This document shows positions 1-64,000 of a stretch of DNA of 64,000 bases, in pieces. A program made the translations under genes and the position numbers. Origin of the DNA: an uncultured Gammaproteobacteria bacterium (lineage in GTDB: Bacteria > Patescibacteriota > Microgenomatia > Levybacterales > GWA1-39-11). Every line of letters begins with the position of its first letter. The stretch's first letter is position 1. Under the pieces are notes generated by a model, which worked only from the letters and a program-made list of their open reading frames with translations, was not told the DNA's origin and did no database searches. The DNA is taken from NCBI GenBank assembly GCA_964641355.1, contig CAZXND010000002.1, positions 70,615 to 134,614 on the forward strand, in the 5' to 3' direction.

Positions 1-384
1 TTGGATATGTCTATCAATAGGTCTTGCACCAATTCGGCAACCCCCAGGATTTGGAATAAGTGCTTCATGCGATCTAACCAATAGAGGGGCGATAAAAATA
101 GAGGAAGTCCTCATCTTTGCTCCTATCTCAAGGGGAATTCTGTGGCTTGTAACATTCTTAACTCTTATCTTTACTGTATGATCATATAAATCGACTTCTC
201 CGCCGATCTCTTTAATAAGAGCGGTCATTTCATAAAAATCACTTATTAAAGGCACGTTCGTAAGAGTAACTTCCTCACTTGTTAAACAAGCAGCAACTAG
301 AGCCTTTAAAACCACATTTTTAGACCCAGACAAAGTGATATGTCCTGAAAGCTCTTTTCCACCATTAATTACGTATCTTTTCAT
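1..384 (-). CDS. murA: UDP-N-acetylglucosamine 1-carboxyvinyltransferase MurA, N-terminal part. The gene continues beyond the window start
   Basis: Reverse-strand translation from the ATG at 382-384 gives MKRYVINGGKELSGHITLSGSKNVVLKALVAACL...GGCRIGARPIDRHI, a typical MurA N-terminus. It begins 2 nt downstream of the murC stop. Confidence 0.8.
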   Translation of the reverse strand, partial: MKRYVINGGKELSGHITLSGSKNVVLKALVAACLTSEEVTLTNVPLISDFYEMTALIKEIGGEVDLYDHTVKIRVKNVTSHRIPLEIGAKMRTSSIFIAPLLVRSHEALIPNPGGCRIGARPIDRHIQ

Positions 385-386
385 AG

Positions 387-1850
387 CTAAATGTTATCGG
401 AATTTTTATCTACTACAAGCTTATATGCTAAGGTGTAAATATCGCCTGCACCCATGGTCAAAATGAGGGTATTACTACCTCTAAAATTCTCGATCAAGTA
501 TTCTACCATAAAATCATCATTTTTCGAAAAAGTCACGTCACGACCAAGCTTTCTGAATTCATCCATAAGCTTAGCATAAGAATAATCCTTTACCTCTTCT
601 CTTTGAGTAATATAGACTGGTGCAATTATTGTACTATCCGCCCTTCCAAAAGCTTGGGCAAAATCGCTTAAAAGTGCTTCCGTACGAGAGATACTGTGAG
701 GCTGGAAAATCACAACTATTTTCTTCTCCGGATATGCTCTTTTTACAGCATCGAGTGTAGCCTTAATCTCTTGAGGATGATGCGCATAATCATCAAAAAC
801 AAGGGTGTCGTATTTAGTTTTCCCTATCATTTCAAGCCTTCTTTTTGTACCCGAAAACTTAGACAAAGCAGTCTGAAGTTTGTCTGGATGATAGCCAAGT
901 TCAATTCCGAGAGCAATAATAGAAAGAGCATTTTGCGCATTATGAACCCCAGGAACAGAAAGAGTAAAATCACCGAATTTTATTTCACGACCCTCTACTG
1001 CAAAAAAGGAGTTAAGCCCACTTTCTCTAAAATTGGTGAAGTAATAGTCGTTTGTAGAGCTGGCACCGTATGTTATAACTGTTATATCGCTTCTTACTTT
1101 ATTTCTGAGAGACTGTAACCTTTGATCGTCACCATTAAGAAAAAGCAATCCATTCTCCTTAATTCTTTCCACAAACTTTTCAAAAACTTTTTCAACTTCG
1201 TCAATGCTCCCGTAAAAATCCGGATGGTCAAAGTCTATATTGTTAATTATGACAGCATAAGGTAATAAGTACAGGATTTTTGGAGTTTTGTCATAATTTA
1301 TCTCTGAGACATATTCATCTCCTTCAGCAATGAAGTAATTACCCTTTCCCAAATGTCCTGAAGCTCCCAATGGGAATATCTCTCCACAACCAACACTATA
1401 AGAAGGTTCTGCGCCAAGCTCAGACAAAACAGTTGCAGCCATGGCAGAAATAGTAGTTTTTCCATGAGAGCCAGCAATTGCAATCCCTTTTAAATTCTTC
1501 TTCGACAAAATAGCGCCTTCCATAAATTCTCCCAATGCTTGTCCTTGAGTCAAAACCTTTATTCCAAGATTTCGAGCCGCAATAACTTGAGGATTATCAA
1601 AACCTCTATGGGCACCTGTTGTTATCACAAGACACTTATCGATCGCTTCGCCCCTAAAGAAGTCTTCAATGTTTTTTGCTTCAAATCCTTCATCTATTTT
1701 TATTTTCGCCTCCAAAAGCTCTTTATCTGTTATAAACTTTTCATCTATGTCAGACCCTCTGACTTCCATCTTTGCTTGTGAAGCAATAATTGCCAAAGGC
1801 GCCACTCCAACACCTTTAATCCCTACAAAATAAACTTTTGAGTACATCAT
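387..1850 (-). CDS. murC: UDP-N-acetylmuramate--L-alanine ligase
   Basis: 487 aa. N-terminus VYFVGIKGVGVAPLA matches the MurC P-loop-like start. GSHGKTT Mur-ligase ATP motif. Full three-domain length. Confidence 0.85.
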   Translation of the reverse strand: MMYSKVYFVGIKGVGVAPLAIIASQAKMEVRGSDIDEKFITDKELLEAKIKIDEGFEAKNIEDFFRGEAIDKCLVITTGAHRGFDNPQVIAARNLGIKVLTQGQALGEFMEGAILSKKNLKGIAIAGSHGKTTISAMAATVLSELGAEPSYSVGCGEIFPLGASGHLGKGNYFIAEGDEYVSEINYDKTPKILYLLPYAVIINNIDFDHPDFYGSIDEVEKVFEKFVERIKENGLLFLNGDDQRLQSLRNKVRSDITVITYGASSTNDYYFTNFRESGLNSFFAVEGREIKFGDFTLSVPGVHNAQNALSIIALGIELGYHPDKLQTALSKFSGTKRRLEMIGKTKYDTLVFDDYAHHPQEIKATLDAVKRAYPEKKIVVIFQPHSISRTEALLSDFAQAFGRADSTIIAPVYITQREEVKDYSYAKLMDEFRKLGRDVTFSKNDDFMVEYLIENFRGSNTLILTMGAGDIYTLAYKLVVDKNSDNI

Positions 1851-3049
1851 TTAATTAATCCTCTTTCCTTTAATGCATCATTGATCACTTTAAATTCATC
1901 CCAGGGTTCTTCACCATTTCCTAAATTTATAGATTTTTCATGACTCTTTCCTGTCAGAAGAATAAAATCTCCTCTTTTTGCCATATTTATCGCCTTAAAA
2001 ATAGCTTCTCTCCTATTATTAATTTGCACGAGAGACGAAAAATTACTCGGAATTCCTGATTGAATATCACGATTTATATTTTCAATTTTTTCTTTTCTTG
2101 GATCTTCAGAAGTTAAGATTATTAAATCAGACCATTTACTCGATTCCTCTCCCATCATAGGTCTTTTAGTGGCATCTCGCTCTCCTGCCGAACCAAAAAC
2201 GTGTATGAGTCTGCCTTTTTTTTCTCTTGAAATTTCTGAAAGAAGCTTGGCAAAAGCATTAGGCGTGTGAGCAAAATCGACCATCACGGTAAATTCTTTC
2301 TGATACACAATTTCTTGTCTACCTGAAGGAAGGTCAAAATTTAACACCGCTTCTCTTATCTTCTTACTCTCTACACCCAGCACTTTTGAAGCTGCAACAG
2401 CGGCTAAAATATTATACTTATTAAAATCACCTATTAATTTTGACCTGAACTTAAAATTATCAGGATTAATAGTAGAGTTCTGACCAAAGCCGTAAGTCAT
2501 AAATTTTTTATTTCTGATATTTAGTATTTTATTTTTAAGGTTAATTATTTGCTTATAAGATTTGTCATCTCTATTTAAAATGCAATTCTTTGAATCTTCA
2601 AAAAGCTTCAATTTAGCTCTTAGATACTTATCATATGTTTTATGGTAGTCGAGGTGTTCATGACTAATATTTGTAATTACTCCTACTTCAAAGGAAATTA
2701 AAGCTACTCTATTTTGATCCAAGGCGTGAGAAGTAGTCTCAAGCACAACAAATTCGACCCCACGCGATCTAGCTTCAGAAAGATATCTTTGAATCTGGAT
2801 TGAGCTTGGAGTTGTAACGTGAAAACCAGTATCATATGAAGTGTTATCTATATATGCTCCAACCGTTGAAATTAGAGCTACTTTCTTCCCTGCGTGCTTT
2901 AGTATATGGTAAATAAGGCTTGAAGTTGTAGTTTTTCCATCTGTTCCTGTGACTCCTATTACTTTTAGTCTTGAGGCTGGAAATCCATATATGACTGTAG
3001 CCAGTATCGCTACGAGCAAATGATAGACATTTTTAACTTCCTGATACAT
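1847..3049 (-). CDS. murE: Mur ligase, MurE-like (UDP-MurNAc-tripeptide synthetase), lacking the usual N-terminal domain
   Basis: 400 aa. GVTGTDGKTTT P-loop occurs only about 30 aa from the start. C-terminal TSEDPRKE resembles the MurE DNPR diamino-acid selectivity motif. Sits between ftsI and murC as in dcw clusters. Confidence 0.65.
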   Translation of the reverse strand: MYQEVKNVYHLLVAILATVIYGFPASRLKVIGVTGTDGKTTTSSLIYHILKHAGKKVALISTVGAYIDNTSYDTGFHVTTPSSIQIQRYLSEARSRGVEFVVLETTSHALDQNRVALISFEVGVITNISHEHLDYHKTYDKYLRAKLKLFEDSKNCILNRDDKSYKQIINLKNKILNIRNKKFMTYGFGQNSTINPDNFKFRSKLIGDFNKYNILAAVAASKVLGVESKKIREAVLNFDLPSGRQEIVYQKEFTVMVDFAHTPNAFAKLLSEISREKKGRLIHVFGSAGERDATKRPMMGEESSKWSDLIILTSEDPRKEKIENINRDIQSGIPSNFSSLVQINNRREAIFKAINMAKRGDFILLTGKSHEKSINLGNGEEPWDEFKVINDALKERGLIK

Positions 3050-3141
3050 ATTTATGCCTAAATTTATAGGTTTATTATTATACTATAAGATAGATATAAA
3101 CTCAATTTATACTTTAGTTTAGCAATTATCATCCAATTAAC

Positions 3142-4833
3142 CTAGTATGTCGGTCGGATATTATAATAATTCAAAATTTGTCTTGCGATTGAAAAAAATA
3201 TTGGAGCTGCCGTTTCGGCTCCATAAATTGATTTTTTAGGCCTATCTACAAGAACAAGCATCGATATTTTTGGATCGTTGGCTGGAAAAAAACCGACAAA
3301 TGAGGCTATTGTTTTAGTGGGATCATAATGTCCAGCGACTGGAATTTGAGCCGTTCCTGTTTTTCCGGCGAATTTATAATCAGGTATTTTTGCCCATTTG
3401 GCCTCACCCTTTTCAACAGCATTAACCATAACCCATGTCATCACCTTAGCAGTAGACTCTTTTATTACGCGCCCTTTGGATTCAGGCTTTATTAACACTT
3501 CTTTTCCATCTTCTTTGATTATTTTTGAAACCACATAAGGCTTCATCAAATTGCCCCCATTGGCAATAGTATTCACTGCAACGATTAGCTGCATAGGAGT
3601 AATTGAAATTCCTTGGCCAAAACTCGAAGTAGCAAGATCTATCGGATACCATAAATCTCTATCGCGTATCGATCCACTAATTTCACCCTGAAGGTCAATT
3701 TCTGTATTATCATTTATTCCAAAATCGGTTAAATACTTTATCATCTTGTCAATTCCCAATTTTTTAGCTACAAAGACCATACCTGTATTATCAGAATGTT
3801 GAATTACTTCGGTCATCGTCGTATTTGGATAGTATTTTTCATTCCACGTCTTAATTGAGTATTCACCGATTTTTATGGCAGCAGAGCATATATCACATTT
3901 CGTATCAGGCTTTACCAGATCCAGATCCATTCCAGAAGACATTACGAGGACTTTAAAAGTGGATCCTGGTTCGTAAAGACTTGAAATGGCGGGATTTTTA
4001 TAAGAGGAAGAGTCAAAGTCGTAATAATCTTGCGGATTGAAGTTTGGAAATGAAGCCATGGCCAAAACTTTTCCGCTAGCAGGCTCCATAATAATTACAG
4101 TTCCGCCATCAGCATCATAAGTATTTATTCCGCGAGAAAGCTCTTTCTGTGCATAATACTGTATTGTTCTATCTATATTAAGAACGATATTTCTCCCGTC
4201 TATTTTTGGCAATTGCCTAATATCATTAATTATCGTATTTCCAAGAGCATCTTTTACTACATAAAGCTTCCCATCTCGGCCTTTAAGCTGCTCATTATAA
4301 AATCCCTCAAGACCAAAATATCCCTTGTCCTCTCCGTTCTCATCTTTTCCTACAAAGCCTATTAAGTGCGCAGCCATTGACCCTTCTGGATAATACCTAT
4401 CAGTCTCCTGTTGAAATCCGATTCCTGAAAGTTTTTCATGTTCAATATTTTTCCTTGTAGCATCATCAACCTTTGAAGCAAGTCTTACCCAAAAAAGATT
4501 TTGAGAAAGTTTTGCAGAGATTGAGGACTCGGGGAGAGATAAAAGTTCGGATAGTTTTTTTGCATACTCATCTTTGTTGTTTATTAACTTCGGATTAGCG
4601 TATACTAAATAACTTATCTTATTTGTTGCTAAGGGGAAATTATCGCTTGTTAGAATATCTCCCCTTGAAGATTTTTGGATTAGTGACTCTGTGCTTTGCG
4701 CTTCACCTATCTTTTTAAGATCGGCTCCTCGCAATACCTGCCAATAGAAAAGTTTTAAAAGCACAAAGAGATACAGAAAGAGGAAAAAAACTAAGACTAT
4801 TGTAAACCTGAAATTATCCCACCGGATTGACAT
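3142..4833 (-). CDS. ftsI: Penicillin-binding protein / peptidoglycan D,D-transpeptidase FtsI (class B PBP)
   Basis: 563 aa with an N-terminal TM. STFK (SxxK), HSDN (SxN) and KTGTA (KTG) transpeptidase motifs. Canonical position after ftsL. Confidence 0.85.
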   Translation of the reverse strand: MSIRWDNFRFTIVLVFFLFLYLFVLLKLFYWQVLRGADLKKIGEAQSTESLIQKSSRGDILTSDNFPLATNKISYLVYANPKLINNKDEYAKKLSELLSLPESSISAKLSQNLFWVRLASKVDDATRKNIEHEKLSGIGFQQETDRYYPEGSMAAHLIGFVGKDENGEDKGYFGLEGFYNEQLKGRDGKLYVVKDALGNTIINDIRQLPKIDGRNIVLNIDRTIQYYAQKELSRGINTYDADGGTVIIMEPASGKVLAMASFPNFNPQDYYDFDSSSYKNPAISSLYEPGSTFKVLVMSSGMDLDLVKPDTKCDICSAAIKIGEYSIKTWNEKYYPNTTMTEVIQHSDNTGMVFVAKKLGIDKMIKYLTDFGINDNTEIDLQGEISGSIRDRDLWYPIDLATSSFGQGISITPMQLIVAVNTIANGGNLMKPYVVSKIIKEDGKEVLIKPESKGRVIKESTAKVMTWVMVNAVEKGEAKWAKIPDYKFAGKTGTAQIPVAGHYDPTKTIASFVGFFPANDPKISMLVLVDRPKKSIYGAETAAPIFFSIARQILNYYNIRPTY

Positions 4834-4835
4834 TT

Positions 4836-5159
4836 TTACCTCTGAGCAAAACTCTTGGGACCGGATAAGGAAATTGTATTTTTATTATTTTCTACAAATC
4901 CTATCTCTCCTGCCTTTGAAGCAACATAATCATAGGATGTGTATTTTAACACTTCTGTTTTAAGTAATGTATTTTTTTCAGATAGATCTTCCACTTTTGC
5001 TTTAACATTTGCTGCATAAATACTATTTGTAGATATACTATTTGATAAATGTATATTCACAATTTGAAGAACGGCAAAAAGCACTACTAAAAATGCCAAA
5101 AACAACTTCGCTTTTTTTCCTCCTGGCAATTTATTATTAGACATCTTATAAATTTTCAT
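4836..5159 (-). CDS. ftsL: Cell division protein FtsL-like (small bitopic membrane protein)
   Basis: 107 aa with a single TM followed by a coiled-coil-like segment. Located between rsmH and ftsI, the conserved FtsL position. Confidence 0.55.
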   Translation of the reverse strand: MKIYKMSNNKLPGGKKAKLFLAFLVVLFAVLQIVNIHLSNSISTNSIYAANVKAKVEDLSEKNTLLKTEVLKYTSYDYVASKAGEIGFVENNKNTISLSGPKSFAQR

Positions 5160-5162
5160 AAA

Positions 5163-6068
5163 CTACGCCTTAATCTTTTCTAAAATCCTCATTTTTGCAC
5201 TTCTTGATCTTGGGTTTTCGTAAATTTCACTATCACTTGCTACAACTGGCTTTTTTAAAAACACATATCCAGACTCTCTCATGGTGTTTTTAACAATACG
5301 ATCCTCAAGAGAATGGAATGATATAACGCACAAGATTCCTTTCTCAGAAAGCAAAGACACTGAATCTGTTAATGCTTCTTTCAGATTAGACAATTCATTA
5401 TTTACTGCAATTCTTAATGCCATAAATACTTTTGTCGCCGGATGTATCTTACCCTCACGTCTCACATTTTCCTCTATTAACGATGCGAGCTCAGTTGTCC
5501 TCTCTATTGGCTTTATTTTTCTTGCAGCATCAATTACTTCTGCGATTTTAACTGCATTTCTATCTTCCCCATATTTAGCGAAGAGAATCGAAAGCTCGTC
5601 TTTTGTCCAATTATTCACAATTGATAATGCTGAAAGGTCTGATTTTTTATTCATTCTCATATCAAGAATCTCGTCCTTTTTAAAACTGAATCCACGTCCC
5701 GATTGGTCAATTTGATAAGAAGAAAGTCCAAGATCAAATAAAATCCCGTCTACTTTCTCAAATCCAAATCTTGCCGCAAGCCCTTTTATGTCCGAGAAGT
5801 TTCCAAGAGCCAAAGTTAAATTCTTTTCCCCGAAAAACTTTTTCTGTACAAAACTTATCGCGTCTTCATCTTGATCAATACCAAGCACTATTCCACCCCG
5901 CTCAATTATTTCCTTTGTATGACCTCCTCCTCCGATGGTTGCATCTATGTATTTTCCCCCAGGCTTTATTTTGAGTGCTTCTATTGCCTCATTTTTAAGA
6001 ACACTTATGTGAGAAAAGTCATTTTGATTCATTTGAGAGAGATTACTTTGAGTCATCGAGCTTTTCAA
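5163..6068 (-). CDS. rsmH: 16S rRNA (cytosine1402-N4)-methyltransferase RsmH (MraW)
   Basis: 301 aa. HISVLKNEAI...YIDATIGGGGHT is the RsmH SAM-binding N-terminus. Follows mraZ. Confidence 0.9.
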   Translation of the reverse strand: MKSSMTQSNLSQMNQNDFSHISVLKNEAIEALKIKPGGKYIDATIGGGGHTKEIIERGGIVLGIDQDEDAISFVQKKFFGEKNLTLALGNFSDIKGLAARFGFEKVDGILFDLGLSSYQIDQSGRGFSFKKDEILDMRMNKKSDLSALSIVNNWTKDELSILFAKYGEDRNAVKIAEVIDAARKIKPIERTTELASLIEENVRREGKIHPATKVFMALRIAVNNELSNLKEALTDSVSLLSEKGILCVISFHSLEDRIVKNTMRESGYVFLKKPVVASDSEIYENPRSRSAKMRILEKIKA

Positions 6069-6483
6069 TCAATTTTTCTGCAACTTCTGCGATGTTTTTT
6101 CTATTTTCTTCTTCATACTTCCTCCACGCTTCTAAATTCCAAACTTCAACATAAGTTTCTTGACCTACAAATACAACCTCTTCTCCCACGCGTGAATAGT
6201 CTCTTAGATACTCAGGTAATACAAATCTTCCCTGTCTATCAAGCTCGGCAAGCGTCGCTCCTCCAAGTAAAAATCGTCTGATATCTCGTGTTTCACTTAA
6301 TAAAAATGGTTTACCCTCAGTCCCTGTGAGTAGCGACCTCCAATTTTTCTCGGACACAACTATCAAAGAGCCTTCGAATCCGTAAGTTACGACGAGTTTA
6401 TCGCCTAATTCCTCACGAAATCTTTTCGGAAATGCAATTCGTGCTTTTTCTCCAACTTTTACTTTGAATTGACCAATTAACAT
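6043..6483 (-). CDS. mraZ: Transcriptional regulator MraZ
   Basis: 146 aa, two-repeat MraZ fold. N-terminus MLIGQFKVKVGEKARIAFPKRFRE resembles the MraZ DXXXR-containing start. First gene of the dcw cluster. Confidence 0.85.
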   Translation of the reverse strand: MLIGQFKVKVGEKARIAFPKRFREELGDKLVVTYGFEGSLIVVSEKNWRSLLTGTEGKPFLLSETRDIRRFLLGGATLAELDRQGRFVLPEYLRDYSRVGEEVVFVGQETYVEVWNLEAWRKYEEENRKNIAEVAEKLIEKLDDSK

Positions 6484-6530
6484 AAGAAGTATTTCTACAA
6501 ACTAACAAGTGAACATTTCTATTTAAATAA

Positions 6531-6569
6531 TTATAAACCATATTCACCATAATTCACCACTTTTCACCA
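6531..6569 (-). promoter_or_regulatory. Predicted mraZ promoter -10 (TATAAT on minus strand at 6536..6531) with three 10-bp-spaced direct repeats TGGTGAA (minus strand; TTCACCA on plus at 6543-6549, 6553-6559, 6563-6569). Candidate MraZ operator.
   Basis: Exact heptamer repeated 3 times with 10-bp periodicity, 60-85 bp upstream of the mraZ ATG and adjacent to a perfect TATAAT. MraZ operators in other bacteria are series of short direct repeats at about 10-bp spacing overlapping Pmra. Confidence 0.45.
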
Positions 6570-6713
6570 ATATTTAATTATTTTGATTCATTTTGAATCT
6601 GTTGTCAAGGGGTAAGATGCAGAAAAAACCAAGCATTTAACAACTTTATGGATTGAGATTTTACAATACACTAAATGTAGTAAAAATGATTAGAAAAAAA
6701 GAATCAGAGGAAA

Positions 6714-7208
6714 TTATTCAAGAGAGATTTTTTCAGTTACGGTTCCGATTTCTCCATTTGTATAGGTGACCTTAAGAACAACAGTTATATCTGAAGTAAC
6801 TTTGTCGTACTTACAAACATTTGCACTACATGTTCCAAGTAGGATTTCTCGAGTCACGCTTGACTCACCTGACTTTACTTGAATTGGACTTGCAACAACT
6901 CCGCGAGGAACATCACCTTCACCGCCAGCTTCCGGATCGGTATTTTCTGCATTGTAATTAACTTCGTACTCAATCGTAGAAATACCTGAAAGCTTGTTGA
7001 TTGTCATAATAACCGCTCTATTATCCGCGCGAGGCTTGAGTGATAATCCTATGTCGCTTGCTGAAATCTCCTTTACCTGTTGTTCTTCTTCTTGAGTTGG
7101 TTGCTCAGTGCCAGAGTTTCTTCCAAGAATAAAATATGCTCCACCACCAACTATAAGAATTAAAACTACTACTAGAATGAGGACTGTCTTATTTTTAAAG
7201 AAATTCAT
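6714..7208 (-). CDS. Hypothetical membrane-anchored/secreted protein
   Basis: 164 aa. N-terminal TM (VLILVVVLILIVGGGAYFIL), then an acidic linker and a beta-rich C-terminal domain. No recognisable family. Confidence 0.4.
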   Translation of the reverse strand: MNFFKNKTVLILVVVLILIVGGGAYFILGRNSGTEQPTQEEEQQVKEISASDIGLSLKPRADNRAVIMTINKLSGISTIEYEVNYNAENTDPEAGGEGDVPRGVVASPIQVKSGESSVTREILLGTCSANVCKYDKVTSDITVVLKVTYTNGEIGTVTEKISLE

Positions 7209-7252
7209 TTATGAAATAAGAATATAATAACCAAATTGAGAATGTCAATATA

Positions 7253-8566
7253 TCAAGAGATTTTTTCTTGAATATATTTAGAGAGTTCACTTATCTTCAT
7301 TCTCTCTTGAGTAGCTGTATCGCGATCCCTAACTGTAACTGTCTCATTTTCCAAAGTCTCATAATCTATTGTTATACAGTACGGCGTACCAATTTCGTCT
7401 TGAGCAAAATAACGCTTTCCAATATTTCCTCGACCATCGAATACAACAGGAAGAATATTGTCATGCTTAAGCATGGAATATACTTCTTTCGCCTTTCCCA
7501 TAATTTCTTCTTTATTAGCTACAAGAGGGAAAACGGCGGCCTTATACGGAGCCACTTTTGGAGATAATTGAAGAAAAACACGACCCGCATCTTCTCTATA
7601 TGAATCGAATAAGAGGAATAGCAATGTTCTATCAACTCCACAAGAAGTCTCGATGTCCCATGGAATATATGACTCACCTAAATCCTGATCACGATAAGTA
7701 AGGTCAACTCCAGAGTATTCCTGATGACGTCTTAAATCCCAGTCACTTCTATTATGAATTCCGGCAAGCTCCGACCAACCCCAAGGAGAATTATATTCTA
7801 TATCTGTTGCAGCCTTTGCATAGTGTGCGCGCTCATCTTCTTCGTGATCTCTAAATCTAAGACTTTCCTCTTTAAACCCAAGGGCTAAAAACCAGTCCAT
7901 TCTCATCTTTTTCCAATAATCAAACCACTTTTCCCCTTCTTTCTCCTCCGGTTTTATATAAAATTGCAATTCCATTTGCTCGAATTCCCGTGACCTGAAA
8001 GTAAAATTACCAGGAGTAATTTCGTTTCTAAAGGCTTTTCCGATTTGCGCAATTCCGAAAGGAATTTTTACTCGATTAGAATCAACAACGTTTTTAAAAT
8101 TAACATGAACTCCATTGGTAATTTCCCCACGAAGAAAAATTTCAGATTGCTCTCCTTCAATTACCCCAAGATAAGATTTTACCAAAAGATTAAATTCACG
8201 AGGACTTGTCCATTCAACTATCTCATCTTTGTGCTCTTGGGCATGTTGAGTTATTTCTTCTTTCTTGTCGGCACGAAATCTCTTGTGACATACCTTACAC
8301 TCAATTAGAGGATCTGTGAACGCTTCAAGATGTCCTGAAGCTTCCCATGCACGAGGATTCATCATAATTGCAGCGTCTACTCCTACCACATCCTCACGCT
8401 CATATACTACCGACTTCCAAAATTCTCGCTTGATATTATTTTTGAGCTCGACTCCTACAGGTCCATAATCCCAAGTACCAGCAAGACCTCCATAGATTTC
8501 TGATCCTTGATAGATAAAGCCTCTTCTTTTTGCTAGAGCTGCAACCTTTGCTACTAAATCATCCAT
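7253..8566 (-). CDS. glyQS: Glycine--tRNA ligase, dimeric (alpha2) type
   Basis: 437 aa. Class II aaRS with N-terminus RRGFIYQGSEIYGGLAGTWDYGPVGVELKNNI, typical of GlyQS-type GlyRS, and a C-terminal anticodon-binding domain. Confidence 0.85.
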   Translation of the reverse strand: MDDLVAKVAALAKRRGFIYQGSEIYGGLAGTWDYGPVGVELKNNIKREFWKSVVYEREDVVGVDAAIMMNPRAWEASGHLEAFTDPLIECKVCHKRFRADKKEEITQHAQEHKDEIVEWTSPREFNLLVKSYLGVIEGEQSEIFLRGEITNGVHVNFKNVVDSNRVKIPFGIAQIGKAFRNEITPGNFTFRSREFEQMELQFYIKPEEKEGEKWFDYWKKMRMDWFLALGFKEESLRFRDHEEDERAHYAKAATDIEYNSPWGWSELAGIHNRSDWDLRRHQEYSGVDLTYRDQDLGESYIPWDIETSCGVDRTLLFLLFDSYREDAGRVFLQLSPKVAPYKAAVFPLVANKEEIMGKAKEVYSMLKHDNILPVVFDGRGNIGKRYFAQDEIGTPYCITIDYETLENETVTVRDRDTATQERMKISELSKYIQEKIS

Positions 8567-8662
8567 GAGGGTAGTATACCAAAAGAAGAATTGAAGGTTA
8601 ATAACCTATCTTAAAATGAAATCCTATCAATGTCCAACATTATACAAAATACGACATGTCTG

Positions 8663-8691
8663 TTGAAATAGCCACAACGGAAGAGTAATAT
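8663..8691 (+). promoter_or_regulatory. Sigma70-like promoter for the OLD-family gene: TTGAAA-17 nt-TAATAT
   Basis: TTGAAA at 8663-8668, 17-nt spacer, TAATAT at 8686-8691, about 29 nt upstream of the ATG at 8720. Lies in a divergent intergenic region shared with glyQS. Confidence 0.4.
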
Positions 8692-8719
8692 TGTCTTGCG
8701 TAATTGAAGCAAATCAAAA

Positions 8720-10399
8720 ATGATTAATAAAGTATCAATTGAAAATTTTCGTTCATTAAAGAAGGTCGAGATAGACTTAATCTTACTTCATGCGATTGTT
8801 GGAGAAAATGGCACAGGAAAAACATCTATTCTTGAGGCTATTAACTACGTCACCTCTAGAGAGTATGCATCAAGAAAAATTGACGAACAAGATTTCCACT
8901 CCGATGAGCCAATTCAAATTAAAGTTTATTTTGATAAATATTTTTCCCTTCAAACAAAGGACGGTTATGCTACAAAGAATATTCTCTGTAATGGTGTATT
9001 CCTGAGGGTTAAACGAAGAGAAAAGGCATCACCAGGAAGAGCACTCTCTGATGGCGTTACCATTGAACATTTAGTTATTCCCGTCACATACTCTAATCAA
9101 TCTGAGATTAAAGAAGAATTATTGCCTGAAGGAGTTACGAGAGATTCATTGCCCACCAAACTAGAACGAACAGAACAGGGATTTGAAGCTCCAAGAGCGT
9201 CCAGCAGTAATCCATGGCAAATATCCGCACAGACACTATCATTTAATGGTGGCGACCTTGTTGGGTTTCCTTCAATTTTTTACTTCGACAGATACAGAGA
9301 GTCTGAAGCTAAGATGGGATACAATTCTTTGTTCCAAAAAATATCTAAAGAACTCGATTGGAGATATTTAAAATCGGTCAACTCAACGCAAACTTCCACA
9401 GATTGGGAAACCTACTACAATCCTGTTGTTGAGTCTGTTAAAAGCGAAAAACGAAGCAACATTCTTGACCCAATAAGAAATGATGCGCAACGCATTCTAG
9501 GTAAGGATTTTTCGAATTTTGAAATTGGTCTACATCATCTCAAGCAACCATTTAAACAGTCTTTCTTTTCACTTAGAAATCCAGGCGAGATAACACAAAT
9601 AGAATTTTCAAAAATGGGCTCAGGAGTGTGTACGCTCATTGCATATCTTCTCCTAAAAACAATAAGTAATTTATCAAAACAGGAAGTAGTATTTTTGATT
9701 GACGAGCCAGAAATGCATCTTCACTCTCAGGCAAGAACTGCACTTTTTGAAGAGTTCTTGAACTCAAGTAATCAAATTGTTTATACAACACATTCTGAAT
9801 TTTTTGTTGATTTAACAAATTGGAAAGGCGTATTAAGAATTGACGAAAAAAATAACACATTTCCACTGCCTGAAACTCTAGAAGAAACAATTAATGGTCA
9901 GACTATGCAAGACCATCTTGATGAAATAAAAACCTGGCATCAAGATAAAACAATTTATAATAAAGAAAACAATGAAATATTTTTTGCAAGAAAGGTTATC
10001 TTAACTGAGGGACCAATCGATAAATTTGGCATACGCAGATTTGAAGGTTTAATGGGTATACGGATTACTGACTCAACAATCATAAGCTGCAACGGTAAAA
10101 GTAAAATTCCCTATTACCAACTACTTTGCAAAGCGTTTGGAATTCCCTACTTCACCCTTATAGACTTAGACACTAAAGCTGAAACGGATACTGAAAATAA
10201 ATCGTTAATTGACTGGGTGGAAAACGATGCTTCTGCAAAATTTGAAAATTCTTTCGAAAACTCGCTTGGTATAAATCCAGACACTCATAAAGGGTCAGAA
10301 GTATTGAAGCATATAGAAAGTATTACTTCTAAAGAGACAATTCCGCAGGACATTCGTGAAGCTATTGAGAAGATTCAGTCATGGTCAACCAGCGATTAA
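8720..10399 (+). CDS. OLD-family (overcoming lysogenization defect) ATP-dependent nuclease, class 1: N-terminal ABC-like ATPase plus C-terminal Toprim
   Basis: 559 aa. Walker A GENGTGKTS near the N-terminus. Walker B/H-loop FLIDEPEMHLHSQ. C-terminal Toprim with catalytic Glu (ILTEGPIDKFGI), CNGKS glycine turn and DxD (TLIDLDTK). No adjacent helicase partner, so single-gene class 1 arrangement. Confidence 0.75.
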   Translation: MINKVSIENFRSLKKVEIDLILLHAIVGENGTGKTSILEAINYVTSREYASRKIDEQDFHSDEPIQIKVYFDKYFSLQTKDGYATKNILCNGVFLRVKRREKASPGRALSDGVTIEHLVIPVTYSNQSEIKEELLPEGVTRDSLPTKLERTEQGFEAPRASSSNPWQISAQTLSFNGGDLVGFPSIFYFDRYRESEAKMGYNSLFQKISKELDWRYLKSVNSTQTSTDWETYYNPVVESVKSEKRSNILDPIRNDAQRILGKDFSNFEIGLHHLKQPFKQSFFSLRNPGEITQIEFSKMGSGVCTLIAYLLLKTISNLSKQEVVFLIDEPEMHLHSQARTALFEEFLNSSNQIVYTTHSEFFVDLTNWKGVLRIDEKNNTFPLPETLEETINGQTMQDHLDEIKTWHQDKTIYNKENNEIFFARKVILTEGPIDKFGIRRFEGLMGIRITDSTIISCNGKSKIPYYQLLCKAFGIPYFTLIDLDTKAETDTENKSLIDWVENDASAKFENSFENSLGINPDTHKGSEVLKHIESITSKETIPQDIREAIEKIQSWSTSD

Positions 10400-10496
10400 T
10401 CCACGTATTTACCACAATAAATTTTGTCTATTGTTAAAATTTTTGTTGCGCGCTAGTATTGTGGGGATTATGAAAATTAACGTTAATTCTTCTGTC

Positions 10497-10967
10497 TTAG
10501 AAATGCGGGAATTTCTTCATCAATCTCTTTTCAAAAATAACTAGAGAGTTGAGGGGATCTTCTATAAATTTCCACTCTTCTTTTTTACCCTTTTTAGAGA
10601 GTAAGGTTTTAACATGTCTTTCGTGACTCTTAAATTTAGATAAAATTTTCCCTGAAAGCACTTTATCATTTGAAATGCTAACACTCGCTATTTCTCCAAC
10701 AAGAGTTGAGTAACGAAGAGCAGAAGAATAAAAAAGGTCATACTTTTTATTCTCGGTAATATATCTAAGCTCCTTTAGCCTACTATCTAAAAGAGAGAGT
10801 CTGTATAAAATACTACTTTTTACTCCAGGCTGAATCCCCAGAATAACTTTTTCTTCAAGTCTTTTTACCAAAAAAAGAGGTGAATCAGGCATCGTGCTAA
10901 GAGAAAAAAGAAGGAAAAAAGAAATAAATAAGATCAAGGCAAAAAGTCCAAAAATTATCTTTTTCAT
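10497..10967 (-). CDS. Hypothetical membrane-anchored protein
   Basis: 156 aa. N-terminal TM FGLFALILFISFFLLF followed by a soluble helical domain. Vague similarity in layout to the 56722..57273 ORF. Confidence 0.35.
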   Translation of the reverse strand: MKKIIFGLFALILFISFFLLFSLSTMPDSPLFLVKRLEEKVILGIQPGVKSSILYRLSLLDSRLKELRYITENKKYDLFYSSALRYSTLVGEIASVSISNDKVLSGKILSKFKSHERHVKTLLSKKGKKEEWKFIEDPLNSLVIFEKRLMKKFPHF

Positions 10968-11005
10968 ACAACAATTATACTTTATGAATTTTAAAAGTCA
11001 CGAAA

Positions 11006-12526
11006 TTATTTTTGTTTTACTATATTCAAAACTACACCCTTACGCTTAACTTCATACACCACTTTCCCATCTTGTTCATTATTCTTTCCCCAACGAGTAA
11101 AACAATATCTAATTTTTGCTTTTTCATTATTTATCTCCATTTGAGATCCAAGATATGGTATGGCCAAATGGGGTATACATGGGAAGACGTATAATTTTTT
11201 ATCCTTCTTAGTTTTATTGTCTTTTATCCAATCAGTTGCTTCTTTAAAAGTTGCTCCCCAATAGTCAGTCTCAAATTTGTTATGCGCATTCTCTAGTCCC
11301 CCAACAAGCGAATTAAAGTATATGTATTGATAAGGATGAAGAAACACCATTTCTCTTGCTATAAAAATCGCACCAAGTAATAGAATTAAAAAAGACATAT
11401 ATCTAATAATTTTTCCAGACTTAATCAGAGAAAAAACACCAAGAGCAGAAATTATTACAATTGGACCTGATAAAAATAGAAACTGTCTCCAAGCATCATA
11501 AATCACGGGTTTTTTGAAGAAAATTAAAATAAGAGGGACAAAGAAAATGAGCAGTAAATAGCTATACAAAAGCTTTAAAGAAAGGTTCTCTTTAAATATT
11601 GAATAAATCAAATAGACAACCCCGATGGCAAAAAAAAGCAATGTTACAAGTGGGGTGGTTATAGTAATCCACGTAGGTAAATAATACCAAGGAATCGATT
11701 CTGGATTGTACATAATTCCTTGAAATAAAATTGCACCGGGATATGGATACTTCTCAGATGCTGAGATGATATTCAAAATTTCTAATGGTTTTAATAAAAG
11801 ATAAGGCGAAGAAAGATAAAATAATACAACAAAAGTAGAAAAGGTGACAGCTTGAAATTTTAAATATTTTTTAAAAGATTGCGTAAGGACTGATTGAATA
11901 AGCGAAATCACTAAAAAGATCAAATAAATATATAAGAGTGCAGGACGTAGCGATACAACAAGCGCAAAAAGCATTCCAATGACTATAGAAGTTGAAATCT
12001 TTTGCTCGGAAAAATATTTAATAGAAAAATAGATTGTTGGAAGTAACAAAACTGCAGCCCCGATATCTTTGCTATTTGTGAAAATATCTCCATAAAAACG
12101 AGGCATAAAAAGAAGGAAGAAAAAAGATACTGTTGATGCCGTATAGCTTTTTGTAATAAGTAACACTAGTTTATAAATAAAGTAAAACCCAAGTAGAGAA
12201 AATAGTGCTAAAAAAAGATGATAGTATTCAATACTGTTTAGACTTAGTGATTGCAAGAGACTTGTTCGAGTTATCTCAAGAATTGAACCGTGAGTTAGAA
12301 AAAATTCCGGCTCAATAGATAGTTTTAGAAAAGAAGTATCTCTACCAAATGATGCATAAAACAATAAAGTATTTTTCCCAAGAGCTAAAACATCTTGCTC
12401 ATCAAATGTTGTTCCGTAGTTAGAAAATGTGAAAACTATCAGAAGAAAAATTATCGCAAGTAAAATAAATATTAACTTCCTTTGAAGAAATTGAAGTTTT
12501 GAGTCATTCTTTTTCGATTTAACCAC
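11006..12526 (-). CDS. Polytopic membrane glycosyltransferase, GT-C fold (ArnT/PMT-like, GT39/GT83-like)
   Basis: 506 aa with about 11 predicted TM segments. Acidic DE-containing first external loop (TTFDEQDVL). About 100-aa soluble C-terminal domain. Architecture typical of undecaprenyl-phosphate-sugar dependent GT-C enzymes. Confidence 0.5.
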   Translation of the reverse strand: MVKSKKNDSKLQFLQRKLIFILLAIIFLLIVFTFSNYGTTFDEQDVLALGKNTLLFYASFGRDTSFLKLSIEPEFFLTHGSILEITRTSLLQSLSLNSIEYYHLFLALFSLLGFYFIYKLVLLITKSYTASTVSFFFLLFMPRFYGDIFTNSKDIGAAVLLLPTIYFSIKYFSEQKISTSIVIGMLFALVVSLRPALLYIYLIFLVISLIQSVLTQSFKKYLKFQAVTFSTFVVLFYLSSPYLLLKPLEILNIISASEKYPYPGAILFQGIMYNPESIPWYYLPTWITITTPLVTLLFFAIGVVYLIYSIFKENLSLKLLYSYLLLIFFVPLILIFFKKPVIYDAWRQFLFLSGPIVIISALGVFSLIKSGKIIRYMSFLILLLGAIFIAREMVFLHPYQYIYFNSLVGGLENAHNKFETDYWGATFKEATDWIKDNKTKKDKKLYVFPCIPHLAIPYLGSQMEINNEKAKIRYCFTRWGKNNEQDGKVVYEVKRKGVVLNIVKQK

Positions 12527-12603
12527 AATAATATCTATTAAATTTTATCTATATAAAAAACTAAAACTTAAAGCCTGGCCAGGCGCTAACACTTCAGAAA
12601 AAT

Positions 12604-12798
12604 TTATCTTCTCTTTTTCCCAGCTAGAAGGTGGTAAGCAAGTATTACTGCTGCCCCTCCGAATACAACTACGTTAACGGCTGTTGCTAATGTTCCAAAA
12701 AATTGATTTACCAAATTAACTCCGGAAAACTCTTCGTAAGCAATAACTAATCCACCAAGTATAAGTGCCCATTGAGCGACTACTACTAAATTTTTCAA
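12604..12798 (-). CDS. Small two-TM membrane protein, unknown function
   Basis: 64 aa, two hydrophobic helices and a basic C-terminus GKKRR. No family assignment possible. Confidence 0.3.
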   Translation of the reverse strand: MKNLVVVAQWALILGGLVIAYEEFSGVNLVNQFFGTLATAVNVVVFGGAAVILAYHLLAGKKRR

Positions 12799-12980
12799 GT
12801 TATTTCACCTCCCTTCGAAAGAAACGCACCCATATAGCGAACCACTTTTCTTGTTATTTGTCAACGATCCTATAACCTACCGTTTAGCTCTGTAAAAAAA
12901 TAAAAAATTATGTGATAGTTATTTTACATTAATCACTTATCAGGTTTGCGTTTTTCTAAAAAAAAGTTTACAAATTATCT

Positions 12981-13271
12981 ATGGATCAAAAAAACAAACA
13001 AGACATATCAAGCCCAACTAATCAGGCATTAAATACTAATGCAGCAGTCGCGCCCAATAATGAAGGATCAAGATCGCAGGACCAAACACGGGAAGTCATG
13101 ATAGAAAAAAAAGAAGAAGAGGAGATGGAAGAATATAAAGAAGAAAAGCCAAAGGAAGATTTTGAAAGTTGGAGAATAAATAAAAGGGTCGATGCAAAAA
13201 TCTGGCAGTTAGTAATCGGATTTATTATCGCACTTCTTGCATTTATTGCCTGGAGTCAAATATTTTCATAA
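12981..13271 (+). CDS. Hypothetical tail-anchored protein (charged E/K-rich N-terminus, C-terminal TM)
   Basis: 96 aa. Low-complexity KEEEEMEEYKEEKPKE region, then a single C-terminal TM IWQLVIGFIIALLAFIAW. Confidence 0.3.
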   Translation: MDQKNKQDISSPTNQALNTNAAVAPNNEGSRSQDQTREVMIEKKEEEEMEEYKEEKPKEDFESWRINKRVDAKIWQLVIGFIIALLAFIAWSQIFS

Positions 13272-13315
13272 TATTTATATCTTCAATAACAACTTATAAG
13301 TGATATAATTTCTGC

Positions 13316-14608
13316 GTGTTATTTTTTTTCTTCCTCCTCTATCTACTATTCCCCCAAAAAGCTTATGCCCAGATACAGGAAATCCAACATGTTATTTCTA
13401 CGGGACAAAGTCTTGCGCAGGGGGCGGCAGGATATCCATCACTATCCAAAACTCAAAAATACGACAATATAATGCTAAGTGGTGGAAAACCACTCTCAAA
13501 TCTTAAAGATATAGAAAATGCCAACTTCACACCTCTTATTGAGGGAGGGGAGGAGTCAATAAGCTCAGGACTAGCCAACTATGTAGCTAAAAATAGTAAA
13601 GACAGAAAATTTCAAATTGAAATAAATGCTAACGGGTGGGGTGGAAGAAGCTACTCACTTATAAAAATAGGCACAGAGCCTTTTACATATAATATAAAGG
13701 AGGTAGAAAGATCTAAGTATCTTGCTGAAAATGAAGGAAAAAAATACAAAGTTACCGCAATAACACTAATACATGGAGAAGCCGATGATGATCTTTATAG
13801 AGTTGGGGACACATGCCCGAACTATCAAAAGAATCTTTTAGAATTGCAGAAAGATTATAATAGCGAAATCAAAAAAATTACTGGTCAAAGTGAAAATATC
13901 CCTCTTTTTACAGATCAGCTAAGCTCGTATTCCTCTCGAGCGAAGTCTCCATGTGTAACTCTTGCACAACTCATAGCTTCTAAGGTAGAACCAAAAAAAA
14001 TTATACTCGTTGGTCCCAAATATTTCCTCACTTATCAAGGTGACAGTCCACATCTAAACAATTATGGCTATCGACTGCTTGGAGAATATTATGGCAAGGT
14101 TTATAAAAAAGTTATTATAGACAAAAAAAAGTGGACACCTCTATCCCCCAGCTCTATAACGCGGAAAGGAAGAACAATCACCTTAGATCTTTTTGTTCCA
14201 AAACCACCAATCGTAATTGATTTTGAAAGAGTAAAAAAACAAAAAAATTTTGGGTTTGAGTTTTTTAGTCCAAATCTCGAAATAGGAATAAAAAGTGTTA
14301 AGATAATTTCTCCAACTAAAATAGAGATAAAACTAGATAAACTTCCTAAAGCAAAAGTAGAAAAACTACGCTATGCTTACTCAGCGATATTGGGATCAAG
14401 TTCGGGAGCTACTCCATCCGGATCTCCTCGAGGCAATATAAGAGACAGTGATATCGGAAATTCTCTTTATAAAACTCCCTTATATAATTGGCTCGTTCAC
14501 TTTGATGAGCCCATCAAAGTCTTGTCAGAAGAAGAAACCATACAAGAGAAATCTGAGAGTTTTATAACCAATTTTGAAGAGAAAATAGGATTTAAGCTGT
14601 TTAACTAA
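13316..14608 (+). CDS. Secreted SASA/CE6-like (sialate O-acetylesterase-type, SGNH-related) esterase domain protein
   Basis: 430 aa. Signal peptide MLFFFFLLYLLFPQKAYAQ. TGQSLAQG resembles the GQSN catalytic-serine motif and IHGEADDD resembles the QGESD motif of the SASA/DUF303 family. Extra C-terminal beta-rich domain. Confidence 0.5.
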   Translation: MLFFFFLLYLLFPQKAYAQIQEIQHVISTGQSLAQGAAGYPSLSKTQKYDNIMLSGGKPLSNLKDIENANFTPLIEGGEESISSGLANYVAKNSKDRKFQIEINANGWGGRSYSLIKIGTEPFTYNIKEVERSKYLAENEGKKYKVTAITLIHGEADDDLYRVGDTCPNYQKNLLELQKDYNSEIKKITGQSENIPLFTDQLSSYSSRAKSPCVTLAQLIASKVEPKKIILVGPKYFLTYQGDSPHLNNYGYRLLGEYYGKVYKKVIIDKKKWTPLSPSSITRKGRTITLDLFVPKPPIVIDFERVKKQKNFGFEFFSPNLEIGIKSVKIISPTKIEIKLDKLPKAKVEKLRYAYSAILGSSSGATPSGSPRGNIRDSDIGNSLYKTPLYNWLVHFDEPIKVLSEEETIQEKSESFITNFEEKIGFKLFN

Positions 14609-14623
14609 ACTTTGATGTTAGAC

Positions 14624-14689
14624 CTTAAAAAAGACGTAGTCTTTATTTTAAAAACTTAAAATTTAAAAAAAGACGTAGTCTTTATTTTC
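14624..14689. terminator. Two tandem copies of a 23-25 bp element AAAAAAGACGTAGTCTTTATTTT (short hairpin AAAGAC-GTA-GTCTTT flanked by A-run/T-run) between convergent genes. Candidate bidirectional terminator.
   Basis: Copy 1 at 14627-14649 is intergenic. Copy 2 at 14665-14688 overlaps the last codons of recO. The symmetric A-run/T-run flanks allow termination in both directions. The stem is short, so function is uncertain. Confidence 0.35.
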
Positions 14690-15192
14690 TTTTCAATTAT
14701 TCTTTCTATAAAAATTGAAAGCTCTTCATTACTTCTAAATTTATCCCGACTATCCCAAAACCCAAGACTTGCTAACATTTTAGTTTGAAAATCAAGCATT
14801 TCCTCATCTCTATCATCTCTATTAAAATTATTTAAAGTTGCCTCTACAAGGGAAAATACTTCAAAGTTTTTCTGTTCGCTTGCACAAAGCGAATTTATAA
14901 GTTCGCAAATAAGAAACATTTTACCGATGTGCTTCATCTCATTTCTGATGTTAGAAAACGTATTTACCACTTCTACTTCTGTGAGAATATGGTTTCTTTT
15001 TGTTTTTGTTGTTTGAAAACGTATAAGATTAAGCAGTTCTATGTGAGGAGCACGTCTTGAGTTAATCCTTCTTACCCCTTTTGCCAAAACTTCTATCTTT
15101 CCATGATCTTGAGTAAAAAGAGTAAGATAACGATCAGATTCTCCAAGATTGACTCTTTTAATTACAAACCCCGTATCTTTGAGGTAAATCAT
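14656..15192 (-). CDS. recO: DNA repair protein RecO (short form)
   Basis: 178 aa. N-terminus MIYLKDTGFVIKRVNLGESDRYLTLFTQDHGKIEVLAKGVRR matches the RecO OB-fold N-terminal domain. The C-terminal domain is shortened. Confidence 0.7.
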   Translation of the reverse strand: MIYLKDTGFVIKRVNLGESDRYLTLFTQDHGKIEVLAKGVRRINSRRAPHIELLNLIRFQTTKTKRNHILTEVEVVNTFSNIRNEMKHIGKMFLICELINSLCASEQKNFEVFSLVEATLNNFNRDDRDEEMLDFQTKMLASLGFWDSRDKFRSNEELSIFIERIIEKKIKTTSFFKF

Positions 15193-15199
15193 ATTGAAG

Positions 15200-17191
15200 T
15201 TAGAGACTTAATTTAAGCTCTTTATCAGATCTTAGCTCAAAAGTCTCTTTTAATTTTCCATTTACATAAATCTCATATGAGGACTTCTCTGTTCCAGGTT
15301 GTTTTTGAATATATACAGGAAGAGGCGAACCTGATTTTAGCTTGAATGGGAGCTTGTAGGTATACGTGATTTCACTCTTTCCGAGAGGATTAACAGTAAA
15401 GAACGATTCAAACATTGTTTTACCAAGCTCTTTCTTTGTCTCAACTTTCACTTCCGAACCTTTTGAAGTTGTAAGAGAAGATCCCTGCGGAACATAAACT
15501 CTTTGAAAGTCACGAAGTGTTGCATTAAGACAAAGTCCTCCCCTTTCTAAATTACAGTCTGAGTGAGGTTGAGGATTGCGGTATGTAATAGTAACTGTTT
15601 TTGTAATTTCTCCGTTTGATGAAACATTATAATCCATTTTTACAGCTTGCGTAACAAACATATTTGCTTTTGCTCCAGCGAAATTAGCATCGTTAATATG
15701 AATATAGTCACCATCAAATGGAAGAACTCTACCTCCCCAATTTAGAGCTTCTATTCCCTTTTGAGCCTCCGAATCTTTAAGATAGAAAAGAATATGCTTT
15801 TCTTGGATATCCTTAATTCCACTTTGGAAAAGTCTCCCCCAATAAAGTTTTGGCGATGAAGAAAGAGATTTTTGCATAATTGCGTAAAGAAGCTCTCCTA
15901 AAATTCCCTTTCTATTCTCTCGTACTCCCTGAACAGGCTTATCAACATAAGACTCAAGTTCATAAACAACCTGAGGACAGTTACAACGAGGATCTATATC
16001 TGATTTAAAAGTAACTCCCCCTGCTTCAACTGGACCTAATATCTTAAGTATGTTTACAAGAACCTGAGTATCTATCGCAATAATTCCATCATATTTTTTC
16101 TCACCATTAGAATCAGCATATAAGGCCTCGAAATTCTTCATAGAAGATTTGAAGTCAGGAGATAAGTTGCTATCACGGATATTGGATGTATAAACCTTAG
16201 GAAGATATTTAAGTATTATCGGATCTGCTTTGGGATGACTTCTAATACTTGCATCCAAAGTATAAATATCAGATGAACTATCAGCGCTCACTATTCCCTG
16301 ATCGACTCTAAAAATAGAATAAAATGTTATAAATCCACCGGTAGGCCGAAGCTCTTTGTCGTTTTGGAATATAACAAGATACTTTTTTTCTTTTGATTCA
16401 CCCAAAAGCTCAGGTAAAACCTTAATAAGAGGCTTTCCCTGATCAACAGCAAGTACTCCTTGATCCGTTGCATCTTTTATGTTTTGGATTTGATTTCTAA
16501 TCCTTTTAAAAACCCAAAAATTGGGATAGCGATTAGGGTCTACTTGATCTACTTCTGTTTTTGCTTTCTTTAGTTCTACTTCGATCTTATCGATCGCAGG
16601 AACAACTTTTCCCATTGTTTTAACAGCAAGCTTAATCCTATCTTGAGCCGAACCCATAACAAAACTGTGTCCTCCTTTAAGTCCGAGTACATCTGCGTAA
16701 GGGATGAGTGACTCAGTCGCAACTATTGCACTATCAACTCCATAAGAAGAAGCTCTTACTAGATGAACCGCATCGCCATAGTAAGACCCAGCAAGTGGAA
16801 CAAATCTAACAAAAGAGATAGTCGAAAGGTCATCATCTAAGTTCTCAAGGCTCGTTTTGGTTTTATTTAATTCTTCCTTTAGAGTTAGGACATTTTGCCC
16901 CTTTGCAGAAGAATATGCGGCCTTTGCTTGTTTATAACTTGATTGTGCATCAACATAAATTCTTCTTACCTTTATTCCTAAAAAGATTCCAATAACTAAA
17001 GCAAAAAACAAAAATACTCCAAAACCAGTAAGAAACCTTTTATTTTTAACAAACTTAAATCTATTTTTGAAAGATTTTGAATTCATGGGTGAATGAGATG
17101 GAACCGCATCCATTTTACTATTACTAGGTTGTGTATCTTTAATCTCAATTTTTTTAAATCCGGTGTCGTCCATTGGGCATGTATCAAACAA
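15200..17191 (-). CDS. Large membrane-anchored extracytoplasmic protein of unknown function (possibly DUF4012-like)
   Basis: 663 aa. Cytoplasmic N-tail, single TM (FLTGFGVFLFFALVIGIFLGI), then a roughly 580-aa external domain. Sits directly downstream of the initiating sugar transferase, suggesting a glycan-assembly accessory role. Confidence 0.4.
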   Translation of the reverse strand: MFDTCPMDDTGFKKIEIKDTQPSNSKMDAVPSHSPMNSKSFKNRFKFVKNKRFLTGFGVFLFFALVIGIFLGIKVRRIYVDAQSSYKQAKAAYSSAKGQNVLTLKEELNKTKTSLENLDDDLSTISFVRFVPLAGSYYGDAVHLVRASSYGVDSAIVATESLIPYADVLGLKGGHSFVMGSAQDRIKLAVKTMGKVVPAIDKIEVELKKAKTEVDQVDPNRYPNFWVFKRIRNQIQNIKDATDQGVLAVDQGKPLIKVLPELLGESKEKKYLVIFQNDKELRPTGGFITFYSIFRVDQGIVSADSSSDIYTLDASIRSHPKADPIILKYLPKVYTSNIRDSNLSPDFKSSMKNFEALYADSNGEKKYDGIIAIDTQVLVNILKILGPVEAGGVTFKSDIDPRCNCPQVVYELESYVDKPVQGVRENRKGILGELLYAIMQKSLSSSPKLYWGRLFQSGIKDIQEKHILFYLKDSEAQKGIEALNWGGRVLPFDGDYIHINDANFAGAKANMFVTQAVKMDYNVSSNGEITKTVTITYRNPQPHSDCNLERGGLCLNATLRDFQRVYVPQGSSLTTSKGSEVKVETKKELGKTMFESFFTVNPLGKSEITYTYKLPFKLKSGSPLPVYIQKQPGTEKSSYEIYVNGKLKETFELRSDKELKLSL

Positions 17192-17262
17192 AAAAACACA
17201 AAGGATTCTTTGCCTGATATTAATAATTTAAACACAAAATAAAATATAAAGTCAAATAAATA

Positions 17263-17901
17263 CTACATCGCTCCCTTACCTGAGAGCATAGCAAATGGGG
17301 TACGAGCTATTATCCATAGATCGTAAAAAATTGAACGCTTCTTTGCATATGAAGCATCAAGCTGAATCCTCTTATCAAAATTTATTTCACTTCTTCCGGT
17401 AACTTGCCATACACCTGTAATACCTGGTTTTATCGAAAGTACAATCTTAACTGCATCTTTCGTATTTGGGTACTTTACCTGTTGTTCTCGAAGCTCATCA
17501 AGATAATAGGCCCTAGGACCCACAATGCTCATCTCCCCCCTAAGGACATTGAAGAATTGAGGTAGTTCATCAAGCGAATACTTCCTGATAAATTTTCCCA
17601 CTCCAGTAATTCTCGGGTCTCGCCTTAATTTATAACCACTTTTTTTGTATTGTTCATATAACTTAGCAAATTCAGGATCAGTCGTTAAAAGTTCATGAGC
17701 ATTCTTCACCATAGAACGAAACTTATACATCCTAAAAAGTTTTCCATTCTTACCAACTCGAGAAGGAGTATCCGCTAAGATAGGACCGGAGGAATTTAAT
17801 TTAATAGCTATAATTGTAAGAATAAATATTGGAGAAAAGAAGGTTATAAGGGTAATAGATAAAATAATATCAAGCAATCTTTTTGCAAGAATGTATAGCA
17901 T
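17263..17901 (-). CDS. Initiating polyprenyl-phosphate sugar-phosphate transferase (bacterial sugar transferase family, small PglC/WbaP-C-terminal type)
   Basis: 212 aa. N-terminal re-entrant helix, then DELPQFFNVLRGEMSIVGPRAY, the signature of the bacterial sugar transferase (monotopic PGT) family. Confidence 0.8.
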   Translation of the reverse strand: MLYILAKRLLDIILSITLITFFSPIFILTIIAIKLNSSGPILADTPSRVGKNGKLFRMYKFRSMVKNAHELLTTDPEFAKLYEQYKKSGYKLRRDPRITGVGKFIRKYSLDELPQFFNVLRGEMSIVGPRAYYLDELREQQVKYPNTKDAVKIVLSIKPGITGVWQVTGRSEINFDKRIQLDASYAKKRSIFYDLWIIARTPFAMLSGKGAM

Positions 17902-17924
17902 ATGAATATTGTAACAGAAAGAGT

Positions 17925-18998
17925 TTAGGTAATATTCTCGTGTTCAGTACCGCTTAAGTTTTCTACGAGTTTTTTAATCTTTGGAACAGAATTCTTGGGA
18001 CAAACCAAAATTACATCTTCTGTATTAATTATTATTGACTCATTAAGATCGATTCCAACAATTAATTGATTCGTGAAATTGAAAACCAGGGAGTCTCGAG
18101 AGTCTTCAATAAGTACTTTCCCTTTAGTTACATTCTCATCGGCTGTATTACTCAATGCTTCTTTAAGCGCTTCCCATGCGCCTATATCGCTCCATCCAAT
18201 ATCAACAGCTATGACTGATATGTTATCAGGGGTAAATTTCTCAAGAATAGCATCGTCGAAACTTATTTTTTCTAGGGCTGGGTAAACAGCATCAAGAGTC
18301 TCTTCAAAGTTATCTGCATTAACAATTGATTGTAGATCTTGATGCATTTGCGGAGCAAATTTTTCAAACTTATCAAGTAGGTAAGAGGGTGTAGTTACAA
18401 AATAACCTAAGTTCCAGACATAATGCTCATCGCCAAAGAAATCTTCTGCTTGGGAAAGCTTGGGACGATACTTCAACTTTTTAAATTTAAAAAGAGTCAT
18501 TCCATTTTCATCTCTAAGCTTATCACCACATTCAATCCAACCCACGTTTTGATTTGCAAATCTTGGTTTTTGACCAATAAAAACAAAGTCCGATTCGCCA
18601 TTCTTAATTGATTTTTCAGCAGCAAGAAGAACATTCTGAAACGTTTCAACATTTCTAACCATATGATCACTCCAAATAATTGCCATGGGCTCATTTGGAC
18701 TTCTTTTTGCAAGAATCGAAGTCGCAAGTCCAATCGCAGGTCCAACGTCTCTCATTTCTGGTTCAAAAATGAAATTTTCTTGAGGAATTTCTGGGAGTTG
18801 CTCAGCAACAATATCTTTATACCTTTTCCCTGTTGCCACATAAATATCAGAGGGAGAAAAAGCACCTTTAAGCCTATCTACTGCTTCCTGTAGAGTGGAC
18901 TTATCTCCAATTATCTTTCCGAATTGTTTCGGAGTATTTTTTCTTGATAACGGCCAGAGACGTGTACCAACTCCGCCGGCAAAAATAACTACTTTCAT
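17925..18998 (-). CDS. Sugar-1-phosphate nucleotidylyltransferase, mannose-1-phosphate guanylyltransferase (ManC)-like. Could alternatively be the heptose-1-P guanylyltransferase HddC.
   Basis: 357 aa. MKVVIFAGGVGTRLWPLSRKNTPKQF is the GxGxRL nucleotidyltransferase motif as in ManC/GMP. No C-terminal PMI domain. Confidence 0.7.
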   Translation of the reverse strand: MKVVIFAGGVGTRLWPLSRKNTPKQFGKIIGDKSTLQEAVDRLKGAFSPSDIYVATGKRYKDIVAEQLPEIPQENFIFEPEMRDVGPAIGLATSILAKRSPNEPMAIIWSDHMVRNVETFQNVLLAAEKSIKNGESDFVFIGQKPRFANQNVGWIECGDKLRDENGMTLFKFKKLKYRPKLSQAEDFFGDEHYVWNLGYFVTTPSYLLDKFEKFAPQMHQDLQSIVNADNFEETLDAVYPALEKISFDDAILEKFTPDNISVIAVDIGWSDIGAWEALKEALSNTADENVTKGKVLIEDSRDSLVFNFTNQLIVGIDLNESIIINTEDVILVCPKNSVPKIKKLVENLSGTEHENIT

Positions 18999-19067
18999 AC
19001 GTTTTCTTTCAAAATAAATACTTTAAAACTTTATAAAATAATAACAGTTTTGAATATTTTCTAAAAC

Positions 19068-20147
19068 TTATAATTCTTCTCCAATTACTTTGAGTAATTT
19101 TTTTTTGAATGACTCAAAAGAAAATCTTTCAGAATTTGTTATCGATTCCTGACTATTATATCGCCTGTGATCAAATTTTTCCAATTTTGATATTAATGAT
19201 AGTACATCCTGTTTCCTAAAAAACTCTCCTGTTACTCCCTCTTTCACTATTTCAAGCGCTCCACCTGCCTTATATGCAATCACCGGAGTACCGAAATATT
19301 GAGACTCGGCTATCGCAAGTCCAAAGTCTTCTTCTCCTGGAAAAATAAGAGCTTTGCTTCTTCGATATAACTCTGAAAGAGACTCATCGCTTACAGCACC
19401 TAAAAACTCTATGTTTTTTTTTGCTTTTGATTTAAAATAGTCAACATCTCTACCACTTCCCACAACTTTAAGTTTATAACCTAGTTTATTGAATGCTTCA
19501 ATCGCCAATTCAACCTTTTTGTACGGGGTTAGCCTCGAGAGCCGAGAAACCAACAAAAAATAATCACCCTTTGTGGTAGGGGAACTTTTTTTTCTATCTA
19601 TGGTAAGTGGAGGATATATAACTTCTGAATCTCTCCCATAATATTTTTTAACCCTCTTCTTCACCTCATTTGAGATTGAAATGATTTTATCTGGACGTGA
19701 AGAAGCAACTCTGTCCCATTCACGAAGATATGAAACAAGAGGGTAAGAAGAATAAGCAAGTAAATTGTTTGAAAAATATTCTTTATATCCGCTCCACAAA
19801 TAACGTGTAGGAGTAAGACAGTAACAAATATGTTTCGTTGAAGGTTTTGTAATTATTCCTTTTGCATACTCACTTGTAACCGAAATTACAAGGTCATATT
19901 CTGAAAAGTCTAACGACTCAAAAGCAAGAGGCATAAGCGGAGCAAAGAATTCATGTTTTCCAGGTGCACCAGGAATTCTTTGTAAAAAAGATGTCTTTAC
20001 GTTAAATACGTTTGCCCAAGGTGCACTTTTCTTATTGTAAACAGAAGTAAAAAGTGGCGCTTCGGGAAAAATTTTATGGAGAGCCAAAAGGACTCTCTCC
20101 GCTCCCCCCCATTTGTTCACTCGATCGTAAACTAGTGCTACTTTCAT
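19068..20147 (-). CDS. Glycosyltransferase family 4 (GT-B, retaining)
   Basis: 359 aa. N-terminus MKVALVYDRVNKWGGAERV. C-terminal EX7E-type motif GEEDFGLAIAESQYFGTPVIAYKAGGALEIV. Confidence 0.8.
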   Translation of the reverse strand: MKVALVYDRVNKWGGAERVLLALHKIFPEAPLFTSVYNKKSAPWANVFNVKTSFLQRIPGAPGKHEFFAPLMPLAFESLDFSEYDLVISVTSEYAKGIITKPSTKHICYCLTPTRYLWSGYKEYFSNNLLAYSSYPLVSYLREWDRVASSRPDKIISISNEVKKRVKKYYGRDSEVIYPPLTIDRKKSSPTTKGDYFLLVSRLSRLTPYKKVELAIEAFNKLGYKLKVVGSGRDVDYFKSKAKKNIEFLGAVSDESLSELYRRSKALIFPGEEDFGLAIAESQYFGTPVIAYKAGGALEIVKEGVTGEFFRKQDVLSLISKLEKFDHRRYNSQESITNSERFSFESFKKKLLKVIGEEL

Positions 20148-21246
20148 AGATTTCTAAAGTCTGCTGAGCCATTTTTCTCCATGAATAAGACTTGGCCAAA
20201 ATTTTGCCTAATTGTATATGATTTCTTATTTCAATACTAGAGAGTTCCAAAACTTTTTCCATCGCATTCCTCACACTAAGCTCATCGTGAGGATCAAAAT
20301 AAACGAGGGGAATATCACGACATATTTCTCTGAATGTCGGAATATCAGATAAGATAATTGGCGCTCCACTACCCATCGCCTCAAGTGCTGGAAGCGCAAA
20401 GCCTTCAGATAAAGATGGAGAAATGAAAGCAATACACTTTTTATACAATATTGATAACTCTTCATCACTAACATCCTTTGCAAAAACCAAAGAAGAACTA
20501 AGAGCTTTTGCAACAGGAGACTCTTCAAGACGTGAATAGAAAAAATCTTTTTTTCCCGCTAAAACTAATTTTACGCTCGGATTTTGAGACGATAATCTTA
20601 AAAAAGAATTAATTAAACATTCTAAATTTTTATGTGGATATGCGTTGCCTACATATAGAAAATACTTTTTAGATTCGATTCCTAATTCACTTAGAACCTC
20701 TGTATTACTTCCTTTAAGCAAGGTTACGCCTTCTTTAATAACATGAATCTTTTTCTGATCCACTTTATTTAATTTCAAAACCTCGTCTTTAACTGAGTTT
20801 GAGGGGACTATTACGGCAGTCGAGTTTTTCAACGCTTTTGAAATTACATATTTATAAGCAAATTTTTTTGCTATGAAAAAAGGGAATGGAAGAGTTGAAG
20901 CCTGACCAGTATAGCTTGAGTAGATTATCAAATCATGCATGGTAACAATAAATGGACGCTGATATTTTATGGGCACTGAGAAATATGGAAAGTGTACAAG
21001 GTCAAGACTTTCCTTCTCAATTATTCCTGGGAGAAGTCTCTGCTCATCAATCGAATGCCAACGAATATTAGCTTCTACTGTTTTCCATTTAAAAAAATTA
21101 GCTCTGAGATAATCTACGTCTTTTTTTAGGGCGAATAAAATATAGTCATTCTGGTCATCAACATCATAAAGATTTTCGACAAGATTTCGAATATATCTAC
21201 CAACTCCAGTTTCTCTCCAAAGTCTAACATCTATACCCAAGCGCAT
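20074..21246 (-). CDS. Glycosyltransferase family 4
   Basis: 390 aa. C-terminal SLSEGFALPALEAMGSGAPIILSDIP donor-binding motif. Its 3' end overlaps the next GT4 gene by 74 nt. Confidence 0.8.
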   Translation of the reverse strand: MRLGIDVRLWRETGVGRYIRNLVENLYDVDDQNDYILFALKKDVDYLRANFFKWKTVEANIRWHSIDEQRLLPGIIEKESLDLVHFPYFSVPIKYQRPFIVTMHDLIIYSSYTGQASTLPFPFFIAKKFAYKYVISKALKNSTAVIVPSNSVKDEVLKLNKVDQKKIHVIKEGVTLLKGSNTEVLSELGIESKKYFLYVGNAYPHKNLECLINSFLRLSSQNPSVKLVLAGKKDFFYSRLEESPVAKALSSSLVFAKDVSDEELSILYKKCIAFISPSLSEGFALPALEAMGSGAPIILSDIPTFREICRDIPLVYFDPHDELSVRNAMEKVLELSSIEIRNHIQLGKILAKSYSWRKMAQQTLEIYESSTSLRSSEQMGGSGESPFGSP

Positions 21247-21247
21247 A

Positions 21248-22180
21248 TTAATTTCTCATTCTTTCTATCTTATATTTAAGATCAATCCCAAATAAAACCA
21301 ACCAATTAATTAAACTCGGATATTTATCCTTATAGTGCTTATTATAAAAAACTCTCATTGCTGAAAATCTTGCCTCCATAGCTTTCTTCCTTGTCTCTTC
21401 TGTCGCATTTGTTATATGTTTTGATACGTCTTTTATCCCTCCAGACACTCCTTTATAGTGTAAAATTTTGAAATCCGGAACAAAAAAGATTTTCCAACCA
21501 CTTTCTTTCAATCTATAACAAAAGTCTATGTCATCACCGTACCAAAAAAAATCTTCATCCCACCATCCAACCTCTTCACCAGCTGTTCTTCTTACCATCA
21601 TGAATGCGCCTGCTAGTGAATCTATTTCATGAATTTCGTTTAAGCTTAAAAATGAGAAACTATAACCAGAGAATATCTTGACTTTAGGAAATACTCTTTC
21701 AAGACCAGAGAAGTGAGAAAACGCTCGCCAAGGAGTAGGAAATCCTCGATGAGATGCGTCATCAATCATTCCGTTAGGAAGCTCAATATAACAAGTAGAT
21801 GCGCCTGCTTTTTCATTACTTTCCATAAAACTAACCACTCCATTAATCGCATCTTCATAAACAACCGTGTCAGAATTAAGAAATAAAACATATTTACCTT
21901 TTGATTTTAATACTCCAATATTATTAGCTTTAGAAAACCCATAATTTTCTGCATTTTTTATAATGGTCAAACCGATTTCTTTACTTTTCTTTGCAAACTC
22001 CTCAAGAGCTTCTACGCTTCCATCCGATGAATTGTTGTCAACAACAATTATTTCAGCTTTTATTTTCTTAACTGTTTCACAAATAGACTTAAGACAATTT
22101 ATCGTAAAGTCCTTAGTATTAAATGAAACGATAATAATAGATAGATCCAAAGTATTTAACCTCCTTAGATTTCCTTCCAC
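21248..22180 (-). CDS. Glycosyltransferase family 2
   Basis: 310 aa. LSIIIVSFNTKDFTINCLKSI...VVDNNSSDGS. GT-A fold with DxD. Confidence 0.8.
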   Translation of the reverse strand: MEGNLRRLNTLDLSIIIVSFNTKDFTINCLKSICETVKKIKAEIIVVDNNSSDGSVEALEEFAKKSKEIGLTIIKNAENYGFSKANNIGVLKSKGKYVLFLNSDTVVYEDAINGVVSFMESNEKAGASTCYIELPNGMIDDASHRGFPTPWRAFSHFSGLERVFPKVKIFSGYSFSFLSLNEIHEIDSLAGAFMMVRRTAGEEVGWWDEDFFWYGDDIDFCYRLKESGWKIFFVPDFKILHYKGVSGGIKDVSKHITNATEETRKKAMEARFSAMRVFYNKHYKDKYPSLINWLVLFGIDLKYKIERMRN

Positions 22181-23346
22181 ACCTTATTCATTTTTAAACC
22201 AATTTTTTCCCACGAATAATTTTCCTCAACAACTTTTCTTGCATTTTTAGTAATTCTATTACCAAGATCTTTACTGTTAAATAACTCATTTATTTTTTCT
22301 CTGAATTCTCGCCCGCTGCGTGCTGCAAGAAAATCCCTTCCGTCTATGACGGAAAGACCTGCCAACCTTTCGGCAAAAGCTACGATCGGTACCCCCATTG
22401 CCATTGCTTCAATAACTTTAAAATTAGTACCACCGCCGTACCTCACGGGAAAAACAAATATCTCTGATCTTTCATATACTGTCCTTATGTCGTCAATAAA
22501 TTCAATTATATTTATTCGTGGATCATATGGGATTGAGAGCTTCCTAGAGTTTTTTCCTATAATAGTTAGTGTTACATCTCTATCACTTATTTTAGAAAAA
22601 ACATTATCATAAAAAAACTTCATTGCATCAACATTGGGAAAGTAGGAAAAATTACCAACAAAGAGAAGATTTTTTCCAGTATACTCTTCGTTATTCTGTT
22701 TTAAAGGGAAATTATTAACATCGATTCCATTTTCGATAACATAACACGACTTATTCCTTTTATAAATGTAATCAGCCTCTTCGTTGGTCACTGCAATACA
22801 TGTGTCAGCTAATTTTATAAATTTTTCCTCTTCTGTTTTTATTGTCTTTGCTTGTTTAGCATAAAAAAATCTAGAAACAAAAGATGAAGCATTTCTGGAA
22901 TAGTCCTCGTACAATTTGTATTCTATGTTTTCTGTACCAAAAATTTGTTTAACAGAAAGCTCTTTTATTTTTTTAGATATATAAAAACCTGTATAAAAAG
23001 ACTCAAAGTGTACTACGTCTATTTTATCTCTTTTTATTTTTTCAATAATTTCTTTCTCTATCTCATCTTCATAATAAAGGTGCTTAAAGATTGAACTTGA
23101 TGGACTAAATGAAGAAACAAAACTTTTTGGACTTTTTGCTCTTTTCCTCTTAAAAGTTAGCACATCTTTTACTCCAATCTCTTTCATTTTTTCATGATCC
23201 TCTTTTCTAAATCCCTCGCGAGTAAAAGAAACTAAATGAATTTCCAAATCCTTTCCCCCAAATTTTATTAAGTTGTAAGCTCTATTTTTTCCTCCTGAGT
23301 TAGTAGGGTATGGAAAATCATAAGTTATAAAAAGAATTTTTTTCAT
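22165..23346 (-). CDS. Glycosyltransferase family 4
   Basis: 393 aa. MKKILFITYDFPYPTNSGGKNRAYNL N-terminus. C-terminal GGGTNFKVIEAMAMGVPIV. Confidence 0.75.
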   Translation of the reverse strand: MKKILFITYDFPYPTNSGGKNRAYNLIKFGGKDLEIHLVSFTREGFRKEDHEKMKEIGVKDVLTFKRKRAKSPKSFVSSFSPSSSIFKHLYYEDEIEKEIIEKIKRDKIDVVHFESFYTGFYISKKIKELSVKQIFGTENIEYKLYEDYSRNASSFVSRFFYAKQAKTIKTEEEKFIKLADTCIAVTNEEADYIYKRNKSCYVIENGIDVNNFPLKQNNEEYTGKNLLFVGNFSYFPNVDAMKFFYDNVFSKISDRDVTLTIIGKNSRKLSIPYDPRINIIEFIDDIRTVYERSEIFVFPVRYGGGTNFKVIEAMAMGVPIVAFAERLAGLSVIDGRDFLAARSGREFREKINELFNSKDLGNRITKNARKVVEENYSWEKIGLKMNKVWKEI

Positions 23347-24782
23347 TTTAATTTAAGTATTAAGTATGAAGAAGATGAAGCAACAGATTCGTACATAGTC
23401 CCGAAACCACTAAAATCATTTGGCGTAGGATTAGCAATTACAAGATAGGAAGCTCCCATTTTTATCATCTCATCTATTGACTTCTCAAAGGCTGCCCAAC
23501 CTCTTCTATTTGTTTGATAAAGGAATGTCGTGTCACCATCGTAAGGGGCGATAACCAAAGCATCTTTCGGCAAAATTTTATCAGCTTCTTTTCCAGCTTC
23601 GATTATTCCCCAATTATTTATATTGAAATAATCTCTTACTTGAAACCATGAAAAAGAAAACATAAAAACAGAAACAGTGAAAATGATTACATATGAGATA
23701 TATTTATTAACCCCACGTGCATTAGATATAAAGTAGTAAACACCACGAGACAAAAATATTGCGATAGTTGGAATTATAAGTATCTGATAATAATCATGTT
23801 GAACATTTCCCCTGGCAATTATAGTTAGATATAAAAGAGATGATACAAGAAATGAAATGAAGAAAAAGTAAGACTTTTCTGTTTCTCTTTTAATAACTCC
23901 GACAATTAAAAATACCACTCCAAAATATCCTAGTATTAATTTAGAAATTCTCTCAGCAAAAATCCAGTAAAAGAAAGCACCCTTAAAACGAATATTACCA
24001 CCGTTAAAAAGCCAATTAGATACCGGTACTCCCTCTGGAAATTGTTGCATCCAATTTCTCCATAAAAGGAGTGGAGTGACTGTTATAAATAGAAAAACCC
24101 ATAACTGCCATTTTTTAATAAAAGAATATCCAAAGCGAGATATTGTTAAATAGATAATTGGTAAAGTAAAAATTAAAGCATAAGGCTTAGCAAGAAATGC
24201 TCCCGAGGTAAACAAGATCGACAAAATGAAATAAATCCATTGATTACTTTTTTTCTCTTTATACCCCTCACTCCATAAGTCAAAAAATAATATTCCTCCG
24301 AGAATAAATGTCACCATTAGCTCATCTGGTAAAATAGCTCGACTATAATAAATAGAAAATGGCAAGAATGCGAAGAAAAAAGAAGATAAAAGTGCTTCAG
24401 CTATTGTTGAATGCTTCTTAACGATAAAAAAGATAAAGACGATTGATAGAATCGATTCAAAAATAATAACAAGCCTCCCCCATTCTTCAAGAGTAATAAT
24501 TCCAAAAGTTTTATATAAGAATGCTTGCTTTATGTTAAGGAGAGGAAATTCAACAAATCGCAAACCTTGGGGATTGTCAATACCAGATGGAACATTTGAT
24601 AGATCGTCAAACTTTGGATGAAGGACATCATAACCATTTTTTACAAAATTTCTTGAAACTGCAGACGTATCTACCTGTCTCCATGAATGCCAATCGGCAA
24701 TAGGATTATCGAATCTGTAGAGACGAACAAAAAACCCTAAAATAAGAATAGCGAGAAGGACAAGCCAATAAATTCTCCTCAT
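23343..24782 (-). CDS. Polytopic membrane protein, GT-C fold glycosyltransferase (ArnT/PMT-like)
   Basis: 479 aa with about 12 TM segments. N-terminal loop FDNPIADWHSWRQVDTS. Translationally coupled to the flanking GT4 and the large ligase-like gene. Confidence 0.5.
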   Translation of the reverse strand: MRRIYWLVLLAILILGFFVRLYRFDNPIADWHSWRQVDTSAVSRNFVKNGYDVLHPKFDDLSNVPSGIDNPQGLRFVEFPLLNIKQAFLYKTFGIITLEEWGRLVIIFESILSIVFIFFIVKKHSTIAEALLSSFFFAFLPFSIYYSRAILPDELMVTFILGGILFFDLWSEGYKEKKSNQWIYFILSILFTSGAFLAKPYALIFTLPIIYLTISRFGYSFIKKWQLWVFLFITVTPLLLWRNWMQQFPEGVPVSNWLFNGGNIRFKGAFFYWIFAERISKLILGYFGVVFLIVGVIKRETEKSYFFFISFLVSSLLYLTIIARGNVQHDYYQILIIPTIAIFLSRGVYYFISNARGVNKYISYVIIFTVSVFMFSFSWFQVRDYFNINNWGIIEAGKEADKILPKDALVIAPYDGDTTFLYQTNRRGWAAFEKSIDEMIKMGASYLVIANPTPNDFSGFGTMYESVASSSSYLILKLK

Positions 24783-24827
24783 GAAATCATTTTAACACTA
24801 GAAGCCCCAATACCAAAGCCACTGACC

Positions 24828-27800
24828 CTAAGGAAGATCCTTATTATCAGTCACCACAGAGACATCCGCATCACTATTAAACTTAAAAACTTTAACGTTC
24901 TGTGAAGTCTGAGACTCTCTAACTGCTCCCTCCAATATTAATCTATTGTCTGTAACGTGAACATCAACACGTGCACCTTTAAAGGTGAACCAAACGGCAT
25001 CAGGAAGACCAACTGGAAATACCCAAGCCTCGCCTTGTCTTATAGGAACACCTGTGAAATAAAATTGCATACTTTGATGTAAAAGTCTATCTGTATAAAT
25101 TTTGTTAAGTGAAACAAGAAGTTTTCTTGTTATTTCTCCGGCACCAAACCAATCTCTTTCTATCTTTTGCAATTGGAAAGTTTGTATCATAAGAAAAACT
25201 AGACTAAGTATAAAAATACTCAGAGCTGATAAGACTTTTCCATTTGAAACAAGATGATCATAAACCGATCTTAGCGATAGAATAAATACTATCACGATTC
25301 CAAATGATGCGAGATATACATATCTTGATGCAATATTTCCAAATCCAAGAAAAGGCAACAAAGATATAACAAAAAACGAGAATGCAAAAATAATCATCTT
25401 CTTTTCAGAGGTTTCTATTTTTTTGTTGAAAAATTTATAAACTGATACAAAAATACCTATTACCAACATCACCAAGACCACTGAAACAAAAATATTTTCT
25501 CTTAAAATACTTCTTAGGTTCATATAAACTGGGTTCACTTGAGGGCCTAAAATAGATATCATTGAATATCCAATTAAATTTCCTATGAAGTTGAATGGTA
25601 ATTTTATCAAGTTATAACTATAATCTCCTCCTGACCAATGACTGTTCGCAATTAACCTTAAAATGAAATAAAAAACTAAAGGAAGCGCTAACCAAATATA
25701 AATCCTTTCTTTAATTAATTTATTTATCGCCGATTTTCCTTCTTTAAAATAAATATAAATAAGAACTAATAATGGAGCGACAACCCCAAGCTCATGAAAC
25801 ATAAGACCAAGAACAATAGAAAGAACTGATAAACCTAAGTATAATTTTTTTCCTACATCAACAAATTTATCAAAAAGTAAAATACTTAAAATAGTAAAAA
25901 ATGAAGTAAATAAATATCCAGTTGAAGATATCCAAAGTACAGCCTCAGAACCACCGCTCAATATGATAAAGATAAAAGCAGAAGAAGCAGCCAAAAAATT
26001 GTTTTTGAATACCTTCCTTGCGAGTAAATATAAAAGAACGGCAACACCAAAATGAAGAAAAACAGACACAAAGTGATAAGCGTTTTGATTGAGCCAGAAT
26101 ATAGAATACATTATATAAAAATAAATTTTTGTTCCGGGTCTATAGAAGAAATTATTCGCTTCGGTGAAATTTTTCACAAAACCCTGAATACTTGTCGGGC
26201 AAAGATTTCCACAGTCTGCTGCCCACCTAAGCCATGTAAAATCATCACCTACGAAGTAATCAGAAGTCGAGGATACATAGAAAGCAATAGTTATAAAAAA
26301 TAAATATATAATTACTGCAAGAGGGGAAGTAACTGTAGAAATAAATTCTTTTTTCAGATCAATCTCACTTTCTTTGTAAAGATTCAATGTTCCAAGTACA
26401 ATTCCGACAAGAATCCAGAACGAAAATGCAACCTTAGATGCCTCAAAAACATCTATAAAAATAGCATTGAGAGCAAGGCCAAATGCTCCAGCAATAAATC
26501 CTATAACAAAACTCCTTGTAATATGAGATTCAACCTTGGGCAAAAGTTTGCGTATATAAATCCCTGCTACTATGAAAATGGATATAAAAGATAAAAGTCC
26601 TAAAATTCCTGTTTCTCCTAAAATTCTTAAATAGTCATTATCAACAGCCAAAGTCACAGACGAATACCCGCTTCCAAAAAGTATATTTCTCTGAAAAGCA
26701 AGGATTGTTTTTGGCCATTCACCTTGAAATCTAGTTGTAAATGAAAGATCGTAAGCAAGTGCCTTCTTAATTACGAAATCACCAAAAATCACCGTGACCT
26801 TTGCAGAGTCTGATCCATTAGCTAAATTTGTGCTTTGATAAAAATATTTATTTGTTCTTTCAGTTATAGGAGACAGAGGTAAATTTATATAACCCGTACC
26901 CTGTGGAAGGCTCTCACCTGTAGGAGAAACTTCTGCCTGAATAAGAGGAGCCGGATTAGGATAAAAAGTATCTGGGAAAAAAGCCGCAGGACTTGCCGTA
27001 ATTCTAGTATCATGCAATGAAGGAACATATGTATATATCATTTTATCGTTGAAGAAAGGTCTATCAACAAGCTGAGGATTCCCAATAGCTTTTCCCGAAT
27101 TAGTGTCTACGAGCACATCAATCTCTTTTACTGTATTTCCGAAACGAGATGTAAGACTTTGAGCAAAAGGTAAAGTTACAAGAATTAAAACAAAAAATGT
27201 AAGAATAATAAATTTCTTTTTTTGAAGGATTAAAACAAGAATAAAGGCTAAAAGAAGAACAAAAAATGATATTCGCGATACGGTCATAAAAAGCAAAACA
27301 AAACCTAAAAATAGGGATACAACTATTAACGCTTTCACAGAGAACTTTTTGAAACCAAAAAATAAACTTGCAAATATTGGCAATATTAGAACAAGGTATG
27401 CAGCCAGATCATAATGACCTGCAAAAGTTGATGGCACACGAGAAAGTTGAGAAAGTTGAATCGGGATACCTTTTGCAAATTCCTCATTCATTGTTAGATA
27501 AGCGGGAAATCCTAGGAATTTCTGACCAAATCCATAAAAAATAACCGATAGAAGAGTTACAAAAAGTGCCCAAATGGCATAAATCACATATTTCTTACTT
27601 GTTATACCTTGGTAGGCTATAAAGAACAAAGAGAGATATTCTAATCTTCTCAAAAAGTTTAAGAGAGCTACATTAGAGAATACGTTTGACAGTGTTGGAA
27701 AAATTAAAATAACACCATGAAAAGTTGCAAGTGCACCTATTATCCAAAAAACAAAAATGGTTAGAGTTAAGGGGGTTTTAAGAGTAACTTTTTTGGTAAG

Positions 27801-27980
27801 TACTAAAAAAGTCCAAAACAATAGCACGAGTGCGATAACTAAGTCCTCTAATCTGATGTAAACCCACGTATTTTTTATATCTAGAAGAGGAAGCTTTGGA
27901 TAAAGAGGGATAAAAACAAGAAGAGATATTGTTATTGGAAATAAAAGCTTTTTTGAAAAGAAGCTAGATAATTTTTTCAT
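24828..27980 (-). CDS. Giant two-module membrane protein: N-terminal O-antigen ligase/Wzy_C-like domain fused to a second polytopic GT-C-like membrane domain and a C-terminal soluble beta domain
   Basis: 1050 aa. The first roughly 540 aa have more than 10 TM segments with the typical O-antigen-ligase-like layout. Residues about 560-950 form another multi-TM block. The last about 100 aa are soluble. Confidence 0.5.
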   Translation of the reverse strand: MKKLSSFFSKKLLFPITISLLVFIPLYPKLPLLDIKNTWVYIRLEDLVIALVLLFWTFLVLTKKVTLKTPLTLTIFVFWIIGALATFHGVILIFPTLSNVFSNVALLNFLRRLEYLSLFFIAYQGITSKKYVIYAIWALFVTLLSVIFYGFGQKFLGFPAYLTMNEEFAKGIPIQLSQLSRVPSTFAGHYDLAAYLVLILPIFASLFFGFKKFSVKALIVVSLFLGFVLLFMTVSRISFFVLLLAFILVLILQKKKFIILTFFVLILVTLPFAQSLTSRFGNTVKEIDVLVDTNSGKAIGNPQLVDRPFFNDKMIYTYVPSLHDTRITASPAAFFPDTFYPNPAPLIQAEVSPTGESLPQGTGYINLPLSPITERTNKYFYQSTNLANGSDSAKVTVIFGDFVIKKALAYDLSFTTRFQGEWPKTILAFQRNILFGSGYSSVTLAVDNDYLRILGETGILGLLSFISIFIVAGIYIRKLLPKVESHITRSFVIGFIAGAFGLALNAIFIDVFEASKVAFSFWILVGIVLGTLNLYKESEIDLKKEFISTVTSPLAVIIYLFFITIAFYVSSTSDYFVGDDFTWLRWAADCGNLCPTSIQGFVKNFTEANNFFYRPGTKIYFYIMYSIFWLNQNAYHFVSVFLHFGVAVLLYLLARKVFKNNFLAASSAFIFIILSGGSEAVLWISSTGYLFTSFFTILSILLFDKFVDVGKKLYLGLSVLSIVLGLMFHELGVVAPLLVLIYIYFKEGKSAINKLIKERIYIWLALPLVFYFILRLIANSHWSGGDYSYNLIKLPFNFIGNLIGYSMISILGPQVNPVYMNLRSILRENIFVSVVLVMLVIGIFVSVYKFFNKKIETSEKKMIIFAFSFFVISLLPFLGFGNIASRYVYLASFGIVIVFILSLRSVYDHLVSNGKVLSALSIFILSLVFLMIQTFQLQKIERDWFGAGEITRKLLVSLNKIYTDRLLHQSMQFYFTGVPIRQGEAWVFPVGLPDAVWFTFKGARVDVHVTDNRLILEGAVRESQTSQNVKVFKFNSDADVSVVTDNKDLP

Positions 27981-28900
27981 AGCAATAAGGTTTGCTTATA
28001 TGTATTTATGTAATATCTATTACCAGTTAATAATCCCAAAATAATTACTATAATTGATTTTATAGAAAGTATACCTCTAACCGCAAGATATTGAATTTCT
28101 CCTTTATTCTTTTTGAAAAAATAAAAAATTCCCGTATAAATATTTACGATGGCAAATGAACGATTAGAACTTCCATGTTTAAAATGTTCAATTTCAAATT
28201 TGGGATTAAAAAGGACTTTATAACCACTCTTTTTCGCCCTGTAACAAAGATCCATATCCTCTACATACATAAAATAATTTTCATCATATCCATTTAGTTT
28301 TTCAAAAATACTTCTTTGTGCAAATAAAAATCCACCACTTACATAGTCAACAAATTTTTTAATTGGAGGAGACGATCTCAAACCAAAAAAATTCTCTAGT
28401 CCTAATGCAAGCCAAAAGATATTAGAAACATCATAAAATTTTCCCGTGGACTTTTCGACAACACTTCCGGAGAACATTTTACCACCTACAATAGCCACAT
28501 CTCCTTTTAAATCTTCTACAATTTCAAGTAAATATTCATTTACAAACTTTGAATCAGGGTTAAGCAGTAATATATTATTTCCTTTAGCTTCCTTCGCTCC
28601 TAAATTTACACCTGCAGCGTACCCAACATTTTTCTTATTCAAAACTAAAGTTATATTTTCTTTTATTTTTATCATCTCTTCTTTGTTTTTTTTCTCTGCA
28701 AAAAAATCAAAGAGAACTTCTACCGTATTGTCTGTAGAACCATTATCAACAATAATCAACTCTATTTTTTCATCCTCAATGTGCTTTTTATGAAAATAAA
28801 AGAGACTTTCAAGACAAGATGAAATATAGCTTTGAGAATTATAAGTGAGAATAATAATTGATACTTGAGCCATTTTAACGGAACCACGCGGAACGTCCAA
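27977..28900 (-). CDS. Glycosyltransferase family 2, GtrB/DPM1-like with C-terminal TM segment
   Basis: 307 aa. [21 protein letters not shown]...VDNGSTDNT. Hydrophobic C-terminus [10 protein letters not shown], consistent with a polyprenyl-phosphate sugar synthase. Confidence 0.75.
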
Positions 28901-29426
28901 GTCTATAATTTAAATCTTCTAATTTTCGCTCACCTATAACTTTTGCCGGAACTCCACCAACTACCTCTTTTGGTTTGACATCTTTAGTTACTACTGCACC
29001 TGCACCTATAACTGAACCCTTTCCAAGGGTAACTCCTGGAAGGATTATCGATCTTGGCCCAATAAAAACATAATCCTCTATGATAACAGGTGAAAAAACA
29101 GCTTTAAAATTTTCATCATTAACGTCATGTTCACCATTATAGATCATGACTTCAGAAGCGATGTCAACATGATCACCTATTTTCAAAACATCTCTACCAT
29201 CAAGAGTAGCACCTTCTCCAATAATAGTATCCTTTCCGATAGAAATCCCCGATGGATTGTAAAAAATCGCTCTAGTGTGAATTGAAGATCCACGACCAAT
29301 TTTCATTCCTGCAAGTCGATAAAAGGCTCTTCTAAGATGGTGTGAAGGAAAGTGACCAATTAAATTTACTATAAAAACTTCAAATTCAAGCATAATAGTT
29401 TCAATTCTATGAGACACCCTATTCAT
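28875..29426 (-). CDS. Hexapeptide-repeat (LbH) sugar O-acetyltransferase
   Basis: 183 aa. Repeated [LIV]GxxxxI hexapeptides: [43 protein letters not shown]. Confidence 0.8.
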
Positions 29427-30588
29427 TTTTACCTCCTACAGCCTCCAGAATCGAAAGAGTTTTTTCCGCAGCAATACTCCATGAAAAATTTTTGATCTGT
29501 TCGTATCCTTTCTCTACCATTTTATTCCTAAGATCTGAATCCTGTAAGACCTTCTCTATCTTATCCACTATATCATCAACTTTTTCAGGGTTTACATACA
29601 ATGCTGCTTCTCCCCCCGCCTCAGGCATACTAGATATATTACTAGTTATAACAGGACATCCATACTTCATAGCCTCGAGAATGGGGAGCCCGAAGCCTTC
29701 GTAAAGACTGGGCAAAACAAGACATTCTGCATATTTGTAAAAAGCGGGAAGATCTAAATTGGAAACAGATTCTAGAATAATTACGCTATCCTCGACTCCG
29801 TATTTTGCAGGGGAAGAAAGATCTTCATCATAACTCCATCCCCTTTTCCCAACAATCACAAGCTTCAGATCGGATCTATTCTTCTTTTTCACTACCGAAA
29901 AGGCTTCAACGAGTCTTTTTATATTTTTTCTAGGCTGAAGCGTACCAACAAAAAGCAAATAAGGACTGGTGAAATTATATTTATTGTGCAACTCTTCTTT
30001 TGTCATTGATTCAAGATTAAATTCTTTTATCCCAGGATAAACCACATTAACTCTTTTCGAATCTACTTTATACATTTTAATTATATCATCTTTACTTGAA
30101 TTACTAATTGTAACTATTCTTTTTGCATGTTTTACAGAATACTCTCCCCAAACGGCAAGCTTATATAAGTCAATTTTTTTAAATAATTCGGGATAGTACC
30201 TATAAGAAACATCGAGAATAGATATTACTTGAGGAACTGAAATAAATGGAGGAGAATAATGCGTCGGAGAAAAGAAAACATCTAAATTAGGTTTTCTTCT
30301 AATAAATTCCCATGTCAAACCTGAAATGGTCCAAAGAGGCTTAGAGGGTATTATTTTATACGTCCATCCACTTCTTTCTGCAGGGAAATCCGAACTTGGA
30401 TAACCTGGTAAATATATTATGTATTCATTTTTCTTATCTAGCTTCTCAAGTTCTAAAAGAATACGAAAACAAAATTCTGAGCTTCCCACCCTATTCGGTA
30501 AGCCTTGATAATCGAATCCAAACCTTGGAACAACAGCTTCAAAACCATTTATACCTATTTTCATATTAAAAAATACCAGGGTAAACAA
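29419..30588 (-). CDS. Glycosyltransferase family 4
   Basis: 389 aa. C-terminal [39 protein letters not shown]. Confidence 0.8.
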
Positions 30589-31099
30589 CTTCGAGTCTAT
30601 CCGAAGCTATTCCCAGTAACTCTTCAGCATCCTTTTTTGTAGAATTTGATATACAAATTATCGCTTTTGACTCTTTTTTTACCCACTCAAGCTTTCTTTT
30701 TTGAACTGAAATAATTCTTTTATTTGTCTCATTCGGTACTTTTAGAACAACAAGATCATATAGGATGGTCACTTTTTTCGCATTCTTTACAGGAGGTTCT
30801 GTCCAATCCGAAGAAATATAAATATCTAAATCCCCTAAAAAAATTTCTATTGGAAGAACATGAAGTCTATTCCACAAAAAATCCAGTAATACTGGAGGAA
30901 ATTTTAAGAACTTAAATTTAACATTTATACCCTTCAATCTTTCCAATATTTCATAGCTAGGTTTTTTTCTAAGACTTGAAAACATCAAGATATATTCGTT
31001 TCTACCATCACTCTTAACAAGATTTGAAACCAACTCAATAAGAAGATTACTCACTCCCCCATTATAAATAGCTTGACTCATATCGATACCAATTACCAT
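30566..31099 (-). CDS. GT4 N-terminal-domain-only protein (possible remnant or split glycosyltransferase)
   Basis: 177 aa. Resembles only the Glyco_trans_4 N-terminal Rossmann half (MVIGIDMSQAIYNGGVSNL...) and ends at the inter-domain linker (VVYPGIF). The next gene starts a new complete GT4. Confidence 0.4.
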   Translation of the reverse strand: MVIGIDMSQAIYNGGVSNLLIELVSNLVKSDGRNEYILMFSSLRKKPSYEILERLKGINVKFKFLKFPPVLLDFLWNRLHVLPIEIFLGDLDIYISSDWTEPPVKNAKKVTILYDLVVLKVPNETNKRIISVQKRKLEWVKKESKAIICISNSTKKDAEELLGIASDRLEVVYPGIF

Positions 31100-31173
31100 A
31101 TAACCAAATTTTACTCAATTTTTACCTAAGTAGCAAAAAACTATAATTATCTTATTACTATATAATATAAGTA

Positions 31174-31839
31174 ATGGAAGAATTTAACTTTCTAACTTGG
31201 CTCGGCCATGCCAGTTTTAAGATCGAAGACATTGAGACAAATTCAGTTTTTTATTATATCGATCCTTTTCAATTACCTAAAATAATGTACGATCCAGCAG
31301 ACGCAATATTTATTACTCACACCCATTATGATCATTTTTCAGTAAATGATATAAAGAACCTCTTAAAAGAGGACACAGTTATTGTTGGTCCAAAAGATTG
31401 TACTCCAAACATAGTACAAAAGAGATTTGAAGTTGCTCCAAACAAAAAATATGAAATTAATAGGATACAATTCTCGACCTTGCCTGCTTACAATTTACAT
31501 TCTGAAAGGCTTTCATTTCATCCAAAAGAAAATGGTTGGGTAGGATATATTTTTAATGTAAATGGTAAAAAAATCTATCACGCAGGGGATACTGATTTCA
31601 TTCCTGAGATGGAAAATTTAGAAAAAGAAAATATTGATCTAGCGCTATTACCAATTGGCGGAACGTACACCATGGACACTGTTGAAGCCATCGAAGCAGC
31701 TAATGCTATTTCGGCTAAATTTACTGCTCCAATACATTATAAAGGACTTTTGAAGGAAAAAAGCTTAGTGGAAGAAGAAAAATTTAAAAATGGAGTTAAA
31801 AATTCAAAAGTCATTATCTTAAAAGATCTTTCTGATTAA
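31174..31839 (+). CDS. Metallo-beta-lactamase-fold hydrolase
   Basis: 221 aa. ITHTHYDHF metal-binding motif (HxHxDH) and later HAGDTD. Only plus-strand gene in this part of the island. Confidence 0.7.
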   Translation: MEEFNFLTWLGHASFKIEDIETNSVFYYIDPFQLPKIMYDPADAIFITHTHYDHFSVNDIKNLLKEDTVIVGPKDCTPNIVQKRFEVAPNKKYEINRIQFSTLPAYNLHSERLSFHPKENGWVGYIFNVNGKKIYHAGDTDFIPEMENLEKENIDLALLPIGGTYTMDTVEAIEAANAISAKFTAPIHYKGLLKEKSLVEEEKFKNGVKNSKVIILKDLSD

Positions 31840-32060
31840 TAGCGACGTCCTTTATATTCAAATATCAATCTAATTAGCCCTGTCAACAATAGGATGAAGG
31901 AGTAAACAATCATCCTTTGTGCAGTAAAAAAGATCCAAAAGTAAAATAATGGAATAGAAAGAATTATCAAAATAAGACCGGAACCAATAAAAAGCTTAGA
32001 ATTATTTTTCCATATTAAAAAAAATAAATATAAAATGAAAAATAAATCTTGAATCTTCAT
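31836..32060 (-). CDS. Small membrane protein, unknown
   Basis: 74 aa, two hydrophobic helices. Compositionally plausible but unsupported. Confidence 0.25.
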   Translation of the reverse strand: MKIQDLFFILYLFFLIWKNNSKLFIGSGLILIILSIPLFYFWIFFTAQRMIVYSFILLLTGLIRLIFEYKGRRY

Positions 32061-32065
32061 ATACT

Positions 32066-33001
32066 TTATTCTGCTCTTACTACGAAAACGTCGCCTAATC
32101 TTATTTTATTTGATAACCACTCAAAGGGATAAAATAATAAGAAAAAGAAAAGATTATGTATTAAATCAATTTTTACTCCCATAAGATCATTAATAAAATA
32201 TTGGATACTCCCCGGAATACCACCTGCGGCACAATATTCAACTTTGAGATTTTTAAATCCACTTTTTACAAGAAGAGTCTTCAATGTTTTAGGTGAAAAA
32301 ATGTATAAATGCCTCGGAGAATCCAAGTTGTACCAATAAGACCCGAACAATTTGCACAAAAAACTTTCAGAATTAGGAGTTCCAATTAATAATTGTCCTT
32401 CCTTTTTCAGTTTTTTTCTTATTAACTTCAAACATAATTCAGGATTATCTATATGTTCAATTACATGATAAAGTCTTACTGAATCAAAAAATCTATCTGG
32501 AAATTTTCTAATATCTTTATAACTTCCTAAGTTAACATTTTTAAGTCCCCTTTTTTTTGCATTATCTACCGCCCACTTATCTACATCAAGACCATAAGCT
32601 TTCCACCCAAGTTTTTTAAGAGACAACAGAGTATCCCCAGCACCACAACCTAAATCTAATACCTTTCCATTAATAACTGAGTTAGGAATCGCTGGAACGT
32701 TCTGAATAAATTTTGAAATAATAAACGCAAAAAAATTCTGTGAATAATATTGACTAAACAAATAACTTCTAAGTTTTTGTGCTACACCTTGAGATTTATT
32801 TATATTATATGCATAATAATTTTTACTCGGGTAATATTTTTTAAGTTCGGAAGAACCAGGCTGAGGAGATAGTAGAAGCAGACCACATTTTTCACATTTT
32901 AATATAGAAAATCTGCCTTTAATTCCATGCATCCGATCCTCTGAGTTGTAGATCTTTTTTAGATTATTTGACTTACAAACAATACATTTTTGAATTTTCA
33001 T
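32066..33001 (-). CDS. Class I SAM-dependent methyltransferase with N-terminal Cys4 zinc ribbon
   Basis: 311 aa. CIVCKS...CEKCG zinc-ribbon, then VLDLGCGAGDTL SAM motif I. Embedded in the glycan locus, so likely a sugar or glycan O-methyltransferase. Confidence 0.7.
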   Translation of the reverse strand: MKIQKCIVCKSNNLKKIYNSEDRMHGIKGRFSILKCEKCGLLLLSPQPGSSELKKYYPSKNYYAYNINKSQGVAQKLRSYLFSQYYSQNFFAFIISKFIQNVPAIPNSVINGKVLDLGCGAGDTLLSLKKLGWKAYGLDVDKWAVDNAKKRGLKNVNLGSYKDIRKFPDRFFDSVRLYHVIEHIDNPELCLKLIRKKLKKEGQLLIGTPNSESFLCKLFGSYWYNLDSPRHLYIFSPKTLKTLLVKSGFKNLKVEYCAAGGIPGSIQYFINDLMGVKIDLIHNLFFFLLFYPFEWLSNKIRLGDVFVVRAE

Positions 33002-33002
33002 G

Positions 33003-34028
33003 TTAGTCTTTATACTCTTGTGTCGTTTTAAATAAAGAATAGTAATAGTAATTAAAATTTGGACTTTTTTTAATAAATTTATTTATCTCTTTATCACTTA
33101 CCTTTCTGATCTTTTTTTGTATTATTTTTCTTTTTAAAAAACTATGTCTAATATTAACCATATTCCATAAATAAGCAGCTAGTGCCGATTTCACCAAACC
33201 AAATTTTAACCGTATTGCAAAATTTATAATAATTACAAATTGTACCAACAAGAAAATGGGGAACACTGTTATCAGGTTTCTTGTTCCAAAGTTTTTAATA
33301 TATGAACAATTCATGTTTTTAAAAGTTAGATAGATTCTTCTTTCATATTTGTATTTATCAGATGAAATAGTATCCCCCCCCACCACATGGTAAATCAATG
33401 ACCTTGGTTCATAAATAACTTTATAACCAGAGAGCCATACCCTAAAACATAAATCACTTTCCTCAAAAAAAATGAAAAAATCTCTATCAAAAACTCCAAT
33501 TTTATTGAGCACTTTTCTTGGGAATATAATACATGCTCCTTTAGCGGAAAAGATTTCACGTTTTACATTATATTTTTTTAGATCATAAGGTTTTCTATAA
33601 CCAAAATGATAAAGAAACCCAGTAAAACTGATATAAGATCCAACTTCATCAATTAAATTTGACTCTCTCATTACCCTAATTTGTGGCTGTATACAACCAA
33701 TTTTAGGATCTCCTTTAAAATCACTAATCATCTCCGTCAAAAAATTAGGAGTCACTTTAGTATCATTATTTAAGAAAAGAATATATTCTCCCTTTGCTAA
33801 TTTAAATCCTGAATTATTTCCCTGAGCAAACCCCTGATTTTTTTTATTTTCCAACAAACGGACTTTAGGAAAATTATTTTTGATATAAGGTACAGAACCA
33901 TCTGTTGATGCATTGTCGACAACGATTATTTCATAATTTGGATAATTAATTTTACTGAGGGAAGTTAAGCAATTTTTCAGGAATTTTTTTCCATTCCAAT
34001 TTAAAATTACTATAGAAACTTTTGGCAT
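33003..34028 (-). CDS. Glycosyltransferase family 2 with C-terminal TM
   Basis: 341 aa. VSIVILNWNGKKFLKNCLTSL...VVDNASTDGS. C-terminal hydrophobic segment ITVFPIFLLVQFVIIINFAI. Confidence 0.8.
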   Translation of the reverse strand: MPKVSIVILNWNGKKFLKNCLTSLSKINYPNYEIIVVDNASTDGSVPYIKNNFPKVRLLENKKNQGFAQGNNSGFKLAKGEYILFLNNDTKVTPNFLTEMISDFKGDPKIGCIQPQIRVMRESNLIDEVGSYISFTGFLYHFGYRKPYDLKKYNVKREIFSAKGACIIFPRKVLNKIGVFDRDFFIFFEESDLCFRVWLSGYKVIYEPRSLIYHVVGGDTISSDKYKYERRIYLTFKNMNCSYIKNFGTRNLITVFPIFLLVQFVIIINFAIRLKFGLVKSALAAYLWNMVNIRHSFLKRKIIQKKIRKVSDKEINKFIKKSPNFNYYYYSLFKTTQEYKD

Positions 34029-34035
34029 TGTGGAC

Positions 34036-35064
34036 TTATATCAATTTCTTGCTCCAACTTTTGGGAAGATCTTTCGTCTCAAGCTCTAATCCTTCTTTAA
34101 GATATTTGAATTTTTGTGGCCCTTTTTCTCTTGCCCATTCGACCATTTTTTCTATCCCCTCTTCAAAGTTAACTGATGTTTTATACTTTAAAAACTTTAC
34201 GGCTTTATGGTTGGTACAAAAAGCATCTTTTACCTCTTGAGGTCTAAGAGGAAGAAATTTTGGCTTCAATCTTGCAGGAACGGATCCATCTCTAAAAAAT
34301 TTTTTTAATATTATTGATGATAGTTCATTAATAGTATACTCTTCAGTAGGACCTATGTTGATAACTTCTCCATCACAATTTTTATCAAAACCCGCTTTTG
34401 CGATATAAGGGGTAAAGTCGTCAATATATGTAAATGCCCTCTTCTGCTTCCCATCTCCATAAATATAATAGTTTTTGTTATTTAGGAGGCAATTAATAAA
34501 GATTGCTATGACATTTCTATAAGGATCAGCTAGATTCTGCTTAGGACCGTAAACATTATGGGGTCTAATAATAACATATTTAAATCCGTGAACTTTGGCT
34601 AGTATTTGAGTTGCATCTTCCATAGCGGACTTTGCGATCCCGTATATGTCTTCAGGCAGTTTTAACATATCTTCTGAGAAAGGTGCGCCCTGTCCACCAT
34701 AAACACTCATTGAACTAGTCAATACAATTTTTTTAAGACCATACTTTATTGCTGGTATTATAAGATACATATATGCCAAATAATTTCGCTCCGTAGAATT
34801 AAGAGGAGTAAACTGACTTCTTCCCTCTGATGCATCGGCAGCAAGGTGGTAAATTAAATCCGGTTTTATTCTTTTAATATACTCGTTAGTTTTTTTTCTA
34901 TCTCTAAGGTCCAATTTTGTAAATTTAGCTTTCTTGTTTAGATTTTCTAGATATCCACCCGAAAGATCGTCAACAGCATAGACTATACTTGCTTTATCCT
35001 TTACTAGATAATCAACTAAATGACTACCCATAAATCCTGCAGCACCAGTAACAAGAATTTTCAT
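34036..35064 (-). CDS. NAD-dependent nucleotide-sugar epimerase/dehydratase (extended SDR)
   Basis: 342 aa. MKILVTGAAGFMGSHLVDYL Rossmann GxxGxxG. YxxxK catalytic motif (YGIAKSAME). Confidence 0.75.
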   Translation of the reverse strand: MKILVTGAAGFMGSHLVDYLVKDKASIVYAVDDLSGGYLENLNKKAKFTKLDLRDRKKTNEYIKRIKPDLIYHLAADASEGRSQFTPLNSTERNYLAYMYLIIPAIKYGLKKIVLTSSMSVYGGQGAPFSEDMLKLPEDIYGIAKSAMEDATQILAKVHGFKYVIIRPHNVYGPKQNLADPYRNVIAIFINCLLNNKNYYIYGDGKQKRAFTYIDDFTPYIAKAGFDKNCDGEVINIGPTEEYTINELSSIILKKFFRDGSVPARLKPKFLPLRPQEVKDAFCTNHKAVKFLKYKTSVNFEEGIEKMVEWAREKGPQKFKYLKEGLELETKDLPKSWSKKLI

Positions 35065-35094
35065 GTTTAATTAATAAGTGATTATATCTGACGT

Positions 35095-37128
35095 TTATTT
35101 TTTGTGCAACAAATTTTTCTTATTTAGATAAATCAATGTAAAGATAACACTAATTATAGAAATTAGCGAGATTATTCTCCCATAAAAATAGTAGTCTTCT
35201 AGTACGAAATAGATTTTTAACTGATGACTACCTTGATCAACATCAAAACTATTAAGATTATTGAAGTTCTTTGAATAGTAAGTCTTATTATTCTCCACAG
35301 CTATCCAATAAGGGCTGAAGGATTCGGAAAAAATTAATTTATCTGACTTATTTAAATTTAAGTTTACTTGATATAAATAAGGGGAGATCATTTTATAAGA
35401 TGGTTCCTTACTGTTAATATCATCTAAAATATAAAAATGATTTTTTCTTTTGGATGTTTGAAATACAGCTATTTTGCCATATCCATAAATTCTTTTAAGA
35501 TAAACGTTCTTTTCTAGTCTCTTAATCAAAGACTCGTATAACTTTTCATCATATTTTCTATCCTTCATAAAAATCTCTCCCAAAGAATCGTAAGGAACAA
35601 TTACATATTCAATACCTAATTCTTGAAGTTTTTTTTGCGATGAAGAGCTTGAAAGAATTTTTACTATTTTCTGCGGATCAGTCTCATGAAAAAGCGGAGA
35701 GGCTTCTACTGAGGGGTGAATATTAGAGTAGTAGGAAAATCTTTGTTGTCTTGGAATCCAAAGAGTTCTAAAAAAATCATGCTGATTATACAAAAAGCTT
35801 TTTAGTTTAATATATTCTTGAGGAATCTCCTTTTTTTTAAATGTTCCAGAGAGTCCATTGAATACCCCTGGAAGGATCAAAAAGCTCCAAATAAGAATAA
35901 ATAGTATTGGAACAAAATTTTTTAGATTATTTACTCTTAAATCCATAATTCTTTGTAAAGAGTATGGGATCAAAATAGTAGTGGAAATAATTACCAATAT
36001 GTAGAACTTAGATGAGTCTCTAAAAAAAACAAATCCTGGCACCTTAGAAAAAAGGAAAATATAAGATTCCCCTAAGGGAAAATTTGAACCCTTCGAAAAA
36101 AAAGCACCTATTAGAAATAACAATCCAAAATACATAATCATGATGAACTCATTTTTCTTTTTAAGAGGCGAGAGTATTAAGCCTAAAAGTGCAAGAGCTG
36201 GAAGAATTAGAAATTCACCCTTCATAAATGAGACTTTTCCAAAAATATTTTCAGGCCAATTTGGGTGTAATAACGAAATAGTCTGAGGAAGACCAGCAAA
36301 ACTTAAAAATTTCACTATTCCAATTCCCGTATACGATTCTCCAAAATTTCCACTAAAACTTTGCCTTGATAAGAAGTAAGGAAGCAGCCAACTCATATGA
36401 AACATGCATGTTAAAAAAAGAGGAATAAAAAACGCCCAAAAAAACCTTAAAAAATTGAAGGTATTAAAAAAGGAATATAATAAGAAGTAAACAATACCCG
36501 CAATCAAACTAATATACGCGACTCTTGGATCAAATATTACTTGCAGTGCCAGAGCAAGAGATAAAAGTAATGATAACTTTATCCTAATTCTTTTATTTTC
36601 TGAATTTATAACATTTAAGATGCACCCCACAACTAAGGGAGTTATCGAATAAGCTAAAAGGTAACCCATTTGCCCTCCATCCGCTATCATTAATACATAA
36701 GTATTTGTGGAAAAAATTAATATGCCAATGACTCTCGTCCATAATTTATTTTTAATAAGAACGATATTAGAGAGAAAATAGCTAGACAAAATTGAAAGAA
36801 TTATAAATAAACCAAACCAAAAAAACTTGTATGTTACTGTCCAAGGTACACCTAGTAAATTGACAGGAAAATGTGAAAAATTCTGATAAATTTGGAGAAA
36901 ATAAGTTTGATTTATCCCCCCCAATCCATTTGATTGCCAAGCATTCCATGACGGAACTATTAGACTGAATTCTTTTATAGTTTCGTTATAAAAATATGGC
37001 CAATCTCCCCCAATAATAAACTCGTGATCAAACCAATGAATATAGATAATTCCAAAAATTATAATTGAGATAATTAGCACTAATGAGTTGGTGAAGTTTT
37101 TTAAGAAAGTGTCTTTATTTAATTTCAT
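35095..37128 (-). CDS. Large polytopic membrane protein, member of a locus-specific paralog family (GT-C/YfhO-like candidate)
   Basis: 677 aa. N-terminal motif IIGGDWPYFYNE matches the GGDxxRLYFYDP motif of the three larger paralogs. Multi-TM core and a C-terminal TM anchor ...YGRIISLISIISVIFTLIYL. Confidence 0.45.
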   Translation of the reverse strand: MKLNKDTFLKNFTNSLVLIISIIIFGIIYIHWFDHEFIIGGDWPYFYNETIKEFSLIVPSWNAWQSNGLGGINQTYFLQIYQNFSHFPVNLLGVPWTVTYKFFWFGLFIILSILSSYFLSNIVLIKNKLWTRVIGILIFSTNTYVLMIADGGQMGYLLAYSITPLVVGCILNVINSENKRIRIKLSLLLSLALALQVIFDPRVAYISLIAGIVYFLLYSFFNTFNFLRFFWAFFIPLFLTCMFHMSWLLPYFLSRQSFSGNFGESYTGIGIVKFLSFAGLPQTISLLHPNWPENIFGKVSFMKGEFLILPALALLGLILSPLKKKNEFIMIMYFGLLFLIGAFFSKGSNFPLGESYIFLFSKVPGFVFFRDSSKFYILVIISTTILIPYSLQRIMDLRVNNLKNFVPILFILIWSFLILPGVFNGLSGTFKKKEIPQEYIKLKSFLYNQHDFFRTLWIPRQQRFSYYSNIHPSVEASPLFHETDPQKIVKILSSSSSQKKLQELGIEYVIVPYDSLGEIFMKDRKYDEKLYESLIKRLEKNVYLKRIYGYGKIAVFQTSKRKNHFYILDDINSKEPSYKMISPYLYQVNLNLNKSDKLIFSESFSPYWIAVENNKTYYSKNFNNLNSFDVDQGSHQLKIYFVLEDYYFYGRIISLISIISVIFTLIYLNKKNLLHKK

Positions 37129-40100
37129 ATTTTTTACACAGAGTTAAGATTAACAATATTACCGTAGCTAAAAGAGAGATCAAAGAAACAACCACGGTAA
37201 TATAAAATACTTTTTGAGTTTCAAATTCAATAATTAAGTTGTAGGATTTTTTACCATCAGCAAAGCCTTTTGGTATCAACCATCCATTAGAGTAACCATT
37301 AGCCACAAAGTGATTCTTTTCAAGAAGCGAATCACGACCCAATGTTTCAAACATATTTTGGTCTAATAATGAATCATTCGACTTTTCCTGTTTAATCTTA
37401 CCATTATAATAAGACTCAACCACCTTACCTCTAACTTTCTTTTTTGGATCGATATAGATCTTCCACTTCTCACTAAATGCATCAGAAAAAATTAGAAGAT
37501 ATTCTGAGTCAACCCCCTCAACTTTTATTTTATATTTTGTAGGATTTATTTTCACAAATGTGATTTTAGGAGTTTTGGAGAATAATTTATAATCACTTTT
37601 CTTTTTCACTACAATATCGGGATGATACGGAAGTACTTTTGCATAAAAATTACGGAAGATAGGTTGAGCTTTTTCATCTTCCGAGCTCATAACTAATAAG
37701 GCATTTTTGTAATCCTTCAAGGATAGGACTATATTGAATTTTGTCCAATCCTTAGAAATTCTTTTTTCGTTAAAAATGTAATGAAACTTAGGATCGGCCA
37801 ATTTATTTTTATCCTGTCTTTTTTGAGAATACATTCCAACATCAAAAACCTTACCGTAACTTTGATACTCAAAGGAAATTAAATAGTAGGAATTATTTTT
37901 AAATCCATTTATGTACTTAAGCCCCTTAATAATATTTCTTTTTTTAATATTAAGACTCTTAATCGCCAGATTTGTATCACCGATAATTTCATCATCGCTT
38001 TTTGGGGTAAATAAAATGTCATCAGTAATTACATCTTCACTGTCAATAATAAGTTGGATATATTTGTCGCTTTCTAAGTTAAGGTCACCTAAATCAACCA
38101 TCCCTTTAACTTTCTGAGGATTATTAGAGTAAATATTGCTACCGTTGTATACCAATTTAATTCTGCTTATATCGAACTTACCTTCATCTCTAACGAATAA
38201 TTTTGCTTTTCCTCCATTTTTTGAAATGTACTCAAGTATTGATGGATCATATTCTTTTGTTATTGTTTTTTTTAAATAATATGAGTTCAATTTCTCAAAA
38301 ATCTTGCTCAAATATGCTCTGTCGTGGGATGACTTCATACTCTTTTGAATTACAATCATTACCTTAATTTTACTATTCAACAAAAACTGTCTAATTTTAT
38401 CCTTTTTTTGAATCTTCCAGCCAAGATCTTTTTCTGATTTTTCGATGCTCTCTATAGCTGCACTAACTCCTCTTGAATATCTTGATAAACTTGCCTCCCA
38501 GCTATTAAATTTCCTTCCTCCTAAACCATTTATAGTTTTTGGGTCTGTCCAAAAATTTATTAACTCTTGATTAGAGCTTATATTTCTTTGAACAGGGATC
38601 TCCCCTTCCCACCTTTCAAGTTCTGAAATTCTTTTCGCACTGTAGAATAAAAGATAATCTATATATGAATCTGTATCTGATTTAATTTTATTCAAATAAT
38701 ATTTCTCTTTATAAAAAACCACTGGATAAAAAATTGAATTTAGCTTCCATTTGGCAAAAGGATAATTTACAGAAATTGGATAATCTTTAATTATCCTACT
38801 GTAGATATCAACTTTTGAAAGTTGACTGACAGAAATGTCTTTATTTGTGCTGGAGTCTATTGCAATACGATCATTTGAAAATGAATAAAAAGGGGAAATG
38901 ACTTCCCAATCCAAAACTGGATCCAGAGAGCTTATAGTTTTACTGGAAATGTAAAAGTGAGGAAGATAATTTTCTTTATTTAAAGAAAAAACTGAATAGT
39001 CACCATTTTTAAAGAGTAATTTCGCATTAAGTTTTGATATTAAACTTTTATATGTCTGAGCATTCGGAAAAAAATCGTTTATATATGCAAAAGGGAAATT
39101 AGGAAAATTGGAATAAATGTACTTATCAGAATTAAAGACTAGATATCTAATATTTAGTATAGAAAATAAATTTTTAATGTCCTCATACTCTTTATTAACA
39201 ACAAGTTTAATAAAGACGTCTTTATAAGATAAAAAATCTTCGTAACCAGCAAAATCTTTTTTTCCTGTTAAATAGGCTATCGTAGATGGACCCATATAAA
39301 CTCCGTCATTAACTCCCCTGATAACTTGGTACGCTGGGTCTGTAAACGGAAGCGTAACAATTTTCCCATCGATAGATAACTTTCTAATTTTAGCTATAAA
39401 TCTTTCATATTTGGGATCCATTTTCATTACTGATCTAATATTCTTTGACTGCCAAAGAGGACGATTAATGATTTCACCTTTAATAAAAGGTGTAGAAAGC
39501 AAAAAAAGATAAATAATGAGCACTAAAACGAATAAATCAAAACCTTTTTTTAAAAAAATACTTTTCTCAGAACTCGTAATTCTTCTACGTATTAAAGCGA
39601 GAGAAGCACCAAGAACTAAAGCATAATAAAATGCTAAAGAGTATTGCCACTGTGCATAAAAATTCCTAAACATGGAAAAGCCCGGGATACTAAAGAGTTC
39701 TGAGTAAAATTTAAATCCAAGATTAGTAATATTTGCAGAAGAAAAAAATAAAAGAACAAGAAAAATAAAAGAAAGGATGAGTAGAAGCCTACCTTTGTTA
39801 AAGAAAAAAGAGATTAGAATTATTATTGGATAAATAATTAATAAATCATGATAATATTTAATTTCAACCCACTGAGGAAGTCCTAATAAGTTTTTACTTA
39901 ATTTAATATTTGGTGCAATTGCAACAAAATAACTTAACCCTCTATTGAATTTTCCTTCTGAAGAGAAAATTGTTTTATTTACTACACTTCCAGAAGTAAA
40001 TATATCTAAAATTTGTGGGAAATAATGAAAAATATGGACGCCAAGAAAAAGAACAAGTCCAACTAATAGAGGCTTAATTTTTATTTTTTTTCTAAGAATA

Positions 40101-40765
40101 ACTTTTGCATATATTATTAAAAAAAGAAAAGATATGGGGTAAAAAGCTACGATCGCAGGGGCTGAAACAATGCTAAAATTAGGAGAAAAGAAAAATGAAA
40201 TGATAATTATGATTAAGAGATATAAAAATCTAGATGTTTTAAAATACCTAACAAATAAATAAAAAACTAGAGGATTTAAAAAAATTTGATTTCTACTTAA
40301 TAAAACGTGCTCCCATCCGTCAATCAATGCGGGAAAAAATGCGTAGGCTATTCCACAGAATAAAGAAATTAGAAAAATATCATTTAATTTATTTCTCTTT
40401 TCACCTGTTAATATCTCTTTAGCTGAAAGAAATGTGAAAAGAAAAGAAGCGCTAAGTGTTACTCCATGAAAGATAGATATTAGTAAAAAAGGAGAGAGAA
40501 AAAATCTAAAAATAGCCAGTAACGCAATAAAGGGAAGTGAGAAATAGTAGATATTCTCAAGGCCAAATGAAGATGCTGAAATACTGAATAAGGATGCACT
40601 TTTAAGATAAGAAACTGGATCATAAAAATACAACCTACTAGAATCGCCTCCAATATCCATCTCGCCTGGTTTTAGCCAAAGAAAAGGAATTATTAAAAAT
40701 ATTACGGTTATTAGTAAAACAACAATTTTTTTTTGCATTTTACTCTTTCCATTGCTGAATAACAC
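37115..40765 (-). CDS. Giant polytopic membrane protein, paralog family member (GT-C/YfhO-like candidate) with a roughly 600-aa extra extracytoplasmic domain
   Basis: 1216 aa. N-terminus IPFLWLKPGEMDIGGDSSRLYFYDPVSYLKS is shared with ORFs 43441..45852 and 45842..48139. C-terminal NGYSNGWLIP...TM anchor is also shared. Confidence 0.5.
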   Translation of the reverse strand: MLFSNGKSKMQKKIVVLLITVIFLIIPFLWLKPGEMDIGGDSSRLYFYDPVSYLKSASLFSISASSFGLENIYYFSLPFIALLAIFRFFLSPFLLISIFHGVTLSASFLFTFLSAKEILTGEKRNKLNDIFLISLFCGIAYAFFPALIDGWEHVLLSRNQIFLNPLVFYLFVRYFKTSRFLYLLIIIIISFFFSPNFSIVSAPAIVAFYPISFLFLIIYAKVILRKKIKIKPLLVGLVLFLGVHIFHYFPQILDIFTSGSVVNKTIFSSEGKFNRGLSYFVAIAPNIKLSKNLLGLPQWVEIKYYHDLLIIYPIIILISFFFNKGRLLLILSFIFLVLLFFSSANITNLGFKFYSELFSIPGFSMFRNFYAQWQYSLAFYYALVLGASLALIRRRITSSEKSIFLKKGFDLFVLVLIIYLFLLSTPFIKGEIINRPLWQSKNIRSVMKMDPKYERFIAKIRKLSIDGKIVTLPFTDPAYQVIRGVNDGVYMGPSTIAYLTGKKDFAGYEDFLSYKDVFIKLVVNKEYEDIKNLFSILNIRYLVFNSDKYIYSNFPNFPFAYINDFFPNAQTYKSLISKLNAKLLFKNGDYSVFSLNKENYLPHFYISSKTISSLDPVLDWEVISPFYSFSNDRIAIDSSTNKDISVSQLSKVDIYSRIIKDYPISVNYPFAKWKLNSIFYPVVFYKEKYYLNKIKSDTDSYIDYLLFYSAKRISELERWEGEIPVQRNISSNQELINFWTDPKTINGLGGRKFNSWEASLSRYSRGVSAAIESIEKSEKDLGWKIQKKDKIRQFLLNSKIKVMIVIQKSMKSSHDRAYLSKIFEKLNSYYLKKTITKEYDPSILEYISKNGGKAKLFVRDEGKFDISRIKLVYNGSNIYSNNPQKVKGMVDLGDLNLESDKYIQLIIDSEDVITDDILFTPKSDDEIIGDTNLAIKSLNIKKRNIIKGLKYINGFKNNSYYLISFEYQSYGKVFDVGMYSQKRQDKNKLADPKFHYIFNEKRISKDWTKFNIVLSLKDYKNALLVMSSEDEKAQPIFRNFYAKVLPYHPDIVVKKKSDYKLFSKTPKITFVKINPTKYKIKVEGVDSEYLLIFSDAFSEKWKIYIDPKKKVRGKVVESYYNGKIKQEKSNDSLLDQNMFETLGRDSLLEKNHFVANGYSNGWLIPKGFADGKKSYNLIIEFETQKVFYITVVVSLISLLATVILLILTLCKKYEIK

Positions 40766-41075
40766 CTAATAAAAGGAAAAGGAAGCACCACACTGCCGCC
40801 TTTTCAGTAGAGAAAGATGTACCAGAAACAATGTAGCTAAGAAACATCGTAAACAACATAACAAAACTGTAAATAAAAGTTATCTTACTATTTGACGGGG
40901 TAGCGATGTAAATAAAAATATAGATTGCTAAAATCCCAAAAATTATCAAATCTGAATTAATCTTAATAAAGATTGAATCAAATAAGAGTGCTAGTAATAT
41001 TAAAAAAAGCAAAAAACTACGAAATTCCTTAGTTATTTTTTTAAGTTTTTTATAAAATTTATTAATTCGTTTCAT
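40740..41075 (-). CDS. Small multi-TM membrane protein, paralog of 43131..43448 (GtrA-like candidate)
   Basis: 111 aa. Shares segment order and residues with the 105-aa ORF: LIIFGILAIYIFIYI / RIFTILTLYLFLISI, and EKAAVWCFLFLLLGVIQQWKE / ERVAVFVYLFLVIAVFQKFKEL. Confidence 0.4.
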   Translation of the reverse strand: MKRINKFYKKLKKITKEFRSFLLFLILLALLFDSIFIKINSDLIIFGILAIYIFIYIATPSNSKITFIYSFVMLFTMFLSYIVSGTSFSTEKAAVWCFLFLLLGVIQQWKE

Positions 41076-41802
41076 TCTTTTTTTTAATATATCTCAATAC
41101 TTTACCCGGATTACCGCCGAAAACAGAAAATCTGGGAACATTTTTTCTCACAATAGTATTTGCTCCAATTACCGAACCGCTCTCAATAATAACATTATTG
41201 AATATAACAGCACCTGCACCTATCCAAACATTATCCTTAATCTCTATGTTCACATACTGCACCTTTTGTCTTATTATTGGAGTCTTAGTATCCTCAAACA
41301 TGTGATTCAACGTGTAAAATCTAACTCCATCTGCAATAAGAACATTATTACCAATCTTTAAACTACCTCCATTTTGTGCTAAATAACAGTCCTTACCAAT
41401 AACAACATTATTACCTATCTTGAGTCCATGGTTAGTAGATGCGAGAGTAGATCTCTCTCCAATTATAAAATTATCCCCAATTACAATAGGACCATCAGCC
41501 AAAATAGACACATCATCCTTTATATTAATATTGCTCCCCATTCTTATATTTGATGGGTGTTTAACCTTAAACCTTTTACCTATCAAAACTCGCTTTCCAG
41601 ATTTAATAAACACGTGTGAGATAAATCCCTTTACTATACTTAAAAAAAGACCCGTTCCTCCTGATAAAAACAAAGTCACAAGCAGATCGCCCACTATCGA
41701 TTTAAAAAGATCTTTATTATTTTTTACTCTGTAGTATTTTTGTATTGATTCCATCAAATTTATTGCGTTAATTATAACAAACCAAATATTTAAAACAATC
41801 AA
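41062..41802 (-). CDS. Hexapeptide-repeat acyl/acetyltransferase with N-terminal hydrophobic membrane anchor
   Basis: 246 aa. First 70 aa hydrophobic (two helices). Then LbH repeats IGDNFIIGERSTLA, IGNNVVIGKDCYLA, IGNNVLIADGV, IGAGAVIFNNVIIESGSVIGANTIV. Confidence 0.7.
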   Translation of the reverse strand: MIVLNIWFVIINAINLMESIQKYYRVKNNKDLFKSIVGDLLVTLFLSGGTGLFLSIVKGFISHVFIKSGKRVLIGKRFKVKHPSNIRMGSNINIKDDVSILADGPIVIGDNFIIGERSTLASTNHGLKIGNNVVIGKDCYLAQNGGSLKIGNNVLIADGVRFYTLNHMFEDTKTPIIRQKVQYVNIEIKDNVWIGAGAVIFNNVIIESGSVIGANTIVRKNVPRFSVFGGNPGKVLRYIKKKNETN

Positions 41803-41829
41803 GGATTGTGCTATTCTAAAAAAAATTAG

Positions 41830-43134
41830 ATGACCAAAATTAAAGTTTTTATCGTTTTATTTATCTTAGTAGTTGGATTAATTTTAAGACTTAACAACTA
41901 CTATATCTATCCCCAGAGAGGCGCCTCAAGTGATGAATATACATATTCATTTCTAGGCATAAGCTTAATCAATAAACATTATCCAGAGTCATGGTCCAAT
42001 TTAAACGCATATCCCAACCTTTACGATTTGACCATCGATCATTTGTATTTTCCAATGGTATACCCTTATTTTGATCACCCCCCTTTGAATGGTCTGCTTG
42101 TGGGAGCATGGTCAATAATAAACGGACAAAATAACTATAGAGAGATTGATCTTAAGACAATAAGACTTATCCCAATTTTTTTATATCTAATATCCGCGAT
42201 ATTAGTTTTCTTAATAGCTTTCAGGTTATATGGTTATCGCGTAGCATCAACGTCTCTTCTAATATTTTCAGCATCAACAGTGTTTGCAATGAATCAGAGA
42301 GTTGTATTCGCTGAAAACCTATTAACTCCTATATTTCTCGGAGCTATGTATTTATATATTCGCACTAGTAATTTAACTCTAAAAAAAGGTGTGACCTTGG
42401 GAATTCTATCAGGATTAGCTTTTTGGACAAAAGAAGTAGGAATAATCGTTTTTATCACCTTATTATTTTTGATGTTAAAAGATGTTAAAAAAATTAAACC
42501 TATTTTGATTTTTGTTATGATATTTTTGATTTTTTTTCTAGGATATTTTTTTTACGGAAACATATACGATTGGGACTTATTCTGGAAAATAATCTCAATC
42601 CAATCAGCAAGAAAAATCGGTCCAGAAACAATATTGCTCCTATTATCAAAACCTATAATTGTAAATAAGTTGTATTTTGATGGGTGGTATTTTCTCGGAT
42701 TTGTCTCTCTTTTCATTGGACTCACTGACATTAAAAAATATGGCCTAATTGTAATACCTGCATTCCTTTATTTTTTACTTATGGTCTTCTCTCTCGCCAA
42801 AGAAGGAGAAATGGGATGGTATATGATTCCTATGTTTCCATTTATGTCGATTATCATTTCTAAAATGACAACTGATGGACTTAAAAATGCAAATTGGTAC
42901 ATTTTTTTGATAATAATTTTTGTTGGGCTTTTTCAAATCAAATATCTGTATGAAGCTAACTTTGGATTAACACAAAATCAATTTAGAATAATTATGCTTA
43001 TAATGTTAGGACCTTTACTTTTAGCTCAGGCGTTTAAGTCTAAGAGAATATTTACTCAAATAAGTTTTTTTTGGTTTTATCTGCTAATTATTGGGACAAT
43101 TTTTCTAACCTATACATATATCCATCCCGCCTAG
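41830..43134 (+). CDS. Polytopic membrane glycosyltransferase, GT-C fold (ArnT/PMT_2-like, GT39/GT83-like)
   Basis: 434 aa with about 11 TM segments. First external loop SSDEYTYSFLGISL carries the DE..Y motif typical of ArnT/PMT-family GT-C enzymes. Confidence 0.55.
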   Translation: MTKIKVFIVLFILVVGLILRLNNYYIYPQRGASSDEYTYSFLGISLINKHYPESWSNLNAYPNLYDLTIDHLYFPMVYPYFDHPPLNGLLVGAWSIINGQNNYREIDLKTIRLIPIFLYLISAILVFLIAFRLYGYRVASTSLLIFSASTVFAMNQRVVFAENLLTPIFLGAMYLYIRTSNLTLKKGVTLGILSGLAFWTKEVGIIVFITLLFLMLKDVKKIKPILIFVMIFLIFFLGYFFYGNIYDWDLFWKIISIQSARKIGPETILLLLSKPIIVNKLYFDGWYFLGFVSLFIGLTDIKKYGLIVIPAFLYFLLMVFSLAKEGEMGWYMIPMFPFMSIIISKMTTDGLKNANWYIFLIIIFVGLFQIKYLYEANFGLTQNQFRIIMLIMLGPLLLAQAFKSKRIFTQISFFWFYLLIIGTIFLTYTYIHPA

Positions 43135-43448
43135 AGCTCTTTAAATTTCTGAAAGACCGCAATAACTAAAAAAAGATACACAAAAACAGCAACTCTTTCA
43201 CTGAATGGCACTATCTGTCCAGGATTAATAAACTCAACTAAATTTGTAAAAATAAATAAAACAAAAGAATAAAAAATAAGCATCATTGAAAGAACTATTG
43301 TCATATTAGCAGTAATTTTTTTAATAGATATTAAGAATAAATATAGTGTTAGTATGGTAAAAATTCTTAAATCAGAACTTTCTCTGAAAATTAGCACTTC
43401 AAGTACGATAATTATAAAAGTCGATAAAATATAAAATAATTTACTCAT
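43131..43448 (-). CDS. Small multi-TM membrane protein, paralog of 40740..41075 (GtrA-like candidate)
   Basis: 105 aa, 3-4 predicted TM segments. Sequence similarity to the 111-aa ORF as listed there. Immediately downstream of paralog 43441..45852, with a 8-nt overlap suggesting coupling. Confidence 0.4.
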   Translation of the reverse strand: MSKLFYILSTFIIIVLEVLIFRESSDLRIFTILTLYLFLISIKKITANMTIVLSMMLIFYSFVLFIFTNLVEFINPGQIVPFSERVAVFVYLFLVIAVFQKFKEL

Positions 43449-45852
43449 TTTTAAATAACAGTAGTCCGTAGAGAAAAAGACATAATAGAGTGAGGATAGA
43501 CACCATAAAAGTAATATAAAACGTTTGCTGGCCCATCATCTCGATGATCAAATTATAATTTTCTTTTTTACCATCAATATACCACGCATTAGAATATCCG
43601 TTAACCATGAAATGGGAATCATCAAAAATAGACTTCATTCCAAAAGTTTCAAATGGCTTATCGTCAACAAATTGATTTGCTGGTTTTTCTTCATTTACTA
43701 TTCCGTTTAAATAAATATTATTTTTGTCTATAAGATATGCTTTTGGTTTGTCTTCAAATATTTTCCAGTGGCTGTTGTATGCTTCTTGAAAAACAATAAT
43801 AACAGGCTCCTTAACACCCAAAATACTTAACTTATATTTAGTAGGGTTGATTTTTTTATAAAATATTTTTATCATGTGTTTCCCTCTCTTCCCTTTCTTT
43901 CCACAAATATTTTTAATGGTTAGGGATTTACAAATAGAATTTTCAATATAAACACTTCTTATGTTTTCAGTTTTCTCTCCGTTTTCTAAAGGAAAAAACG
44001 ACAATGCACCATAATACGGCTTACTATATTTTTTATTTGCGTCGTAGGTTAAGATATTAGACGCGGGATAAAAATGAGGTAAATAGTCAGAATTATCTAG
44101 CTCATACAAATGATAATCGCCTGAACTAAATATTTTTTTCTCAGCAATTTTTTCTACAAAACTTATTGATTTACTTGAAGCGGGTACATTTGTATAACCA
44201 TATGGAAATTCAGGAAAATATTTATCAGATATATTATTATCTTGATTAAGAAGAATATACCTAACTTGAAGCAATTCAAGCATCCTCTTCATAAGAGAAA
44301 AGTTTTTCTTTTCAACTAAAATTTTAAAGACCTGAGAATAAGGGTCCATATGTTGATAGCCAGCAAAATCGTTTCTACCAACCAACAACGAAGTCATCGA
44401 TTGACCTACATATACACCATTATTTGATCCTCCTACTAAATTGTATGCAAAATCAGTAAAAGGAACATGCAACATTTTACCGTCACTAGGTAACTCATAT
44501 ATGTATTTAAGTAATTTTTTATAATGAGCATCCATTACGATTATCGAACTCAAACCTTTCGATCCTCTTTGACTTACGCGAATCACACTACTATCTAAAA
44601 TAGGTATGCTTCTTAAGAGTATGAGAATAAAAATTATTAATATTAACGAGATCATATATTTTTTTTTGAGAGCGCTAAGAATTTTTATTATTGATAGACC
44701 AAAGAGAAGCGAGTAGAAAAAGGTGTAAACCCATTGCCACTGACCAGAAAAATTTCTAAACATTCCAAATCCAGGAATCAAAAAAAATACCCTATAAAAC
44801 TCTCTACCTAATCTTGTTATATTTGCTGATACTAAAAAAAGTGTCATAAGGAAGAAAATACATAATAAGATATACAAATTATTTTTTTTTGAGAAAATTA
44901 ACCCAAAAATGATTATAAAAGGAGCAATAAATAAACTTAAAGCAGGTAAGTAAAACTCCGGAACAAGAAGAATACTCGCACTAACCTTAGAGAACTGAAC
45001 AATTGAATCAAAATAACTTAGACCTATATTGGTCCCAGATATGCTTTCAAAAGTTCTAGAATTTAGCTCTGTACCTTTACTAAAAAGCGTAGAAAGTAAA
45101 GGTATAACATGAAACAAGTGCAAAAAGACGAAAATAATACCACTAACTAGAAGCCCTTTCATAGGGAACTTCTTTTTAAGTACGAGTTTTGTGTAAAAAA
45201 ACAAAAAAGATAAAATTATTGGGTAAAAGGCATATATAGGAGGGTTGTAAATAGCAAAATTAGATGAAAATATGAATGACACAACAAGAATAACCCATAG
45301 ATATTTAAATTTATTTTCCTGAACGTACTTAAGCAAAAGATAAAAGAATAGTGGATTTAAAAAAACTTGATCATGTGTCACGAGCGCATATTTCATGTTA
45401 TTAAGAATCGCCGGAGATAGAACATAAAAGAAAGACGCTACTATCGACCCAGACCATTCCCCCAAAGTCATCTCTTCCACCGACTTACGTTGTAAAAACT
45501 CCTTAATTATTAAAAAAATAAATACAAAACCGAATGCGAGTTTTATTCCATTAAAGATATTAATAACTATTGTTGATGATACAAATATAGACTTGATTAA
45601 AAACACAAATAAAATATAAGGTAAAAAATACTGATTGTAGGAAACCGTCCCAGTCCCCCATGGAACAACGCTATATATAGCAAAAGACTTAAGATTTGAG
45701 ATAGGATCATAAAAAAACAACCTATGACTATCTCCTCCTAGTTCTAACTCACCCTCTCGAAGCCATAAAAAGGGGATAAAAAAGAGAGTTAAAAAAATAA
45801 AAATAATAACTAAACGTTTATATTTAAACCTTTTTAATTTTTTATTTTTCAT
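43441..45852 (-). CDS. Large polytopic membrane protein, paralog family member (GT-C/YfhO-like candidate)
   Basis: 803 aa. IPFLWLREGELELGGDSHRLFFYDPISNLKS N-terminal motif. C-terminal VNGYSNAWYI...TM anchor. Confidence 0.5.
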   Translation of the reverse strand: MKNKKLKRFKYKRLVIIFIFLTLFFIPFLWLREGELELGGDSHRLFFYDPISNLKSFAIYSVVPWGTGTVSYNQYFLPYILFVFLIKSIFVSSTIVINIFNGIKLAFGFVFIFLIIKEFLQRKSVEEMTLGEWSGSIVASFFYVLSPAILNNMKYALVTHDQVFLNPLFFYLLLKYVQENKFKYLWVILVVSFIFSSNFAIYNPPIYAFYPIILSFLFFYTKLVLKKKFPMKGLLVSGIIFVFLHLFHVIPLLSTLFSKGTELNSRTFESISGTNIGLSYFDSIVQFSKVSASILLVPEFYLPALSLFIAPFIIIFGLIFSKKNNLYILLCIFFLMTLFLVSANITRLGREFYRVFFLIPGFGMFRNFSGQWQWVYTFFYSLLFGLSIIKILSALKKKYMISLILIIFILILLRSIPILDSSVIRVSQRGSKGLSSIIVMDAHYKKLLKYIYELPSDGKMLHVPFTDFAYNLVGGSNNGVYVGQSMTSLLVGRNDFAGYQHMDPYSQVFKILVEKKNFSLMKRMLELLQVRYILLNQDNNISDKYFPEFPYGYTNVPASSKSISFVEKIAEKKIFSSGDYHLYELDNSDYLPHFYPASNILTYDANKKYSKPYYGALSFFPLENGEKTENIRSVYIENSICKSLTIKNICGKKGKRGKHMIKIFYKKINPTKYKLSILGVKEPVIIVFQEAYNSHWKIFEDKPKAYLIDKNNIYLNGIVNEEKPANQFVDDKPFETFGMKSIFDDSHFMVNGYSNAWYIDGKKENYNLIIEMMGQQTFYITFMVSILTLLCLFLYGLLLFKNE

Positions 45853-48139
45853 TTGTATTTAAAAAAGATATTATTATTAATGATATTAAACTACCCAAGA
45901 CAACCAAGGTTATTATCCAACCGAACCAAAAGTATTTTTGATCTTCTAGATAAATCGAGCCTTCTATTTTTTTATTTGCATTGTTTTGAGCAGGGATAAC
46001 CCAACCATTTGCATATCCATTAATAATCATGTGTTTTTCGATCTGATCATTTCCAATCTTAACCTTCCATCCGTTGTGATAGGAGTGCTGTAAGACGATT
46101 AGCATATCATTGGTGAGATTACCGGAAATTATAAACTTATAACTCACAGGGTTAACTTCTATAAATTCTAAATTTATCTTAGACTTGTGATAATTCCTAC
46201 ATAGACTTCCGATAAAACTGCAATTTTTTTTGTTAACAAACACACTTGCCATACTTTTTCCGTATTTTAATCTGTCACTTGTGTAAACATCGTTCGGAAT
46301 AAAGATTGTAGGGTTGTAAAATTCACTTCTTAATTCATAAATTGTGTAGTGTCCCTTTTTAAATAAAAATTTTAATGGAAAGTTACTTAAGTATTTTTTA
46401 TACTCTTTTTGCGTCTTAGGCATAGAAGTCATCATATACCCATAAGAACCGGGGTTAAACCCTTTTTCATAAGCCATAGGGTCATTATTATAAAGCACGT
46501 ATCTGACATTTAACGTATTTAGAATTTGAATAAGCTTTGCATAATTTTTTTCTCTCGTGTACTTTAAAAACTCTTCTGCGTAGGGAGAGTTGTTTTTATA
46601 ACCTAAATCTTGATATCCCACGAAACTATATTTGCTAGTTAAATGCAATATTGTTGATGGCCCTTCATACGCCCCTCCATTTTTACCGCTAATAACCTGT
46701 CTAAAAAAATCTGTTAATGGAAATACTATGATCTTTCCATCTTTTGGTAATTTATCTATAAATGAAAGAGTTTCTATATAATTAGTATCCATTTCAAAAA
46801 CAGTTCTTACAGAATTGGATCCCCGAATATAAACATTATTGATGACATCACCAAACAAAAGAGAATGTCCAATAACTATGAGTATAATAATTAAACCAAA
46901 GAAGAAAAGTTTGACATAAACCACTTTTAACTTTTCAAAAATATAATAGACTGAGAAACTCAATACAATTGAGTAAAAAAAGATATATACGTACATCCAC
47001 TGAGTATAAAAGTTGCGAAACATAGCAAAACCTGGAAGATAAAATAGTTTTTTATAAATTTCATATCCCAAATCAGTAATATTGGCTGTAACAAGAAAAA
47101 AAGTAACAATAAGGAATATAAAAATTAGTAAAAACTCTTTTCTCTTATTAATAAACAATCCAACTGTTACTATTAAAGGAAAGACTACAACACCTACAAT
47201 CGAGAACTCTCTTTTTTCGGGCGGGAGAAATAAACTTATTGCAGCCTTTCCATGTTGATGAATTGCTTCAAAATAACCAACTCCCTCGGCTAAAATTGAT
47301 CTTTTATCTACTACCAATGTGTTCCCAATACTCCCTTTTTCGAAAAATGAAAAAATTTCCCCCAATAAGTGAAATGCGTGTAATAAAATAAAGAAAACAG
47401 TTCCTACTACGAGCCCTTTCCAGGGAAAAGGGTACTTACCAAAAAATAAGAAATATAGAATTAAGAAAAATATTGATATGGGGTAAAAAGAGAATAACGG
47501 CGGAGCTGAACCAAGAAGACTGAAATTTGTTGAGAAAACAAATGAAATTAATATTGCAATCCATAAATAGATATATTTTTTTGTAGTGAAAAACTTAAGT
47601 AAAAAGAAAAAAACTGCTGGGTTTAGGAAAATTTGATCATGTGTAAAAAGAGGTCTATCCCAAAAAAATGCCATATTTAGAGAAGTAAAAGAGACGGTAT
47701 AGAAAATTCCTGAAATGATGCTTGAATATTTTGCTTTCCATTTATCAAACTTCGTTAGCTGAGAAATTAACGTAAATGAAATAAAGTAAACAAATATAAA
47801 CCCACCTGAAAGCTTTATAGAGTTAAATAAATTTATAGTAGATGTTGTCGATAAAAAATTTCTCAAAATACTGATAACGATTACGTAGGGGATGTAAAAG
47901 TACTTTGGTTCCACTATTCCCTTCCCTTGTCCTGAAATATCAAAAACTGCAGTATATTTTAAGAAACTTATAGGGTCATAAAAATATAGTCTATTAGCAT
48001 CGCCTCCCAAATTTAATTCTCCAGGCTTTAACCAAAAGAGAGGCACCACAAAAAAAATAATTGCGATCGAAATAAAGACTTTATTTTGCAGAATTAATTT
48101 TGTTATTTTTTTACCAATCATTTTTGAATAATTATACAT
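45842..48139 (-). CDS. Large polytopic membrane protein, paralog family member (GT-C/YfhO-like candidate)
   Basis: 765 aa. VPLFWLKPGELNLGGDANRLYFYDPISFLKY N-terminal motif. C-terminal INGYANGWVI...TM anchor. Confidence 0.5.
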   Translation of the reverse strand: MYNYSKMIGKKITKLILQNKVFISIAIIFFVVPLFWLKPGELNLGGDANRLYFYDPISFLKYTAVFDISGQGKGIVEPKYFYIPYVIVISILRNFLSTTSTINLFNSIKLSGGFIFVYFISFTLISQLTKFDKWKAKYSSIISGIFYTVSFTSLNMAFFWDRPLFTHDQIFLNPAVFFFLLKFFTTKKYIYLWIAILISFVFSTNFSLLGSAPPLFSFYPISIFFLILYFLFFGKYPFPWKGLVVGTVFFILLHAFHLLGEIFSFFEKGSIGNTLVVDKRSILAEGVGYFEAIHQHGKAAISLFLPPEKREFSIVGVVVFPLIVTVGLFINKRKEFLLIFIFLIVTFFLVTANITDLGYEIYKKLFYLPGFAMFRNFYTQWMYVYIFFYSIVLSFSVYYIFEKLKVVYVKLFFFGLIIILIVIGHSLLFGDVINNVYIRGSNSVRTVFEMDTNYIETLSFIDKLPKDGKIIVFPLTDFFRQVISGKNGGAYEGPSTILHLTSKYSFVGYQDLGYKNNSPYAEEFLKYTREKNYAKLIQILNTLNVRYVLYNNDPMAYEKGFNPGSYGYMMTSMPKTQKEYKKYLSNFPLKFLFKKGHYTIYELRSEFYNPTIFIPNDVYTSDRLKYGKSMASVFVNKKNCSFIGSLCRNYHKSKINLEFIEVNPVSYKFIISGNLTNDMLIVLQHSYHNGWKVKIGNDQIEKHMIINGYANGWVIPAQNNANKKIEGSIYLEDQKYFWFGWIITLVVLGSLISLIIISFLNTNEK

Positions 48140-48148
48140 TAGATTCTA

Positions 48149-49303
48149 TTGATAACAAAAAATCGCTATAGTATACTAGGCATCAATTCAGAGATGAACA
48201 TATTGATATTCAATTGGAGAGATCCCAAACACAGGTGGGCAGGCGGAGGAGAAATGTATGTTTTTGAGCAAGCTAAAAGATGGGCAAAAACAGGACATAA
48301 AGTTACAGTTTTCTGTGGAGAAGATATAGACAATAAACTTCCAGAATTCGAAATATCAAATGGAATAACCATACATAGAAAAGGGGGAAGATATAGTTTG
48401 TACTTATGGGCAATTTGGTACTACTTTAAGAAATTAAGAAAAAATGCAGATATAGTTATAGACGTGGAAAATGGAATACCTTTTTTTACCCCACTCTTTA
48501 CTAGATTACCCAAACTCTGTATCGTTTACCACGTTCATGGAAAACAATTTTTCTATGAGCTTCCACCAGTAATTAGTCATGTTGGATACATAATAGAAAA
48601 ATATATTTTTCCACTCTTATATAGAAAGGTCAACATTATAGCGATATCGAAGACTACTGAAAAGGAGCTTATCAAATTAGGTTTTAACAGGAAAAATATT
48701 AGAATTATATATTCAGGCATTACAGACTCAAAAAAGGATAAGAGTAAATACTCAAAAAAATTTGCTTCTCCAACCATTCTTTATCTCGGAAGAATTAAGA
48801 AATACAAAAGAGTTGGATTATTGGTAAAAATTTTTCCAGATATTGTTAAAAAAATTCCCAATGCGAACTTAATAATTGCCGGATGGGGAACAGAGGCAGC
48901 AAATCTAACAGATAATATAATGAGAAATTCTTTAAGAAAAAAAATAAAATTATTGGGACCTGTTGGTGAAAGAGAGAAAAAATATCTACTATCAAAATCA
49001 TGGATATTTGTTAACCCTTCCATTGGAGAGGGTTGGAGCATTGCTGTAATTGAAGCCAACCTGCATGGAACACCTGCAATTTCATTTAAAGTCCCTGGTC
49101 TATCAGAATCTATAAAACATTTAAAAACAGGCTTACTTGCAAAAAATGAAAGTGACTTAATTGAAAAAATTTGCAGCATCTTAAAAGATAAGAAAATCAG
49201 AAATAGATTGAGCTATAACGCCCGTGAGTTTGCGGTAGGTTTTGACTGGAACACCTCAGCAAATAAAACACTACTATTAATTGATAAATTAGCTAAAAAA
49301 TAA
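48149..49303 (+). CDS. Glycosyltransferase family 4. True start is probably the internal Met at about 48194.
   Basis: 384 aa. MNILIFNWRDPKHRWAGGGEMYV. C-terminal PSIGEGWSIAVIEANLHGTPAISFKVPGL. Confidence 0.8.
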   Translation: MITKNRYSILGINSEMNILIFNWRDPKHRWAGGGEMYVFEQAKRWAKTGHKVTVFCGEDIDNKLPEFEISNGITIHRKGGRYSLYLWAIWYYFKKLRKNADIVIDVENGIPFFTPLFTRLPKLCIVYHVHGKQFFYELPPVISHVGYIIEKYIFPLLYRKVNIIAISKTTEKELIKLGFNRKNIRIIYSGITDSKKDKSKYSKKFASPTILYLGRIKKYKRVGLLVKIFPDIVKKIPNANLIIAGWGTEAANLTDNIMRNSLRKKIKLLGPVGEREKKYLLSKSWIFVNPSIGEGWSIAVIEANLHGTPAISFKVPGLSESIKHLKTGLLAKNESDLIEKICSILKDKKIRNRLSYNAREFAVGFDWNTSANKTLLLIDKLAKK

Positions 49304-50133
49304 TGTTTGGAAAAGAATATCATAATAAACTTGACCTTCTTATCAACTCTTACAAGGACTTGAATCCTGATAGAAAGAAACAATTACCAAATGATTCTTT
49401 GTCAAAAAAATTATATGTAAAGATTTTTGGCATTCCTGAAATCGGATTTCAAATAAGAAGCATGTATTTCAAACAAATGTGTTTGTCAAAAAAAACTAAC
49501 CCATCTATCAGTAGGATCCTAGATGCTGGTTGTGGAATAGGTTTGCATACCTTCTTTCTTTCAAAGTTTTTTCCTACAGCAAACGTTACTGGAGCAGACA
49601 TCGATCAATTTAAACTCTCCTGTTGTAAGAAAATAAAAAGAGAATTAAGAATTAAAAATGTTAGTTTTGAATATATGGATTTGAGTAAACCTAGCAAAAA
49701 AAATAACTACGATTTAATCCTCAATATTGACGTATTAGAACACATTAAAAATTACAAACAAGCAATTAGATCAATTAGAAGATTGATGAAGACAGGTGGA
49801 TATTTATTCATCCACGTTCCACAAACCAATCAAAGAAGAATCTTTAAACAACTTAAAAACTGGCATCATGATGATCATGTTAGAGAAGGCATTTCCAAAC
49901 AAGAGCTAATCAAATTTTTAATGGAATCCGGATTCAAAATTATTTCAACAAAGGAAACTTTTGGCTTTTTTGGAAAAATAGCATGGGAACTAAACCATAT
50001 GAGCTTATCAAAAAATGTTGTTATAGCTGCAATAGCTTTCCCACTACTCTATACTATTGCTTCTTTTGATATATTAGTTAAAAATAGGCATGGACTTGGT
50101 ATAGCTGTGCTCGCACAAAAAAAACATGACTAA
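49303..50133 (+). CDS. Class I SAM-dependent methyltransferase with C-terminal hydrophobic segment
   Basis: 276 aa. ILDAGCGIGLHT motif I and DVLEHI motif. C-terminal VVIAAIAFPLLYTIASFDILV. Confidence 0.7.
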   Translation: MFGKEYHNKLDLLINSYKDLNPDRKKQLPNDSLSKKLYVKIFGIPEIGFQIRSMYFKQMCLSKKTNPSISRILDAGCGIGLHTFFLSKFFPTANVTGADIDQFKLSCCKKIKRELRIKNVSFEYMDLSKPSKKNNYDLILNIDVLEHIKNYKQAIRSIRRLMKTGGYLFIHVPQTNQRRIFKQLKNWHHDDHVREGISKQELIKFLMESGFKIISTKETFGFFGKIAWELNHMSLSKNVVIAAIAFPLLYTIASFDILVKNRHGLGIAVLAQKKHD

Positions 50134-50971
50134 GAATCTAGTATCAATAATAATACCTACTAAAAATTCTTCATATCTTCTCGGTAACTGTCTAAAAAGT
50201 ATTAGAAACCAAAAATATAAAAAAATTGAAATAATTATTGTTGATGATGGTAAATCCAGAGATATTAACCAAATTAAAGTTTTGACCAAGAAATATAAAT
50301 GTACTTTATTGATTTACGATCCTAAGGTTAAACATGGATTATTTGACGCAACAAAAAAAAGAAATTATGCTGCTAAAAAAATATCTGGTGAGTATATTTA
50401 CCATGTAGATGCAGATATGGAAATGACTAGTAAAGTTATCGCAGAAGCGGTGGATAAATGTAAAAAAGGAGCAGATGCCATAATTATGACCGAAGAATCT
50501 TTTGGTGAAGGGCGGTGGGCTCAAGCAAAAATACTTGAAAGGAGATTTTTTTGGGGCGACAACACAGTTGAATCCCCAAGATTTTTTCTGACCGAGATCT
50601 GGAATGTACTCAAAGGATATGATATTAAAATTGCTGGTGGAGGAGATGATAGAGACATATATCAAAGAGCATTAAAAATGAAGTTTAAAGTTGATAGAAC
50701 AAAAAATTTCGTAATGCATAACGAAGGAAAGTTAAAATTGTTTTATTTAATGAAAAAACAATTCATGTATAAAAGAGAGGTACTGAAGTATGTCAGAAAA
50801 AGGGGGATAGCAAATGGTGTATTGAGTTTTTTTCCTGTCAGAAAGTCACACATTAAAAACTTAGGCATGTTTGTAAAAAATCCGAAAGTTAGTTTTTATT
50901 TTATAATAATGAAGTCCGCAGAGTCAGCAGCTGGTTTGGCTGGTGTTATTTATTCACTTTTTTCTAGTTGA
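50126..50971 (+). CDS. Glycosyltransferase family 2
   Basis: 281 aa. VSIIIPTKNSSYLLGNCLKSI...IIVDDGKS and a DAD-type DxD. Confidence 0.75.
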   Translation: MTKNLVSIIIPTKNSSYLLGNCLKSIRNQKYKKIEIIIVDDGKSRDINQIKVLTKKYKCTLLIYDPKVKHGLFDATKKRNYAAKKISGEYIYHVDADMEMTSKVIAEAVDKCKKGADAIIMTEESFGEGRWAQAKILERRFFWGDNTVESPRFFLTEIWNVLKGYDIKIAGGGDDRDIYQRALKMKFKVDRTKNFVMHNEGKLKLFYLMKKQFMYKREVLKYVRKRGIANGVLSFFPVRKSHIKNLGMFVKNPKVSFYFIIMKSAESAAGLAGVIYSLFSS

Positions 50972-51910
50972 AGTCTTAGAGATATATTTGTTTACTATCT
51001 CCTTCCAAGTCATAAACTCAATCCCCAATTTTTTTTCTGTCTCTCTAGCTCGAAGACCTCCATACTGAGGGTACCTATTTGGAACATTTTCCAAATATTT
51101 TACGATATCTATTCCTACAACATTTGACTTTTTATTTAACTTTTTAAGCAGATACGCCGCCAATTTTTTCGGTGTAAAAAGATCTTTACTTGCAACATGA
51201 AATACTCCCTCAACTTTTTTTTCAATTATTTTGTCTATTGTATTAAAAATCTCAGGAACGTATGTTAAGGTTAAAAACTGGTTTTTAAACATTGGATACA
51301 ACATGTTTTTATCAAATAAAAATTTAATCTTTCCTATATAGTCTAATTTAGGATCATAAATTGGTTGAGTAACATTTCCTATTCTGATAATAGCGGTTAA
51401 TTTTTTTCCCATTAAAAGTTGTTCTGCGTTAGCCTTTGTCCAACCATACCATGAAAGATTAAAAAGATTTAATTCTGGAACGTCCTTTTCTCGATAAGGT
51501 CCTTTGTATTCTTTTATACCCGGAAAAACCATATCGGTAGATATATGGATCAAAAAAATCCCATATTTTTGACTCATTTCTAGTAGGTTCTTAACGCCTA
51601 TGTAATTTGTTTTCCAAGCAGAGCCACTAACATCACCTCTTTGAAACTCTGCTGTATTAGCATCTCTATGAGCGGCAAAGTTGATAATGAAATCGGGGCG
51701 ATACTTTAATATTACATTTTTTAAACTTGTTTTATTAAGAATGTCCAACTTCTTATGACTAAAGGAAATTATTTTAAAATTTTTCTTTTTTGTATAATGC
51801 TTAATAAAGTTTGAACCTATAAAACCTTTGCCTCCTGTAACAAGGAGAGTATTACTGATTTTTTTATTTTTTTTCATTTTCTGACCTCTACAACCAAGTG
51901 AATCTTCCAA
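50954..51910 (-). CDS. SDR-family NAD(P)-dependent sugar nucleotide reductase, RmlD (dTDP-4-dehydrorhamnose reductase)-like
   Basis: 318 aa. LLVTGGKGFIGSNFIKHY. The ...RPDFIINFAAHRDANTAE pattern parallels the RmlD PDxVxNCAAYTAVDxAE region. Confidence 0.55.
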   Translation of the reverse strand: MEDSLGCRGQKMKKNKKISNTLLVTGGKGFIGSNFIKHYTKKKNFKIISFSHKKLDILNKTSLKNVILKYRPDFIINFAAHRDANTAEFQRGDVSGSAWKTNYIGVKNLLEMSQKYGIFLIHISTDMVFPGIKEYKGPYREKDVPELNLFNLSWYGWTKANAEQLLMGKKLTAIIRIGNVTQPIYDPKLDYIGKIKFLFDKNMLYPMFKNQFLTLTYVPEIFNTIDKIIEKKVEGVFHVASKDLFTPKKLAAYLLKKLNKKSNVVGIDIVKYLENVPNRYPQYGGLRARETEKKLGIEFMTWKEIVNKYISKTSTRKK

Positions 51911-52740
51911 GCACCGAAGGGAATTTTGTTAAATATTATAGTTTCAAGATACATTGGATACATCATCATAAAATCAAAAAAATAAAACCATATAGAGCGA
52001 ATCGCCATAAGCAATTTATTTTTATTGTTTGGTTTTGCAATTATATTACTGTTTGTGTATTCTTCAGATATCCTCTTTCCTAAAACCGTCTCTAACACAA
52101 ACTTGGGTAAAAAGTATATGACCAGATGAGATATTTGATAAAACCAATGTTCGCTATACCACTTATTAATAACTTTGAAACCACTTCTCTCTAAAGCATC
52201 TACAACATATCTGTACGTAAATTCTGGATGTATATAACCCATGTATTTATATGTAAGATCTTCTCCTCGCTTAATTCTATTAAAAATCCATGTATAGGTA
52301 AAAGCTTGTCCCTCACAAGGGATTATAAAATAAACTTTACCTTTGTTAACCGTAACTCTTTTAATTTCTTTTAGAAAAAACTCGATATCTGGAACATGTT
52401 CTAAAACATCGAAACAAATACAATAATTAAAAAAGCTGTTTTTATATGGCAACTTTTTATTTTTGATCGGTGCATATTTTATACTTCCACTACCAAACTT
52501 TTTAGCATAACTTATTGCACTGTGACTTACATCATACCCAAAGATTGAAAGCTTCGGATAATAGCAAGCCACCGCTTCTGTAAAGATTCCTCCGCCACAT
52601 CCCACATCCAAAAAGTTTCCCCTTTTTGCCTTAATGTTATTTACTAAAAATCTGAGTCTATAATCTTTATTGAAAGATATCTTATAATCATTGGGCTTAA
52701 AACTTCTTACACCCATAAAAGATTTTTCATAATCGAACAA
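51874..52740 (-). CDS. Class I SAM-dependent methyltransferase
   Basis: 288 aa. FLDVGCGGGIFTE motif I and FDVLEHV. Hydrophobic C-terminal segments. Confidence 0.7.
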   Translation of the reverse strand: MFDYEKSFMGVRSFKPNDYKISFNKDYRLRFLVNNIKAKRGNFLDVGCGGGIFTEAVACYYPKLSIFGYDVSHSAISYAKKFGSGSIKYAPIKNKKLPYKNSFFNYCICFDVLEHVPDIEFFLKEIKRVTVNKGKVYFIIPCEGQAFTYTWIFNRIKRGEDLTYKYMGYIHPEFTYRYVVDALERSGFKVINKWYSEHWFYQISHLVIYFLPKFVLETVLGKRISEEYTNSNIIAKPNNKNKLLMAIRSIWFYFFDFMMMYPMYLETIIFNKIPFGAWKIHLVVEVRK

Positions 52741-52751
52741 TTTTTTTTCAT

Positions 52752-53696
52752 TTATATATTTCTGTACTGATCTTGAACATCCAAAACCTCCGCAACTCTA
52801 ACCAATTCGTCTATTCCAGCTTCCATAGAAATAGATTTTTTAAATCCCAATTTTTCTAGTTTTTCGTAAGAAACTACATAGTCTCTTTGATCTAAATCCT
52901 TCCCAATCTCTGCGAAATGTAGGTAGTAGTCAACCTTTTTCTTTATCATTAAACAGATATCTTCTTTACTGTAGTTCATTGAATTATCACCCACATTGTA
53001 TATCTGCCCATTCATTTTTTTAAAATTATTAATTGCAAACATAAAAGCCCTTGCCATATCTCTAACATGTATGAAAGTCCTCATAAATTTCTTTTCATAA
53101 ACAATAAGACTTTTATCCTTAACAGCCTTATAGGTAAAATCATTTGGCATCAAATCCAATCTTAGTCTAGGAGAAGTTCCAAAAGCGGTAGCGAACCTAT
53201 AAATAATAAAGTTATTTCTTCTCATAATTAGTTCTTCAGCTTTAGCTTTTTGTAATCCATAGTTTGTCAAGGGGTTTAATGGCGTAGTCTCGGTGCATAT
53301 TTCATCTAGCATTTTCCCGTAAACACTTCCGGTCGAAGCAAAAAAAATAGGCACTTTCCCATCCATACAGGAAAGTAAGTTTTTAGTACCATTTATATTT
53401 ACATCTCTTGATAACTCAGGATATTTTCTACAAGCCGGGAATCCAACTACAGCCGCGAGGTGGATTACCAAATCAATATCTCTTAATGCCTCACGAACAC
53501 TTTTTTTATCCCTAATATCTCCCTTTATAAATTTAAAATTTTTTTCAGAAAAAAACGGAATAAGACTATTGCCACCAAAGACTAATGAGTCAAGAACAGT
53601 AACGTTAAATTTTTTCTTAAGTAGAAGATCGACAACTAAGCTGCCTACAAAACCAGCTCCTCCAGTTACAAGGATGTTATGAAACTTTTTTTTCAT
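52752..53696 (-). CDS. NAD-dependent nucleotide-sugar epimerase/dehydratase (extended SDR)
   Basis: 314 aa. ILVTGGAGFVGSLVVDLLLKK. YGLQKAKAE = YxxxK. Confidence 0.7.
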   Translation of the reverse strand: MKKKFHNILVTGGAGFVGSLVVDLLLKKKFNVTVLDSLVFGGNSLIPFFSEKNFKFIKGDIRDKKSVREALRDIDLVIHLAAVVGFPACRKYPELSRDVNINGTKNLLSCMDGKVPIFFASTGSVYGKMLDEICTETTPLNPLTNYGLQKAKAEELIMRRNNFIIYRFATAFGTSPRLRLDLMPNDFTYKAVKDKSLIVYEKKFMRTFIHVRDMARAFMFAINNFKKMNGQIYNVGDNSMNYSKEDICLMIKKKVDYYLHFAEIGKDLDQRDYVVSYEKLEKLGFKKSISMEAGIDELVRVAEVLDVQDQYRNI

Positions 53697-54504
53697 CGAT
53701 TAAATTAAGATATTTCTCCAAATATTCACTTGAGGATAAAATTGGAAATATTTTATTTATCTTTTCTACGTTCATTTCATAAATTTGTGTTTCGGCATTT
53801 TTCGAAAAATTAATTTTATCTTTAAAATATTTGTTTAACATTGAAAAATTTACAACTCCTCTTCCACCAATATTAAAAACTTCATTTGTTATTTTTTTAT
53901 TTAATAAAGATATAATAATTCTTGCAATATCGTGAGCGGTAATCATCTGGAGTTTAGATTCTTCAGAAATACGTAATGGAAGTTTATTAAAAATATCAAA
54001 AATTGGACCTTTTTTAAGACCAGTCCCCAATATTAAAGACGACCTAAGTATTAGATAACTAGGACAGTTATTTATAACAATTTTTTCACTTAAAAACTTG
54101 TGGAATCCGTATGGAGAAAGCTTTATATTAGAGGGGATACTATCTTCACTATTGACCGCGTTATCTTCATGATTCATATATACATCGCTTGAGGAAATAT
54201 AAATATAAAGGTTATAGTTAAAATCAAATAAAGATTTATAGACTGAAATTGTTGAAGCTTCAAAGTCTCCAATTATATTTTCGTTTGCCCAGAACCGTTT
54301 ACTATTCCCGTTAGCATTAATTATAATTTCAAACGACTTATTAACAAATTTTTTATAATTAGTTTTAGATATGGATGTAACTTCAAATTTTTTACTTAGG
54401 TATGCAACTAGATCCCTCCCCAACATCCCATCTCCACCAATAACAGCAATCTTCTTCAAGATAGTTAATATTTTATAGCTTTTTTGTAGTTCTTTGAGAA
54501 CCAA
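53677..54504 (-). CDS. SDR-like NAD(P)-binding reductase (RmlD-like)
   Basis: 275 aa. IAVIGGDGMLGRDLVAYL Rossmann motif. Length and layout resemble 4-ketoreductases of deoxysugar pathways. Confidence 0.5.
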   Translation of the reverse strand: MVLKELQKSYKILTILKKIAVIGGDGMLGRDLVAYLSKKFEVTSISKTNYKKFVNKSFEIIINANGNSKRFWANENIIGDFEASTISVYKSLFDFNYNLYIYISSSDVYMNHEDNAVNSEDSIPSNIKLSPYGFHKFLSEKIVINNCPSYLILRSSLILGTGLKKGPIFDIFNKLPLRISEESKLQMITAHDIARIIISLLNKKITNEVFNIGGRGVVNFSMLNKYFKDKINFSKNAETQIYEMNVEKINKIFPILSSSEYLEKYLNLIDEKKVS

Positions 54505-55430
54505 ACAACCGTTTCCTTAATTCCCTTGTCTATAGATGTTTTAGGCATCCATTTTAATTCCTTTTTCATTTTTCTTATCCCAAACGTTTTGTGAAGCGCA
54601 CCATCTGGCTTAGATTTATCAAAAACCAATTCCCCATCATATCCTATTGCTTTTTTTATCTTTTTTGCAAGATCTGCAACCGAAATCCCTACTCCAGTAG
54701 CGATATTTAATGGTTCAACATCATTAACTACAGCAGTCGCTCTCAAAATAGCCTCAGCTCCATCTTTAACAAAAAGCCAATCTCTTATTGGTTTCCCACT
54801 CCCCCACACTTCTACATGAGGTAATTTAAATTTTTTAGCTTCGTAGATCTTTTTAATTAGGCCTGCCAATGCCTTACTTTGCTCTGGGTTGAAATGTTCT
54901 CCCGGTCCGTACATATTCGCCATTATAAGATGGATAGAGTTGAAGTCGAATTGCTTTTTAAGCGCTAATCCATAAACAACGGAAGCTTTGCGAGAAAAAC
55001 CATAACTAAAAATACTGTCATGAATTCTTCCACTCCAATACTCATCCTCATTTAACTCTGGGAAATCAACATATCCAGGATAAGAACAGCCAGCAACTAT
55101 GTTTACAAATTTTTTTACCCCTACCTTCCGAGATGCATCCATCAAGTTCAATCCCATTGAAATATTATCCATAAATAGATCAGCTTGCCTTCCATCGTGA
55201 TAACCAATCCCTCCTTGATTTGCTGCACAATTTATCAATATATCCGGCTTTATAGTTTTTAAATATCTTAAACAATTACTTTTTTTTCTAAAGTCTATTC
55301 CCTCACTGGTTTTAGGAATATATATTTTTGCAGAAGACTTAGAGAGAAGACTTGCGATGTGTGAGCCGAAGAAACCTCCTCCACCCGCAATTACTACTTT
55401 CTTGTTATCAAAATAGTCCAGATAACTCAT
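54465..55430 (-). CDS. GDP-L-fucose synthase (Fcl)/GDP-L-colitose synthase (ColC)-family bifunctional 3,5-epimerase-4-reductase
   Basis: 321 aa. KVVIAGGGGFFGSHIASLL. INCAANQGGIGYHDGRQADLFMDNISMGLNLMDASRKVGVKKFVNIVAGCSYP parallels the conserved Fcl core (LxAAKVGGIxANxxxPADFxxxNxxIxxNVIxAA...KLLxLGSSCIYP). Confidence 0.6.
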   Translation of the reverse strand: MSYLDYFDNKKVVIAGGGGFFGSHIASLLSKSSAKIYIPKTSEGIDFRKKSNCLRYLKTIKPDILINCAANQGGIGYHDGRQADLFMDNISMGLNLMDASRKVGVKKFVNIVAGCSYPGYVDFPELNEDEYWSGRIHDSIFSYGFSRKASVVYGLALKKQFDFNSIHLIMANMYGPGEHFNPEQSKALAGLIKKIYEAKKFKLPHVEVWGSGKPIRDWLFVKDGAEAILRATAVVNDVEPLNIATGVGISVADLAKKIKKAIGYDGELVFDKSKPDGALHKTFGIRKMKKELKWMPKTSIDKGIKETVVWFSKNYKKAIKY

Positions 55431-55469
55431 AAATTTGATTTTATATGATAAAGTATAGAATTATACAAG

Positions 55470-56732
55470 TCAACGAGATGAAGAGTTGGAAGTATTTTTT
55501 TTCATCTCATATAATGCATTCAAGTATACGTTATTCCAAGTATTATTTTTGCTAATTTTTTCCGCCTTTGCTGAAAGAGTTTTATATAATTTTTTATCCT
55601 TTAAGACCCTGATAATACCTCTTGAAAAATCATCAATATTATCATTAACAAGAATTCCCGCTCCCTTCTTTACTATAGCACGCCCCAAAGGTGGAACATT
55701 AGTAGAAATAACTGGAAGTCCTGATGCAAGATATTGTCTGATCTTTCCAGCATCGGCGAACCACCTAAAAGATTCTCGAAAAGAACGATAAGGTGCAAGT
55801 CCCACATAGCACTCGCTAACAATATTCGCTACTTCCTCATCGCTCTTAATATAACCATGAAAAAAAACACTGCTCTCTAAGTTTAATCGCTTTACCAACC
55901 TTTTTAGACTCTCTTCATTCGCTCCCGTACCTATAATGTTTAACAACGAGTTGGGAAAAGTCTTTCTTACAACAACAAAAGACCTTACTGCCAATTCCAC
56001 ACCAAACTCCTCATCCAAAGTCCCCACGTATACAAGACTATTAATTTTTCTATCTTTCACGTCTTTTATCTTCATCTGAAAAGGGAATAATCCATTTGGA
56101 ACGTGTAATACACGATTCATATCTAAATCTGTTAAACCTGTTAATTTTCTTCCCTCTCTCATCGCTGTTGATACATCCCATGTAAAATCTGCATTTCTTA
56201 CGCAGAATTTGTCTAACCATATATAGACCTTGTTAAAAAAAGTGTCGCCAAATCTTGTTGGTGAGTAATCGGATACGTAATAAACAACACTTTTAACAAT
56301 TCCTAGTTTTTTTAAAATTATTCCTCCTAAAGTATTTATAGACTCAAGACCAATAAATAAATCGTATTTCTTTCTATATATAGTAGCTAATAAAAAAATT
56401 GAATAAAAATCCCTTAATTTATAAGACACTCTTGTTTTACTAGTGGTTTTAATCTTGCAGAGTAAATAAATCGGCAAATAAAAAAGAGAGGAGATCACAA
56501 ATCTTTCTTTCAATTTTCTTCTATAAAATCTTTCTACGACGGGGTCAATAGTATCGCTTATTACATGAGGCTCATCAAGTAAAATAATCTCCCTTACTTT
56601 TGGTGAAAAAAAACTTATAAGCGGATTTACCATTCCATTTTTTGCCTGCCTCTCTCCTTTTGAGTAGTGAGAAAATGTTGCTATAAAGATAGATGAACTA
56701 CTGTTTATAATCTCTGAATTTCTATTTGTCAT
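55470..56732 (-). CDS. Glycosyltransferase family 4
   Basis: 420 aa. C-terminal GLAPYRSFRESFRWFADAGKIRQYLASGLPVISTNVPPLGRAI. Confidence 0.7.
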   Translation of the reverse strand: MTNRNSEIINSSSSIFIATFSHYSKGERQAKNGMVNPLISFFSPKVREIILLDEPHVISDTIDPVVERFYRRKLKERFVISSLFYLPIYLLCKIKTTSKTRVSYKLRDFYSIFLLATIYRKKYDLFIGLESINTLGGIILKKLGIVKSVVYYVSDYSPTRFGDTFFNKVYIWLDKFCVRNADFTWDVSTAMREGRKLTGLTDLDMNRVLHVPNGLFPFQMKIKDVKDRKINSLVYVGTLDEEFGVELAVRSFVVVRKTFPNSLLNIIGTGANEESLKRLVKRLNLESSVFFHGYIKSDEEVANIVSECYVGLAPYRSFRESFRWFADAGKIRQYLASGLPVISTNVPPLGRAIVKKGAGILVNDNIDDFSRGIIRVLKDKKLYKTLSAKAEKISKNNTWNNVYLNALYEMKKNTSNSSSR

Positions 56733-57273
56733 TTTTTCTTAAACTAGTAATAAAATTGTAGTTAATCTTTGAGAAGTTTTTTACTGCATCGAATATTTCT
56801 TTGTCTTCTTTTTTTTCTACACTATTCGCTAAGTCGCTAAATAATTTTTGATGTTGTCTAGCCGCCAAGTCTATCCGAGCATCTAAGTTTTTAGGAAAAG
56901 CGTATCCAGATAGCAAAGCGCTATTATAATCTTGAACCAGCTTACTATAATAATCTTCTCCTCTCAAAACTGCTTTTTTAGAACCCGATAAATCATTTTT
57001 ACTTCTAAGAATTTTACCGTAATTAATTAATTTATTAGACATTTCCAAATCAAATTCAACCTTCTTGATTTTTGAACTTATCATTCTTTGCGCGATCTTA
57101 TCTCGAAGTATAACAAACTTATTAAGAGGGTCTGTGATAAAATTCGTCGAATCAATAGAATTAGATTTAAGATAAAGGATCTGAATTAATAATATAAATA
57201 AAACAAGAAGTATAGACCATAATAAAATTTTTTCTAAAATTGATAAAAAAACTAAACCTTTATTTTTTTTCAA
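56722..57273 (-). CDS. Hypothetical membrane-anchored protein
   Basis: 183 aa. N-terminal TM LLWSILLVLFILLIQILYL and a helical soluble domain. Unknown family. Confidence 0.35.
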   Translation of the reverse strand: MKKNKGLVFLSILEKILLWSILLVLFILLIQILYLKSNSIDSTNFITDPLNKFVILRDKIAQRMISSKIKKVEFDLEMSNKLINYGKILRSKNDLSGSKKAVLRGEDYYSKLVQDYNSALLSGYAFPKNLDARIDLAARQHQKLFSDLANSVEKKEDKEIFDAVKNFSKINYNFITSLRKNDK

Positions 57274-57620
57274 TTAAAATTTCCTTTCCTATTATTTTCA
57301 AGATTTTGAAAGTTTTTTTTTCTAAATTTAGACAAATTTCATTCAAAAACAATAAAATAAGAATAATTGGATTTTTTGAATTTCTTTTTTTAAACTTAAA
57401 TAAAAAAGTTAAGTCCACTATAAAATTTTTATTTACACTCTTTTTTACTAGCTTTAATAAATAATAGAATAGAATTAGGAAAATTAGTAACTGAAAAGTA
57501 AAAAAAATTCCTGTGTGATAAATTATTAAATCGTCAATAAAATACATATTAAATCTACAGCAACAAGTTTACCACGAGTAATTAGATTCCTCAAATTAGT
57601 GTTTAATTTTACATCCTATT

Positions 57621-58364
57621 ATGCTATCCTCTGTAAATAAAATGAAAACTCCTTACCAAAATTTTTATTCTAAAGTATATCAAAACAAAAATACATTTTT
57701 ATTAGACAAAAAGTGGCAGGAAGTTGTAAAAAAACGCTTAAGTATTCAATATTCTTCGAAAAGAAGAATTTTAGATATAGCATGCGGTGTAAGCACGTTG
57801 GGAATGATATTTGGGAGTAACATTTCAGGCCTAGAAATAAATCCCGAAGCAGTAAAAGTGCTTAGAAAATCGGGTATAAAAGTAAAAAAGGGTGATGTCG
57901 AAAAGAAATGGGACTTTCCAGACAATCACTTCAACATTGTAATAGCATCTCATATAATCGAGCATGTTGTTAATCCAGATCATCTAATCTCGGAGGCAAA
58001 AAGAGTATTAAAGAAAGACGGAATTCTGATAATTGCAACTCCAAATCTCGCCGCATGGTTTAATAGAATATTATTATTGTTGGGTTATCAACCCTTCTTT
58101 ACTGAAGTAAGCACTATTGATAAAACATTGGGTATAAAGTTTACAAGAAGATTAACCAAAAAAAGAGAGCCGCTAGGACATTTAAGGCTATTTACGCAGG
58201 GAGCGCTAAGTGATATTTTAGATCTTCATGGATTCAAAATTATTAAATTTTCCGGAGCAGAATTTTTGGGTTTCCCAAAACCAATAGATAAAGTTGATCA
58301 AATTATGTCAAAGTTTACTCCAATCGCGTCTACTTTCCTTGTATCTTGTAGAAAAAAAAGTTAG
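57621..58364 (+). CDS. Class I SAM-dependent methyltransferase
   Basis: 247 aa. ILDIACGVSTLGMIF motif I and IIASHIIEHV. Confidence 0.7.
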   Translation: MLSSVNKMKTPYQNFYSKVYQNKNTFLLDKKWQEVVKKRLSIQYSSKRRILDIACGVSTLGMIFGSNISGLEINPEAVKVLRKSGIKVKKGDVEKKWDFPDNHFNIVIASHIIEHVVNPDHLISEAKRVLKKDGILIIATPNLAAWFNRILLLLGYQPFFTEVSTIDKTLGIKFTRRLTKKREPLGHLRLFTQGALSDILDLHGFKIIKFSGAEFLGFPKPIDKVDQIMSKFTPIASTFLVSCRKKS

Positions 58365-59422
58365 ATATCAACATTACTTCTCAGAATTTTTATTTTTTTA
58401 ATGATCGTTCTAGCATCTTTTAATTCATACATCGTAATATAAATATTTAAAATACATTTTCTTAAAAACCTCAAAACAGTCGTTGGTGTAAAAATCGTTA
58501 AAAAATAATAAATGCAAAATTTCATACTAAATTTAATTTTAGGATCGAGTACCATAACTCTTTTCGCAATTTGATGTATATTCTCATTTCCAACCATTAT
58601 TTTTATCACCGGAAAGAGAGTTACAAAGTGAAACATTAATTGATTGCGAAGAAATTCCTGATAATATTCATCTTCCACTTTACTCTTTACAATTTCAAAA
58701 AAGTTTTCCGACTTAAGTTTTCCTTTTTTAAGTGAATATAGTGGGTGATGACCCACGCTATCATTCCTCCACTGAGACCAATGAGCAATAATAAATTGAT
58801 TTTTTAGGAATAGTCCTCCAAACTTTTTTGTTGAATAATACAGAAGATCTATCCATGGAGCTGGATCAGCATATACCACTTGTACATTTTTTGATAAATC
58901 ATTTTTTATAATAAGACCCGTCATAAAAAAAGGATCAGAATTAAGTATAAAAGAGAATACATCCTCTGAACTCCTATTCGCATTAAAATAATAATCATTT
59001 TCAAATGGTTTATTTACTTTGAAATTGAAAATCTTTTTTTCATCAGGAGACAGACATGTGTAATTTACTCTTACAAAGCCTGGACTATTTTTAATGATTT
59101 TTTTATGTATTTTATAAAGAGCTCCTGCATCTAAAAAAAAGTCGTCATCTGAATGGAGAAGAATATATTTTCCACTTGCATGCCCCATGACTTCCTTAAC
59201 GTTCAGACTGAAATCTATATTCGATTTATTTCTAAAATATCTTATCCTATTATCTTTTATGCTGAGCACCATCTTTTTCGTTTCATCTGTGGAAAAGTTA
59301 TCTGAAATAATTATTTCAAAGTCTTTAAAATTTTGCCTGCGAAGGCAGTAAATCGCGAATCTTAAATCTTTTACCCTATTAAAAGTAGGAATTACGATTG
59401 AAAAAAATGGTCTTTCTTTCAT
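58361..59422 (-). CDS. Glycosyltransferase family 2
   Basis: 353 aa. FSIVIPTFNRVKDLRFAIYCLRRQNFKDFEIIISDNFSTDET. Confidence 0.75.
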   Translation of the reverse strand: MKERPFFSIVIPTFNRVKDLRFAIYCLRRQNFKDFEIIISDNFSTDETKKMVLSIKDNRIRYFRNKSNIDFSLNVKEVMGHASGKYILLHSDDDFFLDAGALYKIHKKIIKNSPGFVRVNYTCLSPDEKKIFNFKVNKPFENDYYFNANRSSEDVFSFILNSDPFFMTGLIIKNDLSKNVQVVYADPAPWIDLLYYSTKKFGGLFLKNQFIIAHWSQWRNDSVGHHPLYSLKKGKLKSENFFEIVKSKVEDEYYQEFLRNQLMFHFVTLFPVIKIMVGNENIHQIAKRVMVLDPKIKFSMKFCIYYFLTIFTPTTVLRFLRKCILNIYITMYELKDARTIIKKIKILRSNVDI

Positions 59423-59493
59423 TGTTTACACAATATATCTCAATAGCTAAGATTGTCGAATAACATATGTAAATTCATTTAAAATTAATTTTC

Positions 59494-60726
59494 TTGATAT
59501 GCTATACTATCGCAAATATGCTTCGAGTTCCATACGCACTTTCTGTTTACGATAACAAAGAAATACAAGCGGTTGTTTCTGTACTTAAAGAACACAGATC
59601 TAACATGGGTATTGAGACTCAGAAGTTTGAGAAGGGAGTTGCAAAACTTTTTAATAAAAAATATGGAATAATGGTTAATTCTGGGTCTTCAGCAATACTT
59701 ATTGCATTAGAACTATTAAATCTCCCTAAAGGTTCTGAAATCATTACGCCGATTTTGACTTTCTCAACTACGGTTGCACCCATTGTTCAAAAAGGATTAA
59801 TTCCTGTTTTTGCAGACGTTGAGCCACAAAAATACACCATTAACGTTGATCAGGTTGAGTCTCTTATTACACCAAAAACTAAAGCACTATTTATTCCTTT
59901 ACTACTCGGAAATGTTCCTGCCTTGGATAGACTTAGAAAAATTGCAAAAAAACATAAGCTTTATTTTGTTGAAGATTCTTGTGATACCTTAGGAGCTAAA
60001 TACAATGGAAAAGAATCAGGATCATATTCAGACATATCTATAACTAGTTTTTTTGGATCTCATATTATCACTGCGGGAGGCAATGGAGGAATGATAATGG
60101 TAAACAGTAGAAAGTGGGCAGATAGGGCAAAAGTACTAAGAGGCTGGGGGAGAAGTTCGTCTTTATTTGGTGAGACCGAAGATATTAAAAAGCGTTTTAG
60201 TGTAAAGCTAGAAAATATACCTTATGATGCAAAATTTCTATTTGAAGAAGTAGGATACAATCTTCTTCCAAATGAAATGTGTTCAGCGTTTGGGAATATG
60301 CAGTTACTGAAACTTCCTAAATTTAGAAAGATAAGGGAAAAGAATTTTAATACACTTTATAAATTTTTTCAAAAATATGAATCCGTATTTATGCTCCCCA
60401 AGCAAGATAAAAAAGTTTCAACACAGTGGATTACTTTTCCTTTAACTATCAGAAACACCTCCCCTTTCACACGAATTGAATTGGTTACTTTCCTAGAAAA
60501 TAATAACATTCAAACTCGTCCAATTTTTACGGGAAATATATTAAAACAACCAGGTTTTAAAGATATCAATCACAGAAAAAATTCATCCGGATATCCGGCA
60601 ACTCAAGAAGTAATGGAGAGAGGATTTGTAATAGGATGTCACCATGGTCTTGAAAATAAACACATAGACAGGCTTACTGAGGTATTCTCGCTCTTTTTGA
60701 AAAGCAAAGGAGTTAAGAGTAGTTAG
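59494..60726 (+). CDS. PLP-dependent nucleotide-sugar 3-dehydratase of the DegT/DnrJ/EryC1 fold, ColD (GDP-4-keto-6-deoxymannose 3-dehydratase)/E1-like
   Basis: 410 aa. The active-site segment ITSFFGSHIITAGGNGGM has His where aminotransferases of this fold carry the PLP-binding Lys (SFxxxK). It closely parallels the E. coli ColD SFYSHHIATMEGG region as I recall it. N-terminus YGIMVNSGSSAILIALELL and C-terminus IQTRPIFTGNILKQ also resemble ColD. Confidence 0.75.
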   Translation: MICYTIANMLRVPYALSVYDNKEIQAVVSVLKEHRSNMGIETQKFEKGVAKLFNKKYGIMVNSGSSAILIALELLNLPKGSEIITPILTFSTTVAPIVQKGLIPVFADVEPQKYTINVDQVESLITPKTKALFIPLLLGNVPALDRLRKIAKKHKLYFVEDSCDTLGAKYNGKESGSYSDISITSFFGSHIITAGGNGGMIMVNSRKWADRAKVLRGWGRSSSLFGETEDIKKRFSVKLENIPYDAKFLFEEVGYNLLPNEMCSAFGNMQLLKLPKFRKIREKNFNTLYKFFQKYESVFMLPKQDKKVSTQWITFPLTIRNTSPFTRIELVTFLENNNIQTRPIFTGNILKQPGFKDINHRKNSSGYPATQEVMERGFVIGCHHGLENKHIDRLTEVFSLFLKSKGVKSS

Positions 60727-61693
60727 TTTTATTGGCATAAAACCAATCAACTGTTCTTTTAATCCCCTCCTCCAATGAATAATTCGGTTTCCATTTCAGA
60801 ATTTTTTTAGTATGAGATAAATCTGCTTCGAGCATTTGAGGTTCTAGATACCTTGCCTGCCTCTTCACGCCACCCCATACAACCTTTGACTTACTGTTAG
60901 TAGTTTTAAGAATAGTCTCGACGATATCCTTTATAGTATTTTGCTTTCCTGACCCAATATTAAAAATTGAACCATTAGGCACTTTAATCATTGTAGCTTG
61001 GATATAAGCATTAATCACATCCTCAATAAAAATAAAATCCCTAACACTTTGAGGCGTTGAAACTTTTATCGGCCTATCTTGAAGAACGTCTAATATTATT
61101 GATGGAATAAGTCTATACCCACTTTCATAATTCCCATAAGGGGTAAAAAGACGTAAAGTGATAATCGGCAGATTGCTTCTAATTGCTTCCTTTTTGCAAT
61201 AAAGTGAAACAGCTGACTTCACAACAGAATAATTATTTGTTGGTTCGAGATAATCTGTCTCCCTCATTTTATTTTTTTTACTTCCATATTCAAAACAACT
61301 TCCAGTATTAATAAATAGTTTAAAATCAATTTTTTTTGCCGCTTCAATTATATTGATAGTCCCTTTTAAGTTTACATCTATCATTTTATAGATATCATCT
61401 TCATGAGGTGGGATCCCATATGATGCTAAGTGAAAAATATAATCAGGATTACTTTTTTTTAACGCAAGAAAAATTGATTTATCCAAAAGGTTACCTTCAA
61501 AAATTCTAACTTTCGATTTAACTCCATTCAATCTCCAATTGAGATTTCTATCTCTAACAAAGATACTCACGTCTTCTCCCCTATTTACCAATTGGTGAGT
61601 AATATTACTTCCCACAAAACCAGTTGCTCCGGTAATAAAATATTTATTTCTCATACTGGAATAATGGCCAATTTGAATCTTTCTCTGAAACAA
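60713..61693 (-). CDS. NDP-sugar 4,6-dehydratase-like extended SDR (GDP-mannose or GDP-heptose 4,6-dehydratase candidate)
   Basis: 326 aa. KYFITGATGFVGSNITHQLVNRGEDVSIFVRD resembles the GMD-type N-terminus. TGSCFEYGS (S/T...E) and YSVVK (YxxxK) catalytic motifs. Confidence 0.55.
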   Translation of the reverse strand: MFQRKIQIGHYSSMRNKYFITGATGFVGSNITHQLVNRGEDVSIFVRDRNLNWRLNGVKSKVRIFEGNLLDKSIFLALKKSNPDYIFHLASYGIPPHEDDIYKMIDVNLKGTINIIEAAKKIDFKLFINTGSCFEYGSKKNKMRETDYLEPTNNYSVVKSAVSLYCKKEAIRSNLPIITLRLFTPYGNYESGYRLIPSIILDVLQDRPIKVSTPQSVRDFIFIEDVINAYIQATMIKVPNGSIFNIGSGKQNTIKDIVETILKTTNSKSKVVWGGVKRQARYLEPQMLEADLSHTKKILKWKPNYSLEEGIKRTVDWFYANKTNYS

Positions 61694-62183
61694 CTACGTT
61701 TTTCTTAATAGGCCAATCTATGTTAAAAAATGGATCATTCCATTTAAAACCTCTTTCATGTTTTGGAGAATAAAATGCTGAAACAGGATACTCAACTATT
61801 GAGTTATCCTCAAGCGCTTGAGCCCCATGAGCAACACCTTTTGGAACTAAAACCATAGTTTTACTTTTAGCGGATAAAACGTTTCCTACCCATTTACCAA
61901 AAGTTTTAGACTTAGGTCTAACATCTAACGCAACATCAAAAATAGAACCTTTTACACACTGTACTAATTTATCTTCTGATTTAGGTGGAACCTGCATATG
62001 AAGCCCTCTGATTGTTCCTGCCTTAATAGACATAGATCTGTTAATTTGAACTATTTCAAAATTAATTCCAAACTTTTTAAGCTCTTCAACATCATAAACT
62101 CTTTCAAAGTAACCTCTCTTATCGCTTTTACTTTCTATCTCAATTAAAAATACTCCATCAATTACAGTTTTACTAAATTTCAT
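61644..62183 (-). CDS. Cupin-fold NDP-sugar 3,5-epimerase (RmlC-like)
   Basis: 179 aa. KSDKRGYFERVYD...GTIRGLHMQVPPKSEDKLVQCVKGSIFDVALDVR matches the RmlC core (RGxF..., GLHxQ, KLVxCxxGxIxDVxVDxR). Confidence 0.8.
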   Translation of the reverse strand: MKFSKTVIDGVFLIEIESKSDKRGYFERVYDVEELKKFGINFEIVQINRSMSIKAGTIRGLHMQVPPKSEDKLVQCVKGSIFDVALDVRPKSKTFGKWVGNVLSAKSKTMVLVPKGVAHGAQALEDNSIVEYPVSAFYSPKHERGFKWNDPFFNIDWPIKKNVVVSEKDSNWPLFQYEK

Positions 62184-62191
62184 GGTGGGAG

Positions 62192-62866
62192 TTAACGAAA
62201 TGGAACCGCTTTGTTTTCATTAATGTCATTTTCCATCTCATCGTGTAAGTGCTTTGTTTTAGCAATCCATGCAGCGATTATATGATTCAGTATAAGCTGT
62301 ATATCTTCAACTGGTCCATAATGATTACTGTCTGCAATTAAAGGGTAATCTACTATTCCCCCAAGCTTACCACCAGTTTTAAATCCTAAGATACCAACAG
62401 TTATTGCATTGCATGATTTTGCATACTCAATCGCCTTAACAACATTAGGACTATTTCCACTCCCAGAAAGAGCAATAACAACATCATCCCTTTTTACCAA
62501 ATTTCTAAGTTGCTGTACAAATATATCGTCGAAGCTTAAATCGTTTCCAAAAGCTGTCATAATAGCAACATTATCTGTAAGGGAAATAACTTGAAATCTT
62601 CTTTCAGAATTATCATAAATTCTCCTAAGGGTTCCTTTTCCTAAATCGCATGCCATGTGAGAAGCTGTAGACGCACTTCCTCCATTACCTATTATAAATA
62701 CCTTTTTATCTTTTTTATAAGCCGTAACAAGCACATTCATTATCTCTGCAATTATACTTTTATCTATAGATAAAAGACACCTTACAATTTCGAAAATATA
62801 TGAATTAATAAAGTCAGAGGGGTCTAAACTAATATTTTTTTTATTTTCTACGTTTCTATTCTTCAT
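62192..62866 (-). CDS. gmhA: Sedoheptulose-7-phosphate isomerase (phosphoheptose isomerase, SIS domain)
   Basis: 224 aa. KVFIIGNGGSASTASHMACDL and VVIALSGSGNSPNVVKAIEYAK match the GmhA core (GNGGS...S-S-GNS). Confidence 0.85.
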   Translation of the reverse strand: MKNRNVENKKNISLDPSDFINSYIFEIVRCLLSIDKSIIAEIMNVLVTAYKKDKKVFIIGNGGSASTASHMACDLGKGTLRRIYDNSERRFQVISLTDNVAIMTAFGNDLSFDDIFVQQLRNLVKRDDVVIALSGSGNSPNVVKAIEYAKSCNAITVGILGFKTGGKLGGIVDYPLIADSNHYGPVEDIQLILNHIIAAWIAKTKHLHDEMENDINENKAVPFR

Positions 62867-63846
62867 TAATCAATAAATACTATTTTACTTCCCTGGGGTT
62901 CAAAGGAAAACTTTTGATAAATTAATTCTGGTAAAGCTTTAATAATTTTTTTATGCTTATCTTCTGGGGCATAAAATAAAAGAAATCCACCACCACCTGC
63001 ACCTAACAACTTCCCACCAATCGCACCACTTCTTATTGCTCTACTATACCAACTATTAATTTGTTCACTTGTGATTCCGTCTGCCATTTTTACTTTTAAA
63101 AACCAATTTTCATCAAGCATTTTACCAAAAGTGTCTAGGTTGTTAGTATTTAACGCTTTTTGCATTTTTTTTGCAATACCTACCATTCTTAACATAGTTT
63201 TTCTTTTTTTTTCAAAAGATGCCATCTCTTTTGATTGTTTACTTAAAATAGGATCTGAAGATCTTGTTATTCCCGTATAGAAAAGGAGTAGTCTTTTTTC
63301 TAATTTTTCTCTTGTTTCATCGGTACATATAATTGGATCTACAAAAACACTACCATTTTTATTAAATTGTAAGTATTGCATTCCTCCGTATGCAGCAATG
63401 TACTGATCTTGCTTTCCTATGGGCTTTTTTAATATATCTATCTCTATTTTACACGCCTCACGGGCAAGTCTTTCAGCACTCACATACTCACCTTTAAAGG
63501 CATAAAGAGCATTTAATAGCCCGACAACATAAGAACTTGACGATCCCATACCTGTTCCCTCCGACGGAACATCAGCAATAGAACTAATATGAATACCTTT
63601 TCTTATTCCCGTTAACTTTAAAGCTTCTCGTACTAAGTCGTTTTGAATCTCTGAGACCTTTGTAACCAACTCTGTTTTTGAATAATGAATAAAAATTCTT
63701 CCATCAAACTGTTTTTCAACAAATATATAAATATACTTATCAATTGCTGTTGTTACAACGCATCCAGAAGAATGTTTATAAAAAGAGGAAATATCACTTC
63801 CACCTCCAACAAAACTTACCCTCAGGGGAGTTCTTGATATGATCAT
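62866..63846 (-). CDS. hddA: D-glycero-alpha-D-manno-heptose 7-phosphate kinase (GHMP kinase family)
   Basis: 326 aa. MIISRTPLRVSFVGGGSDI N-terminus and GHMP motif PSEGTGMGSSSS. Directly adjacent to gmhA and gmhB. Confidence 0.75.
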   Translation of the reverse strand: MIISRTPLRVSFVGGGSDISSFYKHSSGCVVTTAIDKYIYIFVEKQFDGRIFIHYSKTELVTKVSEIQNDLVREALKLTGIRKGIHISSIADVPSEGTGMGSSSSYVVGLLNALYAFKGEYVSAERLAREACKIEIDILKKPIGKQDQYIAAYGGMQYLQFNKNGSVFVDPIICTDETREKLEKRLLLFYTGITRSSDPILSKQSKEMASFEKKRKTMLRMVGIAKKMQKALNTNNLDTFGKMLDENWFLKVKMADGITSEQINSWYSRAIRSGAIGGKLLGAGGGGFLLFYAPEDKHKKIIKALPELIYQKFSFEPQGSKIVFID

Positions 63847-64000
63847 AAGTATTTGGAAACAATCGAATATAAGTCGTTTTTTTTATTCACCAAAAATGTT
63901 TTACATCCAGCTTTTTTCCCGGAAATAATATCACGTTCGTCATCACCTATACAACAACTTTTATATAAATCGATGTTATATTTTTGCGCCGCCTGGAAAA
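63843..64000 (-). CDS. gmhB: D,D-heptose 1,7-bisphosphate phosphatase (HAD family), C-terminal part. The gene continues beyond the window end.
   Basis: Reverse translation gives ...FQAAQKYNIDLYKSCCIGDDERDIISGKKAGCKTFLVNKKN..., a HAD motif-IV region as in GmhB. Its TGA stop overlaps the hddA ATG (ATGA). Confidence 0.55.
   Translation of the reverse strand, partial: FQAAQKYNIDLYKSCCIGDDERDIISGKKAGCKTFLVNKKNDLYSIVSKYL

What the first reader, a model, noticed from the sequence alone, without database searches (positions are those of the whole stretch)
54465..64000. Nucleotide-sugar module combining GDP-heptose synthesis genes with a ColD-type 3-dehydratase: predicted 3,6-dideoxy sugar (colitose-like or 3,6-dideoxyheptose) pathway
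Contiguous genes: gmhB (partial), hddA, gmhA, an RmlC-like cupin 3,5-epimerase, a GMD-like 4,6-dehydratase SDR, and a PLP enzyme whose active-site Lys is replaced by His (SFFGSHIITAGG), the hallmark of ColD/E1 3-dehydratases rather than aminotransferases. Nearby are an Fcl/ColC-like epimerase-reductase (54465..55430) and two RmlD-like reductases (50954..51910, 53677..54504). A ManC-like guanylyltransferase lies at 17925..18998. ManC + GMD + ColD + ColC is the complete GDP-L-colitose route. With GmhA/HddA/GmhB feeding GDP-D-glycero-D-manno-heptose, the same enzyme set would instead give GDP-6-deoxy- or 3,6-dideoxy-heptoses, as described for Campylobacter capsules. Either product would be a first for a CPR-like, AT-rich reduced genome. 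The cluster is complete enough to reconstitute in vitro.
Basis: partly seen in the sequence, partly recalled or inferred. Interest (0 to 1): 0.65.

Follow-up and report, generated by a model that had tools for sequence, protein, structure and literature searches.

The report
Heptose operon with unusual sugar 3-dehydratase
A candidate-phyla-radiation-type bacterium carries a nucleotide-heptose operon ending next to an uncharacterised, iron-sulfur-free relative of the sugar 3-dehydratase E1, so it probably makes a 3,6-dideoxy sugar by a known kind of pathway using a non-standard enzyme.

Summary
The genes are real, and the PLP enzyme (59518..60726) carries His at the catalytic-Lys position. Three details are wrong.

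1. The enzyme is not ColD-type by descent. It is closest to E1/RfbH, lacks all three loop cysteines of E1's [2Fe-2S] motif, and no E3-like reductase lies within 86 kb. It belongs to a large uncharacterised clade that should work ColD-style.
2. The SDR at 60713..61693 lacks dehydratase residues and is probably the C4-reductase. The GMD-family dehydratase candidate lies just beyond the window end.
3. The "partial gmhB" is the tail of an HddC-GmhB fusion.

Relatives of the PLP enzyme usually sit beside CDP-glucose genes. The window's enzyme falls in a subclade where these are replaced by heptose genes plus the GMD-like gene.

A genuine ColD-like/ColC-like pair lies about 9-11 kb outside the window.

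Best reading (about 0.45): GDP-heptose, then 4,6-dehydration, E3-independent C3-deoxygenation, C5-epimerisation and C4-reduction, giving a 3,6-dideoxyheptose as in Campylobacter jejuni, but with a non-orthologous dehydratase. The nucleotide and the substrate remain inferred.

The parts
63846..64000 (-). C-terminal 51 codons of a 395-aa HddC-GmhB fusion (heptose-1-P nucleotidyltransferase + heptose-1,7-bisphosphate phosphatase). The rest lies beyond the window end.
   Evidence: L001 8817-10004 is 100% identical to the window in the overlap. HAD domain: NF006506 GmhB 157 bits (cutoff 178). N-domain best PDB hits: WcbM/HddC 4y7t and 5xhw, plus GDP-mannose pyrophosphorylases. Its stop overlaps the hddA start (ATGA).
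62866..63846 (-). HddA-like GHMP kinase (D-glycero-D-manno-heptose 7-phosphate kinase)
   Evidence: Best NCBIfam model is NF049969 HddA, 151 bits, far below the cutoff of 600. The top four PDB hits are all heptose-phosphate kinases: 3k85, 4n3o, 4usm and 4usk.
62192..62866 (-). GmhA-like sedoheptulose-7-phosphate isomerase (SIS domain)
   Evidence: TIGR00441 gmhA is the best model, 101 bits (cutoff 209). Twelve of the 15 PDB hits listed are phosphoheptose isomerases, 1tk9 best; the others are DiaA (2yva, 4u6n) and a 'putative' phosphoheptose isomerase (1x94).
61644..62183 (-). RmlC-type cupin epimerase, the predicted C5 (or C3/C5) epimerase of the 4-keto intermediate
   Evidence: TIGR01221 184.6 bits, above the cutoff of 155.75. 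PF00908 203 bits. Best PDB hits are dTDP-4-dehydrorhamnose 3,5-epimerases. The GLH and KLV motifs are conserved in the alignment.
60713..61654 (-). Extended SDR (313 aa by database gene calls; the ORF extends to 61693). Predicted NAD(P)H-dependent C4-ketoreductase, not a 4,6-dehydratase.
   Evidence: It has a YxxxK motif. The motif GSCFEYG aligns with SSDKAY/TSDKCY of CDP-glucose dehydratases but lacks D-K. There is no family-specific match. Homologues at 48-65% identity accompany the PLP gene in both heptose and CDP-glucose contexts.
59518..60726 (+). His-type PMP/PLP sugar 3-dehydratase of an iron-sulfur-free, E1-related clade (ORF from TTG 59494; 402 aa from ATG 59518). It is convergent with the SDR and overlaps it by 14 bp.
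   Evidence: PF01041 271 bits. NF011936 RfbH 345 bits, below the cutoff of 423. E1 3bcx scores 3e-68 and ColD 2gms 1.4e-48. The His aligns with E1 H220. The E1 loop [21 protein letters not shown] reads RGWGRSSSLFGETEDIKKRF here. All 120 closest homologues share the His and the Cys-free loop. The AF2 model (pLDDT 82.6) matches E1 best by fold.
58361..59422 (-). GT2 glycosyltransferase, divergent from the PLP gene. Candidate transferase for the product sugar.
   Evidence: PF00535 77 bits. The trio MT247(+)/GT2(-)/PLP(+) recurs in L006, L020, L026, L027, L029, L030, L033 and L034.
57621..58364 (+). SAM-dependent methyltransferase, part of the conserved trio
   Evidence: Methyltransf_23/11/31. Synteny.
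55470..56732 (-). GT1-type (GT4-like) glycosyltransferase
   Evidence: PF00534 75.8 bits. Syntenic in L020, L026 and L033.
54465..55430 (-). Fcl-family (GDP-sugar) SDR with a non-canonical active site
   Evidence: NF047922 207 bits (cutoff 500). All top PDB hits are GDP-fucose synthases or GDP-heptose reductases (7ll6, 1e6u, 7m13). In the alignment Ser107->Ala, Lys140->Arg and His179->Lys, while Cys109 and Tyr136 are kept.
52752..53696 (-). Extended SDR (GalE/RmlB-like) of unknown specificity, in the conserved block
   Evidence: The motif STGSVYG has no dehydratase acid/base.
50954..51910 (-). RmlD-like reductase in the conserved block
   Evidence: PF04321 130 bits. TIGR01214 118 bits (cutoff 224).
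17925..18998 (-). ManC-like mannose-1-phosphate guanylyltransferase (no PMI domain), next to the priming sugar transferase. The only other NTP-transferase in the locus.
   Evidence: TIGR01479 229.6 bits, matching positions 3-350 of the 467-position profile. PF00483 plus the ManC beta-helix.

Best explanation
The window's end is the 3' part of a long same-strand glycan operon. Just outside the window this operon encodes a GMD-family 4,6-dehydratase candidate and an HddC-GmhB fusion. Inside it encodes HddA, GmhA, an RmlC-type epimerase and an SDR reductase. A convergent gene encodes a His-type PMP enzyme.

Proposed route:
1. [quoted passage not shown]
2. The GMD-like enzyme makes the 6-deoxy-4-keto-heptose.
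3. The PMP enzyme forms a ketimine at C4. Its active-site His abstracts the PMP C4' proton and the C3-OH is expelled.
4. The enzyme has no [2Fe-2S] site and no E3 partner. The enamine is therefore hydrolysed to the 3,6-dideoxy-4-keto sugar plus ammonia, and PMP is regenerated from PLP with an amino donor such as L-glutamate. This is ColD chemistry on an E1-like scaffold.
5. The cupin epimerises C5 and the SDR reduces C4, giving a 3,6-dideoxyheptose. The adjacent GT2 transfers it.

Shown: gene identities at family level, the His substitution, the absence of Fe-S cysteines, the operon layout, and the conserved synteny.

Inferred: every substrate, the nucleotide, the order of steps, and the product stereochemistry.
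For: - Heptose module: each of the four activities has heptose-pathway enzymes as best hits.
- The genes abut or overlap on one strand.
- The SDR upstream of hddC-gmhB has as best PDB hits only GDP-sugar enzymes: RMD 2pk3 at 1.4e-58, the C. jejuni GDP-heptose 4,6-dehydratase 7us5 at 3.8e-48, then GMDs. TIGR01472 gmd is its top model. It shares the 'RW..NIxH' segment and 'NHxGPRR' with the dehydratases, not with RMD.
- PLP enzyme: His at the Lys position, a Ser-His dyad as in ColD, no loop cysteines, only 3 Cys in total, and no Fer2/FNR-type ORF in the window or L001. No reductase-type Pfam domain appears in the 22 kb beyond.
- No RfbF or RfbG lies anywhere in the 64 kb window plus 22 kb beyond it.
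- In a neighbour-joining tree the window's enzyme groups with L020, L022, L026/27, L033/34 and L021/24. Every member with enough flank has heptose genes (plus the GMD-like gene where the flank reaches), and none has RfbF/G. Sister lineages have RfbF/G.
- The SDR326 homologue follows the PLP gene in both contexts.
- Precedent: C. jejuni makes GDP-3,6-dideoxyheptoses with a 4,6-dehydratase, a PLP C3-dehydratase, a cupin C5-epimerase and a C4-reductase (PMC10440746).
- Clade function: Legionella/Tatlockia members (53%) sit with bona fide RfbF and/or RfbG (both in L018 and L019; in L014 a 69% RfbF homologue beside the PLP gene and a 43% RfbG-like gene elsewhere in the locus) and a YerE-like ThDP enzyme. 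Yersiniose A, which needs a 3,6-dideoxy-4-keto intermediate, is known in L. micdadei and L. maceachernii.
Against: - The clade's usual partners are CDP-glucose-type genes: 36 loci with only those, against 9 other loci (10 counting the window) with heptose genes and no RfbF/G. A switch to a GDP-heptose substrate is therefore required.
- Only two conservative subclade-specific substitutions were found, L313I and A314T.
- Heptose modules also co-occur with RfbF/G loci, where they probably just supply heptose (L031, L073, L079, L081).
- The GMD-like protein's single best PDB hit is a reductase (RMD), so its dehydratase role rests on motifs.
- A genuine ColD-like enzyme with a canonical Fcl/ColC-like neighbour lies in the same operon about 9-11 kb outside the window. 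It could be the enzyme that acts on GDP-sugars.
- The cupin is closest to dTDP-type RmlC, not to GDP-heptose epimerases.
- All heptose-enzyme scores are below NCBIfam equivalog cutoffs.
- No biochemical data exist for any member of this clade.
Confidence: 0.45

Rival explanations
1. The PLP enzyme keeps the clade's ancestral job. It deoxygenates C3 of CDP- (or another NDP-) 4-keto-6-deoxy-D-glucose, supplied by RfbF/RfbG-type genes elsewhere in the genome. SDR326 then reduces the product to a 3,6-dideoxyhexose. The heptose operon independently supplies a heptose or a 6-deoxyheptose.
For: - Most relatives (58-73% identical) are adjacent to RfbF-like and RfbG-like genes (TIGR02623 249-273 bits, TIGR02622 about 213 bits). 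Legionella relatives are adjacent to bona fide RfbF/RfbG.
- Several loci carry both modules side by side (L031, L073, L079, L081).
- There is almost no subclade-specific sequence change in the enzyme.
Against: - No RfbF or RfbG lies within 86 kb, in a locus that otherwise concentrates the glycan genes.
- No other locus of the subclade carries RfbF/G, though flanks reach only 3-10 kb and three of its contigs are too short to tell. L026 and L033 carry the GMD-like gene instead.
- The only dehydratase-type SDR near the PLP gene is GDP-family.
Confidence: 0.2
2. This is a GDP-hexose route, colitose-like. ManC makes GDP-mannose and the GMD-like enzyme dehydrates it. The in-window PLP enzyme removes the C3-OH, and an Fcl-family enzyme or RmlC+SDR326 finishes a 3,6-dideoxyhexose. 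The heptose genes give a plain or 6-deoxy heptose.
For: - ManC-like gene at 17925..18998.
- GMD-family enzyme in the operon.
- Fcl-family SDR at 54465..55430, whose PDB neighbours are all GDP-sugar enzymes.
- From my own recollection, not checked here: known heptose 4,6-dehydratases also accept GDP-mannose.
Against: - ManC is 41 kb away from the PLP gene (about 46 kb from the GMD-like gene), beside the priming transferase.
- The GMD-like gene is the gene immediately upstream of hddC-gmhB.
- The in-window Fcl-like protein lacks 3 of 5 Fcl catalytic residues.
- A proper ColD-like/ColC-like pair outside the window is the more natural colitose module.
Confidence: 0.15
3. The PLP enzyme is not a dehydratase here. 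It acts as a 4-aminotransferase or is catalytically degenerate, and the operon makes only 6-deoxyheptose (GMD-like + RmlC + SDR326).
For: - SpnQ can transaminate without a reductase (PMC8987622).
- GMD-like + cupin + reductase alone is a complete 6-deoxyheptose route, as in C. jejuni.
Against: - The His and the preceding Ser are conserved in all 120 closest homologues, at 64-77% identity.
- No wild-type His-type enzyme other than SpnQ transaminates.
- Lys is absent.
- Co-occurrence with ThDP and C-methyl branching enzymes in relatives fits a 3-deoxy-4-keto product.
Confidence: 0.07

Closest known systems
E1 / RfbH / DdhC / AscC (CDP-6-deoxy-L-threo-D-glycero-4-hexulose 3-dehydrase, Yersinia pseudotuberculosis; PDB 3bcx)
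   Same: It is the closest sequence and fold: 36% identity, 233 bits, TM 0.84, with the RfbH model as top hit. His sits at the Lys position. Relatives lie beside RfbF and RfbG.
   Different: The three loop cysteines of the C-X57-C-X-C-X7-C [2Fe-2S] motif are missing. No E3 reductase gene is present. The score is below the RfbH equivalog cutoff (345 < 423). In this locus there are no CDP-glucose genes.
ColD / WbdK (GDP-4-keto-6-deoxy-D-mannose 3-dehydratase, E. coli O55; PDB 2gms) and the C. jejuni HS:5/HS:11 C3-dehydratases
   Same: It has a Ser-His catalytic dyad, no Fe-S cluster and no reductase partner. The predicted chemistry is the same: hydrolytic release with amino-donor regeneration of PMP. 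The C. jejuni enzymes act on GDP-6-deoxy-4-keto-heptose in an equivalent four-enzyme pathway (PMC10440746).
   Different: It is only 32% identical to ColD and is not its orthologue. The C. jejuni enzymes are 62-67% identical to ColD. The real ColD-like gene of this genome is a different gene, about 10-11 kb beyond the window end.
[quoted passage not shown]
   Same: All four activities plus a GMD-family SDR are encoded contiguously on one strand. Best hits are the characterised heptose enzymes.
   Different: HddC and GmhB are fused into one 395-aa protein. All scores are below the equivalog cutoffs. The nucleotide used is untested.
Yersiniose-type branched 3,6-dideoxy sugar pathways (E1/E3 + YerE/YerF)
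   Same: Relatives of the PLP enzyme in Legionella/Tatlockia sit with RfbF and/or RfbG (both in L018 and L019) and a YerE-like ThDP enzyme. CPR relatives sit with split-transketolase-like or C-methyltransferase genes.
   Different: The window itself has no branching enzyme between the PLP gene and the reductase. It has an RmlC-type epimerase instead.

Membership tests
ColD (GDP-4-keto-6-deoxymannose 3-dehydratase) | His replaces the PLP-binding Lys, preceded by Ser (S187-H188) | tested here: met
   G-S-H190 in SFFGSHIIT. It aligns with the ColD H188/H189 pair and with E1 H220. PDB entry 3gr9 is the ColD S187N/H188K mutant.
ColD (GDP-4-keto-6-deoxymannose 3-dehydratase) | No iron-sulfur cluster and no reductase partner | tested here: met
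   The loop is Cys-free and the protein has only 3 Cys. No Fer2/FNR ORF is present. Actual metal content is not testable here.
ColD (GDP-4-keto-6-deoxymannose 3-dehydratase) | Orthology: ColD is the nearest characterised relative | tested here: not met
   E1 scores higher than ColD by sequence (233.7 vs 169 bits), by profile (RfbH is the top NCBIfam model) and by fold (TM 0.84 vs 0.78). A different gene outside the window is ColD-like.
ColD (GDP-4-keto-6-deoxymannose 3-dehydratase) | Acts on a GDP-4-keto-6-deoxy sugar, with PMP regenerated by L-glutamate | not testable with these tools
   Context gives only a GMD-family gene in the operon. Relatives sit with CDP-glucose-type genes.
E1 / RfbH (CDP-4-keto-6-deoxyglucose 3-dehydrase) | [2Fe-2S] motif C-X57-C-X-C-X7-C | tested here: not met
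   [21 protein letters not shown] in E1 corresponds to RGWGRSSSLFGETEDIKKRF here. The same holds in all 120 closest homologues.
E1 / RfbH (CDP-4-keto-6-deoxyglucose 3-dehydrase) | E3 (AscD/RfbI) flavin/Fe-S reductase partner encoded nearby | tested here: not met
   No such ORF is in the window or L001 by motif scan. No such Pfam domain is present among the window ORFs scanned (about 50 of the larger ones; six small ORFs were covered only by the motif scan) or in the gene calls for the 22 kb beyond. None was among the Legionella-locus ORFs scanned.
E1 / RfbH (CDP-4-keto-6-deoxyglucose 3-dehydrase) | Passes the curated RfbH equivalog threshold | tested here: not met
   NF011936 scores 345.2 bits against a cutoff of 423.
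E1 / RfbH (CDP-4-keto-6-deoxyglucose 3-dehydrase) | Clustered with glucose-1-P cytidylyltransferase and CDP-glucose 4,6-dehydratase | tested here: not met
   Both are absent from the 64 kb window plus 22 kb beyond. The feature is met in many relatives.
[quoted passage not shown] | All four enzyme families present and contiguous | tested here: met
   All are below NCBIfam equivalog cutoffs, so the assignment is at family plus context level.
[quoted passage not shown] | The nucleotidyltransferase uses GTP | not testable with these tools
   The best matches are guanylyltransferases (WcbM 4y7t; man1P_GTase 116 bits; HddC 94 bits), but G1P cytidylyltransferase also scores 85 bits.
C. jejuni-type GDP-3,6-dideoxyheptose pathway (PMC10440746) | GDP-heptose 4,6-dehydratase | tested here: inconclusive
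   The GMD-family SDR outside the window hits 7us5 at 3.8e-48 and has S-x-E and NHxGPRR. Its top PDB hit, however, is the reductase RMD 2pk3.
C. jejuni-type GDP-3,6-dideoxyheptose pathway (PMC10440746) | ColD-orthologous C3-dehydratase (62-67% identical to ColD) | tested here: not met
   The window enzyme is 32% identical to ColD.
C. jejuni-type GDP-3,6-dideoxyheptose pathway (PMC10440746) | RmlC-fold C5-epimerase and an NADPH C4-reductase next to the dehydratase | tested here: met
   The cupin passes TIGR01221. SDR326 has YxxxK and no dehydratase residues. Both are adjacent. SDR326 is not of the Fcl-like family used in C. jejuni.
GDP-L-colitose pathway (ManC, GMD, ColD, ColC) | ColC: Fcl-family 5-epimerase/4-reductase with Ser-Tyr-Lys plus Cys/His | tested here: not met
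   In the in-window Fcl-like protein (54465..55430), Ser->Ala, Lys->Arg and His->Lys. A canonical one, SDR335, lies outside the window next to the ColD-like gene.

The most novel reading that the evidence does not exclude
The window's enzyme represents a fourth, so far uncharacterised class of nucleotide-sugar 3-dehydratase. It has an E1 scaffold that never had, or has lost, the [2Fe-2S] cluster, and it works hydrolytically like ColD. The class is widespread: at least 55 of the 150 nearest 50%-identity cluster representatives belong to it.

In one CPR sublineage this enzyme has been re-plumbed from CDP-hexose to GDP-heptose substrates. The organism would then make a 3,6-dideoxyheptose alongside a colitose-like sugar from a separate ColD/ColC pair. 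That would be two independent C3-deoxygenation systems in one reduced genome.
Probability: 0.35. Interest if true: 0.65.

Novelty: new variant of a known kind. Interest (0 to 1): 0.5.

Why it matters
Only three kinds of nucleotide-sugar 3-dehydratase have been characterised: E1, ColD and SpnQ (PMC8987622). E1 and SpnQ need an Fe-S cluster and electron donors; ColD does not.

A large natural clade with E1 ancestry but no cluster would be the missing comparison for how C3-deoxygenation evolved between the two mechanisms. It would also be a reductase-free catalyst for making 3,6-dideoxy sugars.

For CPR/Patescibacteria biology, a glycan locus of more than 70 kb rich in deoxy, branched and heptose sugars points to an elaborate surface glycan in organisms whose envelope chemistry is essentially unknown.

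The pathway logic itself is already known from Campylobacter, so the advance would be incremental rather than conceptual.

Tried and rejected
- The promoter/terminator scan of 57200..64000 was uninformative: 39 sites against 33.6 expected.
- The search for subclade-specific residues that might mark a CDP-to-GDP switch gave only L313I and A314T, so there was no usable signal.
- The genome-contig scan returned only 14 loci and not the source genome, so the organism is inferred from relatives labelled Patescibacteria and from DUF4012.
I worked around this through cluster-member ids.
- The King et al. 2009 GMD/RMD paper was not held. The claim that a conserved Arg distinguishes GMD from RMD therefore rests on my recollection plus the motif comparison.
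- I considered an alternative metal site formed by the conserved C163 and C382-H383-H384.
- I considered the SDRs at 52752..53696, 34036..35064 and L101 10001..10942 as the missing 4,6-dehydratase. I rejected them because all lack the acid/base residues.
- The literature searches for Patescibacteria with heptose or dideoxy sugars found only a KEGG-level mention of ADP-heptose in Paceibacteria. The search on Fe-S and 3-dehydrases led to a 2022 review listing only E1, ColD and SpnQ.

Full report
**Observation**

Family scans and solved-structure searches confirm most labels.

- 62866..63846 is an HddA-like GHMP kinase. HddA is the best NCBIfam model, and the top PDB hits 3k85, 4n3o and 4usk are all heptose-phosphate kinases.
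- 62192..62866 is a GmhA-like SIS isomerase.
- 61644..62183 is an RmlC-type cupin that passes the TIGR01221 cutoff.
- 59494..60726 is a DegT-family enzyme (PF01041, 271 bits).

In the HMMER alignment to E1 (PDB 3bcx), the His of SFFGSHIITAGG lies on His220. That is the residue changed in the H220K mutant 3bb8. In a multiple alignment it lies on the His188/His189 pair of ColD. The central observation, Lys replaced by His, therefore holds. Database gene calls start this gene at 59518 (402 aa).

**Corrections**

The window ends inside a gene. A Logan contig, 100% identical to the window over 11,135 bases, continues the sequence.

- The "partial gmhB" is the C-terminus of a 395-aa fusion of an NTP-transferase domain and a GmhB-type HAD phosphatase. 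The NTP-transferase domain's best PDB hits are the heptose-1-P guanylyltransferases WcbM 4y7t and HddC 5xhw, plus GDP-mannose pyrophosphorylases.
- Immediately upstream of the fusion is a 329-aa SDR. Its best NCBIfam model is GMD. Its 14 best PDB hits are all GDP-sugar enzymes, including the C. jejuni GDP-heptose 4,6-dehydratase 7us5 (3.8e-48). It carries S-x-E and NHEGPRR motifs and the "RW..NIxH" segment of the dehydratases. Its single best hit, however, is the reductase RMD 2pk3.
In alignment it has C-F where CDP-glucose dehydratases have D-K, so it is more plausibly the terminal C4-ketoreductase.
- The Fcl-like gene at 54465..55430 is a GDP-sugar-family SDR, but Ser107, Lys140 and His179 of Fcl are Ala, Arg and Lys.

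**What the PLP enzyme is**

It is closer to E1/RfbH than to ColD by three measures:

- sequence: 233.7 against 169 bits;
- profile: the RfbH model is the top hit at 345 bits, below its cutoff of 423;
- fold: the AF2 model (pLDDT 82.6) gives TM 0.84 to E1 and 0.78 to ColD.

It is 36% identical to E1 and 32% to ColD.

The E1 loop that supplies three of the four [2Fe-2S] ligands reads [21 protein letters not shown]. Here it reads RGWGRSSSLFGETEDIKKRF. The protein has only three cysteines.

All 120 closest database homologues (64-77% identity) share the His and the Cys-free loop. Among the 150 nearest 50%-identity cluster representatives, at least 55 are His-type with a Cys-free loop, against 32 with a classical Cys-rich loop.

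No ferredoxin- or FNR-type ORF is present in the window or the first extension. No such domain appears in the gene calls for the 22 kb beyond.

A 2022 review lists only E1, ColD and SpnQ as characterised 3-dehydratases. E1 and SpnQ are cluster-dependent and ColD is hydrolytic (PMC8987622). The window's enzyme is thus an uncharacterised E1-like, cluster-free type that should work like ColD. It also has ColD's Ser-His dyad.

**Context of relatives**

I collected 14 genome loci and 80 metagenome loci and classified all their ORFs against a reference set.

- The commonest neighbours are an RfbF-like nucleotidyltransferase and an RfbG-like dehydratase. These score 249-273 and about 213 bits on the CDP-glucose models in CPR. 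In the Legionella loci L018/L019 they are 65-100% identical to the L019 pair, which clears the cutoffs at 445 and 506 bits; L014 has a 69% RfbF homologue but only a 43% RfbG-like gene.
- They often come with a homologue of the window's SDR (48-58%) and a split-transketolase-like or C-methyltransferase gene.
- In Legionella/Tatlockia a YerE-like ThDP enzyme is present. Yersiniose A is a known LPS sugar of L. micdadei and L. maceachernii (reference cited in PMC7867332). This fits the clade making 3,6-dideoxy-4-keto intermediates without E3.
- Thirty-six loci show only CDP-glucose-type genes. Nine other loci (ten counting the window) show heptose genes without them, and five show both.

In a neighbour-joining tree the window groups with L020, L022, L026/27, L033/34 and L021/24. 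Every member of that subclade with enough flank has the heptose genes (plus the GMD-like gene where the flank reaches), and none has RfbF/G.

The block RmlD-like, MT, SDR, SDR, Fcl-like, GT1, MT, GT2, PLP, SDR326, (RmlC), GmhA, HddA, HddC, with the GMD-like gene further along, is syntenic across these loci. No RfbF or RfbG exists in the window or in 22 kb beyond it.

**A second dehydratase outside the window**

About 10-11 kb beyond the window end, on the same strand as the heptose operon, lies a 390-aa DegT protein. It is ColD-like: ColD 2gms scores 1.3e-62 against E1 at 4e-38, and it carries TFSFYVGHHLSTIEGG and VRAHGWDRNL.

It is flanked by an RfbG-derived SDR without dehydratase residues and by a canonical Fcl/ColC-like SDR with all five catalytic residues. 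A cupin, a C-methyltransferase, a UXS-like SDR, a GFO-type oxidoreductase and three glycosyltransferases follow, leading up to the GMD-like gene.

The locus therefore encodes two different His-type 3-dehydratases and two nucleotide-sugar supply lines: the ManC-like gene at 17925..18998 and the heptose module.

**Most likely mechanism**

1. [quoted passage not shown]
2. The GMD-like enzyme forms the 6-deoxy-4-keto-heptose.
3. The cluster-free E1-like PMP enzyme removes the C3-OH, ColD-style.
4. The cupin epimerises C5.
5. SDR326 reduces C4.
6. The neighbouring GT2 transfers the 3,6-dideoxyheptose.

This mirrors the C. jejuni HS:5/HS:11 pathway (PMC10440746), but with a non-orthologous dehydratase and reductase.

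I put this at about 0.45. The uncertain step is the substrate of the PLP enzyme:

- its lineage normally partners CDP-glucose genes;
- only two conservative substitutions mark the heptose-associated subclade;
- the ColD-like enzyme could be the one serving GDP-sugars.

The rivals are a CDP-hexose route with distant supply genes (0.2), a GDP-hexose colitose-like route (0.15), and a non-dehydratase role (0.07).

**Novelty and verdict**

The pathway type is known. The heptose module, apart from the HddC-GmhB fusion, is ordinary. CPR genomes commonly carry such loci, and ADP-heptose synthesis has already been noted in Paceibacteria (PMC9166423).

What is new is the enzyme class and its apparent recruitment into a heptose operon. 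The finding is best filed as a new variant of a known kind and is of moderate interest. It is testable directly with four recombinant proteins.

Noticed in passing
Beyond the window end; L101 10001-13129 (window-equivalent about 72852-75980, - strand): A second His-type DegT enzyme sits in the same long operon. It is genuinely ColD-like (ColD 2gms 1.3e-62; motif SFYVGHH). It is flanked by an RfbG-derived SDR that lacks dehydratase residues and by a canonical Fcl/ColC-like SDR. L086 carries a 68%-identical copy next to its E1-like gene.
   Followed up: partly
window 63846-64000 plus L001 8817-10004: HddC (nucleotidyltransferase) and GmhB (phosphatase) are fused into one 395-aa protein. The fusion recurs in related CPR loci.
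   Followed up: partly
L007, L023, L025, L028, L029 (CPR); L014, L018, L019 (Legionella/Tatlockia): Relatives of the PLP gene are followed by split-transketolase-like genes or C-methyltransferases in CPR. In Legionellaceae they are followed by a YerE-like ThDP enzyme, plus radical-SAM genes in L018. This suggests branched-chain 3,6-dideoxy sugars made without E3. Yersiniose A is known in L. micdadei and L. maceachernii.
   Followed up: partly
window 54465-55430: An Fcl-family SDR has Ala, Arg and Lys in place of Fcl Ser107, Lys140 and His179. Cys109 and Tyr136 are kept. Homologues at 68-73% identity occur in L020, L026 and L033, but whether they share the three substitutions was not checked. 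The Cys/Lys pair recalls GDP-mannose 3,5-epimerase.
   Followed up: partly
window about 59133-59140 (in the GT2 gene 58361-59422, - strand): A poly-T tract reads T8 here. It reads T9 in an otherwise near-identical contig from another sample (L002), which splits the GT2 gene into 103-aa and 262-aa ORFs. This is either a possible phase-variable tract or an assembly error.
   Followed up: partly
window 24828-27980, 35095-37128, 37115-40765, 43441-45852, 45842-48139: Five large ORFs (677-1216 aa) lie inside the glycan locus with no Pfam match. At least 45842-48139 is visibly rich in hydrophobic segments. They are possibly novel GT-C-type transferases, polymerases or surface proteins.
   Followed up: no
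window 15200-17191 and 17263-17901: A DUF4012 protein sits next to a Bac_transf priming sugar transferase at the start of the glycan locus. With the flippase (Wzx-like) at L101 5949-7268, the locus runs from about 15 kb in the window to more than 22 kb beyond it, which is over 70 kb in total.
   Followed up: no
window 8720-10399 (+): An OLD-family ATPase/TOPRIM nuclease (AAA_15, AAA_21, OLD-like TOPRIM) lies between housekeeping genes. It is a likely defence gene.
   Followed up: no
window 387-6068: This is the cell-wall/division (dcw) gene set: two Mur ligases, a PBP transpeptidase and MraW. A class II aminoacyl-tRNA synthetase follows at 7253-8566. The organism therefore makes peptidoglycan.
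   Followed up: no
L006 3770-4435: By reading its N-terminal sequence only (the Pfam scan that included it failed), a 221-aa ORF that looks like a transaldolase or fructose-6-P aldolase sits inside the heptose module of a related locus. It may supply sedoheptulose-7-P locally.
   Followed up: no
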